A stretch of DNA of 64,000 bases, from the NCBI GenBank assembly GCA_963701965.1, contig OY969695.1, positions 2,656,001-2,720,000 on the forward strand. Reading direction: 5' to 3'. A program made the translations under genes and the position numbers. The notes beneath the pieces are model-generated. The model had not been told where the DNA came from. It did no database searches and saw only the letters and a list, made by a program, of their open reading frames with translations. Shown piece by piece: positions 1 through 64,000 of this stretch. Origin of the DNA: an uncultured Gemmatimonadales bacterium. Its GTDB lineage: Bacteria > Gemmatimonadota > Gemmatimonadetes > Gemmatimonadales > Gemmatimonadaceae. How positions within the stretch are numbered: the stretch's first letter is position 1; the number at the start of each line of letters is the position of its first letter.

Positions 1-1276
1 ACCAACGCCCCGCTCGTGGTGAAGAACGTCGTGCTCACGGGGATCTCGGGCGGGGAGTTCGGCGTCCGGGGCCGCATCACGGCCTTCAATGCCATGGACG
101 GCCATGAACTGTGGCGCGGGTACTCGACCGGTCCGGACGCCGAGGTCAAGATCACTGGCGTGCCGAACGCGAACTATCCGTCGATGCAGGGCAAGGATCT
201 CGGTGTCTCGACGTGGCAGGGGGATGAGTGGCAGCGCGGCGGCGGCACGACGTGGGGATGGTACTCCTACGATCCGCAACTCAACCTGTTCTACTACGGC
301 TCGGGCAATCCGGGGACGTGGAACCCCGATCAGCGGCCGGGCGACAACAAGTGGTCGATGTCGATCTGGGCCCGGAACCCGGAGACGGGCGAAGTGAAGT
401 GGGTCTATCAGAATGACCCCGCACGATGCGTGGGACTATGACGGCGTGAACGAGATGATCTTGAGCGACCAGACGATCGGCGGGAAGCCCGTCAAGGCGC
501 TGACGCACTTCGATCGCAACGGGTTCGGCTACACGCTCGATCGGACGAATGGGAAAGTCTTGGTGGCCAACCCCTACGGGCCGACGAACTGGGCGAAGTC
601 GGTCGATCTGACGACGGGACGGCCGGTGGAAGATGCCTCGAAGCGGACGACGGCCAAGGGGAACACGGAAGGGATTTGCCCGGCGGCGATCGGGTTCAAG
701 GATCAGCAGCCGGCGGCGTACTCGCCGAAGACGCAGCTCTTCTACGTGCCGGTGAACAACATCTGCATGGACTACGAGGGCGTGGAAGTGAAGTACGCGG
801 CGGGGCAGCCGTACGTGGGCGCGATCGTGCGGATGTTCCCGGGCCCGGGCGGCAACCGCGGGCGCTTCATCGCCTGGGATCCGCGCCTGGGGAAAGTGAT
901 GTGGGAGGACAAGGAGAATCTCGCGGCCTACGGCGGGGTGCTGACGACTGGCGGCGATCTCGTCTTCTACGGGACGATGGAAGGGTGGTTGAAGGCGGTG
1001 GATCCGAAGACGGGCAAGCTCTTGTGGCAGTACAAGACGCCGTCGGGGATCATCGGGAACCCGATGACGTATGTGGGGCCCGATGGGAAGCAGTACGTGG
1101 CAGTGTTGTCGGGGATCGGCGGGTGGGCCGGGATCGGCGTGGCCGCCGGGATCGGGGCCGAGGATCCGACCGCGGGCCTGGGCGCGCTCGGCGCGTTCGG
1201 GGACGCCGGATCCTTCACGACGCAAGGTGGTGTCCTGACCGTGTTCTCACTCGACGGTCCGGCGATGGCGAAGTAA
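1..1276 (+). CDS. xoxF: Lanthanide-dependent PQQ methanol dehydrogenase XoxF (5'-partial; +1 frameshift at ~411, probably a sequencing error)
   Basis: ORFs 16..441 and 413..1276 join at [17 protein letters not shown]. XoxF-type motifs [18 protein letters not shown] and [22 protein letters not shown] lanthanide-binding Asp (MxaF has DYA). Confidence 0.93.
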
Positions 1277-1315
1277 AAGCAAGAGACAACAAGAAAGCGC
1301 CCGTTGATGGACCAG

Positions 1316-1351
1316 CCGGGTGTCGCGGAGAGCAATCTCCGCGGCACCCGG
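1316..1351 (+). terminator. Strong stem-loop after xoxF (terminator or mRNA stabiliser)
   Basis: ccgggtgtcgcggaga-GCAA-tctccgcggcacccgg: 16-bp stem with one G-U pair and a GNRA loop; no U-tract. Confidence 0.55.
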
Positions 1352-1400
1352 TCTGACATGAAGACTAGATTTCCTGTGAGGACCAGGCTGCGAGGGTTTG

Positions 1401-2243
1401 GTGGATCGAATACTACACACGCTCTCCGTCGCGCTCTTTCTTTCACTCGCCGGCATCGAGGCCGGGGCGCAACAAGCGCAACTATCCGGACCGCTCTTGC
1501 TCCGGGTCTGCGCCGATCCCAACGATCTGCCCGTCTCGAACGACAAGCGCGAGGGCTACGCCAACAAGATCGCCGAGCTCATTGCCAGCGACCTCGGCGC
1601 GCAGGTGACATACACGTGGTGGCCCAGCCGGCGCGGGTACATTCGGAATACGCTGCGCGCTGGGGATTGCGACGTCGTCATCGACGTGCCGGCGCAGTAT
1701 GAGCTGGTCGCGGCCACCAAGCCGTACTACAGATCGGTCTATGTGGCGGTCAGCCGAAAAGACCGCGATCTCCGCATCAGCTCGCTCGACGATCCCCGAC
1801 TCAAGACGCTCAAGGTCGGTGTCAGCGAGATCGGCGACAACTATACGCAGACACCGCCGGCCGACGCGCTCTCCGCGCGCGGGATCTCGAGCAACCTCGT
1901 GTGGTTCACGTCGTTCTACGACCCCGACCATCACCCCGGGGACATCGTGAACGCGGTCGCCGACGGCAAGGTCGACGTCGCGTTCGTGTGGGGGCCGTTC
2001 GCGGGATATTTCGCCAAACAGTCGGCCGCACCGCTCGACATCACCTTGTTACCCGACAGCGACGCCATCACCGGCAAGCAACTGGCATTCACCCAAGCCA
2101 TGGGCGTCCGCCGCAGCGATCGCGAGCTGATGGATAAGCTCAACAATGTCATCGAGCGCCGGAAGACGGACATCGACAAGATCTTGCATGACTACGGCGT
2201 CCCGACGCTGCCGATCACCGCGACGCAGGCCGACCGCAAGTAG
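1401..2243 (+). CDS. xoxJ: XoxJ/MxaJ-family periplasmic binding protein
   Basis: Signal peptide; LRVCADPNDLP, TKPYYRSVY and VDVAFVWGPFAGY motifs; directly follows xoxF. Confidence 0.9.
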   Translation: MDRILHTLSVALFLSLAGIEAGAQQAQLSGPLLLRVCADPNDLPVSNDKREGYANKIAELIASDLGAQVTYTWWPSRRGYIRNTLRAGDCDVVIDVPAQYELVAATKPYYRSVYVAVSRKDRDLRISSLDDPRLKTLKVGVSEIGDNYTQTPPADALSARGISSNLVWFTSFYDPDHHPGDIVNAVADGKVDVAFVWGPFAGYFAKQSAAPLDITLLPDSDAITGKQLAFTQAMGVRRSDRELMDKLNNVIERRKTDIDKILHDYGVPTLPITATQADRK

Positions 2244-2265
2244 TCACCAACTCTCCCCAACGCAT

Positions 2266-2691
2266 ATGCACATTTTTCTTGCCATCCTTTCCTTGGCGCT
2301 CCCGCCCGACAGCCTCGGCGTGAATGCCGTCGTGTACCAGGGCTGGAAAATGTTCGAGGTCTATTGCACGCGCTGCCACGGCGAGGATGCGGTCGGTTCG
2401 AGCTTCGCGCCCGCCCTCAAGAAGTCGGTGGGGCCTGACGGCACCATCGATCACAAGGCCTTCTGGCTGACGGTGACGAATGGCCGCCCGGGCAAGGGTA
2501 TGCCGACGTGGGGCAACCTGCTGTCGCCGGAGCAAAAGGAAGACGTCTGGAATTACCTGCGCGCGCGCGCCGTCGGCCATCTGGCGCCCGGCCGTCCGCA
2601 TCTCATCAAGGGCGCGAACCGGGACTCGACGGCGTTTCCGCCGGCCCAGGGAAACGACACGACGTTCGTTCCGCCGTTCTTGAAGGAGTGA
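2266..2691 (+). CDS. Monoheme cytochrome c, probable XoxG-type electron acceptor
   Basis: CTRCH heme motif, GRPGKGMPTW distal Met, hydrophobic N-terminus, xoxFJ context. Confidence 0.82.
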   Translation: MHIFLAILSLALPPDSLGVNAVVYQGWKMFEVYCTRCHGEDAVGSSFAPALKKSVGPDGTIDHKAFWLTVTNGRPGKGMPTWGNLLSPEQKEDVWNYLRARAVGHLAPGRPHLIKGANRDSTAFPPAQGNDTTFVPPFLKE

Positions 2692-2700
2692 CGCCCGAAC

Positions 2701-3432
2701 ATGCACGGCCACCTGTTCCTCGCGTTGGGCCTCCTCGCGGCCGTCCCGCTGGCCGGCCAACCCATGAGTCGCGAGTCCGTGGCGCGGTTGATCGCCGCCG
2801 CGGGCCCCGACCATGGGCCCGATCTCTCCGGTCGTGACCTGTCGGCCCTCGACCTGTCCGGTCTCAATCTGTCGCGCGCGAAATTGACCCAGGCGACGTT
2901 GAACGGAACGAAGTTCACGCACGACACGATGTTCGCCGCGGATTTGAGCGGCGCCCACGCCCATGGGGCCAACTTCGACGGGGCGGTGCTCGACGTCGCC
3001 GTCATGCGGGGTACGGATCTCACGGGTGCATCGTTTCGGAATGCCAGCATCTACGCGGTCATCATGCTGAACGCCGACTTGAGCGGCGCGGATCTCACGG
3101 GCGCCCGATTGATCGGCGCCATGACTGACACGAAGCTGGTGCGCGCCAAGTTGGTGGACCTCAAGGGCGGCGCGGACATGCGCAATCAACCCATGGGACT
3201 CATGCGCACGGACTTGACCGGCGCCGATCTCACCGGTGCCGATCTCACGGGCGCGAACCTGCAGCACGCCAAGCTGGTCCGCACGAATTTCACCAACGCG
3301 ACGGTCACGCGCGCCGATCTCGCGAACGCCAATGTCAACAGCGCGATCTTCACGGGCGCGAAGGGCCGCGACACGATCGTGGGCTGGAATCGCGCGCTCA
3401 ACACCGACCAGGCCATACTGGATCCTCAATGA
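2701..3432 (+). CDS. Secreted pentapeptide-repeat protein (quinoprotein-cluster associated)
   Basis: Repeated A(D/N)LxG pentapeptides; GADMRNQPMGLMR segment; signal peptide. Confidence 0.88.
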   Translation: MHGHLFLALGLLAAVPLAGQPMSRESVARLIAAAGPDHGPDLSGRDLSALDLSGLNLSRAKLTQATLNGTKFTHDTMFAADLSGAHAHGANFDGAVLDVAVMRGTDLTGASFRNASIYAVIMLNADLSGADLTGARLIGAMTDTKLVRAKLVDLKGGADMRNQPMGLMRTDLTGADLTGADLTGANLQHAKLVRTNFTNATVTRADLANANVNSAIFTGAKGRDTIVGWNRALNTDQAILDPQ

Positions 3433-4373
3433 CCCCTGTCACACGTCTCACGCTCGCCGTACTGCTCACGCCCGCGGTCGCTCATGCCCAGCGGCTATAC
3501 GCCAGCAACGAAGGCGGCAACAGCATCTCGATCGTGGATCTCCGCACGGGGACCATGACGGGCACGTTCCCCGTCGGCAATCGGCCCCGAGGCATGGTGT
3601 TGAGTCCTGACGGCAAGACGGTCTATGTCGCGCTGGGACGGGACAATGCCATCGCCGTGATCGACGTCGCCAAGGACAGCGTCGTCGACAAGATCCCGGC
3701 GAGTGTGGATCCCGAGCAGGTGACGTTGAGTGTCGACGGCAAGACGGCATTCGTCTCGAACGAAGAGACGGCCATGGCGTCGGCGATCGATCTGGCGACG
3801 AAGCAGATCAAATGGACCGTGCCGGTCGGCAAAGAGCCGGAAGGCGTAGGCGTCACTCCGGATGGCACGCGCCTCTACGTGACCGGCGAATCCGACAGCA
3901 GTGTCACGGTGCTCGACGCCAAGACCGGAAAGCGCATCACGCAATTCCGCGTTGGCGCGCGACCGCGGTTCGTCGCGTTCGATCGGACCGGGTCACGCGG
4001 GTACATCACGGCGGAGGCGGGGGGGAAGGTCACGGTCGTCGACGCGCCGGTGAATCGCGTCCTCAAGACGGTCAGCGTCGGGGATTCGACCCGGCCCACC
4101 GGGGTCGTCGTCGCGCCCAATGGCCGGGAGGTGTACTTCGCCAACGGCAAAGCGAATCGCATCTCCGTGTTCAGTCCGGCGGCCATGATGGTCACGGACA
4201 CCATCCCGGTCGGCCAACGGCCCTGGGGCGTCGCATTGTCGCCGGACGGGAATACGCTCTACTCGGCCGACGGCCGATCCAATCAGATCTCGGTGATCGA
4301 CGTCGTCCGCAAGAAGGTGATCCGCACGATCACCGTCGGCGAGCGACCCTACGCCCCGCTGCTGGTTCGCTGA
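3429..4373 (+). CDS. YVTN-type beta-propeller protein (PQQ-catabolism associated)
   Basis: Repeated VGxxPxGv.lspDG..lYV blades; signal peptide; ATGA overlap with the upstream gene. Confidence 0.88.
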   Translation: MTPVTRLTLAVLLTPAVAHAQRLYASNEGGNSISIVDLRTGTMTGTFPVGNRPRGMVLSPDGKTVYVALGRDNAIAVIDVAKDSVVDKIPASVDPEQVTLSVDGKTAFVSNEETAMASAIDLATKQIKWTVPVGKEPEGVGVTPDGTRLYVTGESDSSVTVLDAKTGKRITQFRVGARPRFVAFDRTGSRGYITAEAGGKVTVVDAPVNRVLKTVSVGDSTRPTGVVVAPNGREVYFANGKANRISVFSPAAMMVTDTIPVGQRPWGVALSPDGNTLYSADGRSNQISVIDVVRKKVIRTITVGERPYAPLLVR

Positions 4374-5577
4374 CGGTGAACGCGCCGGCGTCGTAGGCCT
4401 CGGCAAACTCGTCGTAGTTCGCCCGGACGACGTTGCGATAGCGCCGGGCGTAGACGAGCGTCTCGCGGATCCACCACCGCTCGGCGCCAAACGCGAGCCA
4501 GGCGTCGGCGGTCGCCGCGCCCTCGCGGCTGGCGCTCCGCAAGTGGCTCCAGGCGACGACGTGCGCCATGGTGCCCATGATCTCGGGAACCTTGCCCGCG
4601 TTCGCCTTGGTGAGCGCCAGGCGATCGATGGATGGTTGGAGCTCTTTGAGCACGTAGGGCACCCGGCCCATGGCGACCGGGTGCAAGAGCGCCGGCGCGA
4701 TGGCCTCGGCGCGCCGCTGGACGGAGACCACGCGCGCGGCCTGGCTCGGCCATGCCGGCTGCGGCGTGGCGACGTAGGGCGCCAGGGCCGAGGGACGCGC
4801 CTCTTTGAGATCAATGACGAAGTGCCCGTCCGGCGCCCCATGCCCCTGCACCAACACCGCAAACCGCCGGATGCCCAGACTCCCCGTACCCGCGACCCGC
4901 CGGGCGACGTCGAGCACGCGAAAAAAGTCCCCCTGAAACTCCTCGGGGCAATGCTCGCTGGCCGCGAACGCTTTGATGCAGGCCACCACGCCGGCCCGGT
5001 CGGCGCGGGAGACCGGAAGCCGCCGGTCGTCGATCCGGAACGCCCGCCCGGCGCGCCGGCCGACGGTGACGATGTCGAGCAACTCGCGCCGCGTACGTTG
5101 CTTGATGATCCGCAGGAGCTTGCGCACCAGGCCGACCGCCGTCTGCCGCTCGACCCACCGCGCTTTGCCCTCGCGCAACATCGCCGCGTACGAGTCGAGG
5201 AACGTCCGCGCCAACGTTCGCGCCGCGGCATCCTCGACCCCAAAGCTATGCGCCGCCAAATGCAGGCTCGTAATGAAGCGCGTCAACTCCCACGTCGCCG
5301 GCGCCAAACACGCCTCGTCGAAGTCGTTGAGATCGAAATACCCCAGCCGGTTGTCGCCCTTGTATGTCCCGAAGTTCTCGAAATGCAGGTCGCCGCAGAT
5401 CCACGCCGCCGGCGCTCCGTCCAACGCGCCGTCCTTCGGCCAATCCTCGTAAAAGAGGTGGCACGTTCCGCGGAAGAACGCGAAGGGACTCCGCCGCATG
5501 GCCGCATACTTCATAGCCAAACGCTCCGGCTCGCGCCCCGCGTTGAACGCCCGGATCCGCTCGACTACTCCGTCCAC
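4330..5577 (-). CDS. DUF2252-family protein (kinase-like fold)
   Basis: SPFAFFRGT, CGDLHFENFG, FDLNDFDEA and RVAGTGSLG motifs. Confidence 0.85.
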   Translation of the reverse strand: MDGVVERIRAFNAGREPERLAMKYAAMRRSPFAFFRGTCHLFYEDWPKDGALDGAPAAWICGDLHFENFGTYKGDNRLGYFDLNDFDEACLAPATWELTRFITSLHLAAHSFGVEDAAARTLARTFLDSYAAMLREGKARWVERQTAVGLVRKLLRIIKQRTRRELLDIVTVGRRAGRAFRIDDRRLPVSRADRAGVVACIKAFAASEHCPEEFQGDFFRVLDVARRVAGTGSLGIRRFAVLVQGHGAPDGHFVIDLKEARPSALAPYVATPQPAWPSQAARVVSVQRRAEAIAPALLHPVAMGRVPYVLKELQPSIDRLALTKANAGKVPEIMGTMAHVVAWSHLRSASREGAATADAWLAFGAERWWIRETLVYARRYRNVVRANYDEFAEAYDAGAFTVSEPAAGRRVARRR

Positions 5578-6527
5578 ATGCGCGCTCCGACTTGGCTAAA
5601 CGGCCCTTCATAGACGTCGGCCACGTCTTCGGACACGGCGGTCCGTATCCGCGTCACCAGGTCGGCGCCCGCCGCCGGGTCGCCAACTATACCATATACA
5701 GCCGGCCCCCACGAGCTCTGACCCACGCCCGCGGCGCCCCACTCCCGCATCCGCGCGATCAGTGATGCGCCAATGCCCGGGGCGAAAGCGCCGCCCTGCG
5801 CGCTGGCAAACCACCGCCCGGTCGTGAATTGCACTTCGGTGAGGGCCGCGCCAAAGGCCTCGAGATCGCCATCGGCGAGCGCGGGGAGCAACGCCATCAA
5901 CACGAGATGTGCCACATGCTCGACGTCGCGCAGGGGTGGCTCCGGCAGCGACGCAAACGCCGCCACCTCGGCGTCGCCGCTGACGCCTAATGCCGTCCGC
6001 GGGACAATGATCACGCAACGCCAGTCGGGGGGGATCGCCAACCGCGCGATCAACGGCGCGGGCTGGTCCGGCGCGTCCCCCGCGCCCGATCGGCGTCCGC
6101 CCTCCAACACGAATCCGCCATAGGCGAACGTCCACGTCCCCACCGCCGACCGTCGGGCCCGGCCGACGGCGCTGGCCAGCGTCGCAATGTCATGGTCCAA
6201 CTCATAGAGCTCGGCCATGGCGCGCGCGACCGCCAACGCCAGCTGGGTGCCCGACCCGAGGCCATTGTGCGGAGGGATCGCCCGCGCAATGTGCAGGTGC
6301 ACGCCGCACCCCTGCAACCCGTAATGATCAATGAATCGTTGCGCGAACCGCACCGCGCGCTCGGCCTCCGGCCCCTCGGCCGTGAACGCGGCCGACGCTT
6401 CGGCCGAGAGCAGTAGCGAAGGCGCCGGGACGGCGGCGCCGATACCGCCAAACCGGCGCCCCAGCGTCCCCGAAAGATCCAGCATCCCGAAATGCAGCCG
6501 GGCCGGGGCCTCAATGGACACCCTCAC
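5565..6527 (-). CDS. mptG: Beta-RFAP synthase (GHMP kinase family), methanopterin biosynthesis
   Basis: PARLHFG, HNGLGSGTQLALA and GQSSWGP motifs; GTG start overlaps the upstream stop. Confidence 0.9.
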   Translation of the reverse strand: MRVSIEAPARLHFGMLDLSGTLGRRFGGIGAAVPAPSLLLSAEASAAFTAEGPEAERAVRFAQRFIDHYGLQGCGVHLHIARAIPPHNGLGSGTQLALAVARAMAELYELDHDIATLASAVGRARRSAVGTWTFAYGGFVLEGGRRSGAGDAPDQPAPLIARLAIPPDWRCVIIVPRTALGVSGDAEVAAFASLPEPPLRDVEHVAHLVLMALLPALADGDLEAFGAALTEVQFTTGRWFASAQGGAFAPGIGASLIARMREWGAAGVGQSSWGPAVYGIVGDPAAGADLVTRIRTAVSEDVADVYEGPFSQVGARMWTE

Positions 6528-7078
6528 GCCGTGTGGCGCTCCACATAGGCGGCCACCACGGCCCACGCCTCCCGCTCCCGCGGGCCGGCCGTCTTCTCGA
6601 CCAACACCGCCAACGCATCGACCTGTCGCCGCACCTCGTTGTGCGGGATGAGGTGCAACCGGGTGGCCAGGATCGTCGCCTCGAGCACCGCGTGCCGCGC
6701 GCGGTTGAACCCCAGGAACTCGGCGCGCATCCCGCGGTGCACGACCCGCGTCTCGATCCGCGAACGCGGCGGCGTCGCGTCGATCGCCGTCACCTCCAGC
6801 TCGCGCCACGAGCAGGCGGCGGCCAACACGACGCCTGGGACCATCACAGCGGGCACCGTTGCTTCGCTCGCAGTCGCCAGTGCGGCGCGGGCAAAGATGC
6901 GCACGTCGTCCGTGAGATTGACCACGGCCGCGCCGGTCGCGCGCAGGTTCTTGAACGTCGTCGTATCGAGAAACGGCCTCACGACCAGCCGTTCGTCGTC
7001 ATCCCACTCGACGCCCATGGGCGCCACGTTGACGGCTCCCCGCGCGTCGAGCGTGGTGACGATCGTCTCGATGATCAC
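6524..7078 (-). CDS. DUF447-family protein (H4MPT-cluster associated)
   Basis: IIETIVTT, NVAPMGV and GFNRARHAVLEATILATR motifs. Confidence 0.85.
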   Translation of the reverse strand: MIIETIVTTLDARGAVNVAPMGVEWDDDERLVVRPFLDTTTFKNLRATGAAVVNLTDDVRIFARAALATASEATVPAVMVPGVVLAAACSWRELEVTAIDATPPRSRIETRVVHRGMRAEFLGFNRARHAVLEATILATRLHLIPHNEVRRQVDALAVLVEKTAGPREREAWAVVAAYVERHTA

Positions 7079-7935
7079 GACTCGCGCTCGATCTGCACGC
7101 GGGCCTGGTACGCGCCGATCACCGCGGTCGTCACCGGGCCCGGTGCGGTCAGGGAACGCCCATCGAGCGCGTCGACCGGCGTGATCTCGCGCACCGAGCT
7201 GGTCAGAAAAACCTCGTCCGCCGCGGCCAACTCCTCCGCCGAGATGGGCCCATCGCCCAGCGACAACGCCTCGTCCTTCATCGCCCGCAGGAGCTCGAGC
7301 ACCGTCTCCCGCGTGATCCCGGGGAACGCCCCGCAGGACGTCGGCGGCGTCCGCACGACGCCGTCCTTCACCACGAAGATGTTGCTGGAGGTCGCCTCGG
7401 CGACGTGGCCCTCCGTGTCGAGGAACACCGCGTCCTCGGCGCCCGCCTCCGTCGCTTCCATGACGGCCACGATGTTCTCGGTGTAGGAGAGCGTCTTGAT
7501 CCCCGCCGTCATCGAGCGCTCGTTCCGCCGCCCGCTCGCCGTCCGCAGGCTGATCGACATCGGAGGGGTCGACAAGCCCTGCGCCAGGAGAACGACGGTC
7601 GGCTGGCCGACGCCACGCACTACCCCTAGTCCGTGGACTCCGGGCCCGCGCGTCACCGTGAGGCGCACGATCGCATCGAGCGCGCTGGCACGGAGCTCTT
7701 TCTGTGCCTCCGCCAGCATCTCCACCATGTGTGCCGGCCGGGGAAACCCGAGTCGCTCGGCGCCGCGCGACAGCCGGGCCATGTGTGCGTTGAACCGGAA
7801 GATGGCGCCGCTGTAGGCCCGCATCGTCTCGAAGAGACCGTCGGCGAGCGTGAATCCTCGATCGAGCGCCGACACGTGAGGGGCGCCGAGGTCGACGCGC
7901 TTCCCATCGACCCAACAAGCCGGAAGTACCGTCAC
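7075..7935 (-). CDS. pabC: Class IV aminotransferase / 4-amino-4-deoxychorismate lyase
   Basis: DRGFTLADGLFETMR, KTLSY, EATSSNIF and GITR motifs; follows pabB-pabA. Confidence 0.8.
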   Translation of the reverse strand: MTVLPACWVDGKRVDLGAPHVSALDRGFTLADGLFETMRAYSGAIFRFNAHMARLSRGAERLGFPRPAHMVEMLAEAQKELRASALDAIVRLTVTRGPGVHGLGVVRGVGQPTVVLLAQGLSTPPMSISLRTASGRRNERSMTAGIKTLSYTENIVAVMEATEAGAEDAVFLDTEGHVAEATSSNIFVVKDGVVRTPPTSCGAFPGITRETVLELLRAMKDEALSLGDGPISAEELAAADEVFLTSSVREITPVDALDGRSLTAPGPVTTAVIGAYQARVQIERES

Positions 7936-8595
7936 CGCACTAACTCCACCGGTGGTGGGACGAACGCAGGCTCGGCGGGATCGCGGCTACTGAACGCGCC
8001 ATCGGCGCGATCCGGGATGTTGGTGCCCGGATGGCCGTTGAGAAAGGTGGACAGCATCCGGTACCCGAACTCGGTGAGCGCGGATTCAGGATGAAATTGC
8101 ACGCCGACGGTCAGGATGCACGCGGTGCGCCACGGCCATGATCTCGCCGGCCGGAGAGAACGCCGTGACCCGCAACTCCGGGGGCAGCGCGTCAGCCTCA
8201 ATGATCAGCGAGTGGTAACGCGTCGCGCGGAACGGCGACGGCAGGCCGGCGAATACGCTGGTGCCGTCGTGGGTCACGAGGGACACCTTGCCGTGCATTG
8301 GCCGCGTAGCGCGCACAATGCGGCCGCCGTAGGCCTCGCCAATGCATTGGTGACCGAGGCACACGCCGAGGATGGGGATCGTGGGCTCGAACCGTCGGAC
8401 GACATCGGTGGAGATTCCGGCCTCGGCTGGCGTGCAGGGCCCGGGCGACACGATGATGTGTGTGGGCGCCATCGCCGCGATCTCATCGAGCGTGACCGCA
8501 TCGTGCCGGCGGACGACCGCGTCGTGGCCCAGCTCGCGGACGTAGCGCGCCAGGTTGTAGACGAACGAGTCGTAGTTGTCGATGAGTAGGATCAC
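7932..8595 (-). CDS. pabA: Aminodeoxychorismate synthase glutamine amidotransferase subunit (+1 frameshift at ~8112)
   Basis: LLIDNYDSF, SPGPCTP, GVCLGHQ and RYHSL in one frame; GVQFHPES in the next frame. Confidence 0.88.
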
Positions 8596-8608
8596 GGGGA
8601 TGAGCCGA

Positions 8609-10021
8609 TCACGGACGAAGAGCGGCGATCAGCGCGCGGGCCTTGTCGAGTGTTTCCTGATACTCGGCCGCCGGGTCGGAATCGGCGACGATACCACCGC
8701 CCACGGAAAAATACACGCGGTTCCCGAGGGCGAGGTAGGTACGGATGACAATGCTGGTATCGAGGGGACCACTGGCGCTGAGATAACCGATCGAGCCGCA
8801 GTAGACCCCGCGGCGCGAGGGCTCGAGCTCGGCGATGATCTCCATGGCCCGGACCTTGGGCGCACCCGTGATCGAGCCGCCGGGGAAGCTGGCGCGCAAG
8901 AGATCTATCCCGTCGATCTCCGGCGGAAGCTCCCCGACGACGGTTGATACGAGATGATGCACCGTGGGATAGTGCTCCAACAAGAACAGCTCGGGGACGC
9001 GCACGGTGCCGGGCGCGCAGACGCGGGACAAGTCGTTTCGCAGCAAGTCCACGATCATGAGATTTTCGGCGCGGTCCTTCTCGCTCTCGGTGAGCGCGAG
9101 GCCGAGGGCCGCATCGTGCTCCGGGCCGATCCCTCGGGGGCTCGTGCCCTTGATCGGACGTGTCTCGACCGCGCGGTCGGCCGAGACCCGCAGAAAGCGT
9201 TCCGGGGACGCACTGATCACCGCGAAGTCGCCCAAGTCCAAGTACGCCGCGAACGGCGCCGGGTTGATGGTGCGCAGGCGGCGATACAGCGCCCAGGGCG
9301 ATTCGTCGAGGGGCGCCTCCAAGCGCTGGGAGAGGTTGGCCTGGAAGATGTCGCCGGCCACGATGTACTCCCGTACGCGCTCCACCGCGGCGAGATACGC
9401 GTCGCGCGTGAAGCTCGATCGCAGCGCGATGTCCCCGGCCGCCTCCGGCGGCACGGGATACGACGGCGCGCTCTCTCGGGCGCTCTCGCGGCCGCGTACG
9501 TCTGATGACGCGAGCGGCGCGGTCGGTGGCGGATCGCTGCGGCTCGTGCCGCGCGCGATGGCGCGCGCATCGCGCAGCCGCGCCGCGGCGCGCGCCGCGT
9601 CGCCAATGACAATGATCCAGGCCCGTCCCAACTGGTGGTCCCAGGCGATGACCCAGTCATAGATGCCGAGCACGACATCGGGGATCGCCAGATCATCGTA
9701 TCGCGGAACGGGAAGCCGCTCCAGAACGGCGCCGTAGTCATATCCAATGTATCCCGCGGCACCGCCTTGAAACGGCGGCAGGTCCGGGATGACGTCAGCG
9801 CGATACGGCAGCAGCGCGTCTCGTGCCGCGGCCAGGGCGTCGGTCCGCGAGCCCTTGCCCTGTATCACCGTGACCGGATCGGCGACGACGAACGAGTAGC
9901 GGCCCAGTCGTTGCGGATCGCTGGCGCTGTCGAGGAGAATGCGGTACGGCAGCCCCGCGGTGCGCTCGAACGTCGCCAGCACGTCGGGCGCGGGAATGAT
10001 TTCCTCCACGAGCGGCCGCAC
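8609..10021 (-). CDS. pabB: Aminodeoxychorismate synthase component I
   Basis: PFQGGAAGYIGYD, SPERFL, TRPIKGT, AENLMIVDLLRND and FPGGSITGAPK motifs. Confidence 0.9.
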   Translation of the reverse strand: MRPLVEEIIPAPDVLATFERTAGLPYRILLDSASDPQRLGRYSFVVADPVTVIQGKGSRTDALAAARDALLPYRADVIPDLPPFQGGAAGYIGYDYGAVLERLPVPRYDDLAIPDVVLGIYDWVIAWDHQLGRAWIIVIGDAARAAARLRDARAIARGTSRSDPPPTAPLASSDVRGRESARESAPSYPVPPEAAGDIALRSSFTRDAYLAAVERVREYIVAGDIFQANLSQRLEAPLDESPWALYRRLRTINPAPFAAYLDLGDFAVISASPERFLRVSADRAVETRPIKGTSPRGIGPEHDAALGLALTESEKDRAENLMIVDLLRNDLSRVCAPGTVRVPELFLLEHYPTVHHLVSTVVGELPPEIDGIDLLRASFPGGSITGAPKVRAMEIIAELEPSRRGVYCGSIGYLSASGPLDTSIVIRTYLALGNRVYFSVGGGIVADSDPAAEYQETLDKARALIAALRP

Positions 10022-10022
10022 G

Positions 10023-11499
10023 TCAGCCGGCGCGCTCCCGTCGCGCGGTGACGCGCAAATGTTCGCCGATCGGGTCGTCCGGCGGGGTGAGATACCCCCA
10101 CGCCAGCGATCCCTCTTGCCGATACGTCTTGCCGAGCTGGATGGCGATCTTGGCCTTGGCCAACTCTTTCCCCAGGTAGAACGCGTGCGTCGGCTCTTCG
10201 ACGCCCAGCTGCGCGAAGATCGCCTGGATGTCGGTGCCGCGGACGAAGCGCTCGCTGTTGAGCACCGTGATCGTATCCCGATCCGTGAAGATGCGGAAGT
10301 TCGCATCCGTGATGGACGCTTGCAGGGTCCGCAGCTCCGCCTCGGAATAGGCGAGGAGATCCGGGTCTTTGACGGTCACCAGCCGATCATCAATGTGCTT
10401 CGGCAGCGATTGCTTGGAGACCGCGTAGTGCATGAGACGGCGCGCGACGTCGAGCTCGCGGACGGCGCCCCGGGCCCAGGGAATGACTTCCGTGGTCAAC
10501 ACGCCGCGGACGCCGGTCTCCTGGGCGATGGCCATGAGGATCGCGTTGACGCCGGTGGTATCGGCCGCGGTGAGCTCGGTGAGATTGCCGATGCCCATGA
10601 ACAAGGGCGCGTCGGGAAACCGGCGATGGGCCTCGGCGAACCGTTCGATCGACGCCGTGAACCCGAACCCGATCGGTTCGATGACGGGGTCGATGAGATA
10701 GGGCACGCCCCACTGTTCGAGCGCCGCGATCGTCGGGTCGATGGTCGCGAGACCGGCGCCGAGGTCGGGAATGGCTACCACGCGGGCCCCCGATCCCGCG
10801 ATCTCGCGGGCGACATCGCGATTCGCGCCGTGGATGCTGAGCACGAGGGTAGCCCCGGCGCCGACCGCCGTCAGGATTTCGTCGCGCTCGAAGCTGTCGA
10901 TACTGAGGCGGAGTCCGAGACCGACCAGCTCGCGCACGAGGTCGGCGAGCTCGGGAAACGGGCGGCCGGGTGTCATCCCGAGATCGATGATGTCGGCGCC
11001 GCTGTCGCGGAAGTACTGCTGCCTGGCGCACCACCTCGGCCCGCGACAGCCGCGGCACGTTGTTGATCTCGGCGACGATTTCGATGTCGTAGGCGCCGTA
11101 CTCGCGCGCGACGTCCGCCCGGCCAAACCACGTAGGGATTTCGCGGAGGTCCTTTGGCCCTTTCACAACGGCGACGCCGACCTTGTCGGTGATGACGGCC
11201 GGATCGCCTTCGCAGAGGCCCGGGATCATCACCAGGTCGGTGCCCGCGGGCACTTCCAGAAACCGCGCGATCCACGGCGTGGTCATGAGGGCCGCGACGG
11301 TGATCTTGAGCGGCACGACCGAGTAGGCGAACCCGGGCGCCATCGCCGTGAGCGTCTCGCGCAGCGCGGGCTCGGCCAGCCGCCCGGTCACGAATGCGAC
11401 TGACCGGGCGTTGCTAACGATCCCGGCGACGCTTCGCGTCGCGAGATCCAGTGTCGGTTGGACCGATCCCGGCTGCGCCGGGATCCTAGCCGCGCTTAT
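10023..11499 (-). CDS. Orf20-like dihydropteroate-synthase-related protein (DUF6513/pterin-binding/DUF4346); +1 frameshift at ~11020; start read as ATA, probably ATG
   Basis: FVTGRLAEPAL, ITVAALMT, GPKDLREIP, GADIIDLG, MGIGNLTELT and HAFYLGKEL across ORFs 10390..11775 and 10023..11126. Confidence 0.82.
11419..11485 (-). repeat. ~66-bp double-hairpin element, copy 1 (in frame near the 5' end of the Orf20-like gene)
   Basis: Reverse complement matches 20681-20746 at 62 of 66 nt; hairpins gatcccggc-GCA-gccgggatc and gcgacgc-GAA-gcgtcgc. Confidence 0.9.
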
Positions 11500-11858
11500 C
11501 GCCGCTCCCCGCTCTGCACCCACTTCGTCGGCGTGCCCTCGAGCGCGCCGCCGGGTGTCGGGCGCCACAAGGCGACGTCCTCGATCTTCCGTGCGAGATC
11601 GAGATCTTTGCCAGTGATGCCGCCGGCCGAGTGCGTCTGCAATTTCACGCCGACGCGGGCCCAGGTGACGCTCAGGTCCGGGTGATGGTTTGCGGCCTCG
11701 GCGAGATACCCGATGGTGTTCACCAGCATCAGCGTCGTGCGCCAACCGTCGGTCTTGTAGTACCGCCGTACCCATCCGTCCTCGTAATACCAGCCGGGGA
11801 GGGCCGCGAGTTGACTCTCGATCTCGGCGTCCGTGAATATCGGCTCTTTCTTGGTCAC
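11496..11858 (-). CDS. Pterin-4-alpha-carbinolamine dehydratase family protein
   Basis: AEAANHHPDL and THSAGGITGKD motifs. Confidence 0.9.
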   Translation of the reverse strand: MTKKEPIFTDAEIESQLAALPGWYYEDGWVRRYYKTDGWRTTLMLVNTIGYLAEAANHHPDLSVTWARVGVKLQTHSAGGITGKDLDLARKIEDVALWRPTPGGALEGTPTKWVQSGERR

Positions 11859-12617
11859 ATCACGACTCCTCCATTAATGAGCATCGTTTGACCGGTGATG
11901 AACGACGCGGCGGGTGACGCGAGGTAGACAGCGGCGCCGGCAACGTCGTCCGGCGTGCCCCATCGCCCGAGCGGGGTGGCGTCGCTTACCTGTCGCCGGC
12001 GCCCGGCGTCGAGGCCGGCAGCGAACGCGGTGTCGATCCACCCTGGCGCGAGGATGTTCACCCGGACCTTTGGGGCAACCGTGCGGGCGAGCGACTTACT
12101 GAAGCTCAGCACGCCGCCCTTGACGGCGGCGAACATCTCCGGGTTCCGGCCCTCCATCCCCGCTAAGGCGTGGTCCCAGCTCATGTTGATGATGACCCCG
12201 CCCGCGGGCTGCGCGGCCATCAGATCGGCGGCGGTCCACGATGCGAGCATCGTTCCGCGGCAGGTCGACCGTCAGGAGTCGGTCGAGCTTCTCGTGGGTC
12301 GGGAGCGCCGCGCCGGCGCCGGTCAGAATGTCGGCGCCCGCGTTGTTGACCCAGACGTCGATCCGGCCGGCGGCCGCTCGGGCCTGCCTGGCCAACGCCG
12401 TGATCGACGGCTGGTCCGCGAGGTCCAGCGGGAATACGTAGGCGCGGCGGCCTTTGGCGCGAATGGCCGCGGCGACGGACTCGGCGTCCGTGGCATCCCG
12501 CCAGTAAGTCGCCACCACATCGGCGCCCGCGTTCGCGCAGGCGAGCGCGATGGCGCGGCCGATCCCGCTGGATGCGCCGGTGACGAGCACCACGTGACCG
12601 ATCAGGCTCTCTCCCAC
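11855..12617 (-). CDS. SDR-family oxidoreductase with atypical FxxxK motif (+1 frameshift at ~12258)
   Basis: TGASSGIG, NNAG, EMFAAVKGG, VNILAPGWI and TPLGRWG across two ORFs. Confidence 0.85.
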
Positions 12618-12649
12618 ACCGGGCCTCTCAGGTGTTAGCGTAAGCTAGC

Positions 12650-13564
12650 ATGCGACTCCTGGTCAGTGTGGCGGACGCGGCCGACGCGTACGCGGCAGTC
12701 GACGGCGGCGCCGACATCGTCGACGCCAAAGACCCGACGCGCGGCGCCCTCGGCCCCGTCTCGCCGGCGGCGCTTCGCGCCATCATCGGCGCCGTTGCCG
12801 GCCGGCGGCCAGTCAGTGCCGCGATCGGCGAGATCACGGACGGCATGCTCGGCGCACGCGCCTTCGGCGCGGCGCCGCACTGTAAGCAAGCCGGCATCGC
12901 ATCGCCGCCACTCGTCCAAGGCGACTTCGCGTTGTCCCCAGTCGTGCACGGCGATTTCGCATCGTCGCAATTCGTCCCGGGCGACATCGCGCTGCCGCCA
13001 TTCGCCCAAGGTGAATTCGCATCGCCGCCACTCGTCCGAGGCGACATCGCGCTGCCGCCATTCTCCCACGGCGACTTCGCATCGCTGCAATTCGTGAAAG
13101 TCGCCTTCGCGCCTGGGATGTCGGCGACGGCGGCCGCGAAGCGGGCCGCCGAGATGATCGACGTGGGGACCGTGCGCTGCGTGTTGGCCGCCTACGCCGA
13201 TGCCGGGCTGCATCGCGATGACGTCGTAGAGATCGCCGCGCAGATCGGCGCGTCGGGCGTATTGCTCGACACGTTCGATAAGACCGGTCCGGGTCTCTTC
13301 GACGTGGTCGACGACGACACGTTGGCGCGCTGGGTCCGGGGCGCGCAACGGGCGGGGTTGACCGTCGCGTTGGCGGGGCGTCTCTCGGCCGCTGAGCTGC
13401 CGCGGGTGGCGGCGCTCGGTGCGGACATTGTCGGCGTGCGCGGGGCCGCGTGTGTGGGCGGCCGCGAGGCCCAAGTCTCGCCGGCCGCTGTCCGCGCGCT
13501 CCGCGCTACGATCCAGCGAGAAACCGCTCCCATGCCGGATTGCCGCGCAGCGGCCAGTACGTGA
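12650..13564 (+). CDS. mfnB: (5-formylfuran-3-yl)methyl phosphate synthase-like protein (DUF556) with internal repeat expansion
   Basis: MRLLVSV, GADIVDAKDPxxGALG, FVKV, LLDTFDK, ALAGRL and DIVGVRGAAC motifs. Confidence 0.87.
   Translation: MRLLVSVADAADAYAAVDGGADIVDAKDPTRGALGPVSPAALRAIIGAVAGRRPVSAAIGEITDGMLGARAFGAAPHCKQAGIASPPLVQGDFALSPVVHGDFASSQFVPGDIALPPFAQGEFASPPLVRGDIALPPFSHGDFASLQFVKVAFAPGMSATAAAKRAAEMIDVGTVRCVLAAYADAGLHRDDVVEIAAQIGASGVLLDTFDKTGPGLFDVVDDDTLARWVRGAQRAGLTVALAGRLSAAELPRVAALGADIVGVRGAACVGGREAQVSPAAVRALRATIQRETAPMPDCRAAAST
12899..13096 (+). repeat. In-frame 30-bp tandem repeat (6 units plus a partial) inside mfnB
   Basis: Encodes ASPPLVQGDF ALSPVVHGDF ASSQFVPGDI ALPPFAQGEF ASPPLVRGDI ALPPFSHGDF ASLQFV. 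Confidence 0.92.
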
Positions 13565-16166
13565 TGTCGGTCCGCGCGGACCACAGCGAGAATCCCGTCT
13601 TGAGCGTCATCAGCCGGCGCAGGTGCGCGATGGCGGAATCGGCCATGCCAATGGTCCCGAACACGGCCGCAACAGTCTGCTCGAAGTTCGCCCGCTGCGG
13701 ATCGTCAGCGCTGAGCGAATCCGCGTAGCGCTCGAGCGAGATCACCTGTTGCATGGCCTTCGGGCGGTCGCCGCGAAATGAGTAGCCCCATCCAAGCAGC
13801 TGATAGCGGGCGAAGATGAGCGGGCCGGTCAAGCGCGGCGACAGCCCGATGCGCACGACCGAATCCCCGTACGCGCGCGCCGCCTGCTGATCGCCGAGCG
13901 CGAGCACCGCCAGTCGCTTCGCGATATAGAACGTGCTGGAATCCAGAAACTGCCCCGCGTGCGCGTCCTCGAGCGACATGTGCTGCAGTTTTTCCCAGCC
14001 CGTGCGGCCAAAGTTCGTGTACTGCGTCGCCAGCGTCACGGTCATCACCACGCCGCGCGCTTCGGCCGTATCCATGGTCCGGCGTCCCGCCGCCGTGTCT
14101 CCGCGCCCGTCGATCTCGGCGTTGATGCGCCAGCTGTACCCGATCGACGACGTCGGCGCCAACGCGATATACCGATCCGCGTACCGTTCCGTCTCGGCGT
14201 AGCGGTGATAGTTGTACGTCTGACCGATGACCCGCTGCAGGGTGACGAGTGCCCGCGGATCCAGCTTCACGGCCTTGGCCAGGTTCGCGAACCCCTCCGT
14301 CGTCTGGCCTTGGACGATCTGCGCGCTGCCGAGACGCGAGAGGAGATTCGCATCGTTGGGCCGCAACGCCTGGGCCCGCGTCAACTCCTCCATCGCTCGC
14401 GCCTTGTCCTTCAAGAAGAAGTCCAGGTAGAAGGCGCGGACCGCGTGTCCGTCGGCGAGACCCGGCTTGAGCGCAAACGCCGAATCCAGGGAGCGCTTCG
14501 CGGACGCGAGGCGACTCGTGTCGGAGATATCCAGAATGGCCCAACTGAATTGCGCATCGGCGAGCTTGGCGAACGCCAACGCGAACGATGGGTCGAGATG
14601 TGTGGCCTCCCCGAACGCGCCCATGGCCTGGCGAATGTTCTCGGGGGAGAGCTCGTTAATGGTCTGGTCGAACGCCTCTCCGCGCATGTACGCATCGTAC
14701 GCCCGCGGGTTGGCCGTCGGGCGATCCACGAGCGCCTTCTGCTCGTCGCCGTTGAGCGTGACGTTGAGCGCGTCGGCGACCTCGGTCGCCACCTTCGTCT
14801 GCACATCGAACACATCGGCGGGCGAGACCTGGTACGGTCCGCCCGCGGGCTTCGTGGTCAGATCGTTCGTGCTCACCAGCGATGGCGAGATCTGCACCAG
14901 CGGCGCGCCCTTCTCGTTCGACGCCCAGCGCACGGTGCCTTCGAGCACGTACTGGACCCCGAGCTCGCGGCCGATCTGCCGCACCGATTTCGTCGTGTTC
15001 CGGTACTGTCCGGCGCTCCGCCGATCGATGACGCCGAGGTTGTGCAGGCTCGCCAGGCGATTCGTGATGGCCTCGGTAAGCCCGTCCGCGAAATACGCGT
15101 CCGACGCCGGTCCCTGATTCTCGAACGGCAGGACCGCGAGCATGGTCTGCCCCTTGGGCGTATCGAACCGCTGGCGATGCAACAGGGTCCAGGCGCCCGC
15201 GGCCACCGCCAGAAACGCCGCCGCGACCGCGGCGACGCGAGGATGCGAGGGCCGCCGGCTCCCCCGGCCGGCGGGAACCGCCGCGTTGGTCGGCGTCCAC
15301 GTGCCGCTCGATGTGGGGATCGAGTCCAGCACCCGGATGATCTCGTCCGCCGATTGCGGGCGGTCGGCCGGCCGCTTCTCCAGGCACCGCATGACCACCG
15401 CGCCCAGCGCCTGCGGGATCGCCGGGCGGCGCCGGGTGACGGATTCCGGCGTCTCTATCGCATGCGCGGCCAACATCGCCTGGGCCGGTCGCCCGGCGAA
15501 CGGCGGATCGCCTGTCAACAGCTCGTACGACATCGCGCCGAACGCGTACAGGTCGGCCCGGTGGTCCGTCGCCGGATCGGCCGCGGCCTGCTCCGGCGCC
15601 ATGTACGCCGGGGTGCCGAGCGCGACGCCGAACTGCGTGAGTTGCCCCTGGCCGCTCATCGTCGCCGCGGCATTGAGCGCCTTCGCCACCCCGAAATCGG
15701 TGACCATTGCCGACCCGCCGGAGATCAGCACGTTGTCCGGCTTGATGTCGCGGTGGACCACGCCGTTGGCGTGCGCATAGCTCAGTGCCGACGCTACTTC
15801 GCGGAGCACCCGCACGGCCTCGCCGACGGGCAGTTCGCCGCCCTTGGCCAGCCGATTTCGCAGGGACTCGCCGTCGATGAACGGCATCGTGAAGTACGGG
15901 AGACCGCCCGACTCGCCCGCCGCGAGCAACGGCACGATGTGCGGATGCTGGAGCCGCGCCGCTACCTGGATCTCGCGGCGGAACCGTTCCACATTGAGGC
16001 CCTCGGCCAGCTCCGGGGACATCACCTTGATCACGACCGTGCGCGCCAGCACCGTCTCTTCGGCCACGAAGACGCGCGACATGCCCCCACCGCCGAGCTC
16101 TCGCTCGAGGCGATAGGCGGTTCCCAGGGTCGATTGGAGGCGGGCGCGGAGCGCGTCGTCGGTCAC
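13506..16166 (-). CDS. Hanks-type Ser/Thr protein kinase with TM segment, TolB-N-like and TPR regions
   Basis: LGGGGMSRVF, HRDIKPDN, DFG and GTPAYMAPEQ motifs; LAVLPFEN domain; helical repeats. Confidence 0.93.
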   Translation of the reverse strand: MTDDALRARLQSTLGTAYRLERELGGGGMSRVFVAEETVLARTVVIKVMSPELAEGLNVERFRREIQVAARLQHPHIVPLLAAGESGGLPYFTMPFIDGESLRNRLAKGGELPVGEAVRVLREVASALSYAHANGVVHRDIKPDNVLISGGSAMVTDFGVAKALNAAATMSGQGQLTQFGVALGTPAYMAPEQAAADPATDHRADLYAFGAMSYELLTGDPPFAGRPAQAMLAAHAIETPESVTRRRPAIPQALGAVVMRCLEKRPADRPQSADEIIRVLDSIPTSSGTWTPTNAAVPAGRGSRRPSHPRVAAVAAAFLAVAAGAWTLLHRQRFDTPKGQTMLAVLPFENQGPASDAYFADGLTEAITNRLASLHNLGVIDRRSAGQYRNTTKSVRQIGRELGVQYVLEGTVRWASNEKGAPLVQISPSLVSTNDLTTKPAGGPYQVSPADVFDVQTKVATEVADALNVTLNGDEQKALVDRPTANPRAYDAYMRGEAFDQTINELSPENIRQAMGAFGEATHLDPSFALAFAKLADAQFSWAILDISDTSRLASAKRSLDSAFALKPGLADGHAVRAFYLDFFLKDKARAMEELTRAQALRPNDANLLSRLGSAQIVQGQTTEGFANLAKAVKLDPRALVTLQRVIGQTYNYHRYAETERYADRYIALAPTSSIGYSWRINAEIDGRGDTAAGRRTMDTAEARGVVMTVTLATQYTNFGRTGWEKLQHMSLEDAHAGQFLDSSTFYIAKRLAVLALGDQQAARAYGDSVVRIGLSPRLTGPLIFARYQLLGWGYSFRGDRPKAMQQVISLERYADSLSADDPQRANFEQTVAAVFGTIGMADSAIAHLRRLMTLKTGFSLWSARTDITYWPLRGNPAWERFLAGS

Positions 16167-16726
16167 GGTACCATAAGATTATGCCAGACCTCGTCGGAGG
16201 CGAGCGCGATGTTGAGCTCGCCGGCGCGGCCGGCGGCCAACACGCGGGCGTCCAGGGCCTTGGGTCGGGCGCACGGGAAGTAGCGATCCGTCGCCCCAGG
16301 TACCGCCGCCGGCTTGATCAAAAGGAGCCGCCGGGCGCCGACGGCGCCGGCGATCCAGGCGGCGATGCTGTCGCTGGTGACATCCCAGGAGTGGGGCAGC
16401 GGATCGGCGGCCCGGAGCCACCGGTACGGGGCGAGGATGCCGAGCCCCCCGAATGGGGGTCGATCCGCCACGACCGCCTGTGGGAGGCGCGACGCCAGCA
16501 CCCAGGCGTATTGGTCCATGGCGAGAATCGCCGCCCAATGGGCGGCGTCCGCGCCCAGCCCCAGTGTCCTATCGACCGCACGCACGGCGTCGGCAAACGG
16601 ACCACCGCCCGGGACGATCAACGTTCGGCCATTGGCGGGAATGCTGGCGAGCTCGGCCACAACCGCATCAAAAAGCGGGCGATCCGCCAACAGAGCGCCG
16701 CCTACTTTCACGACAGTGTCGATCAC
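16163..16726 (-). CDS. Amino-acid/uridylate kinase family protein, MfnE-like (Orf21)
   Basis: VVKVGG, IVPGGGPFAD, AHWAAILAMDQY and LPHSWDVTSDSIAAW motifs. Confidence 0.85.
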   Translation of the reverse strand: MIDTVVKVGGALLADRPLFDAVVAELASIPANGRTLIVPGGGPFADAVRAVDRTLGLGADAAHWAAILAMDQYAWVLASRLPQAVVADRPPFGGLGILAPYRWLRAADPLPHSWDVTSDSIAAWIAGAVGARRLLLIKPAAVPGATDRYFPCARPKALDARVLAAGRAGELNIALASDEVWHNLMVP

Positions 16727-17751
16727 GCCCGGGCCAGGAGGAGCGCGACCGCCGCGGCCGGCGCACATTCCGCGGCGGCGACGCCCAGCGTGTCGGAGAG
16801 CGCGATCGGCTGCAGCCCTGCTTGGCGGCAGGCCGCCTCGGCGATCGCCGCGCCGATGCCGGCAACGACGCCCGTGGACAGCGAGGGGTGGCGCTCCCGG
16901 ACCCGGGCGATCGCGCCCGCGGTGCGCGCCACCTGCGCGTCGCCGACGTACGTGGCGATGGCATTGATCGCCTTTTCGTCCAGCATTTCCCGGTCGGCGC
17001 ACACGACGCGGGCGATCCGCTCGGCCGCGAACGTACGCGCCGCGGGGCGGCCATCGGGCGTTGGCGCCGTGTACACCGTGGAACTGATCGTTCCGCGCCA
17101 CACGTGCACATCGCCCACGAGCGCGAAGCCCTCCGCGCTCACGCCGGCCCAACCAGCGCCCAGCGGCACCGCCCGCACGATCGCTTCGACCGGTGTCCGC
17201 ACCGCGCCCAGGTAGACCAGCTCACCCGATGCCAGACGTTCGGGATCGGTATGTCCCTCGGCGACGACCCGCCCGTCGACGATCGGGATGATGTCGGTCG
17301 TCGTCGAGCCGATATCGACCAGGACCGCATCCGGGACGTGCGCGGCGACCATCTGCGCCATGGCGACCCAGTTGGCGGCCGCCACGGCGAGCGGCTCGCG
17401 CCGGGCCGACTCGACCGTGAGCCAGCGGCCGTCGGTCGTGAATACCGCGATGCGGGCGCGCGGGAACGCGGCGGCGACGCCATTGAGCACAAACGCGACC
17501 CCTTCGCGCTTCGTCCGAAAGGCCTGTGACAGCTCGGCGGTCATGGTCACCGCGTGGGCCTCTTCGCCGATCCCCCCGATCTCGGCGGCGAGCGTGGTCA
17601 AGAGCCCGGGCAACGCGCCGAGGTCGCGCTGGATCTCGTAGGGCCGCGACCGCACGGCGACCACGCCGGGCCGCCCCGCGGCGTCCACGCCAACGCCGGC
17701 GACCTTGGTGTTGACGCCACCGATGTCCCAGCCGATTACCGTACAGGTCAT
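16723..17751 (-). CDS. Hydantoinase/oxoprolinase-family protein, MfnF-like (Orf9)
   Basis: GWDIGGVNTK, AVTMTAEL, AAANW, DIGSTTTDIIP and GELVYLGAVRTP motifs. Confidence 0.88.
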   Translation of the reverse strand: MTCTVIGWDIGGVNTKVAGVGVDAAGRPGVVAVRSRPYEIQRDLGALPGLLTTLAAEIGGIGEEAHAVTMTAELSQAFRTKREGVAFVLNGVAAAFPRARIAVFTTDGRWLTVESARREPLAVAAANWVAMAQMVAAHVPDAVLVDIGSTTTDIIPIVDGRVVAEGHTDPERLASGELVYLGAVRTPVEAIVRAVPLGAGWAGVSAEGFALVGDVHVWRGTISSTVYTAPTPDGRPAARTFAAERIARVVCADREMLDEKAINAIATYVGDAQVARTAGAIARVRERHPSLSTGVVAGIGAAIAEAACRQAGLQPIALSDTLGVAAAECAPAAAVALLLARA

Positions 17752-18436
17752 GCGGCTCATTGGGGTGATCGACTTGGCCGGCGGGCAAGCGGTCCACGCG
17801 CGCGGAGGGCAGCGGGCCGCCTACGCGCCCGTTCGATCCGCGCTTTTACCTTCCGGCGGCGGCGCCGATCCCGTTGCGCTGGCGCGCGCCTATCTCGATG
17901 TGCCGGTCGCGGAAATATACGTGGCCGATCTCGATGCGATCGCCGGCGACGAGCCGGCTTGGGATACGGTCGAGGCCCTGTCGCGGCTCGGCGTGCCGGT
18001 CTGGATCGATGCGGGCCAGCGCTCGGTCGAGGTCGCGGCGGGAGCGCCCACGGTGCGGGCGGTGATCGGGCTCGAGACGTTGCGCTCATGGCACGAGCTG
18101 GCAGCGCCAGGCGCTGCCTTCAGCCTCGATCTCCGACGTGGCCGCCCACTCGTGGGCGACGAGCCGCCCGCGGCCCTGGCGCGGCGCGCAGTGGCCGCCG
18201 GCGCTTCCGCCATCGTCCTGCTCGACCTCGCCCGCGTCGGGTCGTCAACCGGGCTCGACTGGGTAACGGTCCAGGAAGTCCGTACGTCAACGATGGGGGT
18301 GGAACTCATCGTCGGCGGAGGCGTACGGGACTCACAGGACGTGGATCGGCTGGCGGATCTGGGCTGCAACGGAGTCCTCGTCGCAACTGCCCTCCATGAG
18401 CGTCGCCTTGGGCACGGAGTTTTCCTGAGGACTTGA
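17750..18436 (+). CDS. HisA/HisF-related TIM-barrel protein (Orf17-like)
   Basis: IGVIDLAGGQAVHA, YVADLDAI, LLDLARVG, VGGGVR and LVATALH motifs. Confidence 0.85.
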   Translation: MRLIGVIDLAGGQAVHARGGQRAAYAPVRSALLPSGGGADPVALARAYLDVPVAEIYVADLDAIAGDEPAWDTVEALSRLGVPVWIDAGQRSVEVAAGAPTVRAVIGLETLRSWHELAAPGAAFSLDLRRGRPLVGDEPPAALARRAVAAGASAIVLLDLARVGSSTGLDWVTVQEVRTSTMGVELIVGGGVRDSQDVDRLADLGCNGVLVATALHERRLGHGVFLRT

Positions 18437-18439
18437 GGG

Positions 18440-19084
18440 ATGAGAAAAGCGACGGCGGTATTCGTGGCGGCGATAGCGGCCGGGGTCGCCACTGGCGGCG
18501 CCCTACCCGCGCAAGCGGTGCGGCTGGGAGTGGTCATGGATGGACCACGGCAACAGCTCATCGAAGCGTGGAACGATGCGAACCCGCGGCAGGTCGAGCG
18601 CGCGTACTGCGTCGTCGATTGGTCGTTTGGCGTCTACCATGTTTCGCGCACGCCGCCGATTCAGGATGACACGGTGTTCCGCGTGTTCGCCATCAAACCG
18701 ACGGACGTGTCCAACGCGACGCCCGCGTCCGCGGACTTCGAGTGCCCCACCGGGAGCCCGGAGTTGCACGTGCACACGCCGACGACGTGTATGGGCGACG
18801 ATGTCGACACGTGCCGGCTGGGCGGCCTCAACGCATATAGCTGTCAGCCGAGCCGCAATGATTACGAGAAGCTCGTGCGCCGGCACGACACGTTCGGTGT
18901 GATCCAGTGCGACCGGCGGTCATTTCGCTTCTACTATCCGAGCGACTACGCGACGCCCGACGAGACGTGGCTGTCGAGCGCCGCGGGCAAGCCGCCGGAG
19001 GTCAAACAACGGCCCGGGAATCTGACGCCGGCCATGAAGCCTGGATATGAGCGTCAGCCCCATCAGGGCGACCAACAGCCCTAG
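18440..19084 (+). CDS. Secreted Cys-rich protein with a degenerate JAB/MPN+ (JAMM) motif
   Basis: Signal peptide ending AQA; PRQVERAYC (Glu), ELHVHTP (HxH) and PSRND (SxxD) in JAMM order, with a Cys-rich insert. Confidence 0.6.
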   Translation: MRKATAVFVAAIAAGVATGGALPAQAVRLGVVMDGPRQQLIEAWNDANPRQVERAYCVVDWSFGVYHVSRTPPIQDDTVFRVFAIKPTDVSNATPASADFECPTGSPELHVHTPTTCMGDDVDTCRLGGLNAYSCQPSRNDYEKLVRRHDTFGVIQCDRRSFRFYYPSDYATPDETWLSSAAGKPPEVKQRPGNLTPAMKPGYERQPHQGDQQP

Positions 19085-19267
19085 TGTCTGGTCGTATCCT
19101 TCGGCATTCTGTTGGTGCGCCATGCCCGTGTCGGTCGACGCCGCTGGCGGCGGCTGCGTCGCTGCCGCGCCCGTATCGGCCATTGCGCCACTGCTCGAGT
19201 TCGATGTTCGCCCCCCGCTGCAGGCGGTGAGCAAGGCGGCGACTGCTATCGCTGTCACGTATCTCAT
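19081..19267 (-). CDS. Small lipoprotein (~61 aa; +1 frameshift at ~19108)
   Basis: Lipobox LTAC. Removing one A from CAGAATG gives ...QMPKDTTRH* ending at 19081. Confidence 0.65.
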
Positions 19268-19344
19268 GGATTGTGCTCCCCGAAGTTGGATAGTCCCCGA
19301 AACCACGGTGTTTGAGCAAGTACCGGACCCATTAGGTTGCAGAC

Positions 19345-19786
19345 ATGGATCGTCGCGCATTCCTTTACGCTGGTACGAGCGCAGCTGTAGGACTGCTGTT
19401 CCGGCAGCCTGACGACGATGAGCCGACGGAGGCCGTGAAACGCGTATTGGCTACGCGCTTCGGGTCTCGTCCGCTGACCAAGGGGCATGTGCAGTTCGAC
19501 ATTCCCGAAAACGCGCCCGATGGCCGCGCGGTGCCGGTATTCATCGAGACGGATTTACCGATGACGCCGGAGCGTTACGTCAAGGCGTTCCATCTCCTTG
19601 TCGACCACAACCCGGACATTTATCTCGCCGGGTTCACGTTCTCTCCGGCCCTCGGCGCGGCGTCGATCGACACGCGCATCAGAGATGCGGCGCACGTCCT
19701 ATGTGCGCGCCATCGCCGAGATGTCGAGTGGCGAGTTGTACGTGTCGGCGAAGAAAGTGTTCGTTTTGCTCAACGGGTGCGGCTGA
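19345..19786 (+). CDS. SoxY-like sulfur/cargo carrier with Tat signal and C-terminal NGCG (+1 frameshift at ~19682)
   Basis: MDRRAFL; PENAPDGRAVPV; LVDHNP; TRIxMRRTS; ends KVFVLLNGCG (canonical SoxY ends VxxGGCGG). Confidence 0.85.
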
Positions 19787-20124
19787 TGGCGACCGGCGAT
19801 GCGCGCGTGATCGTTCCCGCCGGTATCAAGGCCGGCGATGTCATCTACGTGCGGGCCATCATCGAACATCCCATGGACACGGGATTCTTTCGCACCCCCG
19901 ACGGCCAGCCGATCCCGGCGTATTTCATACAGGATGTCACCGTCCGATACGGCGAGGACGAGATCGCGCACTACGAGTGGACGTCGGGGGTGAGCCGGGA
20001 TCCATCGGTGACGTTCGCGTTGAAGGCGGTGCGTGAAGCGCCGATCGCCGTGACGTGGAAGGACAACAAGGGTGGTGTGTACCACCAGTCGGCCGACGTG
20101 AGATTCGCGCCGCAGGCGCAATGA
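19786..20124 (+). CDS. SoxZ-like protein
   Basis: VRAIIEHPMDTG, IPAYFI, GVSRDP and WKDNKG motifs; TGATG overlap with the soxY-like gene. Confidence 0.88.
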   Translation: MATGDARVIVPAGIKAGDVIYVRAIIEHPMDTGFFRTPDGQPIPAYFIQDVTVRYGEDEIAHYEWTSGVSRDPSVTFALKAVREAPIAVTWKDNKGGVYHQSADVRFAPQAQ

Positions 20125-21939
20125 TCGCGCGGGCGCTGCTCGGCGCCCTGGTTGCTCTCCCGCCGCTGTTGCCGTTACCCCGACCAACGGCGTATCCCAG
20201 CGTCAGATTGGCCGAAGGGGTGTACGCGGTGCCCGGCGACACGGGACGCGGCTCCGAGGGACGGGCCAACGCGGGCTTCGTCGTCACGGACAGCGGCGTG
20301 GTGGTCATCGACGCCGAGTCCAGTCCCTATCAAGCCAAGCGCCTGCTCGCCAGCATCCGGCGTGAGACGCCGGCGCCCGTGCGGTGGCTGATTCTCACGC
20401 ACCACCATCCCGACCATACGTTCGGCGCGATCGTGTTCAAGCGGATGGGCGCTCAGGTGATCGCGCATCCCGATCGACATTTCCTCGCCGCCGAGGAAGG
20501 CGACGATGCGCTGGTCGCCAACTGGGATGGCGTCGTCGGTGTCCAGCAACTGGTGGGGTTCGCGTTCGCCGACACGCCGGGTTTGGCGATCACGCACGAC
20601 ACCACGCTCACGCTCGGCCGTCGCCGCATCGAGATCCTGCATCCGCCCGACGCGCACACGGCGGGGGATCTCGCTGTCTTGATCCCGGCGCAGCCGGGAT
20701 CGGGCCAACCGACCTCGGATCTCGCGACGCGAAGCGTCGCCGGGATTCCCGACGTCCGCGTGCTCTTCGCCGGGGACATCGTTGTCGAGGATGGGGTGAG
20801 CATGGTGGTCGATGGCACGGCGTCGGGGACGCTGCGGGCGCTCGACCGGTTCGAGGCGTTGCATCCCGCCGTCGTCGTGCCGGGGCACGGGCGGATCGAG
20901 GCCGATCCGGCATCCCAGATCGCGCGCACGCGGACGTACCTCGACTCGGCGCGGACCGCGCTCAAGGCCGCGCTCGATCGCGGGATGCCGCTCAGCCGTG
21001 TGCTGGCGCGGATGCCGCCGCCGGATTCCGGACGCCCGGTGTCGCTCGCGTCGCGCCATCAGCGGAACGCGGTGCGCATCTACGCCGAGCTCGAGAAGGA
21101 ATTGATAGACCCGCCCCATTCAGGTCTGATCTCGACCGACTCATTAGCGAGTCTGATCAAGAACGGCCAGGCGACGATCGTCAATGTGCGTACGGACGTC
21201 TCGTTGTATCTGGAGTCGCACATTCCTGGCGCCGTATATCTGCACGCCGAGTCGCTGCGATCGTTCGACCACGGGGTGCCGAATCTGCTCCTCCCACCGG
21301 AGAGCTACGCGACGCTCTTCACGCGCATCGGCATCCGCCCCGACCGCCCCGTCATCGTGTACAGCGCGGGAGACACGCGCAACATCGACGCGACGTATCT
21401 GGCGTGGATCCTGGATGGTTTCGGGGTGCCGGTGTCGGTGCTCGACGGTGGTTTTCAGAAGTGGGATCTGGACCAGAAGCCCACGGGGCGCACGTACCCG
21501 GCACCGGTGCCAGGCACGTTTCCCGTGCGGGCGTTTGAGCCGGCCCGGGCCACGCTCGATGATGTGAAGCACGTCGTCGAGGCGCATCCCGCGGACGCGG
21601 TGCTCGTCGACGCGCGGTCGCCAGAGCAATATGCCGGGCAAGCGGGCGCCCAGAATGCGGCGCGGACACATTCCGGGTGCGGTCAATCACCCGTGGACGA
21701 CCGATCTGACGACGGGGTTGTCGCACGTCTTCAAGGATCGCGATGCCATCCGCACCAGCTATGTGACGCAGGGTATCACGTCGGACAAAGCCATCATCGC
21801 GTATTGCAACGGCGGACTCGAGTCCAGCCACATCTACTTCGTGCTGCATATGGTGCTCGGCTATCCGCGCGTCCGGGTGTACGACGGTTCGTACACCGAG
21901 TGGGCGGCGCACACCGAGCTGCCGGTGGTGGGCCCTTAG
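20121..21939 (+). CDS. Secreted MBL-fold metallohydrolase fused to a tandem-domain rhodanese/sulfurtransferase (+1 frameshift at ~21653)
   Basis: NAGFVV, THHHPDH, AHTAGD, LFAGD and PGHG; then HIPGAVYL, GHIPGAVN, YCNGGLES (active-site Cys) and YDGSYTEW. Confidence 0.87.
20681..20746 (+). repeat. ~66-bp double-hairpin element, copy 2 (in-frame insertion in the MBL domain)
   Basis: Encodes IPAQPGSGQPTSDLATRSVAGI between DLAVL and PDVRVLFAGD; 62 of 66 nt identical to copy 1. Confidence 0.9.
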
Positions 21940-22478
21940 CGCACGACGATCAGCGCCGGGTGGCGGATCCCGCCATCGGCGAGGCGCACCGCGGCGTCGA
22001 TCGAGTCGGCGTCCCAGGCCGCGAGCACGACGCGGTCCGTGCCGGCGGCGAACGTGGCCAGGTCAGTCGAGGACAGCACCGGCTCTTTGAGCGCGTGCCC
22101 GACCGAGTCGGCGCGGTAGGGGTGCGTGTGCCACGTGCCAATGAGCGCGGACACGTGTGTGCAGGTACCGGTGACCGCGAACTGGAGCTGGTGGAGCCCC
22201 AAAGCCGGCGTCCAGTCCGTGATGTAGACGGTGTCGGCGCTGACGTGGCCGATGAGACAGCCCAAGTATTCGCGCTGGGTCGGTTTCCCGGTGCCCAGCA
22301 TCTGGGTCAGCGTGTTGACGTCGGACAACTCGTTCCAATGCGTGTTGTTGCGGAGCCAGATGGCGTTGATCGAGTCGGCGACCGGACGCGCGATCACCAC
22401 GACGGCGGGTGGGTGGGGTGCGGGCGACAGGGCTACCCCGGCACACAGTAAGACTCGAAGCAACGACGGGCGCAGCAT
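21936..22478 (-). CDS. Secreted JAB/MPN+ domain metalloprotease-like protein (180 aa)
   Basis: Hydrophobic N-terminus; QREYLGCLIG, IGTWHTHP and LSSTD give the JAMM pattern E...HxH...SxxD. Confidence 0.78.
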   Translation of the reverse strand: MLRPSLLRVLLCAGVALSPAPHPPAVVVIARPVADSINAIWLRNNTHWNELSDVNTLTQMLGTGKPTQREYLGCLIGHVSADTVYITDWTPALGLHQLQFAVTGTCTHVSALIGTWHTHPYRADSVGHALKEPVLSSTDLATFAAGTDRVVLAAWDADSIDAAVRLADGGIRHPALIVVR

Positions 22479-22490
22479 AGGTTTTAGCAC

Positions 22491-23393
22491 ATGGTACCGA
22501 GACATACGACCCTGGTGGAATCGCCTCGGCTGTCCGACCGCCTTGGCGTGGCGGTGACGCTGGCGTCCGAGACCTTTCAGTATACCGGAAGCTTCAAATT
22601 TCGCGCGGCGAGCTATGTGGTGGGTCATGTGCCGAACCCCGCGGTAATCACCGCGTCGTCCGGCAACTTTGGCCAGGCCATGGCCTACGCCTGCCAGCAG
22701 GCGGGCAAGCGGTGCACCGTGGTCATGCCGGCGAATTCGGTGCGGGTGAAAGTCGACGCGGTCCGCGATTTCGGCGCGACGGTCGATCTCGTGGACACGA
22801 CGAAGATCACGCGGGCCGCACGGGTCGCCGAGCTGAGCGCGGCGCAGCCCGACGCGTACGTGGCCAGTGCCTACGATGATCCCTTGGTGATCGCCGGCAA
22901 CGCCACGCTCGGGCGCGAGCTGGCCGCGCTGCCGCAGCGGTTCGACGCGATCATCGCGCCCGTGGGCGGCGGCGGTCTGTGTTCGGGGATCATTCAGGGG
23001 TTGCGGGCGGCGGGCGATACGACGCCGGTCATCGGCGCCGAGCCGTTGTTGGCGAACAATGCGGCGCAGTCGCTGCGGACGGGGCGGATCGTTGCCAGCG
23101 ACCACGAGGTGCAAACGATCGCCGACGGCGCGCGCACCATGAGTCTCGGCAAGCATAACTGGGCCATCATTCAGAGCGGCGTCGAGACGATCGTCGAAGT
23201 CTCGGAGGAGCAGATTCGCGAGGGGGTACGGCTCTTGTTCGCGTTGGCCAATCTCAAGGCCGAACCCACCGGCGCGTTGACGCTCGGCGCCGTGCTGGCC
23301 GATCGGAACCGATTGCGGGATCGACGCATTTGCTGCATCGTGAGTGGCGGCAACGCCGATCCACACCTGTATCGAGAAATTCTGGGCGACTAG
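22491..23393 (+). CDS. PLP-dependent threonine/serine dehydratase or racemase family protein
   Basis: ETFQYTGSFKFR, SSGNFGQ, PVGGGGL, EPTGA and IVSGGN motifs. Confidence 0.9.
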   Translation: MVPRHTTLVESPRLSDRLGVAVTLASETFQYTGSFKFRAASYVVGHVPNPAVITASSGNFGQAMAYACQQAGKRCTVVMPANSVRVKVDAVRDFGATVDLVDTTKITRAARVAELSAAQPDAYVASAYDDPLVIAGNATLGRELAALPQRFDAIIAPVGGGGLCSGIIQGLRAAGDTTPVIGAEPLLANNAAQSLRTGRIVASDHEVQTIADGARTMSLGKHNWAIIQSGVETIVEVSEEQIREGVRLLFALANLKAEPTGALTLGAVLADRNRLRDRRICCIVSGGNADPHLYREILGD

Positions 23394-23395
23394 CG

Positions 23396-23683
23396 GGCAA
23401 TGCCCAGATCTTGCTACGGCCCACTGGGCGTAGCAAGATCCTGGTCGGTTGAACAGATCTGGGCTTTGCCCAGATCTTGCTACGGCCCACTGGCGTAGCA
23501 AGATCCTGGTCGGTTGAACTGATCTGGGCTTTGCCCAGATCTTGCTACGGCCCACTGGCGTAGCAAGATCCTAGTCGGTTGAACTGATCTGGGCTTTGCC
23601 CAGATCTTGCTACGGCCCACTGGCGTAGCAAGATCCTGGTCGGTTGAACTGATCTGGGCTTTGCCCAGATCTACCTACGGCCC
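23396..23683. repeat. Tandem array of a 65-bp GATC-rich double-hairpin unit (~4.4 copies)
   Basis: Unit gatctgggc-ttt-gcccagatcttgctacg-gcccactgg-cgtagcaagatc-ctggtcggttgaact starts at 23456, 23521, 23586 and 23651 (partial), plus a leading variant. Confidence 0.95.
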
Positions 23684-23856
23684 GATAGTTGCAACCTATG
23701 GTCGCGGTATTAAATGAGGGCACCCCCGATGACCATCACTCGCTCGACCGATCGCCCGTCAGCGCCAAAGAACCCCCGTCCCGCAAGCCCGCCTCCAAAT
23801 GACGAGCCCCGGGTGATCGTTCGTGGACGCGTGTCCCATGTCGAACACGAAATCGA

Positions 23857-24405
23857 TCAGCCGGAGCCGATGCCCGTGCGCAAGTCCGGGGACCGCCCCA
23901 CGGCCTCGCGGTAGACGGCCGACTGGCCGAAGTTCTCCTCTACCTCGATCTCGATCACCCCAAGTCGACCCGCCGCGGAGCCGAGCTCCGTTTTGACTCG
24001 CCCGGCCAAGTACTGGGCCAACATCTCGACGGTGGTGTTCGGGATCGGGAGGAGAACGCAGTCTTCGCGGGGAAACACGTAACGGGGGCGGTGCTCGTAG
24101 GCCACCGTTATCGTTTCCCCCTGCTCGCCGATCACGAGCTTCGGGTTCTCCAAGGGCAGGAGCACCCAATGGTCGATCTCATCGCACAGCCGCTTCATCA
24201 GCCGCTTGAGGTCGACAAAGTTGAACACATACCAACTTTCGGGATCGAGTGGCCCCTCCAGCGCGACGGCGACACGGTAGTTGTGGCCGTGCAGGTTCTC
24301 GCAGCGGTGTCCGGCGAACGTGATGAAGTGCGCGGACGAGAACACGAGATAGTCTTTCGTGACCTGCACCCGGAAGAGCTTTTCGGCGTGATCAGTGGTC
24401 GGCAT
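23857..24405 (-). CDS. 6-pyruvoyl-tetrahydropterin synthase/QueD-family protein
   Basis: FSSAHFI, CENLHGHNY, NTTVE and VEEN motifs. Confidence 0.88.
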   Translation of the reverse strand: MPTTDHAEKLFRVQVTKDYLVFSSAHFITFAGHRCENLHGHNYRVAVALEGPLDPESWYVFNFVDLKRLMKRLCDEIDHWVLLPLENPKLVIGEQGETITVAYEHRPRYVFPREDCVLLPIPNTTVEMLAQYLAGRVKTELGSAAGRLGVIEIEVEENFGQSAVYREAVGRSPDLRTGIGSG

Positions 24406-25285
24406 GCCAGAGTCCCGAGAGAAGACCAACAAAGAGCGAAGCCGCGGTGAGATCCGCGGTCGTGCCGGGATTCAACCGGCGCTCGCGCAGCGTGTGGTCA
24501 AATGTGGAAAGCGTCACGCGCCCGGCGAGCACGGCCGCCGCGCCGCGGCTGACAGCCGCGGCCGTGGGGGCGCCATGGCGACGGGCAATATGTGTATCGG
24601 GCGCGGCAGCGAGAAGGTGTAGGTAGGTGTCCACCGTCGCGGGCTCCCAACCCGCGCCCGTCGCCAGCGCCGCTCGCAACGTCGGAAACCCGAGCTCGAA
24701 CGTCGTCTCGAAATCCGTCGCGTACTCGCGGGCGACGCCATCCCGCTCGGCAGCCAGGCGCATCGTCTCGCGCAAGGCGATCCGAGGCTCGGCCGCAACG
24801 TCCTCGGCGCTGACGGCGCCGAGCCCGCCCGGTCGCGCGAGCCGGATCGCCGCATAGACCTCGCGCGCGTCCTCCACTGTCGTCGCCGCTAACATCTCGC
24901 CCAACGCTTCCCGAAGCCTCTTCGGGGCGCGAGATCCCTTGTCGATAACAGGGGTCGCGGCTTCGCCAGGATGCATGCGCTCGGTTTCACGGGCCCCGGC
25001 CTGGGCCGCGCGCGCAGCGCGCGCCAGCGGGACGATGAGCAGGACGATGCCGAGGTTGGTGTTCGAGCGCGTCCAGCGCGCTGTTGCCTGTACGGCCGCG
25101 TGTATGGTGGCGCCGAGCGGGCGGTCACCAGCGAGCGCGGGGCCGAGCGCGGCAGCGCTCGCCAAAAAGTCCTCGTAGCGCGCATCATGAAAATGTCGAT
25201 CGGGCGACACGTTGCCGGGTTTGGGCGCGCTCGCTTCCAGGAGGCAGGCGAGCTGGGCGGCCGCGACAATGAAGTCATCCGTCAT
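24392..25285 (-). CDS. CitG-family triphosphoribosyl-dephospho-CoA synthase-like protein (Orf7)
   Basis: EASAPKPGNV, NTNLGIVLL, PDTHIARRHG and NPGTTADL motifs. Confidence 0.87.
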   Translation of the reverse strand: MTDDFIVAAAQLACLLEASAPKPGNVSPDRHFHDARYEDFLASAAALGPALAGDRPLGATIHAAVQATARWTRSNTNLGIVLLIVPLARAARAAQAGARETERMHPGEAATPVIDKGSRAPKRLREALGEMLAATTVEDAREVYAAIRLARPGGLGAVSAEDVAAEPRIALRETMRLAAERDGVAREYATDFETTFELGFPTLRAALATGAGWEPATVDTYLHLLAAAPDTHIARRHGAPTAAAVSRGAAAVLAGRVTLSTFDHTLRERRLNPGTTADLTAASLFVGLLSGLWHADH

Positions 25286-26146
25286 GTCGCCAGCGCCGCG
25301 TCGACAATAGCGCCAGCCACGTCGAGCCCAGTAGCCTCCTGCAACCCGCGCCACCCCGGAATGCCATTGACCTCCAGCGCATACACCGGCCCTTCGCGCG
25401 AGGGCAGGAGATCGACGCCGGCGTACATGGCGCCAACGGTGCGCGCCGCCGTGATCGCCATATCGCTCCAGTCCGCCGGCAGCGTAAACGGCCGCGCGCT
25501 TCCCCCGCGCGAGTAGTTCGTCCGCCAGCCAGGCCCATCGGCGGATGCCGACCGTTCGATGGCGCCGACGACGCGGTCGCCAACGACGAACGCGCGAACG
25601 TCGCGCCCTTCGTGGGCGATGAACCGCTGCAGATAGAAAACCCCCCGCAGCTGCTCGATCGCCCGAAAGACCCGCCACGCGACGTCCTCGTCGGACACGC
25701 GCACCATGCCCAGCCCCATGGAACCAAAGAGCGGTTTGACAATGACGTCGCGCAGATCCCGAAACGCCGCCATGGCGTCATCCGCCCGCTCGCAGACGAC
25801 AGTCTCCGGCGTCGCCAACCCGGCGCGCTCGAGCAACGCCGACGTCAAGAACTTGTCCACCGTGCGCTCAATGGCACGCGGCGCATTGACGACCCGCACG
25901 CCCACATCACTGAGCCAGTGCAGCGCATCGATCCGATAGAATGATCTGCTCCAACGACCCGTTGGGGATGATGCGCGCCAGCACGAGATCCCCGGGCCGG
26001 ATAGACGGCGGAACGCGGCGGCCTGCGCCCAGGCGGCTCACGATGCCTTCCCACGGGACGATCCGCACCGCCGCCCCGCGTTTGGCGAACGCGCGGCAGA
26101 GCTGCTCCGTATGCCAGCCCTGTCGTGACGCGAGAATCGTGACTAC
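25282..26146 (-). CDS. RimK-family ATP-grasp glutamate ligase (Orf5-like); +1 frameshift at ~25938; start codon unresolved
   Basis: GWHTEQL, RIIPNGSLEQII|YRIDALHW, VDKF, KPLFGSMG and LEVNGIPGW motifs. Confidence 0.85.
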
Positions 26147-26466
26147 TTGGACGACTCCACGCCGATCAGCGCGGTGAGACCACCCGTGGCAAAGTTCGCC
26201 AGATCGTCCGACACCTTCTTGAACCCCGGCGTAGCCATGCCCTTCTTGAGCGCGTCCAGCGACGGAAAGAAGAGTTGCGCCTGGCGGTACAACGTCGGCG
26301 TCTTTCCGTCCGCGGTCGACACGAACTTGGTGAGGATCACGTTGGAAATCCCGATCTCTTTCGCGTTCGCGCTCACGAGCGGCAGATGCGTCGCCTCGTA
26401 GTAGCGTTCAAACGCCGCGGCGTCCTTCGGCGTGTTGTACAGGACGACCAGCTCCGCTTGGGCCAT
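26143..26466 (-). CDS. EthD-family protein
   Basis: LVVLYNTPKDAAAFERYYEATHLPL and DLANFA; 107 aa. Confidence 0.8.
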   Translation of the reverse strand: MAQAELVVLYNTPKDAAAFERYYEATHLPLVSANAKEIGISNVILTKFVSTADGKTPTLYRQAQLFFPSLDALKKGMATPGFKKVSDDLANFATGGLTALIGVESSK

Positions 26467-26482
26467 CGCGCGATCTCCGCAG

Positions 26483-27439
26483 TCAGGAGTAAAGAGAGGA
26501 CCGAAGAATGTTGGGATTGAGGTCTCCGCCCTGGAAGGTCCGCCCGGAGCGCGCACTCGTCAACCAGACTTCGGCGGGACTGAACAACAGCGGGTCGATC
26601 TTGTAGAAGTCGCCTTTGTAGCGGGTAAACGTCTCGTAGAACGGCGTGCCGTAGTCGGACGACGCCGAGGCCGGAAGCTTGGCGGCGAGCGGTTCCAGCT
26701 CCGCGTCGTCGGCATCGATCAGGAATCGCGCCTCCCCGCCGTACAGGATGCAATCATTCGTGCGGCCTATCGCCCGGAGATCGTTGGTGCAATAGGGAGG
26801 CACCGGCGCCGACCCGGCGGCATGCACGACGCGGGTCACATCGAAGCCCAGCGCATCCATCTTGTGCAAGCCGGTTTCCAGCACGCGGGCGACGATCTGC
26901 ACGCTGCCCGCGGTGCTCGCGGTGGGGGCCACGACGAACGTCAGCTGTGGCGGCGTGAGACGCGCGCGGGCGGCGACCCACTCGGCCACCGCGTCGGTCG
27001 GGTGGGCGCGGGTCTCCATCACGAGTACGCCGCGCGCCGCGGTCTCCTGGTACCGGAGCTTCTCGAACAGCTCCTTCTCGACGCGGGCATGAGCCCGGAG
27101 CGGCCCCGACCCCATCGCGAAGAACTTGTCGACCTGAATCGCCCAGCCCGCGTACTGCGAAGCCATGCAGGAAACCGCGGGATGGTCAGTCCAGACTTCG
27201 ACGCCCGTGTAGTCGTCGGGCCCTACGCGCACCGTTTGATAGGCAATGTGTCCGAGACCACCCATGCACACCTGCGCCAGCGCCAGGCCCGCGCCATAGC
27301 CGCCCGGCACGTCGATCCCCAGGTCAATGATCCGCGCGCCGGATGGGAGTGTCGAGACGGCGATACGCAACTCCTCGCTGCGCGCCGCGACGTCATCCGC
27401 GATCGTCGCGGCCCTCGCGTTCAGTCTCAGGTCGTCCAC
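26483..27439 (-). CDS. mch: Methenyl-H4MPT cyclohydrolase
   Basis: CMGGLG, CMASQYAGW, MGSGP, ARVLETGLHK, GRTNDCILYGG and DFYKIDPLLFSPA motifs. Confidence 0.95.
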   Translation of the reverse strand: MDDLRLNARAATIADDVAARSEELRIAVSTLPSGARIIDLGIDVPGGYGAGLALAQVCMGGLGHIAYQTVRVGPDDYTGVEVWTDHPAVSCMASQYAGWAIQVDKFFAMGSGPLRAHARVEKELFEKLRYQETAARGVLVMETRAHPTDAVAEWVAARARLTPPQLTFVVAPTASTAGSVQIVARVLETGLHKMDALGFDVTRVVHAAGSAPVPPYCTNDLRAIGRTNDCILYGGEARFLIDADDAELEPLAAKLPASASSDYGTPFYETFTRYKGDFYKIDPLLFSPAEVWLTSARSGRTFQGGDLNPNILRSSLYS

Positions 27440-28239
27440 TGGAGAATCTCTCCTTTGCCGACGTCCGCCAGGTCGCCGACCCAGCGCGTGAAGAGCCCCG
27501 TGCCATATCCGGCGTCGATCGGGAAGTTCCGGACGCGGCGGAGGTAGCGGACGAGTACCGCAATGTGCGGCGGGCGGTACGTGCAGGCGAAACCATAGGT
27601 GGCCGGGATGTCCACGCCGCCCAGGGCGACGATCGAGCCGCGCTTGGACCACAGCCCCGTGCCGGGACCGGCGCGGCCGCACACGACGAGACTTCCGGCG
27701 ATCATGGCGTGCGCGGCGCGCGGCCCCGCATTGCCGCCGACGACGATCAGGCCGCGGCGCGCCCGCGCGCCGGCATCGGCGCCGGTGTCGCCGCGCACGA
27801 TGATCTCGCCCCCGATCATCCCACGCGATGCCCCCGGCGCCGCGCCGCCGAGCCGGTCGCCGGCCGAGCCGCGGATGGCCAGATACCCGCCCGCCATCGC
27901 GACGGCCGCACCGTCGCCGACGTCGCCCGTGGTCGCGATCGTCCCGCCGGTCATCGCCAGCCCGACGTCGCGGCCCGCCGGCCCGTCGATCGTGAGGGTC
28001 CCGCCCGTCATGTTCGTGCCCAACCCATCGACTTGTCCCAGCTCCCCCACGACGGTCACGTCCGCGCTCCGCTCTCCCTCGACATCGAAGATGTCGCCCA
28101 GCGCTGCGCGCTGGCGACCCACCCACACATCGAGGTGGGCGATCTCGGCCGTGCCAAGCGTGGCCAACCGATCGGCACAGATCAGCGAAGCGTCGATCGA
28201 CGCCGGGGCGCCTGGGCGCAGGGTGAGCGTGACACTCAT
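27427..28239 (-). CDS. fhcC: Formyltransferase/hydrolase complex subunit C (FwdC-like)
   Basis: Gly-rich GxxMxGG beta-helix repeats; LGDIFDVEG; GDLADVGKGEI. Confidence 0.92.
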   Translation of the reverse strand: MSVTLTLRPGAPASIDASLICADRLATLGTAEIAHLDVWVGRQRAALGDIFDVEGERSADVTVVGELGQVDGLGTNMTGGTLTIDGPAGRDVGLAMTGGTIATTGDVGDGAAVAMAGGYLAIRGSAGDRLGGAAPGASRGMIGGEIIVRGDTGADAGARARRGLIVVGGNAGPRAAHAMIAGSLVVCGRAGPGTGLWSKRGSIVALGGVDIPATYGFACTYRPPHIAVLVRYLRRVRNFPIDAGYGTGLFTRWVGDLADVGKGEILQWTT

Positions 28240-29138
28240 GCGACGATCTTGCGCAGATAGAAGTGGTGCGGCCCGAGCTTGCCGCCGTAGTTGCCGGCGG
28301 TGATCAATCGGATGCCGGGCAGACAGGCGGCGGGAATGCCGGCGCGCATGGCGCGGGCAATACTGTCGAAATCCACTCCGTCGATGACAATCTCCATGAC
28401 CGAGTTGACGCCCGCCGGCAGCTCGGTGGCCGTCACGGGCCGCAGGGTCGGCGCGAACGCATCATTCGTCGTCGCGATCATGCTCGGGTATCGCTTCGAC
28501 CCGACTTTGCTGCCGCTGCGCACAATGCCCCCGGGAAAGGGCATGATGACGCCCGCGACGCCCGACATCGCGTCGATCGCCGCCTCGGCGGCCGCCAAAG
28601 CCCGCTCGGCGCTTTCCCCAAGCACGAGGAAGTTGCCGCCGCCGACGCCGGAGACCTTTCCGAAGCTCTCCTCGATCAGGCATTCGCCTTCCATGACCGG
28701 CAACCGCCAGTAGCGCGTGCCGCCGATCATCTTGCTGGACTGAAAGCCGTCGGCAAACACGCGCAACGCTTTGCCGACGGGCATCCGGTCCGGCGAGCCG
28801 GGAATCCCATCGAAGATCGACGTGGTCGGACAGGTGAGCACGGTTTGCCCGAGGCGTTCGATGAGCCGCTGCTGCAACCCGGCCGAGTCGGGCGTGAAGA
28901 CCAGCACGCTGATGCCGGGGCGACCGTCCGGGGTCTCCTCGCCGTCGATCTCGCGCTCGATGCCGGCTTCGACCTTGCAGCCAATGACCGAGGTCGCGAA
29001 TCCGGTCATCGTCGTCGCCGCCACGCGCGCCCAGCGGGCGTTCACCGCCGTGATGATCACGCGCGCGGCGCGCATGGGGAACGCCTCGGCGAACGTGTCG
29101 GCGATCTCGACGCCATTGATCGCAAACGGTTCACTCAT
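28236..29138 (-). CDS. fhcD: Formylmethanofuran:H4MPT formyltransferase
   Basis: DTFAEAF, GFATSVIGC, TPDGRPG, GVGGGN, GGIVRSGSK and AGNYGGKLG motifs. Confidence 0.95.
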   Translation of the reverse strand: MSEPFAINGVEIADTFAEAFPMRAARVIITAVNARWARVAATTMTGFATSVIGCKVEAGIEREIDGEETPDGRPGISVLVFTPDSAGLQQRLIERLGQTVLTCPTTSIFDGIPGSPDRMPVGKALRVFADGFQSSKMIGGTRYWRLPVMEGECLIEESFGKVSGVGGGNFLVLGESAERALAAAEAAIDAMSGVAGVIMPFPGGIVRSGSKVGSKRYPSMIATTNDAFAPTLRPVTATELPAGVNSVMEIVIDGVDFDSIARAMRAGIPAACLPGIRLITAGNYGGKLGPHHFYLRKIVA

Positions 29139-30754
29139 CGAGCCACCGGATAATTCTCGAACGACACCGTGCCGTGCGCGTCGAAGTACCGCTTGATGTC
29201 GCGCTCCACCGCCGCGTCATACGCGGGTTGCACGCGCAGGCGGCGCCCTTGCGGCGCGCGCCGTAACTGACCCTCTTCGACGACCAGCGTCCCCGCCTTG
29301 ATCACGTAGCGCGGCGTCGAGAACATCTCGGCCAGGTTATCGGAACGGGCGTAGATCGTCACGTCGGCGTCGGCGCCGACGCCGAGGTGGCCCTTGTCGC
29401 GCAGCCCGAGGAGCCGCGCCGGGCCGGCCCGGGTGACGATGGCGATCTCGTTGAGGGTGTACACGCGGGCCAGGCCGTCGGCCAACGCGCTCCCGGCGAG
29501 CATCTTGTGATTGACGCGCTTGAGCTGGTCGTCGCGGTACGTCTTGTCCATCAGCAACCGGATCAACTCCGGATAGCTCATGAACGACCCGCCATTGGGA
29601 TGGTCTGTCGACAGCACCAGCCGCCAAGGGTCCGGCGACAGCAGAAACAGCTCCAGCCCGACGACCCACTGGAGCGCCGCGACCGCCGCGCTGTCCTTGT
29701 AGACGTAGGGCACGATGCCGCACCCCGTCTCCATCTCGATGTCGACGTTGACCCACTTCTTCCCGGTCGACATGTGGAGCAGATACTCGACGGCGCCGTC
29801 GGCGGTCAGCGTCGTGGCGTCGCCGAACATGACCTGGCCGACGTCGCCGCTGACTTCGGGATGGGTCGCGAAGTACTCGGCGATCTGCTTGGCCTCGGAC
29901 GTCCACGGCTTGCCGCGCGCGCCGCCATAGCTATGGAACTGCAGGTGCGTGAAGTGCGCCCGCCGCCCGGCGACGGCGCGCATGCTGTCGAGCGTCATGG
30001 CAATGTTCCCGGGCACGCCCAGATTGTTGCAATGGATGTGCACGGGATGGGGAAGCCCCAGCGCGTTGGCCGCGTCGGTCAACGTCTCCAGCACGGCGCG
30101 CGGCGTGACCGTGGGCGCGCCGATGGGGTCATCGAGCGAGTGGATCTCGCGCACGTTGCGCTTCCACAGCTCCACGCCGCCCGGATTCACGATCTTGATC
30201 GCGTAGCCCTGGATGGCGCCGAGGAGCCAGGCGGCGTAATCGCGGGCCCGATCGCGCTCACCCGCGGCGATCTGGCGCAGCAGGTAGTCGTCGTTTCCCA
30301 ACAGCGCGAAGAAGCCGGCGTCGATGATCGGTGTGTCGTCGAGCTGTGCGTGCGTGGACCGCGCCGTGATGGGGGCGACCGCGGCGTCGAACACCGTCGT
30401 GTAGCCCAGGCCCGCATACCGGTACCCCGTGGTGAAAGTGCTCGGCACGGTCCCACCACTCCCCGACCGGGCGAGCGAGGGTTCGTCATCCGCGAAGCGC
30501 GGAGCGCGAGCGGGGTCGGCCGCGTGCTCCTCGGGGAGGAGTTGCCGCGCCAGATTGGTGCTGGAGGCGGCGACGTGGGCGTGGATGTCGATCCCGCCCG
30601 GCATGACCACCATCCCCCGCGCATCGAGTCGCGGTGCATCGCCGCTCAGCGACGCGACGATCCTTCCGTCCTGGATGCGGATGTCGCGGATCTCGCCATC
30701 GACGCCATTCGCCGGGTCGTGGACGGCGCCACCGGTAATACGCAGCGCGCTCAT
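29135..30754 (-). CDS. fhcA: Formyltransferase/hydrolase complex subunit A (FwdA-like amidohydrolase)
   Basis: PGGIDIHAH, IKIVNPGG, HIHCNNLG, THLQFHSYG and STDHPNGG motifs. Confidence 0.95.
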   Translation of the reverse strand: MSALRITGGAVHDPANGVDGEIRDIRIQDGRIVASLSGDAPRLDARGMVVMPGGIDIHAHVAASSTNLARQLLPEEHAADPARAPRFADDEPSLARSGSGGTVPSTFTTGYRYAGLGYTTVFDAAVAPITARSTHAQLDDTPIIDAGFFALLGNDDYLLRQIAAGERDRARDYAAWLLGAIQGYAIKIVNPGGVELWKRNVREIHSLDDPIGAPTVTPRAVLETLTDAANALGLPHPVHIHCNNLGVPGNIAMTLDSMRAVAGRRAHFTHLQFHSYGGARGKPWTSEAKQIAEYFATHPEVSGDVGQVMFGDATTLTADGAVEYLLHMSTGKKWVNVDIEMETGCGIVPYVYKDSAAVAALQWVVGLELFLLSPDPWRLVLSTDHPNGGSFMSYPELIRLLMDKTYRDDQLKRVNHKMLAGSALADGLARVYTLNEIAIVTRAGPARLLGLRDKGHLGVGADADVTIYARSDNLAEMFSTPRYVIKAGTLVVEEGQLRRAPQGRRLRVQPAYDAAVERDIKRYFDAHGTVSFENYPVAR

Positions 30755-31977
30755 CGCGCCCTCACCAGCGCCGTCAGCGCGCCCACGGTGCCCGCGGTCT
30801 CGCGGATGGTGCCGGCCAGCGGCGGCCGCAGCGGAAGCGGGATGTCATCGGCGCGCACGGCCGTCCCGCCGTCGTGAATGCCGGCCATGCCGGTGTCGAT
30901 CGCCACCGCGGCGTCGGTCGCGGTCGCGCGTGGTCCAATCACGATGCGGGATACTTTGGCGAAGCTGCCGGACGGGATCGACCCCGCGGCGCCGACGATC
31001 AAGACCACGTCGGGGTCGACGCGGGCGTCGGGATCATAGCGCGGGGCGCCCCGGGCGAAATCCACGGCCATCGGGTATCCGGTCTGCCACGTGAGCACCG
31101 ACTCGGCCCCCACACGGTTCCCTCCGGCGCGCATCGTGACGAGCGCGCACCGCGTGGGCCCATTGAGCGCCTCGGCCAACGCCAACAACGCCTCGGCCCG
31201 TCCCTCGTCGCGGCCCGGCCGTGGCTCGGCGTCGGCGATGAGGGCGACATACTTGGCGGCGACGAGCCGCGCGGCGAGCGCCGCGGGCTTGTCGCCGATC
31301 GGTGCAAGCGCGGCGCTCATGGGCCTGTCGCCACCGGGCATTCCGCCCGACGGCGCAACGGTTATAACGCGACCCAGTACCGCGGCGCGCATCAGCGCGG
31401 CCGCGGCGAGTTCCTGCGCGGCCGGGAACGCGAAGCGTTCCGCCGCGTCGGGCGGCCCGGCATCATCGCCAATGTCCACCGCGATGATCCCGGCGGGATT
31501 GGTCAGATAGCGCGACCGAAGTCGCGGATAGCCGCGCGCGGGGTCGATGCCCCAGAACACAATGACGTCGGCCCGGTTCCGCAGCTCGCCGAACGTCGCC
31601 CCGGCGCGCCCGCGGCGCTGCGCGGCGATGAGCCAAAACCCGGCGGTCAATGCCGTCAGCGTGTCGAGCGCCGCGCCCAGCGCATCGGCCAGCGCGACGG
31701 CTTCGCGCTGCGCCACACTCGACAGCTCGGCCGCGAGATAGATCAACGGACGCTTCGCCCGCATCAAGAGTGTCGCGGCTTCGCGCAGCGCGGTTGACGC
31801 GTCCGTGTCGGCGCCGCGCACACGGACACCGGAGGAGATGGCACCGTCGCCGAACCACGCCACGCCCAGCGGGCACGCGTTGCGGGCATCGGTGATCCGA
31901 CCGGCCGTCACCGTGACGGCAATGTCATCGCAAGCCAGCCCGCAGCCCAGACACGTGACGTGATCCACGACGGTCAT
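30751..31977 (-). CDS. fhcB: Formyltransferase/hydrolase complex subunit B (FwdB-like)
   Basis: TCLGCGLACDD, TFGELRNRAD, WQTGYP and GTAVRADDIPL motifs. Confidence 0.9.
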   Translation of the reverse strand: MTVVDHVTCLGCGLACDDIAVTVTAGRITDARNACPLGVAWFGDGAISSGVRVRGADTDASTALREAATLLMRAKRPLIYLAAELSSVAQREAVALADALGAALDTLTALTAGFWLIAAQRRGRAGATFGELRNRADVIVFWGIDPARGYPRLRSRYLTNPAGIIAVDIGDDAGPPDAAERFAFPAAQELAAAALMRAAVLGRVITVAPSGGMPGGDRPMSAALAPIGDKPAALAARLVAAKYVALIADAEPRPGRDEGRAEALLALAEALNGPTRCALVTMRAGGNRVGAESVLTWQTGYPMAVDFARGAPRYDPDARVDPDVVLIVGAAGSIPSGSFAKVSRIVIGPRATATDAAVAIDTGMAGIHDGGTAVRADDIPLPLRPPLAGTIRETAGTVGALTALVRAR

Positions 31978-33056
31978 GCGGCCACCCGCCCGGCGCGGGC
32001 CACCAGGCGACGATAACAATCGTCCTCGTCGCGACCGGTGGCGAACACCGTGCAGATCGGAGCACCGGCGCGGATGACCGAACCCGGGCACGGGATGTCG
32101 CGGACGCTAGGATCGCCGAGCCACGACGTCGTGTCGTCCACGGTCACCATGCGCCGCGCATAGACGATGGCCTTCCCAATGGTGCCTCGACGGCGGACAC
32201 GCGGCGCTTCGGCCAGCCGTCCCGCGCACGCCGCCACATGGGCCGTGGCGATCGAGATGCCGTAGTGGCGCTCGGCCAGCTCCATCGACGCGCAATACCG
32301 CGGATTGACCTCGATGGGAATCGGCACGCCTCGGCGCACGATGAAATCGATGCCGTTGATCCCGACGAGCCCGAACGCGCGCGTCGCGATCCCCGCCAGG
32401 ATCACCGCGCGATCGTAGAGCGCGCGGTGCTCACCCGGATGCATCAGGATGTTGCCCGCGTAGCGGAATCCCGACGCCCCGAACGCCGCATCGCCGACTA
32501 ACTGGCGGGTCAGCGCCAACGGAGCCGCCGATTCCCCGTCGGCCACAAAGACGATCGAGCCCGGGACACCCGCGATGCGCTCCTGCACCACGCAGCTCCT
32601 GGCGATCGGCATGTGCTGTCGCCACGGCACGATCGCGTGCCCGCCACCGGACCGCCGCGGTTTCCGGAGCCATCGCCCCACCGCCGGCGCGCTGGCGCGC
32701 ACGGCCGGCGTCGCGATCGCATGCGCCGCGAACGCCCGCCGGAGCGCGAACGGATCGCGCACCCGCGCGGTAACCCCTGGTGGGTTCCCCAGGAGCGCCC
32801 GATCTCCCGCGAGCGCGCCGAGCGCCGCCGGGTGATTCTCGAAGTTCGACGTGTAGGCGACGACGTCGGCGGCGACGCCGCGCGCGCGCAGCGCGGCGGC
32901 AGACGCCGAGTACCGTCCCGGAAGGGCGTGCACGGTCGCCACGGCGCGGAGATCGAGATCCCCGTATCCATCGATCGCCACCACGCGATACCCCGCCGCG
33001 GCCGCCGACTCGGCGAACGCGCGGACGCTGGCCCCGGCCAGGAGCAGCGTCGCCAT
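31974..33056 (-). CDS. ATP-grasp protein associated with H4MPT/methanofuran clusters
   Basis: GASVRAFAESA, DGYGDLD, KPRRSGGG, QERIAG and IEVNPR motifs. Confidence 0.85.
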   Translation of the reverse strand: MATLLLAGASVRAFAESAAAAGYRVVAIDGYGDLDLRAVATVHALPGRYSASAAALRARGVAADVVAYTSNFENHPAALGALAGDRALLGNPPGVTARVRDPFALRRAFAAHAIATPAVRASAPAVGRWLRKPRRSGGGHAIVPWRQHMPIARSCVVQERIAGVPGSIVFVADGESAAPLALTRQLVGDAAFGASGFRYAGNILMHPGEHRALYDRAVILAGIATRAFGLVGINGIDFIVRRGVPIPIEVNPRYCASMELAERHYGISIATAHVAACAGRLAEAPRVRRRGTIGKAIVYARRMVTVDDTTSWLGDPSVRDIPCPGSVIRAGAPICTVFATGRDEDDCYRRLVARAGRVAA

Positions 33057-34108
33057 CAGGCGATCCCCAGGCGGCGCCGCGCATCACCCGGCGCCACGGC
33101 GTAGAGATGGTCCAGCACCGTTCCCCGCGCCTCGCGCAACCCCAGCGCCTCGACCAGCGGTTGGCGCGGCCCACCGGCGAGACCGTCGGCGATCAACGCC
33201 GCGCCTTGCGCCGCCTGCTTGGCGACGGTGGCGAAACCACCCAGCCGCCGCACGGGGGCGATGTGCCCGAGACGGTCGGCGAACGCGTCGAACACACGGT
33301 CCGAGCGGGCCATGCGCCCCGAGAGCACGATCTCCGCCGGCGCCGGCACGGCCACCATGAGCAGCGCGATCGCTTTGAGACCGCCCTCGAGGAACGCCGC
33401 CCACGACACGTCGGCCTCGGGGATGGCCCCGAGGCCGCCGGCGAACAACATCGCTTTGGTGACCTGTCCCGCCAGGTACGCGACCTCGCCATCCCACGCT
33501 CCGGGCGACTGCTGCCCCGCGGGTCCGGACGATCCCCCCAGCCCGTCGACAATGCGCCCCGCGTCGACAGCGACCGCCGCGGTGAACGCGCCGCCCAGCT
33601 CCAGGAGGATGAGCGAGACGTCGCTCACAGCGCAGTCGCGCCGCCGGCACTGCGCATCGATGGCCAGCGCCGCCGCGCAGACCTTGTCCGCGGTTCCCAT
33701 GTCGACGCGATTGACCTTGCGGTGCGCGGGCACCGAGGCGAGATGCACCACACCGGGCGTGAAAACGACCGGCAGGCCGGAGGACGCCAATGCCCGCACG
33801 AGCGACGTCAGGCCCCCGAGGCCGCCCACCTCGCCCGCCTCGGCGAGCACCGCGAGCCGCAGGTCCTCTTCGGTCAACTCCCACCCTGGCACGAGCGGAA
33901 GCCCGTAGCCCGATGGGCCCGCGATCACGTCGAGCGGCCCGCAGGATCGCAGCATCCGCACCACCTCATCCGGTTCGGCCAACGCGTCGGCCGTCGCCAG
34001 CGTGCGATCGAGAAACACGGCGTCGCCGGCCAGTCCGCAGAGATCGATGCTCACCGTCCCGGGGTCGATGCCGACGACCCGCGGCCCGTTTCGCGCCGCC
34101 TCCGCCAC
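33056..34108 (-). CDS. DUF1464-family protein (ASKHA/butyrate-kinase-like)
   Basis: VVGIDPGT, GPSGYGLP, HRKVNRVDMGTADK, ELGGAFTA and AKQAAQGAA motifs; GAGG RBS before GTG. Confidence 0.82.
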   Translation of the reverse strand: MAEAARNGPRVVGIDPGTVSIDLCGLAGDAVFLDRTLATADALAEPDEVVRMLRSCGPLDVIAGPSGYGLPLVPGWELTEEDLRLAVLAEAGEVGGLGGLTSLVRALASSGLPVVFTPGVVHLASVPAHRKVNRVDMGTADKVCAAALAIDAQCRRRDCAVSDVSLILLELGGAFTAAVAVDAGRIVDGLGGSSGPAGQQSPGAWDGEVAYLAGQVTKAMLFAGGLGAIPEADVSWAAFLEGGLKAIALLMVAVPAPAEIVLSGRMARSDRVFDAFADRLGHIAPVRRLGGFATVAKQAAQGAALIADGLAGGPRQPLVEALGLREARGTVLDHLYAVAPGDARRRLGIA

Positions 34109-34116
34109 GATGTCCT

Positions 34117-34974
34117 CTAGCCTATCGATTGCGCCAGCTCGTGTATCGCCTCGGCGTCGAGCACCACATCGTTCGACTCGAACAGCCGCGCGATGCACCG
34201 TTTGTGAATTTTCATCTTGAGCCCACCGACGCCGAGCGCGCCAAAGCACACGACGCCGTCGCGCTTGACCCCATCGTCATTGGCATCAATGCCTTCGATG
34301 CCCAGTGGCGGCACGGCGTTGAGATCGACGGCGACGATGAGTCCGCGGTTCGCCCACGCCGCCCGTGGTACCATCTGCACGCCCGCCGGCCCGCAGTTGA
34401 GCAGAATCTGCGCCCCGTCGACAATGCCGGCGGCTTGCGACGGCTCGGCCATCGGCTTGCACGAGACGTGGCCGCCAAACCGGGCGATGATGTTGCGCTG
34501 CGCGCGCTCGCCATCCGGGCCGCGGCGCGATGTGATGACGACATCGGCGCCTTCTTTCGCGAGCAGACCCGCGGCGCGGGCGCCCACCGGGCCCGTGCCC
34601 GCCGTGACCACCGCGCGCTTGCCCCGCACATCGCCGACCGTGCGCACGATTTTCCGAACCGCCGCCACGGCCGTCGTGTTCGAACCGTTCGAGTCCAGCA
34701 TCAACGAGACGCGGAACGGTCCGAACAGCGTTTCCTGCGCGGCCGTCAGGATCGATTCACCGACATTGATATCCTGGCCGCCGATGAACACCGCCGAGTT
34801 CACGAGGTCCTTTGGGCCCCGCGTGAAGATCAGGCCGTAAATGAGATCCCGTGCGTCGGCCGGCACGATACTGCCGTAGCTCATGATCTCATCGGCGCCG
34901 CCGTCGTAACCGACGACGCGGTCAAAGGCGCTCGGCAGCCGGTTGCTGTCGAGCTGCAATAACAGTTTTCGCAT
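34117..34974 (-). CDS. mtd: NAD(P)-dependent methylene-H4MPT dehydrogenase, MtdA/MtdC-like
   Basis: KLLLQLD...SAFDRVVGYDGG N-terminus (MtdA/C type); IFTRG, DSNGSNTTA, GTGPVG and DLNAVPP motifs. Confidence 0.92.
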   Translation of the reverse strand: MRKLLLQLDSNRLPSAFDRVVGYDGGADEIMSYGSIVPADARDLIYGLIFTRGPKDLVNSAVFIGGQDINVGESILTAAQETLFGPFRVSLMLDSNGSNTTAVAAVRKIVRTVGDVRGKRAVVTAGTGPVGARAAGLLAKEGADVVITSRRGPDGERAQRNIIARFGGHVSCKPMAEPSQAAGIVDGAQILLNCGPAGVQMVPRAAWANRGLIVAVDLNAVPPLGIEGIDANDDGVKRDGVVCFGALGVGGLKMKIHKRCIARLFESNDVVLDAEAIHELAQSIG

Positions 34975-35016
34975 GGGCGGCTGGGCTCGTAGCGAGGATA
35001 TCACCAGCAACCCCTA

Positions 35017-35042
35017 GGCCGCCCGCGGCTGTGCGGGCGGCC
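35017..35042 (-). terminator. GC hairpin between fae and mtd (partial terminator or stabiliser)
   Basis: ggccgcccgc-N6-gcgggcggcc, a perfect 10-bp stem. Confidence 0.4.
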
Positions 35043-35070
35043 CAGGCTTGGGTCGCTGCTACTCCGAGCC

Positions 35071-35592
35071 CTACTTGCCTGCCGAGTCCGCTCCGCCCGC
35101 GAACGGATGCTTGGCCGTTCGCGCCCCGTTGATCACCGCATCGACCGTCGGCTGCTTCTTGAGGGCTCGCTCGATCGATTCCTTTGTCGCGCGGTAGTTG
35201 TAGTCGAAGATCTTCTTGTCGTCCGCGGCGTCCCAGTGAATGAACACGCCGACGGTGATGACGAGATCATCGACTTGGTTGCGCGGAATCACACCGCTCG
35301 ACACCGAATCGACGACGGCGCGCGCGACGGCGGCCTGAGCCGGACCGAACATCTGCACGGCCTGCTTCGCGCCCTTGATCGTCACCTTGTTGTAAAGGAT
35401 CGTGTCAGGCTTGGCAGGGAGATTTGGCGCGACGACGGCAAGCAACGTGGTGAAGCCGTCCTTGTTGTTCGTGAGCGCTGCCGCGAAGGCGTGCCCTACG
35501 GGGCCCTGCCTGGAACCGATCATGAGATCGATATGCGCGACTTCGTTGCCGTCGCCGACCAGCGATTCACCGAGGAAAAAATCCGCAGCCAT
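35071..35592 (-). CDS. fae: Formaldehyde-activating enzyme
   Basis: [34 protein letters not shown] and VFIHW motifs. Confidence 0.96.
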
Positions 35593-35783
35593 GCTGACCT
35601 CCGAACCAGGTTATGTGGGAGCGGCACGCCGGAGATCCGGTCGCGCGGTCCCTATCCACGCAGTCGTGGGCATAGGGTAGCTCGACGAGGACCAAGAGAA
35701 TGGCCAGTGCTACGCGTAAGTGTCAAGGGGGACAATGTGCTCAGAGGCCTGGTGAGGTGCTTCGGTGTCCGTTTCATTTGGTT

Positions 35784-37100
35784 ATGCAGATCCCCATTGA
35801 CACGTTTCGGCTGAGCAACGGGCTCTTCGTGACCCTCTCCGAAGACCACACCGCGCCGATCGTCGCCGTCAATCTCTGGTATCACGTTGGCTCGGCCAAC
35901 GAGCGCGTGGGACGAACGGGATTCGCCCATCTCTTTGAACACATGCTGTTTCAAGGATCGGCGAACGTCGGCGCCAACGAACATTTCGAGCTCATTCAAC
36001 GCGCCGGCGGGACGCTCAACGGTTCGACCTGGCTCGACCGGACGAATTACTACGAGACCGTGCCGTCGAATCAACTCGCGATCGCGCTCTGGCTGGAGGC
36101 GGATCGCATGGGCCGTCTCCTGCCCGCAATGACGCAGCAAAAGCTCGATACCCAGCGCGACGTGGTGAAAAACGAGCGCCGATGGTCGGTCGATAACCAG
36201 CCCTACGGCACGTGGTGGGAACGACTGCCCGCGTTGGCGTTCCCTGCCGATCATCCCTTCCATCATTCATTGATCGGCTCGATGGAAGATCTCTCGGCCG
36301 CCAGCCTCGACGATATCGCCCAGTTCTTCGCGACGTATTACCGGCCGGATAACGCCGTTCTGACGATCGCCGGTGACTTCGACGCCGCGGAGGCCCGCGC
36401 GCTGGTCGATCAGTATTTCGGCCCCATTGCGAAACCGCGCGACCGCAAGCCGCCTCTTCCCGAGATGTCGCTGCCGGCGCGGTTCGACATGCCGCCGCGC
36501 GAGGTCGTCGCCGACGACGTGCGGGTGCCGCGCGTCTATATGGCGGTGCGATCGCCGGCATTCGGGACCGACGGGTACTACGAGGCCAGTGTCACCGCGG
36601 CCGTGCTGGGTCTCAAGAAAGGCAGTCGTCTGCACAAGGCGTTGGTGCGCGACCGGCAAGTGGCGGTCGACGCCAGCGCCTCCACGTTCGATTTGGGCAG
36701 CGGCACGGATCTCTTGATCGTCGATGCGACGGCCCATCCGGGCACGAGCGCCGAGGAGCTGGAACGGGCCGTCGCCAGTGAGATGGACCGCCTGGCGGCC
36801 GAGGGAGCGTCCGTGGAGGAAGTGGAGCGCGCCATCGCGTTGATCGAGACCGACTTCGTCAAGTCGATGCAGTCGGCGGGGGATCGCGCCGACAAGCTGT
36901 CAATGTTCGCGACGTATTTGGGTGACCCGGCGCGCATCAACCAGCATGTCGACCGCTATCGCGCGGTGACGGCCAAGGCGGTCACCGCGTTTGCCCGCGC
37001 GCGCCTCGGCGCGCCGCATCGGGCGACGCTGATCTACGTGCCCCGCAGCACGGTGCCCGTGGACGTTGCGACCCATGATGCCGTGGCGGTCGGCGCATGA
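35784..37100 (+). CDS. M16 family zinc peptidase, catalytic subunit
   Basis: GFAHLFEHMLF (HxxEH), NGST and LWLEADRM motifs. Confidence 0.92.
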   Translation: MQIPIDTFRLSNGLFVTLSEDHTAPIVAVNLWYHVGSANERVGRTGFAHLFEHMLFQGSANVGANEHFELIQRAGGTLNGSTWLDRTNYYETVPSNQLAIALWLEADRMGRLLPAMTQQKLDTQRDVVKNERRWSVDNQPYGTWWERLPALAFPADHPFHHSLIGSMEDLSAASLDDIAQFFATYYRPDNAVLTIAGDFDAAEARALVDQYFGPIAKPRDRKPPLPEMSLPARFDMPPREVVADDVRVPRVYMAVRSPAFGTDGYYEASVTAAVLGLKKGSRLHKALVRDRQVAVDASASTFDLGSGTDLLIVDATAHPGTSAEELERAVASEMDRLAAEGASVEEVERAIALIETDFVKSMQSAGDRADKLSMFATYLGDPARINQHVDRYRAVTAKAVTAFARARLGAPHRATLIYVPRSTVPVDVATHDAVAVGA

Positions 37101-38467
37101 CGGCGATCGCCACGCGGCCGACGGCGCTGCCGCCGCGGCCCTATCAATTTCCGCGTTTCGAGACCGGTGTGCTGAGCAACGGCGTGCGGCTGGTGGTCGC
37201 ACCCGTCGCCAAGCTTCCCGTCGCCAGCATCATGGCCGTGATCAATGCCGGCGCCGCAATGGATCCAGCGGGCAAGGAGGGCGTGGCGCTCCTCACCGCG
37301 CGTGCGCTCGTCGAGGGCGCTGGACCGCGCAATGGCGCGGCCCTCATCGCGAGCGCCGAGCGGCTGGGGACGGAGCTGGTGACCAGCGCGGACTGGGACG
37401 CGGCGTTGGTCGAGCTGACGGTGCTGTCCCCCCGGCTCGACGAGGCCCTGAGCCTCGTGGGCGAGATCGTGACGGCGCCGACGTTTCCCGCGCCCGAGTT
37501 TGGGCGGCTCAAAAGCGAGCGGTTGGCCGAGCTGCTGCAACTGCGCGCCGAGCCGCGGGGGTTGGCCGACGAGATGCTCGGACGATTCCTCTACGCCGCC
37601 AATGTCCGTTATGCGCGCCCCGAGGGCGGGTCGGAGTCGTCCGTCGCGGCGCTCACGCGCGAGGACGTCGTCGCGTTCTATCAGGCGCGATATCGCCCGG
37701 CGGCGGTGACACTGGTCGTCGTGGGCGATGTGACCCTCGCCGATGTACAAGGCATGGCCGAGGCGGCGCTCGGCGGCTGGCGGGGCGGAAGCGACCCGGG
37801 CCGCCCGGTGGCGTCGGATCGGCCGGCGCGACTCACGTCCGCGGTCCATATCGTCACCAAGGCCGACGCGCCGCAGTCGGAGCTCCGGGTGGGCCAGATC
37901 GGCGTGCCGCGCACGCACCCGGATTACTTCAAAATCACCGTGATGAACGCGATCCTCGGCGGTCTCTTTTCCTCCCGGATCAATCTGAATCTGCGCGAAG
38001 TGCACGCGTACACCTACGGCGCCCATTCCGGATTCGAGTGGCGGCGCGAGGCCGGTCCGTTTGCCGTCGACACGGCCGTACGGAGCGACATCACGGACAA
38101 GGCGCTCGCTGAGATCCTGGGGGAGATCACCCGGATTCGCACCGAGACGGTGACGGAAGACGAGCTCTCGCTGGCCACCAGTTATCTCGACGGCATTTTC
38201 CCGATTCGATACGAGACGGTGTCCAGCATCGCCGTGGCGCTGGTCAACCTCGTCATCTACGGGCTGCCGCCGGATTTCTACGATCAGTATCGCTCGCGCG
38301 TCAGGGCCGTCAGCACGGCCAATGTGCTGGCGACGGCCCGCACCCATCTCGATCCGTCGCGTCTCCAGATGGTCATTGTTGGCGACCCCGAGACGATCCG
38401 CGTTCCGCTCGAGCGGTTGGCGGTCGGGCCGGTCGCGACCTATGACGACAGCGGGCGTCCGCTGTGA
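37097..38467 (+). CDS. M16 family peptidase, non-catalytic partner
   Basis: LSNGVRL and NAILGGLFSSRINLNLRE..YTYG; lacks HxxEH. Confidence 0.9.
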   Translation: MTAIATRPTALPPRPYQFPRFETGVLSNGVRLVVAPVAKLPVASIMAVINAGAAMDPAGKEGVALLTARALVEGAGPRNGAALIASAERLGTELVTSADWDAALVELTVLSPRLDEALSLVGEIVTAPTFPAPEFGRLKSERLAELLQLRAEPRGLADEMLGRFLYAANVRYARPEGGSESSVAALTREDVVAFYQARYRPAAVTLVVVGDVTLADVQGMAEAALGGWRGGSDPGRPVASDRPARLTSAVHIVTKADAPQSELRVGQIGVPRTHPDYFKITVMNAILGGLFSSRINLNLREVHAYTYGAHSGFEWRREAGPFAVDTAVRSDITDKALAEILGEITRIRTETVTEDELSLATSYLDGIFPIRYETVSSIAVALVNLVIYGLPPDFYDQYRSRVRAVSTANVLATARTHLDPSRLQMVIVGDPETIRVPLERLAVGPVATYDDSGRPL

Positions 38468-39018
38468 CGGGCCGCCCTGGACGCGTCGGCACGCGCCGGG
38501 TGTATACCGGCCGCGTGATCGACCTGGATGTCGATACGGTCCAGTTTCCGGACGGGTCGATCGGCGAGCTCGAGATCATCCGGCATCCCGGTGCCAGCGC
38601 CGTCGTGCCTTTCTTGACCGACCCGTCGGGTGAGGATCCCCAGGTCCTTTTGATCCGGCAGTACCGGTATGCGGCGGACGGGTATGTCTACGAGATCCCG
38701 GCCGGCCGCCTCGAGCCGGGCGAAACACCCGAAGCGTGCGCGGTCCGGGAACTCGAAGAGGAAACCGGGTGTACGGCCGAGCGCGTCGAACCATTGACCA
38801 CCATCTACACGACGCCCGGGTTCACGAACGAGCGCATCCATCTCTTCATGGCGTCCGGATTGGCGAAGGGTGTGGCGAAGCGCGATGTCGACGAGTTTCT
38901 GGAGGTAGCCCCCCGGCCTCTCTCGGAGGCCCTGGGGATGATCGCGGCCGGCGAGATCTCGGACGGGAAGACCATCGTGGCCCTCATGTATGCGGCGGGA
39001 TTCCGCCTTGGGGCCTGA
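38464..39018 (+). CDS. NUDIX hydrolase (ADP-ribose pyrophosphatase-like)
   Basis: EIPAGRLEPGE..CAVRELEEETG Nudix box; IRQYRY. Confidence 0.92.
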   Translation: MTGRPGRVGTRRVYTGRVIDLDVDTVQFPDGSIGELEIIRHPGASAVVPFLTDPSGEDPQVLLIRQYRYAADGYVYEIPAGRLEPGETPEACAVRELEEETGCTAERVEPLTTIYTTPGFTNERIHLFMASGLAKGVAKRDVDEFLEVAPRPLSEALGMIAAGEISDGKTIVALMYAAGFRLGA

Positions 39019-39209
39019 ACGGGGACACGACTGTCGCTCAGAGTAGACATTTCGGCAAGGTTTCGGTATTTTCCAGCGAGGTACGATCGGCATAACTCTT
39101 TGTCAGCACAAGCGTTGAAAGGAATTCGCCTCACCGGGGTACCGGGCATGGCGCGTGCGATTCGTTTTTTGTGCTACCGGGTCGCCATTGAGAATGAGCA
39201 GGAGAGAGC

Positions 39210-39824
39210 ATGGCCGAAGTCGCGCTGAAGCGGGTCGCCCCGAAATGGACCACCATGGAGGATTCGACGGTTGTCGCGTCCTTCCTGGCTGGTGATGAGC
39301 GGGCGTTCCAAATACTCGTCGAGCGGTACCAGACGCGCCTGCTCAACTTCGTGTTCCGGACGATCGGTGACCGGGAGAAGGCGGAGGACTTGGTGCAGGA
39401 GGTGTTCATCCGGGTGTACCGGCATTTACACCGGTTCGACCGCGCCAAGAAGTTCTCCACCTGGGTGTACACGATCGCCTCGAATCTGGCGAAGAACGAG
39501 CTGCGCAATCGCTCGCGAAATCCCCTGGTGCTGTTCCAGACGATCCGCCGGAATTGGGAGGACGAGGACCGTCCCCTGCAGTTCGAGGATCCGGCGTCGC
39601 GTCCCGACGATCTGTACCGCAAGCGCCATCTCCGGGAGCTGGTCGAGGCCTCGGTCGCGCGGCTGCCGGAGCATCACCGGCAGGTCTTCATCCTGCGCGA
39701 GCTCGAGGGCAAGTCGTACGAGGAGATCGCCGAGATCACGTCCTGCAACCTCGGCACGGTGAAGTCCCGGCTCAACCGGGCCCGGACGTCGTTCGCCGAC
39801 ATTATCGCGCCGGCACTGCGCTAG
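39210..39824 (+). CDS. ECF sigma-70 factor (RpoE/SigW-like)
   Basis: AEDLVQEVF, FSTWVY and SYEEIAE..GTVKSRLNRAR motifs. Confidence 0.93.
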   Translation: MAEVALKRVAPKWTTMEDSTVVASFLAGDERAFQILVERYQTRLLNFVFRTIGDREKAEDLVQEVFIRVYRHLHRFDRAKKFSTWVYTIASNLAKNELRNRSRNPLVLFQTIRRNWEDEDRPLQFEDPASRPDDLYRKRHLRELVEASVARLPEHHRQVFILRELEGKSYEEIAEITSCNLGTVKSRLNRARTSFADIIAPALR

Positions 39825-39842
39825 CCCCGCTAAGCAGGGTCT

Positions 39843-39916
39843 AGAGCTCCGCGCAGCGGAGCTCTGTCCAACTGAGTTGTTCCCGCAGGTGCGGCTCTTA
39901 TGCCCCCTGCGGGAAC
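39843..39916 (+). repeat. Diverged double-hairpin element, intergenic
   Basis: agagctccgc-GCA-gcggagctct + gtccaactga + gttcccgcagg-N16-cctgcgggaac; same layout and linker as copies 1 and 2. Confidence 0.6.
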
Positions 39917-39950
39917 CCTCAGGGGGGCGCCCGGGTATGTCCCGCCTATC

Positions 39951-40550
39951 ATGGACTGTGGCACGTTCCGCGAAAATCACGCGGCATTCTTCGATAACGC
40001 GCTAGACGAGCGCGCAATGGCCGCCATGCGCGCCCACCGCGCCGAGTGTGCGGCCTGCGCCGCGCACGATACGATCGTACGGCGGGCGTTGTTGCTAGTC
40101 AGAAATCTTCCGACCATTGAGCCGTCGCCGCAATTTGCCGCGCGGCTCGATGCGCGTTTGCGGCAGGTCGCGCATGCCGAGGGCCGGCGCAACGTCGTGG
40201 CCGGTCCGGGGCTGACCTCGTTCGCGACGGCCGCGGCGGCGCTCATCGCGGCCGGCTACATCGTGATGGCGGCGTTGGGTAGTGTGGAGACGGCGCGCGC
40301 GCCGGAGTTGGCGTTGTCACCCGTGGTGGTCACCGCGCCCGTCGACTTGACCGCGCGGCCACTCGACCCGGATTCGGAGCTGTTCCCCGCGAGCCGGCTG
40401 CCGGCGACGCCGACGTCGCCCATGGTGAGCCCCGCGATCGTGGCATCGGTGTCCATGGGCATGCCCGTGTGGCCCGCCGCGCTGCTCGCCGCCCAGGCAC
40501 CCATGCACTTCGCGGCGTCGGAGTTCTCGCTCGTCAGCCTCGGACGATAG
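39951..40550 (+). CDS. Zinc-finger (HxxxCxxC) anti-sigma factor
   Basis: MDC...HRAECAAC; TM segment; follows the ECF sigma. Confidence 0.85.
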   Translation: MDCGTFRENHAAFFDNALDERAMAAMRAHRAECAACAAHDTIVRRALLLVRNLPTIEPSPQFAARLDARLRQVAHAEGRRNVVAGPGLTSFATAAAALIAAGYIVMAALGSVETARAPELALSPVVVTAPVDLTARPLDPDSELFPASRLPATPTSPMVSPAIVASVSMGMPVWPAALLAAQAPMHFAASEFSLVSLGR

Positions 40551-40776
40551 CCCGGACTGGGTCTCGGCCAGTGAGATCGCCGCCTACGCGTACTGTGGGC
40601 GCGCCTACTGGCTGGAACGCGTCCGCAACATAAAGACCGACGACACACGACGCGCCGCCGGCGTGCGGGCCCACGCGGGACACGGTGCCCGGGTGGCGTG
40701 GGCGCGGATACTGTTCCGCCTTGGCGTCGCCGCTCTGCTCGTCCTGATTTTCCTGATCTGGCGGCGCGTGTCGTGA
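40547..40776 (+). CDS. Small membrane protein carrying the N-terminal part of a Cas4-like nuclease (not in the ORF track; start probably damaged by a 1-nt error)
   Basis: From 40558 reads WVSASEIAAYAYCGRAYWL...GVRAHAGHG..RILFRLGVAALLVLIFLIWRRVS*. The observed cgATAGccc would be an ATGA overlap if one G were restored. Confidence 0.7.
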
Positions 40777-41276
40777 TCGCGCTCGTCGGCGTCGCGGTTC
40801 TCGCTCTCGTGCTCTTCGCGTGCGCATGGGCGGTGGGACGGACCACCGGTGTCCGGGCGCCGGTGGTGACATCCGACGTGAGGGACGAAGGGGGCCCGAC
40901 GTTGCTGGACCCCACGTCGGGATTGCGAGGGCGTCCCGACTACGTGGTGCGCGAGCGCGCCGGGCTGGTGCCCATCGAGGTCAAGCCGCTCCGGCGCGCC
41001 AGCGTCCTCTATGATTCGGATCGGATGCAGTTGGCGGTCTATCTGCTGCTGCTCCGCGCCGTCGAGCCGACCCGCTTCGCGGGGTTCGGCCGCGTGCGCT
41101 ATGCCCGGGCGGCGTTCGTGGTGACGTTGACCGCGGCGCTGGAACGCCAGTGCCTGGAGCTTGCGGGCCGCGTGCGGGCCGCCCGGCACGCGGCCGACGT
41201 GCACCGGACGCACGACGTGCCGGCCAAGTGTCGCGCGTGCGCGGTGCGTGCGGCGTGTGGCGAAGCGTTGGTGTAG
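40773..41276 (+). CDS. Membrane-anchored Cas4-like PD-(D/E)XK nuclease, C-terminal part
   Basis: N-terminal TM; GRPDY, PIEVK, QLAVY and KCRACAVRAAC motifs. Confidence 0.82.
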   Translation: MIALVGVAVLALVLFACAWAVGRTTGVRAPVVTSDVRDEGGPTLLDPTSGLRGRPDYVVRERAGLVPIEVKPLRRASVLYDSDRMQLAVYLLLLRAVEPTRFAGFGRVRYARAAFVVTLTAALERQCLELAGRVRAARHAADVHRTHDVPAKCRACAVRAACGEALV

Positions 41277-41286
41277 CTTATTGGCC

Positions 41287-42336
41287 ATGCCGCCGTCGAC
41301 GGAGCGCGCGCTGCGCGCCGCGATCACGCGCCGGACGTTCGAGCCGGTGTACTACCTCCACGGCGATGAGGATTTCCGCAAAGACGAGGCGGTGGCGGCG
41401 ATCGTGGCCGCAGCCGTCGATCCCGCGTTGCGGGATTTCAACGTCGAGATCCGGCGGGGCGCCAATGTCGACGGCGAGGTGCTGGAGACGCTGCTCGGGA
41501 CCCCGCCGCTCATGTCGGACCGGCGCGCGGTGGTCATCCGCAATGTGGCAGCGCTCAAGAAAGACGCGCGGGGTGTGCTCGACCGGTATCTCGAACATCC
41601 CGCCTCCGATGCCGTCGTCGTCCTGGTCGCGGTTGCCGGGGGCAAGCCGGACAAGGCGCTCGTCGACCGGGCGGCGGCCATCGATCTCGGCGCGCTGACC
41701 GGGGACCGGCTCGGCGATTGGATCACGCGGCGCGCCGAGTCGCTGGGCGTCACCATCAGTGCCGAGGGTGCGGCGCTGCTGCAGGATGGGGTGGGCAACG
41801 ATCTGGGGCAGCTGGCGGCCGAACTCGACAAGCTGGCGTCCTACGTCAACGCCAGCGACACGCGCGTCATTGACGAGCGCGCGGTCTCGGCGATCGTCGG
41901 CGTGGTGCGCGACGAAACCCTGGGGCGCCTGCTCGATCTGGTGGCCGCGCGCGATGCGGCGGGAGCGTTGGTCGTGCTCCCGCAGGTGTTGGCGTTGCCG
42001 AAAACCACCGCGGTGTCGATCGTCATGGCATTGACGACCCAGACGCTGGCGCTGGCCTATGCGGCGGCGGGTGGTGGGCGGTCGGCTGGGGAGTTTTTTG
42101 GACTGTTGAAGGACACCGGGGCGTTCCCGGGTCGGGCGTGGGGGGAGGCGGTGTCGGCGTGGGTGAAGGCCGCGCCGGCGTGGAGCGAGCCGGCGCTGGG
42201 CCGCGCGCTCGATGCATTGTTGGCGGCGGATGTCGCGCTCAAGGAGACGCGGGTGTCGGACGACGAGCAGATTCTCGTGTCCCTGATCTTGAGATTGTGC
42301 GCCGATGTGTCGAGGCGCGAAGGGAGAGCCGCATGA
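41287..42336 (+). CDS. holA: DNA polymerase III subunit delta
   Basis: PVYYLHGDE, DFNVE, TPPLMS, ELDKL and ADVALK motifs. Confidence 0.9.
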   Translation: MPPSTERALRAAITRRTFEPVYYLHGDEDFRKDEAVAAIVAAAVDPALRDFNVEIRRGANVDGEVLETLLGTPPLMSDRRAVVIRNVAALKKDARGVLDRYLEHPASDAVVVLVAVAGGKPDKALVDRAAAIDLGALTGDRLGDWITRRAESLGVTISAEGAALLQDGVGNDLGQLAAELDKLASYVNASDTRVIDERAVSAIVGVVRDETLGRLLDLVAARDAAGALVVLPQVLALPKTTAVSIVMALTTQTLALAYAAAGGGRSAGEFFGLLKDTGAFPGRAWGEAVSAWVKAAPAWSEPALGRALDALLAADVALKETRVSDDEQILVSLILRLCADVSRREGRAA

Positions 42337-43561
42337 TGCGCCCACTTTCTCTCGTCCTTCTCTTGGTATGCGGCGGGGTGGCCCGGGGGCAGGCAATGGC
42401 GCCGGTCGTGGCGGACCCCGCCGACTCCGTGTTGCAACGGGCCGAGCGTATGGCCGGCGAGGGGCATGCGGCCGCGGCGCGGCTGGTAGTCGACTCGGTG
42501 CTCGCGGCGACGCCTCCGGGGAGTCCGCAGTATGCCGAGGTCTTGTTCACGAGAGCCTCGCTATCGGCCACGGCGTTCGAGACCGAACGCGATTATCGGC
42601 GCATTACCGTCGAGTATCCATCGTCGCTGCGGGCGGACGACGCGCTGTTGCGGTTGGCCCAGTTGGAGTTGGCGCGGGGCAGCAAAGACGAGGCGCGCGC
42701 GCATCTGCTGCGCCTCGAGCGCGATCGGGCGCCCGCGCAGACTCCCCCGCGCACCAACCTGTCGATCGCGCATGCGTGGTTCGCGGTCGCGGAGCCCGAG
42801 CATGCGTGCGCGGCGTTGGACGCGGCGCACCAGGCGGCGCCGCCGACGGAGGTCGAGTTCATCCATCAACTCGACTACGCGGGACAACCCTGTGCCCGCC
42901 TGCCGAAGGCGGTCGCGGTCAAACCCGCCGTCACACCCAAGCCGGCGGCGCCTGCGGCGCCTGCCGTAAAACCAGATAGTGCGGCCGCGGCCAGCGTGAC
43001 GCCGGTGAGCGCGCGCCGACGCCCGAGAGTGCGCCCGCCGCCAGGTGCCCCGGCGACACGACGGGAGCCAGTGCGACGGGAGCCAGTGCGCCTGCCGCTA
43101 GCGTGTCTCCAGCGAGTACGACTGGAGCTGGTGCAACTGGAGCGACGGGAGCCAGTGCGACGGGCGCGGGTACAATCCCGCACCGGCTGCGCCTGCGCCG
43201 CCACCGGTACCGTAGGGTCGCACCAACGAGCGGCGTCCCGTCACCGCGTGCTCCCAGCCTGGCACGGACCGCCGACCCACCGCGCCGCCGGCGAAAGCGC
43301 CGGATCACCGCGCCACCCGCACCGGCCGCCACCGGCAAGTACACCGTGCAAGTCGCCGCATACGACACGCGCGGCGAAGCCGAGGCGCTGTCGTCGAAAC
43401 TGGTTTCGAGGGGATACGAGAGCCGGGTATGGGGCACGGCCGCGCCGTTCCGCGTGCGGATCGGCCGCTACGCTACGCGATCGGCGGCCGAGTCGGAGCT
43501 GGCGGCGCTGAACGTGAAGGGGATGTCCGGCTTCGTCATCGAGACCGAGTCTCCGCGCTAG
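42333..43561 (+). CDS. Secreted TPR + low-complexity linker + SPOR-domain protein (frameshifts in the linker, ~43010-43300)
   Basis: Signal peptide; YPSSLRADDALLRLAQ TPR-like region; C-terminal YTVQVAAY...FRVRIGRY in ORF 43103..43561. Confidence 0.78.
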
Positions 43562-46118
43562 CCATCGCCTTCAACTCGGCGAGCGCCGCCAGCGCTTGCA
43601 TGGGTGTGAGATGATCGGGCTCGAGTGCCGCCAGGCGCACCAGCGCCGGGTGCGGCGCCTCGGCAAATAGCGGCAGCTGCTCGGCGCGCGGCGCGGGTGT
43701 CCCCGCGAGTCCCGCCACGAGCTGCTCGCCCTCGAGCAAGTGCAGCACCTCGCGCGCCCGGGCGAGCACGGGTTCCGGCAGCCCGGCCAGCCGCCCCACT
43801 TCGATGCCGTACGACCGGTCCGCCCCACCCGGCTGCATGCGGTGCAGGAACAACACCCGATCGCCGACCTCGCGGACCGCGACGTTGTAGTTCCGGAGCG
43901 CCGGCAGCTCATCGGCCAGCTGCGTCAGCTCATGGTAGTGGGTGGCGAACACCGTCTTGCACCCCACTCGCGTGTGCAGATGCTCGGTGACGGCCCAGGC
44001 AATGGAGACGCCATCGTACGTCAATGTCCCCCGCCCGATCTCGTCGAGCAACACCAGACTCCGCGCGGTTGCCGTGTGCAAGATGGCGCTCGTCTCCGCC
44101 ATTTCGACCATGAAGGTCGACTGCCCCCGCACCAGATTGTCGCTGGCGCCCACGCGCGTGAACAAGCGGTCGACAATGCCAATGGTCGCCCGGGTCGCCG
44201 GCACGAAGCTGCCCGCCTGCGCCATGGCCACGATCAAGCCGACCTGTCGCAGGATCGTCGACTTTCCCGCCATGTTGGGACCCGTCAGAATGATGACGCG
44301 CTCGGCATCGTTGAGGCGGACATCGTTCGGGATGAACTGCTCCCGCGGCATCATGCGCTCCACCACCGGATGCCGGCCGCCGACAATGTCCAGCGCCAGC
44401 TCATCGGTGATCTGCGGCCGCACGAACCGCTCCCGCTCCGCCACCTCGGCGAACGTGGCCACCACATCCAGCTCGGCGACACACCGCGCCGCGCGTTGCA
44501 ACCGCGCGATCTCGGCGCCGGCCGCGCTTCGCGCGCGCTCGAACAATTCCCGCTCCCGGACCTCGATCCGCTCGGCCGCGGTCAGCACGCGCTCCTCGTA
44601 CTCCTTGAGGGCCGGCGTCACATACCGCTCGGCGCCCGTCAACGTCTGCCGCCGCTGATAATCCGCCGGTACCGCCCCCCGATGGGAGTTCGTCACCTCG
44701 ATGAAGTAGCCGAAGACGCGGTTGTACCCGACCTTGAGCGATGCGATGCCGGTCCGCGCCCGCTCGGCCGCCTGGATCTCGGCGATCTTGTCCTTGCCGC
44801 CATCGCGCAGCGCCCGCAACTCGTCCAGCGCCGGATCGATTCCCGTCGCGATGGTCGCCTCGTCGCCGACGGCCAGCGGCGGCCGTTCGACGAGCGTGCG
44901 CGTGATGGCCGACGCCACGTCGGCGCACGAATCCCACGCCGCGCCGAGCGCCGCGAACGCCCCATGATCGAGCCGCTCGATGGCCGCGATGACGCGCGGC
45001 AGCCGGTCGAGCGAATCGCCGAGCGCGCGCAACTCCCGCGGCGTGGCCCGCGCCGCCGCCGCTTTCCCCGCCAGGCGCTCCACGTCGCGCACCCCATCGA
45101 GCGCCTCCCGCAGCGCGGCCCGCGCCAGCGCGTCGGCCGCGAGCGCCGCCACGCGATCGAGTCGCGCGTCGATGGCGGCGCGATCCGTGAGCGGGGCCAA
45201 GAGCCACTGCCGCATGAGACGCGCGCCCATGGCCGTGCCCGTGCGGTCGAGCACATCGATCAGCGTCCCGGCGGCTTCCCCGCGCAACGACTCGACCAAC
45301 TCCAGGTTGCGTCGCGTCATCTCGTCGAGCGGCATGGCGCCGCCCGGCCGCTCGATCACCGGGCGCGCCAGATGCGGCAGTCCGCCGGGCTGCAGCTCGG
45401 TGAGATACTCGAGCAAGGCTCCGGCGGCCGCCACCGCCGGTCCGTCCGCGGCGCCAATCCCGAAGCCCTCGATCGACGCCACGCCAAACCGTCGCGCCAA
45501 CTGCCCGGCGCCGTGGACGGGCTCGAATTCCCACGGTTCGCGCTCGGTGACGAGCACATTCTCGATGCGCACCGCGGCGAGCGCGGCGGCCGCTCCGCGC
45601 GCGACGAGCACTTCGCGCGGCGCGAAGCGCGCGACCAGCGTCGGGGCGTCGGCGTGGGGCGCGGTCGCCAACCGGAACTCGCCCGTGGAGACGTCGACCG
45701 CGGCGAGACCGAGCGTCGCGCCCTGCGCGAACAGCGCGCAGAGGAAGTTGTTGCGCGCGCCGTCCAAGAGATCATCGGCCAGCGCGGCGCCGGGCGTGAT
45801 CGTTTCCACGACCTCCCGGCGCACCGGTCCCTTCGCAAACTTCGGATCCTCGACCTGCTCGCAGATCGCGACCCGAAATCCCTTGCGGACGAGGCGTTTG
45901 ACGTACTCGCCGACAGCCTTCACCGGAATTCCGGCCAGCGGGACCGCGGACGCCGCGCCGTTGTTGCGCGACGTCAGCGTCAGGCCGAGCGCGCGGGCGC
46001 CGGTCTCGGCGTCGTCGTAGAACATCTCGTAGAAGTCGCCCATGCGGAAGAACAGGATCGCGTCCTGATGGCGCGCCTTGATCTCCCGGTACTGCTGCAT
46101 CAGCGGAGTCTCGGTCAT
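43536..46118 (-). CDS. mutS: DNA mismatch repair protein MutS
   Basis: TPLMQQY, FRMGDFYEMF, GPNMAGKS, STFMVEM and FATHYHEL motifs. Confidence 0.97.
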   Translation of the reverse strand: MTETPLMQQYREIKARHQDAILFFRMGDFYEMFYDDAETGARALGLTLTSRNNGAASAVPLAGIPVKAVGEYVKRLVRKGFRVAICEQVEDPKFAKGPVRREVVETITPGAALADDLLDGARNNFLCALFAQGATLGLAAVDVSTGEFRLATAPHADAPTLVARFAPREVLVARGAAAALAAVRIENVLVTEREPWEFEPVHGAGQLARRFGVASIEGFGIGAADGPAVAAAGALLEYLTELQPGGLPHLARPVIERPGGAMPLDEMTRRNLELVESLRGEAAGTLIDVLDRTGTAMGARLMRQWLLAPLTDRAAIDARLDRVAALAADALARAALREALDGVRDVERLAGKAAAARATPRELRALGDSLDRLPRVIAAIERLDHGAFAALGAAWDSCADVASAITRTLVERPPLAVGDEATIATGIDPALDELRALRDGGKDKIAEIQAAERARTGIASLKVGYNRVFGYFIEVTNSHRGAVPADYQRRQTLTGAERYVTPALKEYEERVLTAAERIEVRERELFERARSAAGAEIARLQRAARCVAELDVVATFAEVAERERFVRPQITDELALDIVGGRHPVVERMMPREQFIPNDVRLNDAERVIILTGPNMAGKSTILRQVGLIVAMAQAGSFVPATRATIGIVDRLFTRVGASDNLVRGQSTFMVEMAETSAILHTATARSLVLLDEIGRGTLTYDGVSIAWAVTEHLHTRVGCKTVFATHYHELTQLADELPALRNYNVAVREVGDRVLFLHRMQPGGADRSYGIEVGRLAGLPEPVLARAREVLHLLEGEQLVAGLAGTPAPRAEQLPLFAEAPHPALVRLAALEPDHLTPMQALAALAELKAMASAETRSR

Positions 46119-46780
46119 ACGCGATCGACGAACACGACGGCGCCCAGCGCCGGCCCGATATCCCGCGTGCCGCTATTGGAGATGTCGAGCGACAGCGGTC
46201 CTTCGTACGGTGCCCGCCGGACGACGGTGACGACGGCGCCGGGCACGAGACCCAGCTCCGCGAGATAGCGGAGCCGGTCGGGATCATCATCGCTGACGCG
46301 CACGATGCGCGCCCGCTCACCGGGTCGGAGCTCGGCCAGCGGCGTGTGCGGCCGCTCGTCGATCGCGCCCTCGGCGGTCGGAATCGGCGCGCCATGCGGG
46401 TCGACGGTCGGATGGCCGAGGACACTGGCCATGCGATCGATGAGCGCGTCGGATGCCGCGTGCTCCAGCCGCTCGGCCTCGTCATGCACCAGGTCCCACG
46501 ACAGGCCCAGCGCCCGGCTCAGATACGTCTCGAGGACGCGGTGGCGGCGCAGCGTGCGGAGCGCGACCCGCTGTCCCTCATCGGTGAGTCGCGCGCCATG
46601 ATACGGTTCGTACGCGATCAAGCCAGAATCCGCCAACCGGCGCATCATCCCCGTGACCGACGGCGGCGCCACGCCGAGCCGGTGGGCCAAGTCGGTCGTG
46701 GAGACGGTGCCCGACGCCCGTTCCAGCTCGTAGACCGCCTTGAGGCAGTCTTCCATGGAAGCCGTATACACGACGCTCAT
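46115..46780 (-). CDS. mntR: DtxR/MntR-family metal-dependent repressor with FeoA domain
   Basis: PSVTGM, RRHRVLE, EAERLEH and DPHGAPIP motifs. Confidence 0.88.
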
Positions 46781-48108
46781 AGGAGCGCAGCCACCAGGAG
46801 CCAGGCGTTGAGCCCCGCGATCGCGATCGCCACGGTCCACGCGAGAACTGCCAGCGAGCGCCCGTTCACAAACTCCCCCATTTTGGCCCGACTCGACGTG
46901 AACTGCACGAGCGGGATGACGGCGAACGAGAGCTGCAGACTGAGCACGACCTGGCTGAAGACGAGGAGCGTGGCCGTGCCGTGCTCGCCATAGAGCGCCG
47001 TCACGATCACCGCCGGGATGATCGCGATCGCGCGCGTGATCAACCGCCGGAGCCACGGCCGGAGCCGAATGTCGAGAAACCCTTCCATCACGATCTGTCC
47101 GGCCAGCGTGCCCGTCAACGTCGAGTTTTGTCCGGAGGCGAGGAGGGCGAGCGCGAACACCACGCTGGCGCCGCCAAAGCCCAAGAGCGGCGTGAGCAGC
47201 TTGTACGCGTCCTGGATCTCGGCGACATTGGCATGGCCCGTCGTGTGGAACGTGGCCGCCGCGACGATGAGAATCGCCGCATTGATGAAAAGCGCGAAAC
47301 TCAACGCAATCGTCGAGTCGAGGAACGCGAAACGGATCGCTTCGCGCTTGCCCGACGGACTGATCTCGTAGCTCCGGGTCTGCACGACCGAGGAATGCAG
47401 ATAGAGATTGTGCGGCATCACCGTCGCGCCCAGGATGGAGATCGCGATATAGAGTTGGGCCGGGTTCGTGATGATCGACGCCGTCGGCACGAATCCCCGC
47501 ATCACCGCGCCGTAGTCCGGCCGCGAGATCACGAGCTCGAACAAGAAGCAGAGGCCGATCGTCGCGATCAATACCACGACCAACGCCTCCAGCCGCCGGA
47601 ACCCGAAGTGCTGCAGGTACAGCACGATCAACACATCGAGCGATGTCAGGATGACGCCGGCGATCAGCGGCAGATGAAAGAGCAGGTTGAGCGCGATCGC
47701 CGATCCGATGACCTCGGCCAAGTCGCAGGCCGCGATCGCGATCTCCGCGAACAGCCACAGCGCCACGCTCGTGGGCCGCGAATAGGCGTCGCGGCACGCC
47801 TGGGCCAAGTCGCGCTCGGTGACGATGCCGAGCTTGGACGCGAGACCCTGGAGCAGGACCGCGAGCAGGTTCGAAACGAGGATGACGCTGAGCAGCGCGT
47901 AGCCGAACCGGGCCCCGCCGGCCAGATCCGTGGCCCAGTTGCCCGGGTCCATGTAGCCGACCGCCACCAGGTAGCCGGGCCCGGCAAAGGCGAGCAGCTT
48001 ACGCCACCACCCGCCCGTGACCGCCACCGTCCGGTAGGACTCGGCGAGTGTCGGTGTGGGGCGCGACCGTCGCCACCGGACTTCAGGCTCAGCGGATAGT
48101 TTAGCCAC
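46777..48108 (-). CDS. mntH: Nramp Mn2+/Fe2+ transporter
   Basis: YMDPGNW and MPHNLYLHS motifs. Confidence 0.95.
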
Positions 48109-48114
48109 GGCTAA
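48101..48114. promoter_or_regulatory. Putative DtxR/MntR operator overlapping the mntH start codon
   Basis: Palindrome TTAGCC-AC-GGCTAA in an AT-rich patch; resembles DtxR-family TTAG-N6-CTAA boxes; cognate regulator is in the same operon. Confidence 0.7.
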
Positions 48115-48125
48115 TTATTATCTCA

Positions 48126-49406
48126 ATGCCACCTAAATTACAAGACGAGGCAGGAGACTGGGCCGGTCCGCGTGCCCGGCGCAACGCGTGGGTCGCGCTG
48201 GCGGTGCTCACTGCCATGAACCTGCTCAACTACCTCGACCGGTTCGTCGTCCCGGCCGTCCAGGAGAGCATCAAGCACTCGCCCATTGCGCCCAGCGATC
48301 AGCAGCTGGGCTTCGTGTCTTCCGCGTTCCTCTTGGTCTACATGTGCGCCGCACCGTTGTTCGGGATCCTCGGCGCCCGACACTCCCGGATGCGCATCAT
48401 CGCGGCCGGGGTCGCCATTTGGAGCGTCGCCACGGCACTGGGAGGACTCGTCACGACGTACGCATCACTCGTCGTAGCCCGTGCCCTGGTCGGCGTCGGC
48501 GAGGCGGCGTACGGGACCATCGCGCCCGCGGTCCTCGCCGACGCTTTCCCCGAGCGTTGGCGCGCCCGCGTGTTCGCGATCTTCTACATGGCGATTCCGG
48601 TCGGCTCCGCGCTCGGATACGTCCTGGGCGGCGCCGTCGACCACGCGTACGGCTGGCGGGCCGCGTTTTTTGTCGCCGGCGCGCCCGGCTTGTTGTTCGC
48701 CCTCGCGGCTTTCTTCATGACCGATCCTCCGCGCGGGGAGGGTCCGCCGGTGCCCCGGGGCCTCGGCGCGTACGGGACGCTGCTCGACAATCGACCCTAC
48801 ATGCGGACGGTGCTGGGGTACGCCGCATATACGTTCGCGCTGGGCGGCATCGCGGTCTGGATGCCCACGTTCCTGGCGCGGATTCGACACGTGCCGCTGG
48901 TGACCGCGAATACGCGCCTCGGCGGCGTGCTCGTGGTCACGGGATTCCTCGGCACGTTCCTCGGCGGCTGGGTGGCCGACCACATCGCCAAGCGGACGGC
49001 GCGGGCGAATCTCTGGGTGTCGGGCGTCGCGACGCTGGCGGCCGTGCCGTTCGCTTGGATCGCCCTGGTGACGCCCGATCAGTCGGTGTTCTGGGCGACG
49101 ATCGCCATCGCCGAGGTGCTGCTCTTTGCGTCGACCGGACCGGTCAACGCCGCCATCGTATCCGGGGTGAGCTCGGCGATGCGCGCGCCGGCGATGGCGC
49201 TCTCGATCCTCACTATCCATCTGCTGGGCGACGTCCCGTCGCCCTGGATCATCGGCACCTGGTCAGACCAGGGCTCGCTCGCCACGGCGGTCCTCATCAT
49301 CCCCGTCGCCGTCCTGGTGTCGGGGATCATCTGGACCTACGCGGCGTGGAAGCCTACATCGTCGTCGCCGGCTGATCAGGCATCAGGAACCGAAATTCCT
49401 GCCTGA
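48126..49406 (+). CDS. MFS transporter, Spinster-like
   Basis: NLLNYLDR, RALVGVGEA, AIPVGSALG and IHLLGD motifs; many TM helices. Confidence 0.9.
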   Translation: MPPKLQDEAGDWAGPRARRNAWVALAVLTAMNLLNYLDRFVVPAVQESIKHSPIAPSDQQLGFVSSAFLLVYMCAAPLFGILGARHSRMRIIAAGVAIWSVATALGGLVTTYASLVVARALVGVGEAAYGTIAPAVLADAFPERWRARVFAIFYMAIPVGSALGYVLGGAVDHAYGWRAAFFVAGAPGLLFALAAFFMTDPPRGEGPPVPRGLGAYGTLLDNRPYMRTVLGYAAYTFALGGIAVWMPTFLARIRHVPLVTANTRLGGVLVVTGFLGTFLGGWVADHIAKRTARANLWVSGVATLAAVPFAWIALVTPDQSVFWATIAIAEVLLFASTGPVNAAIVSGVSSAMRAPAMALSILTIHLLGDVPSPWIIGTWSDQGSLATAVLIIPVAVLVSGIIWTYAAWKPTSSSPADQASGTEIPA

Positions 49407-50058
49407 CCCACTGGCGAACCAAACGCCCTCCCAGCTCCGCGGGCACGAATCGCATATGCGGCAGGGCCGCGCGCAGGGACTGCTCGAAGGCCGGGTGGGA
49501 CGAGTGGACCACGCGCAGGCTCACGCTATCGGCCTGGCCCGCGGTGTCGACCACAAACTCGACGGTGAGCGCCCCTTCGATATGGCTCTCCTGCAAGTAC
49601 TGCGGATACTCGGGGGCGGCGCTCGTCGGATCGCGCTGGACTTCCCGATCGACCTCGGCGTCCACGTAGACCTTGTTGGCCGTCTCTTCGGCGTCCGGCG
49701 TCGGCTTGGGGGTCTCCGTCTCGGCTTTCCCCCGCCGTCCGAGCCCGATGCCCCTCCGCCGATCGCCAGCGACGCCGTCGCCCAACTCCTTGGTCGCCTT
49801 TGGCTTATCCCCGCTGCCGTCGGCGTTGCTCGGCGCCCACTCGACACCGGCGGTGTCCAGCGTGTGCCCATGTGGGATGGGCGGAGCCAAATACACGACC
49901 CGCCGGGTTTCGTGATTGGCGGGCGTGGATTGGTCAGGTTGAAGATATGCCGAACGGCTCGCTACGATAAAGCAGATAGCACTCATAGCGGTGCCGACAA
50001 AAAACGACGGCACCGTACACAACCCTGGCACATCCGAAGCCAGCAGCTGCCGAAACAT
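49354..50058 (-). CDS. TonB-family energy transducer
   Basis: PEYP..L, VEFVVDTAG, RFVPA and VRQEFRF C-terminal domain. Confidence 0.8.
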   Translation of the reverse strand: MFRQLLASDVPGLCTVPSFFVGTAMSAICFIVASRSAYLQPDQSTPANHETRRVVYLAPPIPHGHTLDTAGVEWAPSNADGSGDKPKATKELGDGVAGDRRRGIGLGRRGKAETETPKPTPDAEETANKVYVDAEVDREVQRDPTSAAPEYPQYLQESHIEGALTVEFVVDTAGQADSVSLRVVHSSHPAFEQSLRAALPHMRFVPAELGGRLVRQWVRQEFRFLMPDQPATTM

Positions 50059-50195
50059 GACGCACCCCCCAAGGCGCGTGCGCGCGATCTACTATGGGAA
50101 GATTTCCCGCTCTACGCTAGTCTCGGTAGTATTCACGAACCATGTAGTCGGGACGAAACGTGCCGCCGGTGGGGTTAAGCGACGGAATGCCGTGA

Positions 50196-50930
50196 TCAAT
50201 GTCCCGGACCTGTCAAAATGGCCTCAAAAAGCGCCAGGGCCCGTGGGTCCCCGGACTGGCCGAGCCAGAACATCGCTTTGCGGCGGAGCGCGGGGTCGGG
50301 GTTGGTTCGGGCGATCCGTAGGAGAATCGGCACCCCCTCGTTGGCCGGTCGCTGCGACAGGGCGAAAATCGCCTCCTCCCGCACCGAGCGGTCGAGTTGC
50401 GGCTCGTTCGCCAGCGAATCGAGCGCGCCGGTGGCACTGGCGGCGGCCTGGCCGAGCCAGAACACCGCCTGCTTCCGGGTCTCGTTGGGCGCGTCGGCGT
50501 TGCGCGCCAGGGCGATCAGCCGGGGCCAGACCGTCACGCTGTCCGCGAGAGTCGCCGGGAAGATGGCGTCGCGGCCAATGTGCGTCGGGGTGTGTTCCGC
50601 CAGGCCCAAGAGATAGTCGGCCGCCTCGCGATCGGAGACCGGACCGAGGTCGGTGATCGTGGTGCCCGGGCGGGCGCGCCACTGGCCTCCGACGTACGTG
50701 TGGAGCTTGGTCGGCTGGTGTCCCGCGACCCAGAGGACGATCCGGATGGGCCCGGGCTGGCAGTCCGGATTCCATTCGACGTCCGCGTCGTCGTCCGAGC
50801 CGTAGTACGTGCGCCCGTGATTCCCCGCACAGATCCCGGGTCGGGCCGCGAACGTCATGCGCACCTCGCCATCAGGCGCGGCCGCCACCCGCGACGCAAG
50901 GTCGGCGGCCAGAATCAGGGCGAGAATCAT
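50196..50930 (-). CDS. Secreted HEAT-repeat protein
   Basis: RKQAVFWLGQ, REEAIFALSQ and RRKAMFWLGQ repeats. Confidence 0.85.
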   Translation of the reverse strand: MILALILAADLASRVAAAPDGEVRMTFAARPGICAGNHGRTYYGSDDDADVEWNPDCQPGPIRIVLWVAGHQPTKLHTYVGGQWRARPGTTITDLGPVSDREAADYLLGLAEHTPTHIGRDAIFPATLADSVTVWPRLIALARNADAPNETRKQAVFWLGQAAASATGALDSLANEPQLDRSVREEAIFALSQRPANEGVPILLRIARTNPDPALRRKAMFWLGQSGDPRALALFEAILTGPGH

Positions 50931-52276
50931 CGGTCGATGAGTTGGGCGAGGAACTGCGCCGCGCGCGGGTCACGGGATTGACCGAGCCAGAAAATTGCCC
51001 GCTTGCGCAGTTTGGGATCGCGGTCGGACCGGGCGACCTTCATCAAGGCGTCGACGGCAGCCGGCTCGTCGCGTTGGGAGACGGCGAACAGCACGCCCTC
51101 GCGCGTGTCGGCATCGTGGGTCCGGTCGTAGAGACCCATGAGCTGATCCAGACTGGCGCCGCCCTGGCCGGCCCAGAAGATCGCCTGCTTGCGGATGTGC
51201 GGGGTTTGGGTGGAGTCGCTCGCCACGTTGATCAGCCACTGGCTCGACGCCCCACTCCAATGCTGACTCACGGAAAACAGGATCTTCTCCTTGAGGTCTT
51301 CGTTCGGCTCGCGGGCGAACTGTGTCTTGAGCCAGGCGGCATCGTCGTCGTTACCGGTCTGGCCGATCCAGAACAGCGCTTTCTCCCGCAGCTCCTGTGG
51401 CTCCGACGTGCGGGACGCGAACTGCCGCAGCATCTGGCCTCCGCGCCCATCGCGCTGTTGTTGCTGGGAGAGCGCGAACAGGGCTTTCTCGCGGAGCGCT
51501 TCGTCGGTCGAGTGCTCGAGCACACTGTCCACCATCGTGACGGCGCGCGGGTCCTGCACCTGCGACAGCCAGAACACGGCTTGTTGGCGCACGTCCTCGT
51601 CCGGATCGGAGCGCGCCGATGCCAGGAGGAGGTCGGCGCTCTCCGGGCTCTCCTTCTGAGAGACGATGAAGAGCGCTTTGCGCCGGAGGCCGACGGAGCA
51701 CCGGTCGCGGCGGGCGAGCACGTGCTTGAGGATGGGGAGCGCCTTCTCGGCGTCCACCTGCATCAGGGCGTTCATCGCGGCGATCCGCGTGTCGTTGTCA
51801 TCCTCGTCGCCATCGCCGCCTTTGGTGGCGCAGGTGCTCGTGTCGTCCTGCGCGGCGTGCGTGAGCTGCGATTGGCAGGACGTATCGCCGCGTTGGGCGA
51901 GTACGCCGCACACGCGGGCTTCGAGCGCCGTGGCGTCCGAGTGATGCGACGCGGTCGGGTATTTGGCGGCCAGCGTCGACAAGCCTTGCCGCGCCGACCG
52001 CAGGTCCTCCGTCGTGCCCATCTTGTAGTGGGAGAACGCTTCGTAATAGAGCGCGGTGCTCGCGTACTGCGAGCCGGGGTAATCGGTCGCGATGCGGTGG
52101 AACAGGTCCGCGGCCTGGCCATAGCGTTTCTCGGCCAGCGCCGCGCGGGCGGCCGAGTACAGCGAATCCGCCGGATCGGCGGGGTAGGCGCCGCTCGGTG
52201 CCGGCCACGGCGCGGCCGCGTGCGCGGGCGCGGCCGGCAACCCCATCGCCAGCAAGAACGCGATCATGATCTTCAT
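50927..52276 (-). CDS. Secreted TPR + HEAT-repeat protein
   Basis: Signal peptide; BamD-like TPR; many RxxAxFWLxQ repeats. Confidence 0.85.
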   Translation of the reverse strand: MKIMIAFLLAMGLPAAPAHAAAPWPAPSGAYPADPADSLYSAARAALAEKRYGQAADLFHRIATDYPGSQYASTALYYEAFSHYKMGTTEDLRSARQGLSTLAAKYPTASHHSDATALEARVCGVLAQRGDTSCQSQLTHAAQDDTSTCATKGGDGDEDDNDTRIAAMNALMQVDAEKALPILKHVLARRDRCSVGLRRKALFIVSQKESPESADLLLASARSDPDEDVRQQAVFWLSQVQDPRAVTMVDSVLEHSTDEALREKALFALSQQQQRDGRGGQMLRQFASRTSEPQELREKALFWIGQTGNDDDAAWLKTQFAREPNEDLKEKILFSVSQHWSGASSQWLINVASDSTQTPHIRKQAIFWAGQGGASLDQLMGLYDRTHDADTREGVLFAVSQRDEPAAVDALMKVARSDRDPKLRKRAIFWLGQSRDPRAAQFLAQLIDR

Positions 52277-52935
52277 AGACCAACCTGGTTGACGGGAATA
52301 GCCGCGCGCAGGCGCCGGAGCACCTGGGCATCGGCGAGTGTGCGGTCGATAGCGGCGCGGTCGCTGGCCGAGGCGTCGGGTGAGAGCTCGACGATTTGCA
52401 CCAGCACCAGCTCCAGATCCTCGAGCAACTGGCGGCGGTGCGGGTCGGCGCCCGCGGGAGAGTCGATGAGGAGTCGGGTGTTGGAGAGCAGCTCGCGCGC
52501 CCAGCCCGCGAGACGGGCGTTGGCGCCGCGGTCGCGGTCATCGGCCGCGAACGCCGTCAGGAGCGCTTGCACCTGCACGAGTTGCTGCGCCGCGATGATC
52601 TGATACGGTGCGTTCGGCGTCGGCGCGCCGGGCGGAGGCGCGAGGACGACCAATGCCGGAGCCAGCTGGCGCATAGCGACCGGTGCCTGTTGGCTGGTCG
52701 ACCGTCCAATGCCGATACCCAAGGCCAGCACCACGGCCGCCGCGGCCAGGAGCGGCGCCCATCGCCGCACGGCCGGCCCCACGCCGAGCGCCAGCAATGC
52801 CCGCGCGGCGCGGCGCCGGGCGGTAATGGCGTCCCACATCTCATCCCGCGGCACCGCGTGTTGCGGCTCGTGGTAGTCCCGCGCCATCTCGCGCAGCGCG
52901 TCGACCCACTTGTCGTCGTCCAAGTCGTCAATCAT
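52273..52935 (-). CDS. Putative transmembrane anti-sigma factor
   Basis: VPRDEMWDAI; single TM; LLEDLELVLVQI; coupled to the ECF sigma. Confidence 0.7.
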   Translation of the reverse strand: MIDDLDDDKWVDALREMARDYHEPQHAVPRDEMWDAITARRRAARALLALGVGPAVRRWAPLLAAAAVVLALGIGIGRSTSQQAPVAMRQLAPALVVLAPPPGAPTPNAPYQIIAAQQLVQVQALLTAFAADDRDRGANARLAGWARELLSNTRLLIDSPAGADPHRRQLLEDLELVLVQIVELSPDASASDRAAIDRTLADAQVLRRLRAAIPVNQVGL

Positions 52936-53477
52936 GCGATCCACTCCCCGGCGAAATCCGCCAATGCGGCACGGAGCTTGGCGCGCGCTCGGGAGAGCTG
53001 CGCTTTGGATGTGCCCGACTCGATGCCGAGCACGGCTCCGATCTCGACGTGCGTATATCCCTCGATGTCGTGCATGATGAACACGGTGCGATATCCGTCC
53101 GGCAGCGCGTCGATCGCTTGCGCCAGCCGCTCCTTGAGGTCCGGTTCCGCCCGTCGTCCCGCGACGGGCGCTACGATGTCCTTCGTCTCCATCACGGTCT
53201 CCCGTCCCCGGAGGCGCCGCACGGACCGCAGTCCGTTGAGCGCCACCGACACGCCGATCGTATGCAACCACGTCGCGACGGACGACTGCCGCCGGAACGT
53301 GGCGATGCGGTCGAACGCCCGGATGAACGTCTCCTGGGTGAAATCCCGGGCGAGATCGCTATCGCCGGCGAACCGGTAGGCGAGCCGATAGATACGGTCG
53401 ACGTGCGCGTCGTACAGCGCACGCTGCGCCGCCGGATCCCCGGCCACCACCCGCTCGATCAGCGCTGCCTCGTCCAC
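52932..53477 (-). CDS. ECF sigma-70 factor
   Basis: DFTQETF, TWLH and EGYTHVEIG..GTSKAQLSRAR motifs. Confidence 0.92.
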   Translation of the reverse strand: MDEAALIERVVAGDPAAQRALYDAHVDRIYRLAYRFAGDSDLARDFTQETFIRAFDRIATFRRQSSVATWLHTIGVSVALNGLRSVRRLRGRETVMETKDIVAPVAGRRAEPDLKERLAQAIDALPDGYRTVFIMHDIEGYTHVEIGAVLGIESGTSKAQLSRARAKLRAALADFAGEWIA

Positions 53478-53541
53478 CCGGCCTCGTCGTTAACGACGCC
53501 CCTCTGACACACGCCCCTCACAAAGGGTTGCGCCGCGGCCC

Positions 53542-55600
53542 CTAAGGCTTGAGTTGGCGGTCCAGGAAGTCGGCCGCGGCCGCGTAGAGCGCGACCCATG
53601 TGCCGTGCAACAGGATGTCGTGCGTCTCGTCCGGAAACACGAGCGTCTCGACGTGCACGTGCCGGGCGCGGAGATCCTCGGCCAGCTGTACCGTCTGGGC
53701 GAACGCGACGTTGCGGTCGTCGTCGCCGGCGGCGAGGAGCACGGGCGAGCGCCAGGTGGCGACATCGGCCATGGGCGACGACCGGAACGCGAGCGCCCGT
53801 GCGTGCTGGTCCTTGGCCACATCCCAACCCGGGATGAGCGCCTCGAACTCCAGGTTCCAATCATGCACCCCCGCGTAGTCGACGCCGGCGGCGAACATGT
53901 CGGACGCCCGCGCCAGCGCCATCGCCGTGAGGTATCCCCCGTACGACCCACCCCACGCCCCGATGCGCGCCGGGTCGACGTCGGCCCGCGCGCGCAGATA
54001 GAGCCCCGCGCCCTGCACGTCGTTGAATTCGCTGGCGCCTGTCGCGCCGTAGTTCAGCGCCTCGCGGAAATCGAGACCGTAGCCGATGCCGCTCCGGTAG
54101 TTGACGGACAGGACGATGTACCCGCGGCTGGCCAGGTACTCGTTCATGGCGTAGGCGTTGTGATAGAACTGCAGGTAGTGGAACCCCAGCAGCATCTGCC
54201 GGCGCGAGCCGCCGTGGAAGAACACCACGGCCGGTCGCCGCTCGCCGGGTTTGAGATTGCCGGGCAGAAACAGGTCGCCATGAAGCACCAGGCCGTCCGC
54301 GGCCGGGAACGTCACCGGCTGCGGCGTGACGAGGAGCCGCTCGGCAGGGAATGAGGCCGGCAATGGAGAGATGTCCCGCATCGCGCCGCTCGACACGACG
54401 GCGGCGCGCGCGGGGGCGCGCGCGCCGGAGTGCAGGACGGCGACCTGGCCGTCCGGGAGCGCGACCGGTGACCACTCGATCCCGTCGCCACGGGTGACCG
54501 CCGAGGGCGGGCTCCCCGATGCCTCGACGCGCCAAATGTGCCGTCGCTCGCCATCGTTCTGGTTGCTGGTGACCAGCGCCGCCGCGCGATCGTTCGTGAG
54601 CGCCGCTTGCTCCACCTCGAACGCGCCAGGCGTCAGCAGTCGCGCGTCGCCGCCGGAGGCGGCGATCGCGTACAAGTGCAGCCACCCATCCCGCTCCCAA
54701 GGGAACACGAGCGCGTTCAATGCGGTCCACAAGAGCTGATCCGGCGAGTCCAGCTCGTGAAAGACGCTGCCCGTCCCTTCGGCTGCCGTCCAGAATGGCG
54801 CGCGCCGCGCCGGTGGTCGCGTCCGCCACCCAGATGGCCCACGGGCGCCCGGTGCGTCGCGCGCCGAACACGCTCGTCCGCGTGACCGCCGGCGCGCGCA
54901 CGTAGGCGAGCGAGCGGCCGTCGGGCGACCACGCGGGCGCCTGATCGACGTCCAGCCCCGGCGCGACGTAGCGCAGCGTGTGCGTCGTGAAGTCGTACAC
55001 GCCAATGAACGCGTGGTCCCCGCGCGTGCTCACCCAGGCCAGGCGCATGCCGTCCGGCGACCACCGGAGAGCACTGGCCCGGCCCCGCGTATGTGCCAGC
55101 TGCGTGGCCGTGTCGTGCGCGTCGGCGCTCACGCTCCAGATCTGCCCGGCGTGCACGAACGCGATCCGGGAGCGTCCGACTGCCGCTCCAGTGCCGGCAC
55201 CGAGCCGCCGCGGCGGCCCGCCGACGAGCGGGGCCAACCAGACGTCCTGCGTGGCGCCATCGGGAACGAACGTCGGATTCGGGATCTCCCCCTGCGTGTT
55301 GGGATCGCCGCCCCGGACATAGACGACGCCGCTCGCATCGTCCAGCCAATGCAGATCGGTGATCTCTTGGCCGTTGTCTCCCGTGTACGCCGTCAGCCGC
55401 CGCGCGGCGTACCCGGGGGCCGGAGCGACCCAGACATTGCGGGCGCCGTTGCTGTCGAGCACCCACGCGACGCCGCCGGCGCCAGTGGCCAGCTCGGTTG
55501 GAAACGGCGCGCTCATGACGCCGGCCAGGGTCACGGCCTGGCCGGCGAGCGCCGCCGGCGCCAGCGAGACGACAGCGCACACAATGGGGAGTCGGGTCAT
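53542..55600 (-). CDS. S9 prolyl oligopeptidase-family serine peptidase (+1 frameshift at ~54792)
   Basis: Propeller WSPDG repeats; HGG; GGSYGG nucleophile; DDRNV; DETH. Confidence 0.9.
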
Positions 55601-55648
55601 GGCCGCGACGTTAGCGACGCGACGTCCGGATGTCTATATTCGCCGGCC

Positions 55649-56527
55649 ATGCTGCCCTTGCTGCTCGCCCTGACCGTCGGCGCGGATTCCCTGCAGGCCC
55701 AGGTGAACGCGCGCATTGCCGCGGTGCCCGGCGCCCAAGTCGGCGTCTACTACCGCCGCCTGTCCGACAATGACACGCTGAGCCTCGCCGCGGACACGGT
55801 CTTCCATGCGGCGAGCACGATGAAGATACCGGTCATGATCGAGCTGTTTCGGATGATGGAGGCCGGCCAGGTCACGCTCGCTCAGCCGCTCCTTCTCTCC
55901 AACCGCTTCACGAGCATCGCCGACGGTTCACCTTTTTCCGCCGACTCGGCCGACGACTCCGACAGCACGCTCTATCGGCGCATCGGCCAGCGGGTCCCGA
56001 TCCGCGACCTGCTCCGGCTCATGATTCAGCGCTCCAGCAACCTGGCTACCAACACCCTGATCGCGCTCATGGGGGCGGCGCGGGCCGACTCGGCCGCGCG
56101 GGCCCTCGGCGCCACGCACACCCAGGTGCGGCGCGGCGTCGAGGACGGAAAGGCCTTTGCGGCGGGGATCAACAACGTGACCACGGCGCGCGACTTGGCG
56201 ACGCTGATGGCGGCCATCGCCGGCAACACGGCCGCCTCGCGCCGGAGCTGCACGCTCATGCGCGACATCCTCCTCGGCCAGGAGTTCAACACCGAGATCC
56301 CGGCCGGGCTCCCGCCGGGTACACGCGTGGCGCACAAGACCGGGTCGATCACGGGCCATCTGCACGACGCGGCGATCGTGTATCCGCACTATCCCAGCGA
56401 GAAGGACGCCTACGTGCTGGTCGTCATGACGCGCGGGATTGCCGTAGAGAAAATCGCGCGGTCGATGATCGCCGATATCTCGCGCCTCGTCTACGCCCGG
56501 GCCACTAGCGCGAATACGTCCCCGTGA
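55649..56527 (+). CDS. Class A beta-lactamase-related serine hydrolase
   Basis: ASTMK (SxxK), SSN, HKTG and HDAAIV motifs. Confidence 0.88.
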   Translation: MLPLLLALTVGADSLQAQVNARIAAVPGAQVGVYYRRLSDNDTLSLAADTVFHAASTMKIPVMIELFRMMEAGQVTLAQPLLLSNRFTSIADGSPFSADSADDSDSTLYRRIGQRVPIRDLLRLMIQRSSNLATNTLIALMGAARADSAARALGATHTQVRRGVEDGKAFAAGINNVTTARDLATLMAAIAGNTAASRRSCTLMRDILLGQEFNTEIPAGLPPGTRVAHKTGSITGHLHDAAIVYPHYPSEKDAYVLVVMTRGIAVEKIARSMIADISRLVYARATSANTSP

Positions 56528-57038
56528 GCGTGCCTTGCGCCAAGAGGTGCCCGCGCATGCCGAAGTTCATGCGGGCGCCGGTCGTCATGGAACCGATCCC
56601 GGAGATGGTGGCGACGTCGAGAGCGAACACGGTGAAGTGATAGTGGTGCGGGCCATCGTCTTCGGGCGGACACGGTCCCCCGTAGGTGCTCTCGCCGTAG
56701 TCGGTCAGTCCCTGCACACTGCCTTGGGGCAGGAGTCCGGCGGCGACGGCGTTTTCGGGCAGACTCGTCACCGCGGCCGGGATGTTGGCCAGAATCCAGT
56801 GATGAAATCCCGACCCGGTCGGCGCGTCCGGGTCGAAGCAGATGAGCACGAAGCTCTTCGTGCCTTTCGGCGCCTCGCTCCACGACAGTTGCGGCGATAC
56901 GTTCTTGCCGCCGCACCCGCCAAACGCGGTGCTGGCCGGCATCGCGCTATCCGGCTTGAACGTCGTGCTGGTCACACGAATGGGTTGCGGGCTCGCGGGC
57001 GCCTGCGGCGCGCGCACGGACACGGTCGGGTTCGTCAT
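56505..57038 (-). CDS. YbhB/YbcL (PEBP) family protein
   Basis: NVSPQLSW, DPDAP, HW, YGGPCPP and HHYHF motifs. Confidence 0.9.
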   Translation of the reverse strand: MTNPTVSVRAPQAPASPQPIRVTSTTFKPDSAMPASTAFGGCGGKNVSPQLSWSEAPKGTKSFVLICFDPDAPTGSGFHHWILANIPAAVTSLPENAVAAGLLPQGSVQGLTDYGESTYGGPCPPEDDGPHHYHFTVFALDVATISGIGSMTTGARMNFGMRGHLLAQGTLTGTYSR

Positions 57039-58691
57039 TACTTGAGCTCCGTGGAACGTTCGTAAACAATGCGGCCCCCGACGACCGTGGCGAGGACGTG
57101 CGCCTCGCGGATGGTCGCGGGAGGGGATGCGCGTGAGATCCCGGTCGATCAGCACGAAATCGGCCAGCTTCCCCACGGATAACGTGCCGAGCGTAGAATC
57201 GCTGAACGTCGCGTAGGCCGCGTCGCGAGTGTAGGCGCGCAACGCTTCCTCGACCGTGATCTTCTGCTCGGGAATCCACCCGTCGGGGTGAGCGTCATCG
57301 AGCGTCCGCCGCGTGACCGCCGCATCGATCCCCTCGAGCGGCGTGGGAGGCGCGACGAACCAGTCGCTCCCGAACGCCAACCGGGCGTGCGTGTCGAGCA
57401 GCGTCCGGAACGCGAACATCGTCTGCGCGCGCTCGTGTCCGATCACGCGTTCGGCCCACCGGCCGTCGTCCATGGCGTGATACGGCTGCATGCTGGCGAT
57501 CACGCTCAGCGTGCCGAACCGCGGCACATCGGCCGGCGCTAGGTGCTGGGCGTGCTCGATCCGGAACCGCCGGTCGCGCGGACCGTTCTCGCGTTCCACG
57601 CGCTCGTAGATATCGAGCATGAGGCGATTGGCCCGGTCGCCAATGGCGTGAACCATGACTTGTAGTCCCGCCTGATCCGCGGCCTTCGTGCGGGCATAGA
57701 GGCTCTCGGGGGGGGTCACGAGGAGTCCAGTGTCCCGCGGCGCATCGTTGAACGGCGCCAGCATGGCGGCCGTACGCGAGCCCAGCGACCCATCGGCGAA
57801 TCCCTTGAGCCCGCCCCAGTGGAGCCAGGCGTCGCCGCGGCCCTCGGCGGCGATCGTGTCGCGCAACAGCGCCCAGTCCCGGAGCGGCACCACCGCGTAG
57901 ATGCGGGTCTTGAGTCGCCCGCTCGCCCGGGCGCGCTTGAATGTCTCGAAGTCCGCCCACGAGCCCATGTTCGTCACGGCGGTGACGCCCCGCTCGGCCA
58001 GGTAGGCCGTCGCGGTGTCCAACGCGCGGTCCTGTGCCGCGAGGGACGGCGCCGGAATGACGCGGCCGATCAGCCCCATGGCGTTGTCTTTGAGGATGCC
58101 GGTGGGCTCGCCGGCGGCGTCGTGCACGATCTCGCCGCCATCGACCGCGTTGGCGCGCGTGATCTGGGCGGCGGCCAGCGCCGCCGAATTGGCCAGCCCC
58201 ATGTGCCCGTCCACGCGGCCGATCCACACCGGGTTGTGCGGCGTCACCGAATCGATCCACTGGCGGGTGGGTAGCTCGCCGCCCCAGTGCGTGTGATCCC
58301 AGCCGCCGCCCCGGATCCACGTGCCCGGTGGCACCCGGCGCGCGTAGGCGCCGAGGCGGGCCACGAAGTCGGCGCGGGAATTCGCCTCGTGCAGCTGGAC
58401 GGACATGAGCGAGAACCCGGCGTCGATGGCGTGGACGTGGGAGTCTATGAGGCCCGGAGTGACCATCGCGCCGTGCGCGTCGATCACCCGCGTGTCCGGT
58501 CCGCGCCACTTCATGGCCTCGGCCGAGGTCCCGACCGCCGCCAGGCGATCGTCGCGCGCCGCCAGCGCCTGCGCCCACGGGCGCGCGCTGTCGCCGGTCC
58601 AGATACGGGCGTTGACGACGATCAGGGAAGCGGGGGCGGTGGGCATGCCGACGGGCCAGAGCGCGAGAGCCAGCAAGAGGAGGGAGCGCAT
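57038..58691 (-). CDS. Amidohydrolase 3 (YtcJ-like); +1 frameshift at ~57122 apparently fuses it to YbhB in the ORF track
   Basis: PGLIDSHVH, HAIGD, RIEHAQ, FGSDW and GKLADFV. The natural C-terminus VLATVVGGRIVY...* lies in the shifted frame. Confidence 0.88.
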
Positions 58692-58762
58692 GGGCCAACG
58701 TTGCGCCGAACTCCCACTCGGCGCAACGCTTGACCAGTGCCACTGCTAGATTATTTCACGCC

Positions 58763-59172
58763 ATGATCCCGCCCAAGCCGCTCGGCCTGCTCGTGTTGTT
58801 GGCGCTCGGCGCCTGTGTCAGCAAAGACGACGCGAAAAAGGCGATCGACGCGCTGGCCGAGTCCAAGACCGTGGTGCCGGACCAGCTTCCCCTGATGCAG
58901 AACACGACGCCGCCGTTCCGGTACCCCGAGGCGCTCGTCGCCTCGGGCGCCCGCGACACCGTCGTGCTGCGGATCTTCATCGACTCCCTGGGTGCCGTCC
59001 GGCCGGAGTCGACGCGGCTCGACCATCCGTCGCACTATCCTGCCCTCGACACGGCCGCTCTCGCCGGCGCCAACGCGTTGACGTTCTCGCCCGCGCGGCG
59101 CCAGGGTCGCGCAATGGCGGTGTCCATCAAGCTCCCCGTGCAGTTCAACCCGCCACCATCGCGAGCCAAGCC

Positions 59173-59176
<4 letters not shown>
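58763..59176 (+). CDS. Lipoprotein with TonB C-terminal domain
   Basis: Lipobox LGAC; YP, LDTAAL, FSPA and LPVQF motifs. Confidence 0.75.
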
Positions 59177-61604
<2,428 letters not shown>

Positions 61605-61703
61605 GGTGACGGCCCGTGCCACGACTCGTCGTGGCTGACAGGAACCGAACCCCACGGGCCGGGTCCTACTAGATATACTTAGTCTGCCGCACCCGACTCC
61701 CCC

Positions 61704-62618
61704 ATGTCCTACCCCCTCACCGACGACTCCGACGCGCACCGGGTGACCCCGGCGGTGCAGTGGCTGATCGGGATCAATGTCCTGATCTACTTCCTGCAGG
61801 TCACGGTCACGCGCCAAGGCCTGGTCGACCTCCTCGGATTTCGCGCGGCGAACCTGCCGACGCAGTGGTGGACGGTCGTCACGTACATGTTCGTGCACGG
61901 GGGGCTGTTCCATCTCGGCTTCAACATGCTCACGCTCTTTTTCTTTGGCCCGCGCGTCGAGCGGGCCTGGGGCGCGGGGCCGTTCGTCCGGTACTACATC
62001 CTCTGCGGACTCGGGGGGTGGCTGGCGCACCTCATGCTGGCGCGGAACACGACGCTCATCGGGGCGTCGGCGGCGATTTACGGCGTCATGTTGGCCTACG
62101 CGGTGCGGTGGCCCGACGACGAGGTGTATCTCTTTTTTGCAGTGCCGGTCAAGGTCAAATGGTTGGTGGCCATTCTCGTGGTGATCAACCTCGTCATGGG
62201 CCTGGCGCCGGGCGGGGATGTGAGCGGTCTCGCCAACTTCGCGCACCTGGGCGGATTCGCGGCCGGCTGGCTGTATCTGCACTATCCGAGCACGGGCAGC
62301 ATCCAGCGGCTGCGGCAGCGGGTGTCGCAGGTGCCCGACGTGCCGGATGAGACGCCGCGGGCGATTCCCCGGTCGGGACCGGCGCCGCGGTCGCGCGAGC
62401 GGCACGACATCGACGAGATCGTGGCGCGGAGCAAAGCGGCGGTCGTCAAGCGGCCGTCGCCCCCCGCGCCGGCGCCGTTGCGCGTCAATCCGGCCGCGTC
62501 CCGCACCGAGGAATTGGACCTCGTGCTCGACAAGATCAACCGGCAGGGGATGGAGAGCCTGACGGTCGACGAGCGCCGGTTGCTGGACGAGATGTCGCGC
62601 CGGTTGCGCGACCGCTAG
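61704..62618 (+). CDS. Rhomboid intramembrane serine protease with C-terminal extension
   Basis: HLGFNM, GASAA and AHLGG motifs; LDLVLDKI tail. Confidence 0.92.
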   Translation: MSYPLTDDSDAHRVTPAVQWLIGINVLIYFLQVTVTRQGLVDLLGFRAANLPTQWWTVVTYMFVHGGLFHLGFNMLTLFFFGPRVERAWGAGPFVRYYILCGLGGWLAHLMLARNTTLIGASAAIYGVMLAYAVRWPDDEVYLFFAVPVKVKWLVAILVVINLVMGLAPGGDVSGLANFAHLGGFAAGWLYLHYPSTGSIQRLRQRVSQVPDVPDETPRAIPRSGPAPRSRERHDIDEIVARSKAAVVKRPSPPAPAPLRVNPAASRTEELDLVLDKINRQGMESLTVDERRLLDEMSRRLRDR

Positions 62619-63011
62619 ATGCCCCAGCCGGAGCTGCTGGAGTCTTTTCCCAATCCGTACCCGGGGCGCGACTACACGATCGCGATGACGTGTCCCGAGT
62701 TCACGTCGCTCTGTCCCCTGGGCGGCATCGAGAGCGATGCCCGGGAACTGGACCTCCTCAAAGGCGGCGCGCCCGACTTCGGTACGATGATCATCTCGTA
62801 CCGGCCGGACGCGCTGTGCCTCGAGCTCAAAAGCTTGAAGCTCTACCTCTGGAGCTTTCGCAACGACGGCATCTTCTACGAGCGCGCCGTCAACCGCATC
62901 CTCGATGATCTCACCGCCAAGGTGACCCCGACGTGGATGGAAGTCGTTGGCGACTTCAACATCCGCGGCGGCATCAAGTCGGTGATCACGGCGAAGTTCT
63001 CGGCTCCCTGA
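62619..63011 (+). CDS. queF: PreQ0 reductase (NADPH-dependent 7-cyano-7-deazaguanine reductase)
   Basis: EFTSLCP, PDF, ELKSLKLYL and RGGI motifs. Confidence 0.9.
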   Translation: MPQPELLESFPNPYPGRDYTIAMTCPEFTSLCPLGGIESDARELDLLKGGAPDFGTMIISYRPDALCLELKSLKLYLWSFRNDGIFYERAVNRILDDLTAKVTPTWMEVVGDFNIRGGIKSVITAKFSAP

Positions 63012-63018
63012 AAGAGTC

Positions 63019-63211
63019 CTAGAAAGCGTACCGGGCCGAAAGCTGGATCTGGTACACCGACGACAGGTTCGTCGCGCTGTACCGGTTCTGCCCGGAGAGG
63101 GTGAACTCCAGTGAGGGCGCCCGTCGTGATGCTTTGCGCTGCAGCGCGCATCGCGTTCAGGAACAATCCACAGCCGATCGCGACTACGAACCGACAGCGA
63201 AGACTCATCAT
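63019..63211 (-). pseudogene. Remnant of a TonB-dependent receptor gene: signal peptide joined out of frame to the extreme C-terminus
   Basis: GGAG RBS + MMSLRCRFVVAIGCGLFLNAMRAAAQSITTGALTGV, then in another frame FTLSGQNRYSATNLSSVYQIQLSARYAF*. Confidence 0.7.
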
Positions 63212-63359
63212 CCCGTCTCCTGTGAGGTGTAGAGAGCGGGAGAAAATGAAGGTTGACGCTTTACGGTCCGGTAACGTCGACGAAACGAAACGCGTAATTA
63301 TTACGGTCGCATTTCCATCCAAACGCGCGCGAAACGTGGAGTGTATCCCGTATTCCCCA

Positions 63360-64000
63360 TCATACGGCGAGCCGTTGGCGTTCCAGTTCGCGTGAGGCGC
63401 GATCCGCTTCGAGGCTGGGCAGCGTGCGGCCCGCGGCTTCGGCGAACGCGCGCAAGCGTCGCATCATGGCGTCGAAGTGGTCGAACGTAAGACTTTGCTC
63501 GCCATCGGAGCGCGCCGATTCGGGTTCGGGGTGTACCTCGACGATCAGTCCATCGGCGCCCGCGGCGATCGCGGCGAACGCCAGCGGTGCGACGAGCGAG
63601 GCGCGGCCGCCGGCGTGGCTCGGGTCGACGATCACGGGTAAATGCGTCTCGGCCTTGAGGACGGGGACGGCGGCGATGTCGAGCGTGTTGCGCGTGGCGG
63701 TCTCGTAGGTGCGAATGCCGCGCTCGCACAAGATCACGCGCCGGTTGCCGTAGGATAGCACGTACTCGGCCGCCATCAAGAGCTCCTGGATCGTCGCCGA
63801 GAGCCCGCGCTTGAGCAGAACCGGGCGGTCGACGCGGCCGACTTCCGCCAGCAGTGAGAAGTTCTGCATGTTGCGGGCGCCGATCTGGAGACAGTCGGCG
63901 ACCTCGGCGACGGCGTCGACCTGTCGCGGATCCATCACTTCCGTCACGATAGGCAGGCCCGTCTCGGCGCGCGCCTCCGCCAGCATCTCGAGCGCCGGGT
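63360..64000 (-). CDS. aroF: DAHP synthase class I-beta (5'-partial)
   Basis: [25 protein letters not shown] and EVHP motifs. Confidence 0.93.

Follow-up and report, generated by a model that had tools for sequence, protein, structure and literature searches.

The genes between the xox operon and the C1 cluster

The window, a 64,000-nt stretch of contig OY969695.1 from an uncultured Gemmatimonadales bacterium, contains two genes for predicted signal-peptide proteins of the JAB/MPN type, JAB1 and JAB2, which bracket a soxY-soxZ-MBL-rhodanese operon between a xox operon and a block of C1 genes (Table 1). JAB1 starts 3 nt past the stop of a hisA-like C1 gene. The three genes of the sox operon are coupled through overlapping stop and start codons, and JAB2 is convergent with this cassette, its stop codon overlapping that of the rhodanese gene. 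The initial annotation had described JAB1, JAB2, their JAMM residues, and the coupled operon, and each of these parts is present where it had been placed. It did not include the frameshifts in soxY and the fusion gene, which are likely sequencing errors, because further genes in the window are also frameshifted; of 30 bins, the one public DNA run that was mapped reaches 9, and both frameshift sites lie outside its coverage. The fusion gene also has an in-frame repeat insert near 20681-20754, and its C-terminal rhodanese carries a CNGGLE loop. A promoter and terminator scan gave results at chance level.

Table 1. Features of the window discussed in the text (positions are those of the window)
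Feature	Position	Strand	Remarks
xoxF-type PQQ dehydrogenase, 3' part, WDYDG motif	1..1276	+	starts before window; frameshifted
xoxJ, xoxG-like cytochrome c, pentapeptide-repeat protein, PQQ-associated beta-propeller	1398..4373	+	
HisA/HisF-related C1-cluster gene	17750..18436	+	best match TIGR00734, below cut-off
JAB1, predicted signal-peptide JAB/MPN protein, 214 aa	18440..19084	+	fold model, homologue alignment
soxY-like carrier, twin-arginine leader, tail LLNGCG	19345..19786	+	frameshift near 19682
soxZ	19786..20124	+	TIGR04490, 80.8 bits (cut-off 76)
SoxH-like metallo-beta-lactamase (MBL) fused to two rhodanese domains	20121..21939	+	frameshift near 21635
JAB2, predicted signal-peptide JAB/MPN protein, 180 aa	21936..22478	-	fold model, homologue alignment
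H4MPT-linked C1 genes: fae, mtdB, fhcBA-ftr-fhcC, mch, rimK-like, citG-like, PTPS-like	23857..35610	-	

The C1 genes are presumably what their labels say; most labels rest on sequence similarity, those of mch and PTPS on Pfam. The host genome also encodes pqqB/C/E, while xoxF and xoxJ lie within the window. Host JAB1 and JAB2 stand 14 to 18 kb from the xox operon and outside it. In relatives, one or two exported JAB genes close the xox operon, which is not so in the host, and JAB2 follows PTPS on the C1-gene strand; the sister subfamily JAB4 is absent from the host genome. A xoxF/H4MPT methylotrophy cluster of the same pathway has been described from the same phylum, and XoxF ranked first in abundance in the soil proteome of that study; the available part of its text mentions no JAB or SoxYZ gene (PMC5103831).

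The soxY-soxZ-SoxH-like/rhodanese operon is of a known, quinoprotein-associated type. Its three functions are those of the exported SoxYZ-like carrier, SoxH-like hydrolase, and rhodanese described by TIGR04557/04558/04559, which likewise occur without SoxAX or SoxB, in genomes with a PQQ dehydrogenase. The same relay is represented by PP_2677, PP_2678, and PP_2666 of P. putida, by META1p1703-1705 of M. extorquens, and by SoxYZ-S2/S4, as far as the accessible text of two papers goes, and the pentapeptide and propeller genes of the host xox operon are shared with the ped cluster described there (PMC12997753, PMC11237559). A module of this kind has already been described beside PQQ dehydrogenases, and the new coupled system proposed in the initial annotation is not supported. 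The host operon differs from that relay in its separate soxY and soxZ genes, its NGCG tail, and a hydrolase that continues into a double rhodanese (as in 13 of 20 soxZ loci). Its scores are below cut-off for the fused SoxYZ model TIGR04557 (42 and 54 bits versus 140) and for TIGR04559; TIGR04558/04559 are the best matches of the SoxH-like hydrolase (150.7 bits, cut-off 280), in which the HHHPDH motif is present. With the GGCGG-arm model TIGR04488, whose cut-off is 125, the two SoxY pieces reach 47 and 26 bits.

The view of this carrier as an orphan SoxYZ held up: a search of the host genome (95% complete) for SoxA and SoxB gave no SoxB, and nothing scored above the SoxA cut-off. Among the 51 genomes with SoxZ, SoxA exceeded its cut-off in 1 and mch was present in 47. 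The soxYZ cassette is mostly distant from xoxF, with C1 or xox genes nearby in 3 of 20 soxZ loci. This orphan soxYZ should not be taken as a sign of sulfur oxidation.

Predicted fold, export, and family of the JAB proteins

The JAMM residues are E53, H110-V-H112, and S138-R-N-D141 in JAB1 and E70, H117-T-H119, and S136-x-x-D139 in JAB2. The glutamate, both histidines, and the aspartate are invariant in 105/105 JAB1 and 113/113 JAB2 homologues; both flanking proteins have the residues intact, as the initial annotation had read them, and the serine is kept in 105/105 and 112/113. The loose order E..HxH..SxxD is common by itself, matching 389 of 20,637 six-frame peptides of the host genome, and we take the motif as real because of its conservation in homologues and because JAB/MPN structures rank first among the structure matches. 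In canonical JAMM proteins, 7 residues separate HxH from the serine; the spacing in these two proteins is 16 or 25. Six cysteines are invariant in JAB1, which has a cysteine-rich insertion between HxH and SxxD, and C74 and C106 are invariant in JAB2.

Both proteins are predicted to adopt the JAB/MPN fold, as the initial annotation had proposed. All top Foldseek matches of the two models are MPN structures, and alignment with P. furiosus JAMM1 (PfJAMM1) gave a VIA Z of 14.3 for JAB2 (rmsd 2.6, 118 aligned) and 9.2 for JAB1 (rmsd 2.6, 102 aligned), whose match is the weaker one (Foldseek E 2e-3). In sequence searches, neither protein matched a JAB entry of Pfam, NCBIfam, or the PDB. Prok-JAB (PF14464) matches neither, while two more distant family members (L157 and P0320) pass its gathering cut-off, and the sole Prok-JAB Pfam match in the host genome is RadC. 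BLASTP and HHalign found no direct link between JAB1 and JAB2. Their relation rests on the fold, on common E/C/C/H/H/D columns, and on JAB4 as a bridge, which HHalign joins to JAB2 with a probability of 92.8 and weakly to JAB1 (44).

Signal-like leaders were predicted in 92/100 JAB1 and 77/99 JAB2 scorable homologues and in 0 to 1% of mature-region windows, using our own heuristic rather than SignalP, in agreement with the export signals first read in the two host proteins. JAB1 and JAB2 belong to a family of exported JABs, apparently undescribed, with members in 73 of 300 Gemmatimonadota genomes; divergent members may have been missed because only about 10 to 12 candidates were scored per genome. 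Literature searches, which excluded most subscription journals, found neither such a family nor a JAB gene beside a methanol dehydrogenase. We use the subfamily labels JAB1, JAB2, JAB3, JAB4, JAB4a, and JAB4b; the family tree is a quick version in which long branches meet, and its deep order was left unused.

The E, HxH, S, and D set and the predicted fold are shared with the JAMM/MPN+ metallopeptidases (PfJAMM1, 5ld9/5lda; Rpn11; CBASS Cap3, 9ild; Bil/Bub DUBs), from which JAB1 and JAB2 differ by the signal-like leader and the invariant cysteine pair. The Mec/CysO, Cap3, and Bil JABs, by contrast, are cytoplasmic and have no signal peptide. No Ubl, E1, or CD-NTase gene was recognized beside the JAB genes among the clustered neighbors, part of which were annotated, and a narrow pattern for GG-ending proteins found only MoaD-like and ThiS-like proteins in the genome.

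An alternative hypothesis is that these proteins, instead of being peptidases, work after export as nucleases or as deaminase-like enzymes, a role that has been proposed for RadC and Tox-JAB. Tox-JAB-1 and Tox-JAB-2 (DUF4329) are also JAB domains that leave the cell, and DUF4329 clusters are among the structure-atlas look-alikes of JAB1 (0.89-0.90, a lead); the narrow pattern found no exported ubiquitin-like protein. According to the accessible text of one study, some viral and phage JABs are secreted, and divergent secreted JAB toxin domains have been proposed to be nucleases (PMC3482391). However, the best structural matches of JAB1 and JAB2 are Ubl peptidases, with RadC low (Z 6.3 and 5.0). 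Tox-JABs form the toxic tips of RHS proteins that come with immunity genes, whereas the exported JABs are stand-alone proteins of 160 to 215 aa encoded in metabolic clusters, with neither an RHS stalk nor a long carrier protein; a search of 7,992 candidates found no credible fusion partner, the one longer match having a junk-like N terminus. We consider nuclease or deaminase activity very unlikely.

Association with soxYZ and with methanol oxidation

The initial annotation had suggested that the two JABs act with the MBL and rhodanese to trim the SoxY arm or unload it. A dedicated relay of this kind is not supported. JAB1 and JAB2 homologues bracket soxYZ in 6 of 80 JAB2 loci, with JAB1 on the same strand 162 to 683 nt upstream of the soxY twin-arginine motif, but these loci are one clade, and 18 of 20 soxZ loci have no JAB within ~10 kb (2 of 20 do). 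A JAB3 gene follows soxY-soxZ-MBL in one genome (G052), 42 of the 51 SoxZ genomes carry an exported JAB, and of the 71 genomes of family f1, the same 6 carry SoxZ and JAB2. The SoxZ search covered 5 of the 80 JAB2-locus genomes; where C1-clade JAB2 has no soxZ close by, 4/5 genomes carry it elsewhere. On the other side, two close relatives (L007 and L145) retain JAB1 with the sox cassette missing beside it, and no SoxZ was found in genomes G274 and G304. Within mch+ genomes, JAB2 shows no association with SoxZ (odds ratio [OR] 1.8, P 0.39), nor does any exported JAB taken together (OR 0.7, P 1.0); JAB4 is associated with SoxZ there (OR 8.4, P 0.0014), a result confounded by kinship.

The chemistry and the SoxY tails also argue against such a relay. 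SoxY cargo rides on a thiol, a bond that an amide hydrolase does not cleave, and we know of no ATP-dependent E1 chemistry in the periplasm that could load the SoxY carboxyl end. A cleavable SoxY extension was ruled out: 44 of 46 SoxY tails end in NGCG or NGCV, with no extension, no terminal GG, and nothing to trim. Complex prediction of JAB2 with SoxY and SoxZ of one intact relative scored 0.18 against a mark of 0.32, which speaks neither for nor against the relay. JAB pockets do suit extended tails of small residues, according to the accessible text of PMC3239186. We regard trimming or unloading of SoxY as quite improbable; of the readings first proposed, the side option of XoxF maturation fits best. 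The sox operon is probably a separate sulfur relay and not a JAB target.

Another candidate partner is a membrane-anchored six-cysteine protein of ~91 aa without a Pfam family, which could be a substrate, anchor, or inhibitor. It occurs in 19 loci, always within ~4 kb of JAB1 or JAB2 and in two genomic contexts, stays beside JAB1 where the sox cassette is missing, and among 50 soxZ-centered loci appears only in one with JAB1 and JAB2. Yet most loci had been picked by their JAB gene, the protein is in only 16 of 80 JAB2 loci, and it was not found in the host genome, which makes this partnership very doubtful.

The tie to methanol oxidation proposed at the outset is borne out by xoxJ, which is over cut-off in 11/11 JAB1 genomes (10/10 without the unpublished G153), in 20/20 tested of 27 JAB2 genomes, and in 1 of 75 control genomes lacking JAB, mch, and SoxZ, although JAB carriers are kin, with large effects on such counts. 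SoxZ, in comparison, is in just 6 of 11 JAB1 and 22 of 27 JAB2 genomes. In 23 of 30 genome loci, JAB4 is the gene immediately after the propeller gene and ends a xoxF-xoxJ-xoxG-pentapeptide-propeller operon, and the same holds for 46/46 metagenome loci with enough flank (of 80, all close relatives of one query); mch is present in 34 of 35 JAB4 genomes. XoxF C-terminal tails, considered as a substrate signal, occur in part of the JAB4 operons and point to no clear substrate. A good many xox operons lack a JAB: in 13, taken from genomes with no JAB inside the operon, the next gene is a convergent DoxX gene, and no JAB was found in 9 genomes with mch and xoxJ.

The JABs could also be general envelope hydrolases of some Gemmatimonadota lineages, co-inherited with methylotrophy genes, their place in C1 clusters reflecting history and not function. 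JAB2 copies mostly, and JAB1, JAB3, and JAB4b copies often, have unrelated housekeeping genes around them; 84 of the 159 rows of the tree are non-C1, the PTPS marker of the C1 cluster is missing from 66 of 80 JAB2 loci (many with short flanks), 15 genomes with a family member lack both xoxJ and mch, and the C1-linked copies of JAB1 and of JAB2 each fall into a single clade (support 96 and 95). What speaks against mere co-inheritance is that four subfamilies have members in C1/xox clusters, which make up ~1% of the genome, and that several genera of family f2 have JAB4 within the xox operon, with JAB4 near the operon in three f1 genomes. In genus g5, moreover, the lone JAB1 genome of five has xoxJ and the three others tested do not. 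We judge co-inheritance somewhat unlikely.

Possible function at XoxF

Gene context makes a JAB function at XoxF likely. We postulate, at about even chances, that JAB1 and JAB2 are periplasmic amide hydrolases that maintain the XoxF machinery, with the sox operon as a separate relay. Sec export would carry the JABs to the periplasm, where the conserved cysteine pair may form a stabilizing disulfide. Attack on an amide by Zn-activated water is established JAMM chemistry, and here the amide could lie in an extended tail, or at an acylated lysine, of XoxF or of one of its partners from the operon (XoxJ, XoxG, the pentapeptide protein, or the beta-propeller). In the sox relay, the SoxY cysteine would collect sulfane sulfur or thiosulfate that might otherwise harm PQQ or the XoxF vicinal cysteines, the rhodanese would move sulfur, and the SoxH-like domain would hydrolyze the carrier load. 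Both modules would be accessory, and their proximity here would stem from a single clade having brought them into its C1 supercluster.

We also speculate that exported, disulfide-locked JABs do periplasmic repair without any role for ubiquitin, removing C1 adducts derived from the XoxF product, in damage control shared with SoxYZ-SoxH-rhodanese during lanthanide methanol oxidation. N-formyl-lysine amides on periplasmic proteins, or S-formyl groups caught on the SoxY cysteine, would then be the targets; we consider this unlikely.

Known JAB peptidases work in the cytoplasm on ubiquitin-like tails. A family of stand-alone, exported JABs whose catalytic residues are intact and beside which no Ubl partner was recognized implies a new substrate class, and the small size of these proteins makes the substrate question directly testable. 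A JAB gene that ends xoxF operons points to an unrecognized accessory step in lanthanide-dependent methanol oxidation.

Genomic setting and the flanking JAB proteins

The window lies in a single contig of 5.12 Mb (completeness, 95%) and holds a methylotrophy supercluster (see the table); named homologues are from Gemmatimonadota. Methylotrophy of the xoxF/H4MPT kind is already known in this phylum, according to the available part of PMC5103831. The pqqB, pqqC, and pqqE genes are found elsewhere in the genome, outside the supercluster. In the genome region from 2651838 to 2657276, xoxF is immediately preceded by another PQQ dehydrogenase gene, and a stand-alone xoxF copy (646550 to 648364; 97% identity over the part compared) is 2 Mb away. 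The MfnB-like (DUF556) gene (window 12650 to 13564) contains an internal repeat of ~20-residue units, a stretch absent from the family model, and an ARAGORN tRNA-Val call within a citG-like gene (24778 to 24851) looks spurious.

Features of the methylotrophy region, in window coordinates
Feature	Position	Remark
xoxF, xoxJ, xoxG-like cytochrome, pentapeptide-repeat gene, PQQ-associated beta-propeller	1-4373	
H4MPT pathway genes	up to ~35,600	labels mostly from sequence likeness
JAB1	18440-19084	starts 3 nt past HisA/HisF-related gene
soxY	19345-19786	expected Pfam family matched
soxZ	19786-20124	expected Pfam family matched
MBL-rhodanese-rhodanese gene	20121-21939	expected Pfam families matched
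JAB2	21936-22478	convergent

Searches of Pfam, NCBIfam, and PDB sequences gave no JAB match for either JAB1 or JAB2. MPN structures were the first matches for both AlphaFold models (mean pLDDT, 78.8 for JAB1 and 87.4 for JAB2): the JAB2 model had 103 Foldseek matches at E ≤ 0.001 and a VIA Z of 14.3 to P. furiosus JAMM1, while JAB1 reached a Foldseek E of 2e-3 and a VIA Z of 9.2, its top 29 rows all being MPN chains. E, H-x-H, D, and a Cys pair are invariant among 105 JAB1 and 113 JAB2 homologues, and the E, C, C, H, H, and D columns are also kept across 29 divergent family members. The JAMM residues noticed in the initial annotation thus belong to predicted JAB/MPN proteins. The export signals it described were borne out by our heuristic, which scored signal-like leaders in 92 of 100 JAB1 and 77 of 99 JAB2 homologues (omitting 5 and 14 rows, respectively, in which the leader was truncated) and in only 0 to 1% of mature windows; both proteins are therefore predicted to be exported. 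This genome has three family members. The third, besides JAB1 and JAB2, is a 45% identical paralogue of JAB1 (genome 2726504 to 2727136; loci L156 and L094) located 7 kb after the window ends, and we take its neighbours to be Ku-like and DnaA-like. All earlier prokaryotic JAB domains are described as intracellular, with toxin and viral exceptions, in the available part of PMC3482391.

The sox cassette and the proposed SoxY relay

Pfam matches and coordinates confirmed that soxY, soxZ, and the MBL (SoxH-like metallo-beta-lactamase)-rhodanese gene are coupled. Relative to intact relatives, soxY and the fusion each carry one frameshift; we infer sequencing errors, because several other window genes are also frameshifted. 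A search of this genome found no SoxB, and no SoxA over the cut-off. Quinoprotein relay zinc metallohydrolases were the top-scoring models for the cassette hydrolase, with scores below their cut-offs. In the available text of PMC12997753, rhodanese, fused SoxYZ-like, and SoxH-like genes adjoin lanthanide PQQ dehydrogenases and are suggested either to help form disulfides or to shield PQQ against sulfur species; excerpts of PMC11237559 and PMC11582611 give the same account of soxYZ fusions located close to xoxF or to PQQ enzymes, and one of PMC10581226 notes incomplete sox sets for the phylum. This likeness, together with the presence of mch in 47 of 51 SoxZ genomes and of true SoxA in 1 of 51, indicates that the cassette probably functions like the known quinoprotein-associated relay, from which it differs in its unfused SoxY and SoxZ, NGCG tail, and hydrolase fused to a double rhodanese.

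A palindromic repeat (z −2.9) is inserted in frame within the MBL gene (20681 to 20754), with a further copy near 11420 to 11485. It has 45 BLAST matches in the genome, part in tandem with a 63-nt period and 8 inside long coding-like ORFs, and resembles coding palindromic elements. Between JAB1 and soxY, a lipobox ORF (19082 to 19267, minus strand; frame extending to 18920) had no match in 80 related loci and may not be a gene. In genomes of family f2 (L131 to L144), the cassette often lies away from C1 genes, beside what we take to be heme-biosynthesis-like genes.

The initial annotation proposed that the two JABs trim or unload the SoxY arm. Bracketing of the cassette does recur (6 of 80 JAB2 loci), with JAB1 on the soxY strand 162 to 683 nt upstream of soxY. 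Among the 71 genomes of family f1, the six with SoxZ are the six with JAB2, and in G052 a third-subfamily JAB (JAB3) sits between the MBL gene and pqqB, in a one-strand run of soxY-soxZ-MBL, JAB3, pqqBCDE, ABC transporter, fae, and mtdB (L189:6547-13081, minus strand). Other loci speak against the link: 20 soxZ loci of ~20 kb, which may share members with the 80 JAB2 loci, all had soxY and MBL matches, 13 had the fused rhodanese, and just 2 had a JAB, while L007 and L145 retain hisA-JAB1 without the cassette. The soxZ-adjacent JAB1 copies form one clade of close relatives, as do those of JAB2. JAB2 had 27 strong matches in the 300-genome sample (4 weak sister-subfamily matches excluded), 26 in genomes with mch and 22 with SoxZ; within the 63 mch genomes it was not associated with SoxZ (21, 5, 26, and 11; OR 1.8, P = 0.39), nor was any exported JAB (OR 0.7). 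JAB4, a sister subfamily, was associated with it (31, 3, 16, and 13; P = 0.0014), which kinship can explain, though a real link may also exist. Of 46 SoxY tails, 44 finish NGCG or NGCV, one residue past the Cys, and therefore have neither an extension that could be trimmed nor a terminal GG. The cargo of SoxY is held on a thiol. JAB chemistry, in contrast, cleaves amides, according to the available part of PMC3239186. A direct SoxY relay is accordingly improbable.

The JAB family and xoxF operons

The broad family profile found members in 73 of 300 genomes (up to 6 copies each). Exported JABs occurred in 53 of the 63 genomes with mch and in 20 of the remaining 237, and many of the added matches lay 15 to 25 kb from mch. 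JAB4 aligns with JAB2 in profile comparison and retains E, H, H, S, and D; 126 of 133 members bear signal-like leaders. In fetched loci it forms the final one or two genes of the xoxF-xoxJ-xoxG-pentapeptide-propeller operon. It immediately follows the propeller gene, in the same orientation, in 23 of 30 genome loci, as it does in all 46 metagenome loci whose upstream flank is 700 nt or longer (80 returned; close kin). It was not found in this genome, though the xox operon is present. At L172:9700-10790 (minus strand) and like loci, a tandem diverged JAB4 pair, each copy in its own clade, closes the operon and is possibly a heterodimer.

All 11 JAB1 genomes have xoxJ (10 of 10 without the unpublished G153, also one row each of alignment A3 and the tree), including four without mch and five without SoxZ; so do all 20 JAB2 genomes tested, and just 1 of 75 genomes without JAB, mch, and SoxZ. 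JAB1 adjoins the propeller gene in G110, JAB2 adjoins xoxF in L022, and JAB3 adjoins fae in two genomes (G058 and G177) and a xoxF fragment in another (G116). The JAB link to XoxF is stronger than that to SoxY, and the JABs are accessory: a profile search found none in nine genomes with mch and xoxJ, and none lay beside 13 fetched xox operons picked from genomes without an in-operon copy. Most JAB2 loci have contexts other than C1, and fifteen genomes have a family member and neither xoxJ nor mch, as expected of general hydrolases merely co-inherited, a possible but rather unlikely explanation.

A membrane-anchored six-Cys protein of ~91 aa adjoins JAB1 or JAB2 in 19 loci (e.g., L009:10583-10861, minus strand; L007:9172-9447, plus strand); it has no Pfam family and was not found in this genome, and that it is a working partner of the JABs seems quite improbable. 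Nuclease-like activity is very unlikely. Clearance of C1 adducts (N-formyl-lysine, or S-formyl on the SoxY Cys) by the JABs and the SoxYZ-SoxH-rhodanese set is doubtful.

The observation in the initial annotation is thus confirmed and its interpretation supported in part. The new element is the family of exported JABs together with its link to xoxF operons; a JAB-SoxY relay is not supported. We consider it an evenly balanced proposition that the JABs would be disulfide-stabilized, exported hydrolases of amides, with putative Zn catalysis and substrate, maintaining the XoxF machinery, while a separate SoxYZ module would clear sulfur.

Follow-up and report, generated by a model that had tools for sequence, protein, structure and literature searches.

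PATEs, which are non-autonomous derivatives of the IS200/IS605 single-strand transposons, and the mycobacterial MIRU-VNTRs, dispersed 40–100-nt units that form variable tandem arrays and often lie at stop/start junctions, are among the described systems closest to the repeat analysed here. Others are the RPEs, the REPs and IS608. RPEs are about 100–150 bp long and many of them lie in frame (PMC10969869, PMC3767692). REPs occur as singles and in clusters, often at stop codons or between convergent genes, and some are intragenic and code for 20–30 amino acids (PMC3733652, PMC8266576). The CGTC REPs have no known transposase, and how in-frame palindromic repeats without a transposase move is open (PMC3733652). 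IS608 finds its target through base pairing, and altered transposon DNA can direct it to a new one (PMC5934647); its guides are tetranucleotides 5' of the palindromes which engage in linear and cross pairing (PMC8266576).

The present repeat was recognised in a window of 64,000 nt (positions 2,656,001 to 2,720,000 of contig OY969695.1) from an uncultured Gemmatimonadales bacterium whose assembly is a single contig of 5.12 Mb with 67% GC. The repeat is RPE-like in behaviour and, by comparison with the published descriptions, is not an RPE. Like RPE-1 to RPE-3 it is short, palindromic, multi-copy and without its own transposase, and it lies in frame in unrelated housekeeping genes, where it encodes a recurrent peptide; these insertions are in pre-existing ORFs and absent from the orthologues compared. 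Its length and host range, however, differ from those of RPEs. Across the family the units measure 60–72 nt (unit 63) as against 100–150 bp, and the host is free-living, GC-rich and of another phylum than Rickettsia and Wolbachia. In addition, the repeat occurs in either orientation and in several frames, builds tandem arrays and carries a target-matched arm, a feature that the extracts of PMC10969869 and PMC3767692 do not mention for RPEs.

As with the GTAG and CGTC REPs and the BIMEs, hairpin repeats are found singly and clustered, at stops, between convergent genes and in some cases within genes. Unlike the GTAG and CGTC REPs, the repeat lacks the terminal GTAG or CGTC tag, has an internal 10-nt core between two hairpins of the same direction, and is not accompanied by a RAYT in any of six genus genomes. 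With IS608 and other IS200/IS605 elements it would share a hairpin-bearing single-strand substrate in which the 5' foot of a hairpin supplies bases that pair with the strand-transfer site, so that changing the pairing bases would change the target. In contrast to IS608, arm and target form a plain antiparallel duplex of ∼8 bp that spans both sides of the insertion point; short end repeats (3–8 nt being common) are present, whereas IS200/IS605 elements make no target duplication, no TnpA was found, and the left flank is loosely constrained where IS200/IS605 elements have a fixed tetra- or pentanucleotide. MIRU-VNTRs resemble it in having dispersed units in variable arrays, but they differ from it in its strong two-hairpin structure, frequent in-domain insertion and arm–target pairing. 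In the open-access literature we found neither this repeat family described nor, for REP-like repeats, an arm complementary to the target, and the target-matched arm is in that sense new here.

Architecture and copy number of the repeat

A sequence-only reading of the window had described a 66-nt element present twice. The identity it gave holds, with 62 of 66 bases shared between 20681–20746 (+) and 11420–11485 (−), whereas its start for the second copy, 11419, was off by one. The peptide it reported for both copies, IPAQPGS(G/V)QPT(S/L)DLATRSVAGI, matches the translation, and both of its hairpins, with GCGCAGC and GCGAAGC tops, are present; DNA folding gave z scores of −3.1 and −3.6 relative to shuffled sequences. 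Mini-hairpins of the GNA type are in general stable in single-stranded DNA. Because the commonest array period is 63, the unit is taken as 63 nt long and the extra 3 nt as a repeated GAT; its end repeat, GAT(C), is short. The genome search that the reading had proposed gave 45 matches at E<1e-3 with a single sequence and 90 at E≤0.01 with an iterated profile, far above chance (the reversed genome gave 0 matches at E≤0.01 and one at E≤1). These ∼90 copies group into 56 loci, 14 of which are arrays of 2–8 units with periods of 60–69.

Each copy consists of hairpin 1, one variable base, the unpaired core GTYCAACCGA, a spacer of ∼2–4 nt and hairpin 2. Hairpin 1 has 9 bp and a loop that is mostly GCA, GAA or GGA, and hairpin 2 has two stems, outer and inner, with a bulge between them. 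Among 68 loci there are 26 different 5' arms of hairpin 1, with just 37 non-Watson–Crick pairs in 612, and the stems are thus maintained by compensatory changes while the sequence drifts; the spacer columns are the most variable of the unpaired ones. Subfamily A, to which both copies of the earlier reading belong, is 63 nt long with GATC ends, and its consensus (17 copies) is free of stops in all six frames, even when placed head to tail. Subfamily B (∼67–72 nt) has a different hairpin 2 with a CTA end, and a three-hairpin form also occurs in relatives. Features of the copies in the window, which holds three loci beyond the two first recognised (23409–23672, 24909–24972 and 39844–39920), are collected in Table 1.

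The bases preceding hairpin 1 are variable host DNA. End repeats of 3–8 nt are common at the junctions and vary in length, and an unconstrained search for target duplications returned noise. At one locus in Lhr (L046, contig 2478529–2478667) the last 26 bases of a 69-nt variant resemble the left flank of the host at 24 of 26 positions, which indicates that extended homology was involved when this copy inserted. Several familiar structures were considered and set aside. The repeat is not a classical MITE, as its ends are two separate hairpins, the end repeats vary in length and there is no fixed-length target duplication. It lacks the matching second half of an attC site and the fixed guide 5' of hairpin 1 of an IS605 circle junction, the identical spacers speak against a CRISPR repeat, and the maintained frames against a spliced intron. 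A search of window positions 20400–24100 against Rfam gave no match to the repeat beyond one chance match (E=0.98).

Table 1. Coordinates of the repeat copies and of their parts within the window
Feature	Position	Strand	Evidence or context
63-nt unit of subfamily A, in frame in MBL-fold gene (21 codons)	20681..20743	+	absent from 14/14 homologues
Hairpin 1, 9-bp stem, GCA loop	20681..20701	+	folding; arm variation across 68 loci
Conserved unpaired core (family GTYCAACCGA), one change in the MBL copy	20703..20712	+	copy alignment
Variable 4-nt spacer	20713..20716	+	most variable unpaired columns
Outer 5' arm of hairpin 2, putative guide	20717..20724	+	pairs with 20741–20748, of which 20744–20748 are host
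Inner hairpin 2 (6 bp, GAA loop), bulge, 3' end of unit	20725..20743	+	folding
Host bases right of insertion, GAT repeated, start of Ile-Pro codons	20744..20748	+	
MBL-fold domain of MBL-rhodanese fusion, adjoins soxYZ-like genes	20121..21110	+	host gene
Second copy, subfamily A, at N-terminus of DUF6513/pterin-binding gene	11420..11485	−	11 nt past pterin-4a dehydratase stop
Tandem array of four 65-nt family units and a partial unit, between convergent genes	23409..23672	−	
Decayed older copy, in frame in CitG-family gene (24392–25285)	24909..24972	−	5/5 orthologues without it; loop variable
Copy with subfamily-B hairpin 1, between sigma-70 gene and next gene	39844..39920	+	

Copies inside genes

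The expectation that about 21 residues had been added to a normally short loop of the MBL protein was borne out, the insert being exactly 21 amino acids relative to all 14 homologues. Removing 63 nt in one way restores a Trp which all 14 have at that spot, and the His and Asp motifs flanking the insert are intact. In an alignment-based AlphaFold prediction (mean pLDDT 85, pTM 0.86; a single-sequence prediction with pLDDT 38 was not used) the insert, residues 170–190, has a pLDDT below 50 and lies between two strands, and it models as a floppy surface loop. The rhodanese part downstream is frameshifted in this assembly.

That frameshift, others like it and a foreign-looking first 300 kb might be taken to mean that the in-frame copies are artefacts of long-read assembly. 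We consider this so improbable as to be largely refuted, given that copies differ from the consensus at 2–14 of 63 bases, with compensatory changes, and that the family is found again, in-frame copies included, in other genomes. The left junction of the MBL copy is also spanned, with one difference, by a 185-nt contig of a public run; the run may be the source sample, so this is not independent support.

The second copy had been implied to interrupt a domain, but it is N-terminal to it. All five relatives compared have the DUF6513/pterin-binding gene without the element and with an in-frame ATA, following a purine-rich stretch, that overlaps the upstream stop. No ATG, GTG or TTG lies between the copy and the start of the conserved DUF6513 domain, and its peptide would be an N-terminal extension if ATA is the start, the gene start being uncertain. 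The apparent ATA start (11497–11499, −) overlaps the upstream stop in the host genome as well as in 5/5 relatives. ATA was rejected as a general start codon, there being 33 such overlaps genome-wide against 705 of ATGA/GTGA; the 165 CTGA overlaps hint at CTG starts. In the CitG orthologue of one relative (L142), an unrelated 12-nt microsatellite has expanded in the same loop that holds the decayed copy.

Genome-wide, gene calling placed 16 of the 56 loci within coding frames (14 sense, two antisense). Two coding loci were missed by the caller, namely four units in ImuB, close to a 1-nt frameshift for which an assembly error is the probable cause, and seven in an ABC ATPase, so that the total is at least 18, and four further loci lie at gene N-termini. 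The units of the ABC ATPase (L049, contig 2607086–2607529) are antisense and add 147 codons in frame just before Walker A. The peptide is absent from the orthologues of pyruvate kinase (5/5; 493 against 472–478 amino acids), HisH (5/5 by split match, four of them read as DNA), ImuB (4/4), the PaaJ-like protein (3/3), the TMEM260-like protein (4/4) and CitG (5/5). For AlkA the only homologues compared were distant (44–46% identical), which makes this a weak test. The inserts of pyruvate kinase and HisH comprise 21 and 42 residues, respectively, and neither gene has a second copy in the genome at E<1e-8. In relatives, in-frame copies occur in genes that are empty in the host genome, for example those for MazG and a phospholipase D-like protein.

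The sense orientation and common frame of the first two copies do not extend to a rule, as two sense frames and all three antisense frames are in use across the genome. Array periods are multiples of three in 6/6 coding arrays versus 2/7 non-coding arrays (p=0.02, with one array that has a partial inverted unit history classed as non-coding by position), and in-gene copies keep the frame. It is from such open frames that translation of the repeat peptides is predicted. Subfamily B copies lie in intergenic DNA or at the ends of genes, and many loci touch stop codons. Copies are present in several DNA repair genes (L043, L046 and L051: ImuB, Lhr, AlkA/Ada, Ogt), echoing the bias towards repair genes reported for intragenic REPs (PMC3733652).

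Pairing between hairpin 2 and the insertion site

The earlier reading did not have the pairing between hairpin 2 and the target, which is the new feature of this analysis. With R0 denoting the base that follows the unit, positions R−3 to about R+4 are paired with the outer 5' arm of hairpin 2. In 17 indel-free A loci with a fixed register (the A and B sets were chosen after the folds had been seen), positions R0 to R+4 comprise 74 Watson–Crick pairs, nine G–T pairs and two mismatches out of 85, and all three arm variants at host-facing positions are Watson–Crick to the host base. Of the 11 imperfect pairs, nine are G–T on the drawn strand (p=0.001 against an expectation of one third), a bias which suggests that it is the drawn strand that engages in the pairing. 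For 23 CTA-ended loci, 19 from the host genome and four from relatives, the register was anchored on pairs inside the element. Here, 58 of 69 positions from R+1 to R+3 pair, compared with a mean of 26.4 and a maximum of 45 in 20,000 shuffles, and the 23 loci carry 19 different arms. The same host bases match the start of the copy's own hairpin 1 at only 35 of 69 positions. A permutation with fitted register was set aside, because the register slipped at several loci and inflated the significance; it had also left out 23 of the 77 loci, namely three-hairpin forms, those with partial extra units, and decayed or repeated sites.

That the paired bases are host DNA is seen at several loci. They comprise Trp codons conserved in the orthologues of ImuB, the PaaJ-like protein and the TMEM260-like protein, the rbfA start codon together with a 7-nt stretch that is present at an empty site of the host genome, a GTG start that follows an ABC gene and, with less certainty, the final codons of a beta-CASP nuclease. 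In the ImuB array the arm of all four units fits the host flank at 10/10 positions, and the internal junction less well. The pairing of arm and host is real, and it may be either a cause or a result of insertion.

The left flank shows preferences of its own. Base −2 is T at 14/17 B-type loci versus 4/17 A loci (p=0.002), and TAG occupies −2 to 0 at 10/17 versus 1/17, the B set of these counts being regex-chosen and holding three non-B loci; TAG makes up 0.3% of genome positions. Survival at stop codons adds to the TAG bias upstream of B copies. The preference at −2 is not attributable to copying, as copying would run from the right flank. One rule, arm–target pairing, would account for the left preference, the locus-specific match on the right and the tolerance of G–T.

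We lean, short of regarding it as probable, towards a two-hairpin repeat without a gene of its own that moves as a folded single strand and finds where to insert through base pairing between arm and target, for which IS608 is a loose precedent. The main alternative, a serious one that we nonetheless think somewhat doubtful, is insertion through a few bases of homology between the joined ends of a copy and GATC- or CTAG-type sites, after which template switching during replication (quasi-palindrome correction) or hairpin repair rewrites the arm as the complement of the new right flank, so that the match is a result of insertion. The direct repeats of 3–8 nt at many junctions fit this, as does a left-flank preference that follows the 3' end of each subfamily, and perfection of hairpins by template switching has precedent (PMC7202029, PMC8794818). 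Rewriting also explains better than a guide of fixed geometry the arms that are long (from ∼5 up to 12 nt) and unique, nearly every B copy having its own. Three further observations go against the guide: in the array at 994488 the fit of the arm is poorer at the terminal flank than at the internal junction, two of 23 B loci pair only after a shift, and one compensatory change at the PaaJ-like locus is wholly internal to the element, so that stems are homogenised by some process anyway. Against rewriting, hairpin 1, taken outward into its flank as a control, has no matching extension and pairs at 24 of 204 positions, below the 32 of shuffled flanks, though copies lie in both orientations. Moreover, A copies retain nine G–T pairs and two mismatches uncorrected, and copying would not prefer G–T to other mismatches.

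It is also conceivable, if quite improbable, that the repeats are kept for a host function, as mRNA hairpins or protein-binding sites, and that selection on RNA structure builds the pairing of arm and flank. Such a role would suit the 14 of 56 loci between convergent genes and the many at stop codons, as reported for REPs (PMC3733652). Against it, sites are mostly not common to the species of the genus, the pairing holds inside coding regions too, and the G–T pairs keep to the strand of the element even where a coding copy is antisense (3400017, a single case).

Enzyme search

The sequence-only reading had taken the element for a small non-autonomous mobile repeat that adds peptide segments in frame, and this agrees with the ∼90 copies, the orthologues without the peptide and the lack of an enzyme gene in or beside the copies examined. 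The HUH/RAYT partner it suggested was found in none of six genus genomes. These genomes, the host's included, are 67–95% complete, and searches with working controls gave neither Y1_Tnp nor RAYT (PF01797, NF047646) in any of them. The profile for IS91-type Y2 transposases likewise matched 0/6, and it also matched nothing in control genomes. Pfam matches for 99 of 107 called neighbours in the host genome (of the rest, five window genes were scanned separately) and for 37 of 59 in relatives revealed ordinary genes, with no transposase and no recurrent partner, and 24 unannotated neighbours inspected by eye form no repeated family. The only GIY-YIG matches in the host genome are two long UvrC-like frames, one of them read. 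Of 113 long repeats in that genome, the 12 inspected are DDE-type IS or gene duplicates, and the ends of the inspected DDE elements are unrelated to the repeat. Near two relaxase-like genes there is only a core-like word of 7–8 nt, ∼2 kb away. IS110 is present in 3/6 genus genomes.

Matches to RT and IS110 in the host genome lie at 79 and 238–254 kb, among foreign-looking genes and far from the copies. The two group II intron RTs raise the prospect, an improbable one, that the element moves as RNA, its arm acting like an exon-binding or internal guide sequence, and is copied in by such an RT. The tolerance of G–T(U), the pairing across the junction and the sense orientation of 14 of the 16 called coding copies would be in keeping with this. 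On the other hand, the RT is found in 1/6 genus genomes and is confined to the compositionally foreign first 300 kb, no Rfam family matches the repeat within window positions 20400–24100, the intergenic copies flanked by co-directional genes divide into 11 sense and 14 antisense, and with its frames kept the unit does not look spliced out. Positions 1–300000 of the contig depart from the rest in tetranucleotide composition and hold proteobacterial-looking genes (by eye), with the RT, IS110 and an integrase fragment among them; this is possibly a chimeric assembly join.

Distribution

A 20-nt pattern matched 50 times in the host genome and 1–14 times in each of the five other genus genomes. Elsewhere in the family it matched 11 of 245 genomes, once or twice each, and the backwards control matched five. 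The repeat family is thus restricted to the genus, with matches at chance level in the rest of the family. With one genome per species, 18 of 23 matches were labelled Gemmatimonadaceae or Gemmatimonadales; on inspection, the five from other taxa and two of the 18 were without paired hairpins. The pattern matched no viral contigs and four loci in metagenomes. Insertion sites are mostly not common to the species of the genus, and for two further intergenic sites there was no syntenic empty site. Half of the loci (28/56) fall within ∼0.8 Mb (2.2–2.8 Mb and 3.3–3.5 Mb of the contig), which suggests local hopping; inspection by eye showed no preference for one strand with respect to replication.

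Proposed route of insertion

In the favoured reading, guidance of a folded single strand by its arm, an enzyme acting in trans would recognise hairpin 1 and the core. About 8 nt of the arm would then select the site by their complementarity to target bases on both sides of the insertion point (3 nt to the left and 4–5 nt to the right, with G–T allowed), subfamily A landing at RGATYY-like sites and B at CTAG/TAG sites, often stop codons; the pattern itself is observed. Some copies have grown into head-to-tail arrays of 2–8 units, for which slippage at the short end repeat is the probable cause. Purifying selection would finally filter the copies, and the surviving peptides would be tolerated floppy loops and not new functional modules. 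In its strongest form, which we regard as unlikely as a whole, the proposal describes a DNA-guided 63-base element that has its own guide of 8–12 nt in each copy, uses an enzyme outside the known HUH families, and, being open in six frames, can land in essential genes and add peptide loops there.

The conserved core marks the likely enzyme site, and the covariation of the arm with its target at dozens of loci offers a handle on how such repeats move. If the arm is a guide, the repeat would be a very small programmable inserter; a guided element of this kind would constitute a minimal natural system of programmable insertion and a testable model for the spread of RPE- and CGTC-type repeats without a known transposase. 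If the arm is instead rewritten after insertion, it would be a record of a hairpin-specific process of DNA copying. Either way, a free-living bacterium carries inserts of 21 and 42 residues in its only genes for pyruvate kinase and HisH, and one of 147 in the frame of an ABC ATPase, and these bear on the origin of loops in proteins.

Neighbouring genes

Positions 8086–25285 of the window hold a cluster that encodes PabA/PabB, DUF6513-pterin-binding, pterin dehydratase, amino-acid kinase, hydantoinase-like, HisA-like, PTPS and CitG proteins. The cluster recalls methanopterin/methanofuran biosynthesis, and it is possibly a methylotrophy island. A duplicated gene that overlaps the window start resembles, by eye, a PQQ alcohol dehydrogenase. 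Within the cluster, the ORF at 12650–13564 (−), which has no Pfam match, contains an unrelated 30-nt tandem repeat (12868–13107) of ∼8 units, each adding 10 amino acids in frame, and its ends are reminiscent of a methanofuran-pathway synthase.
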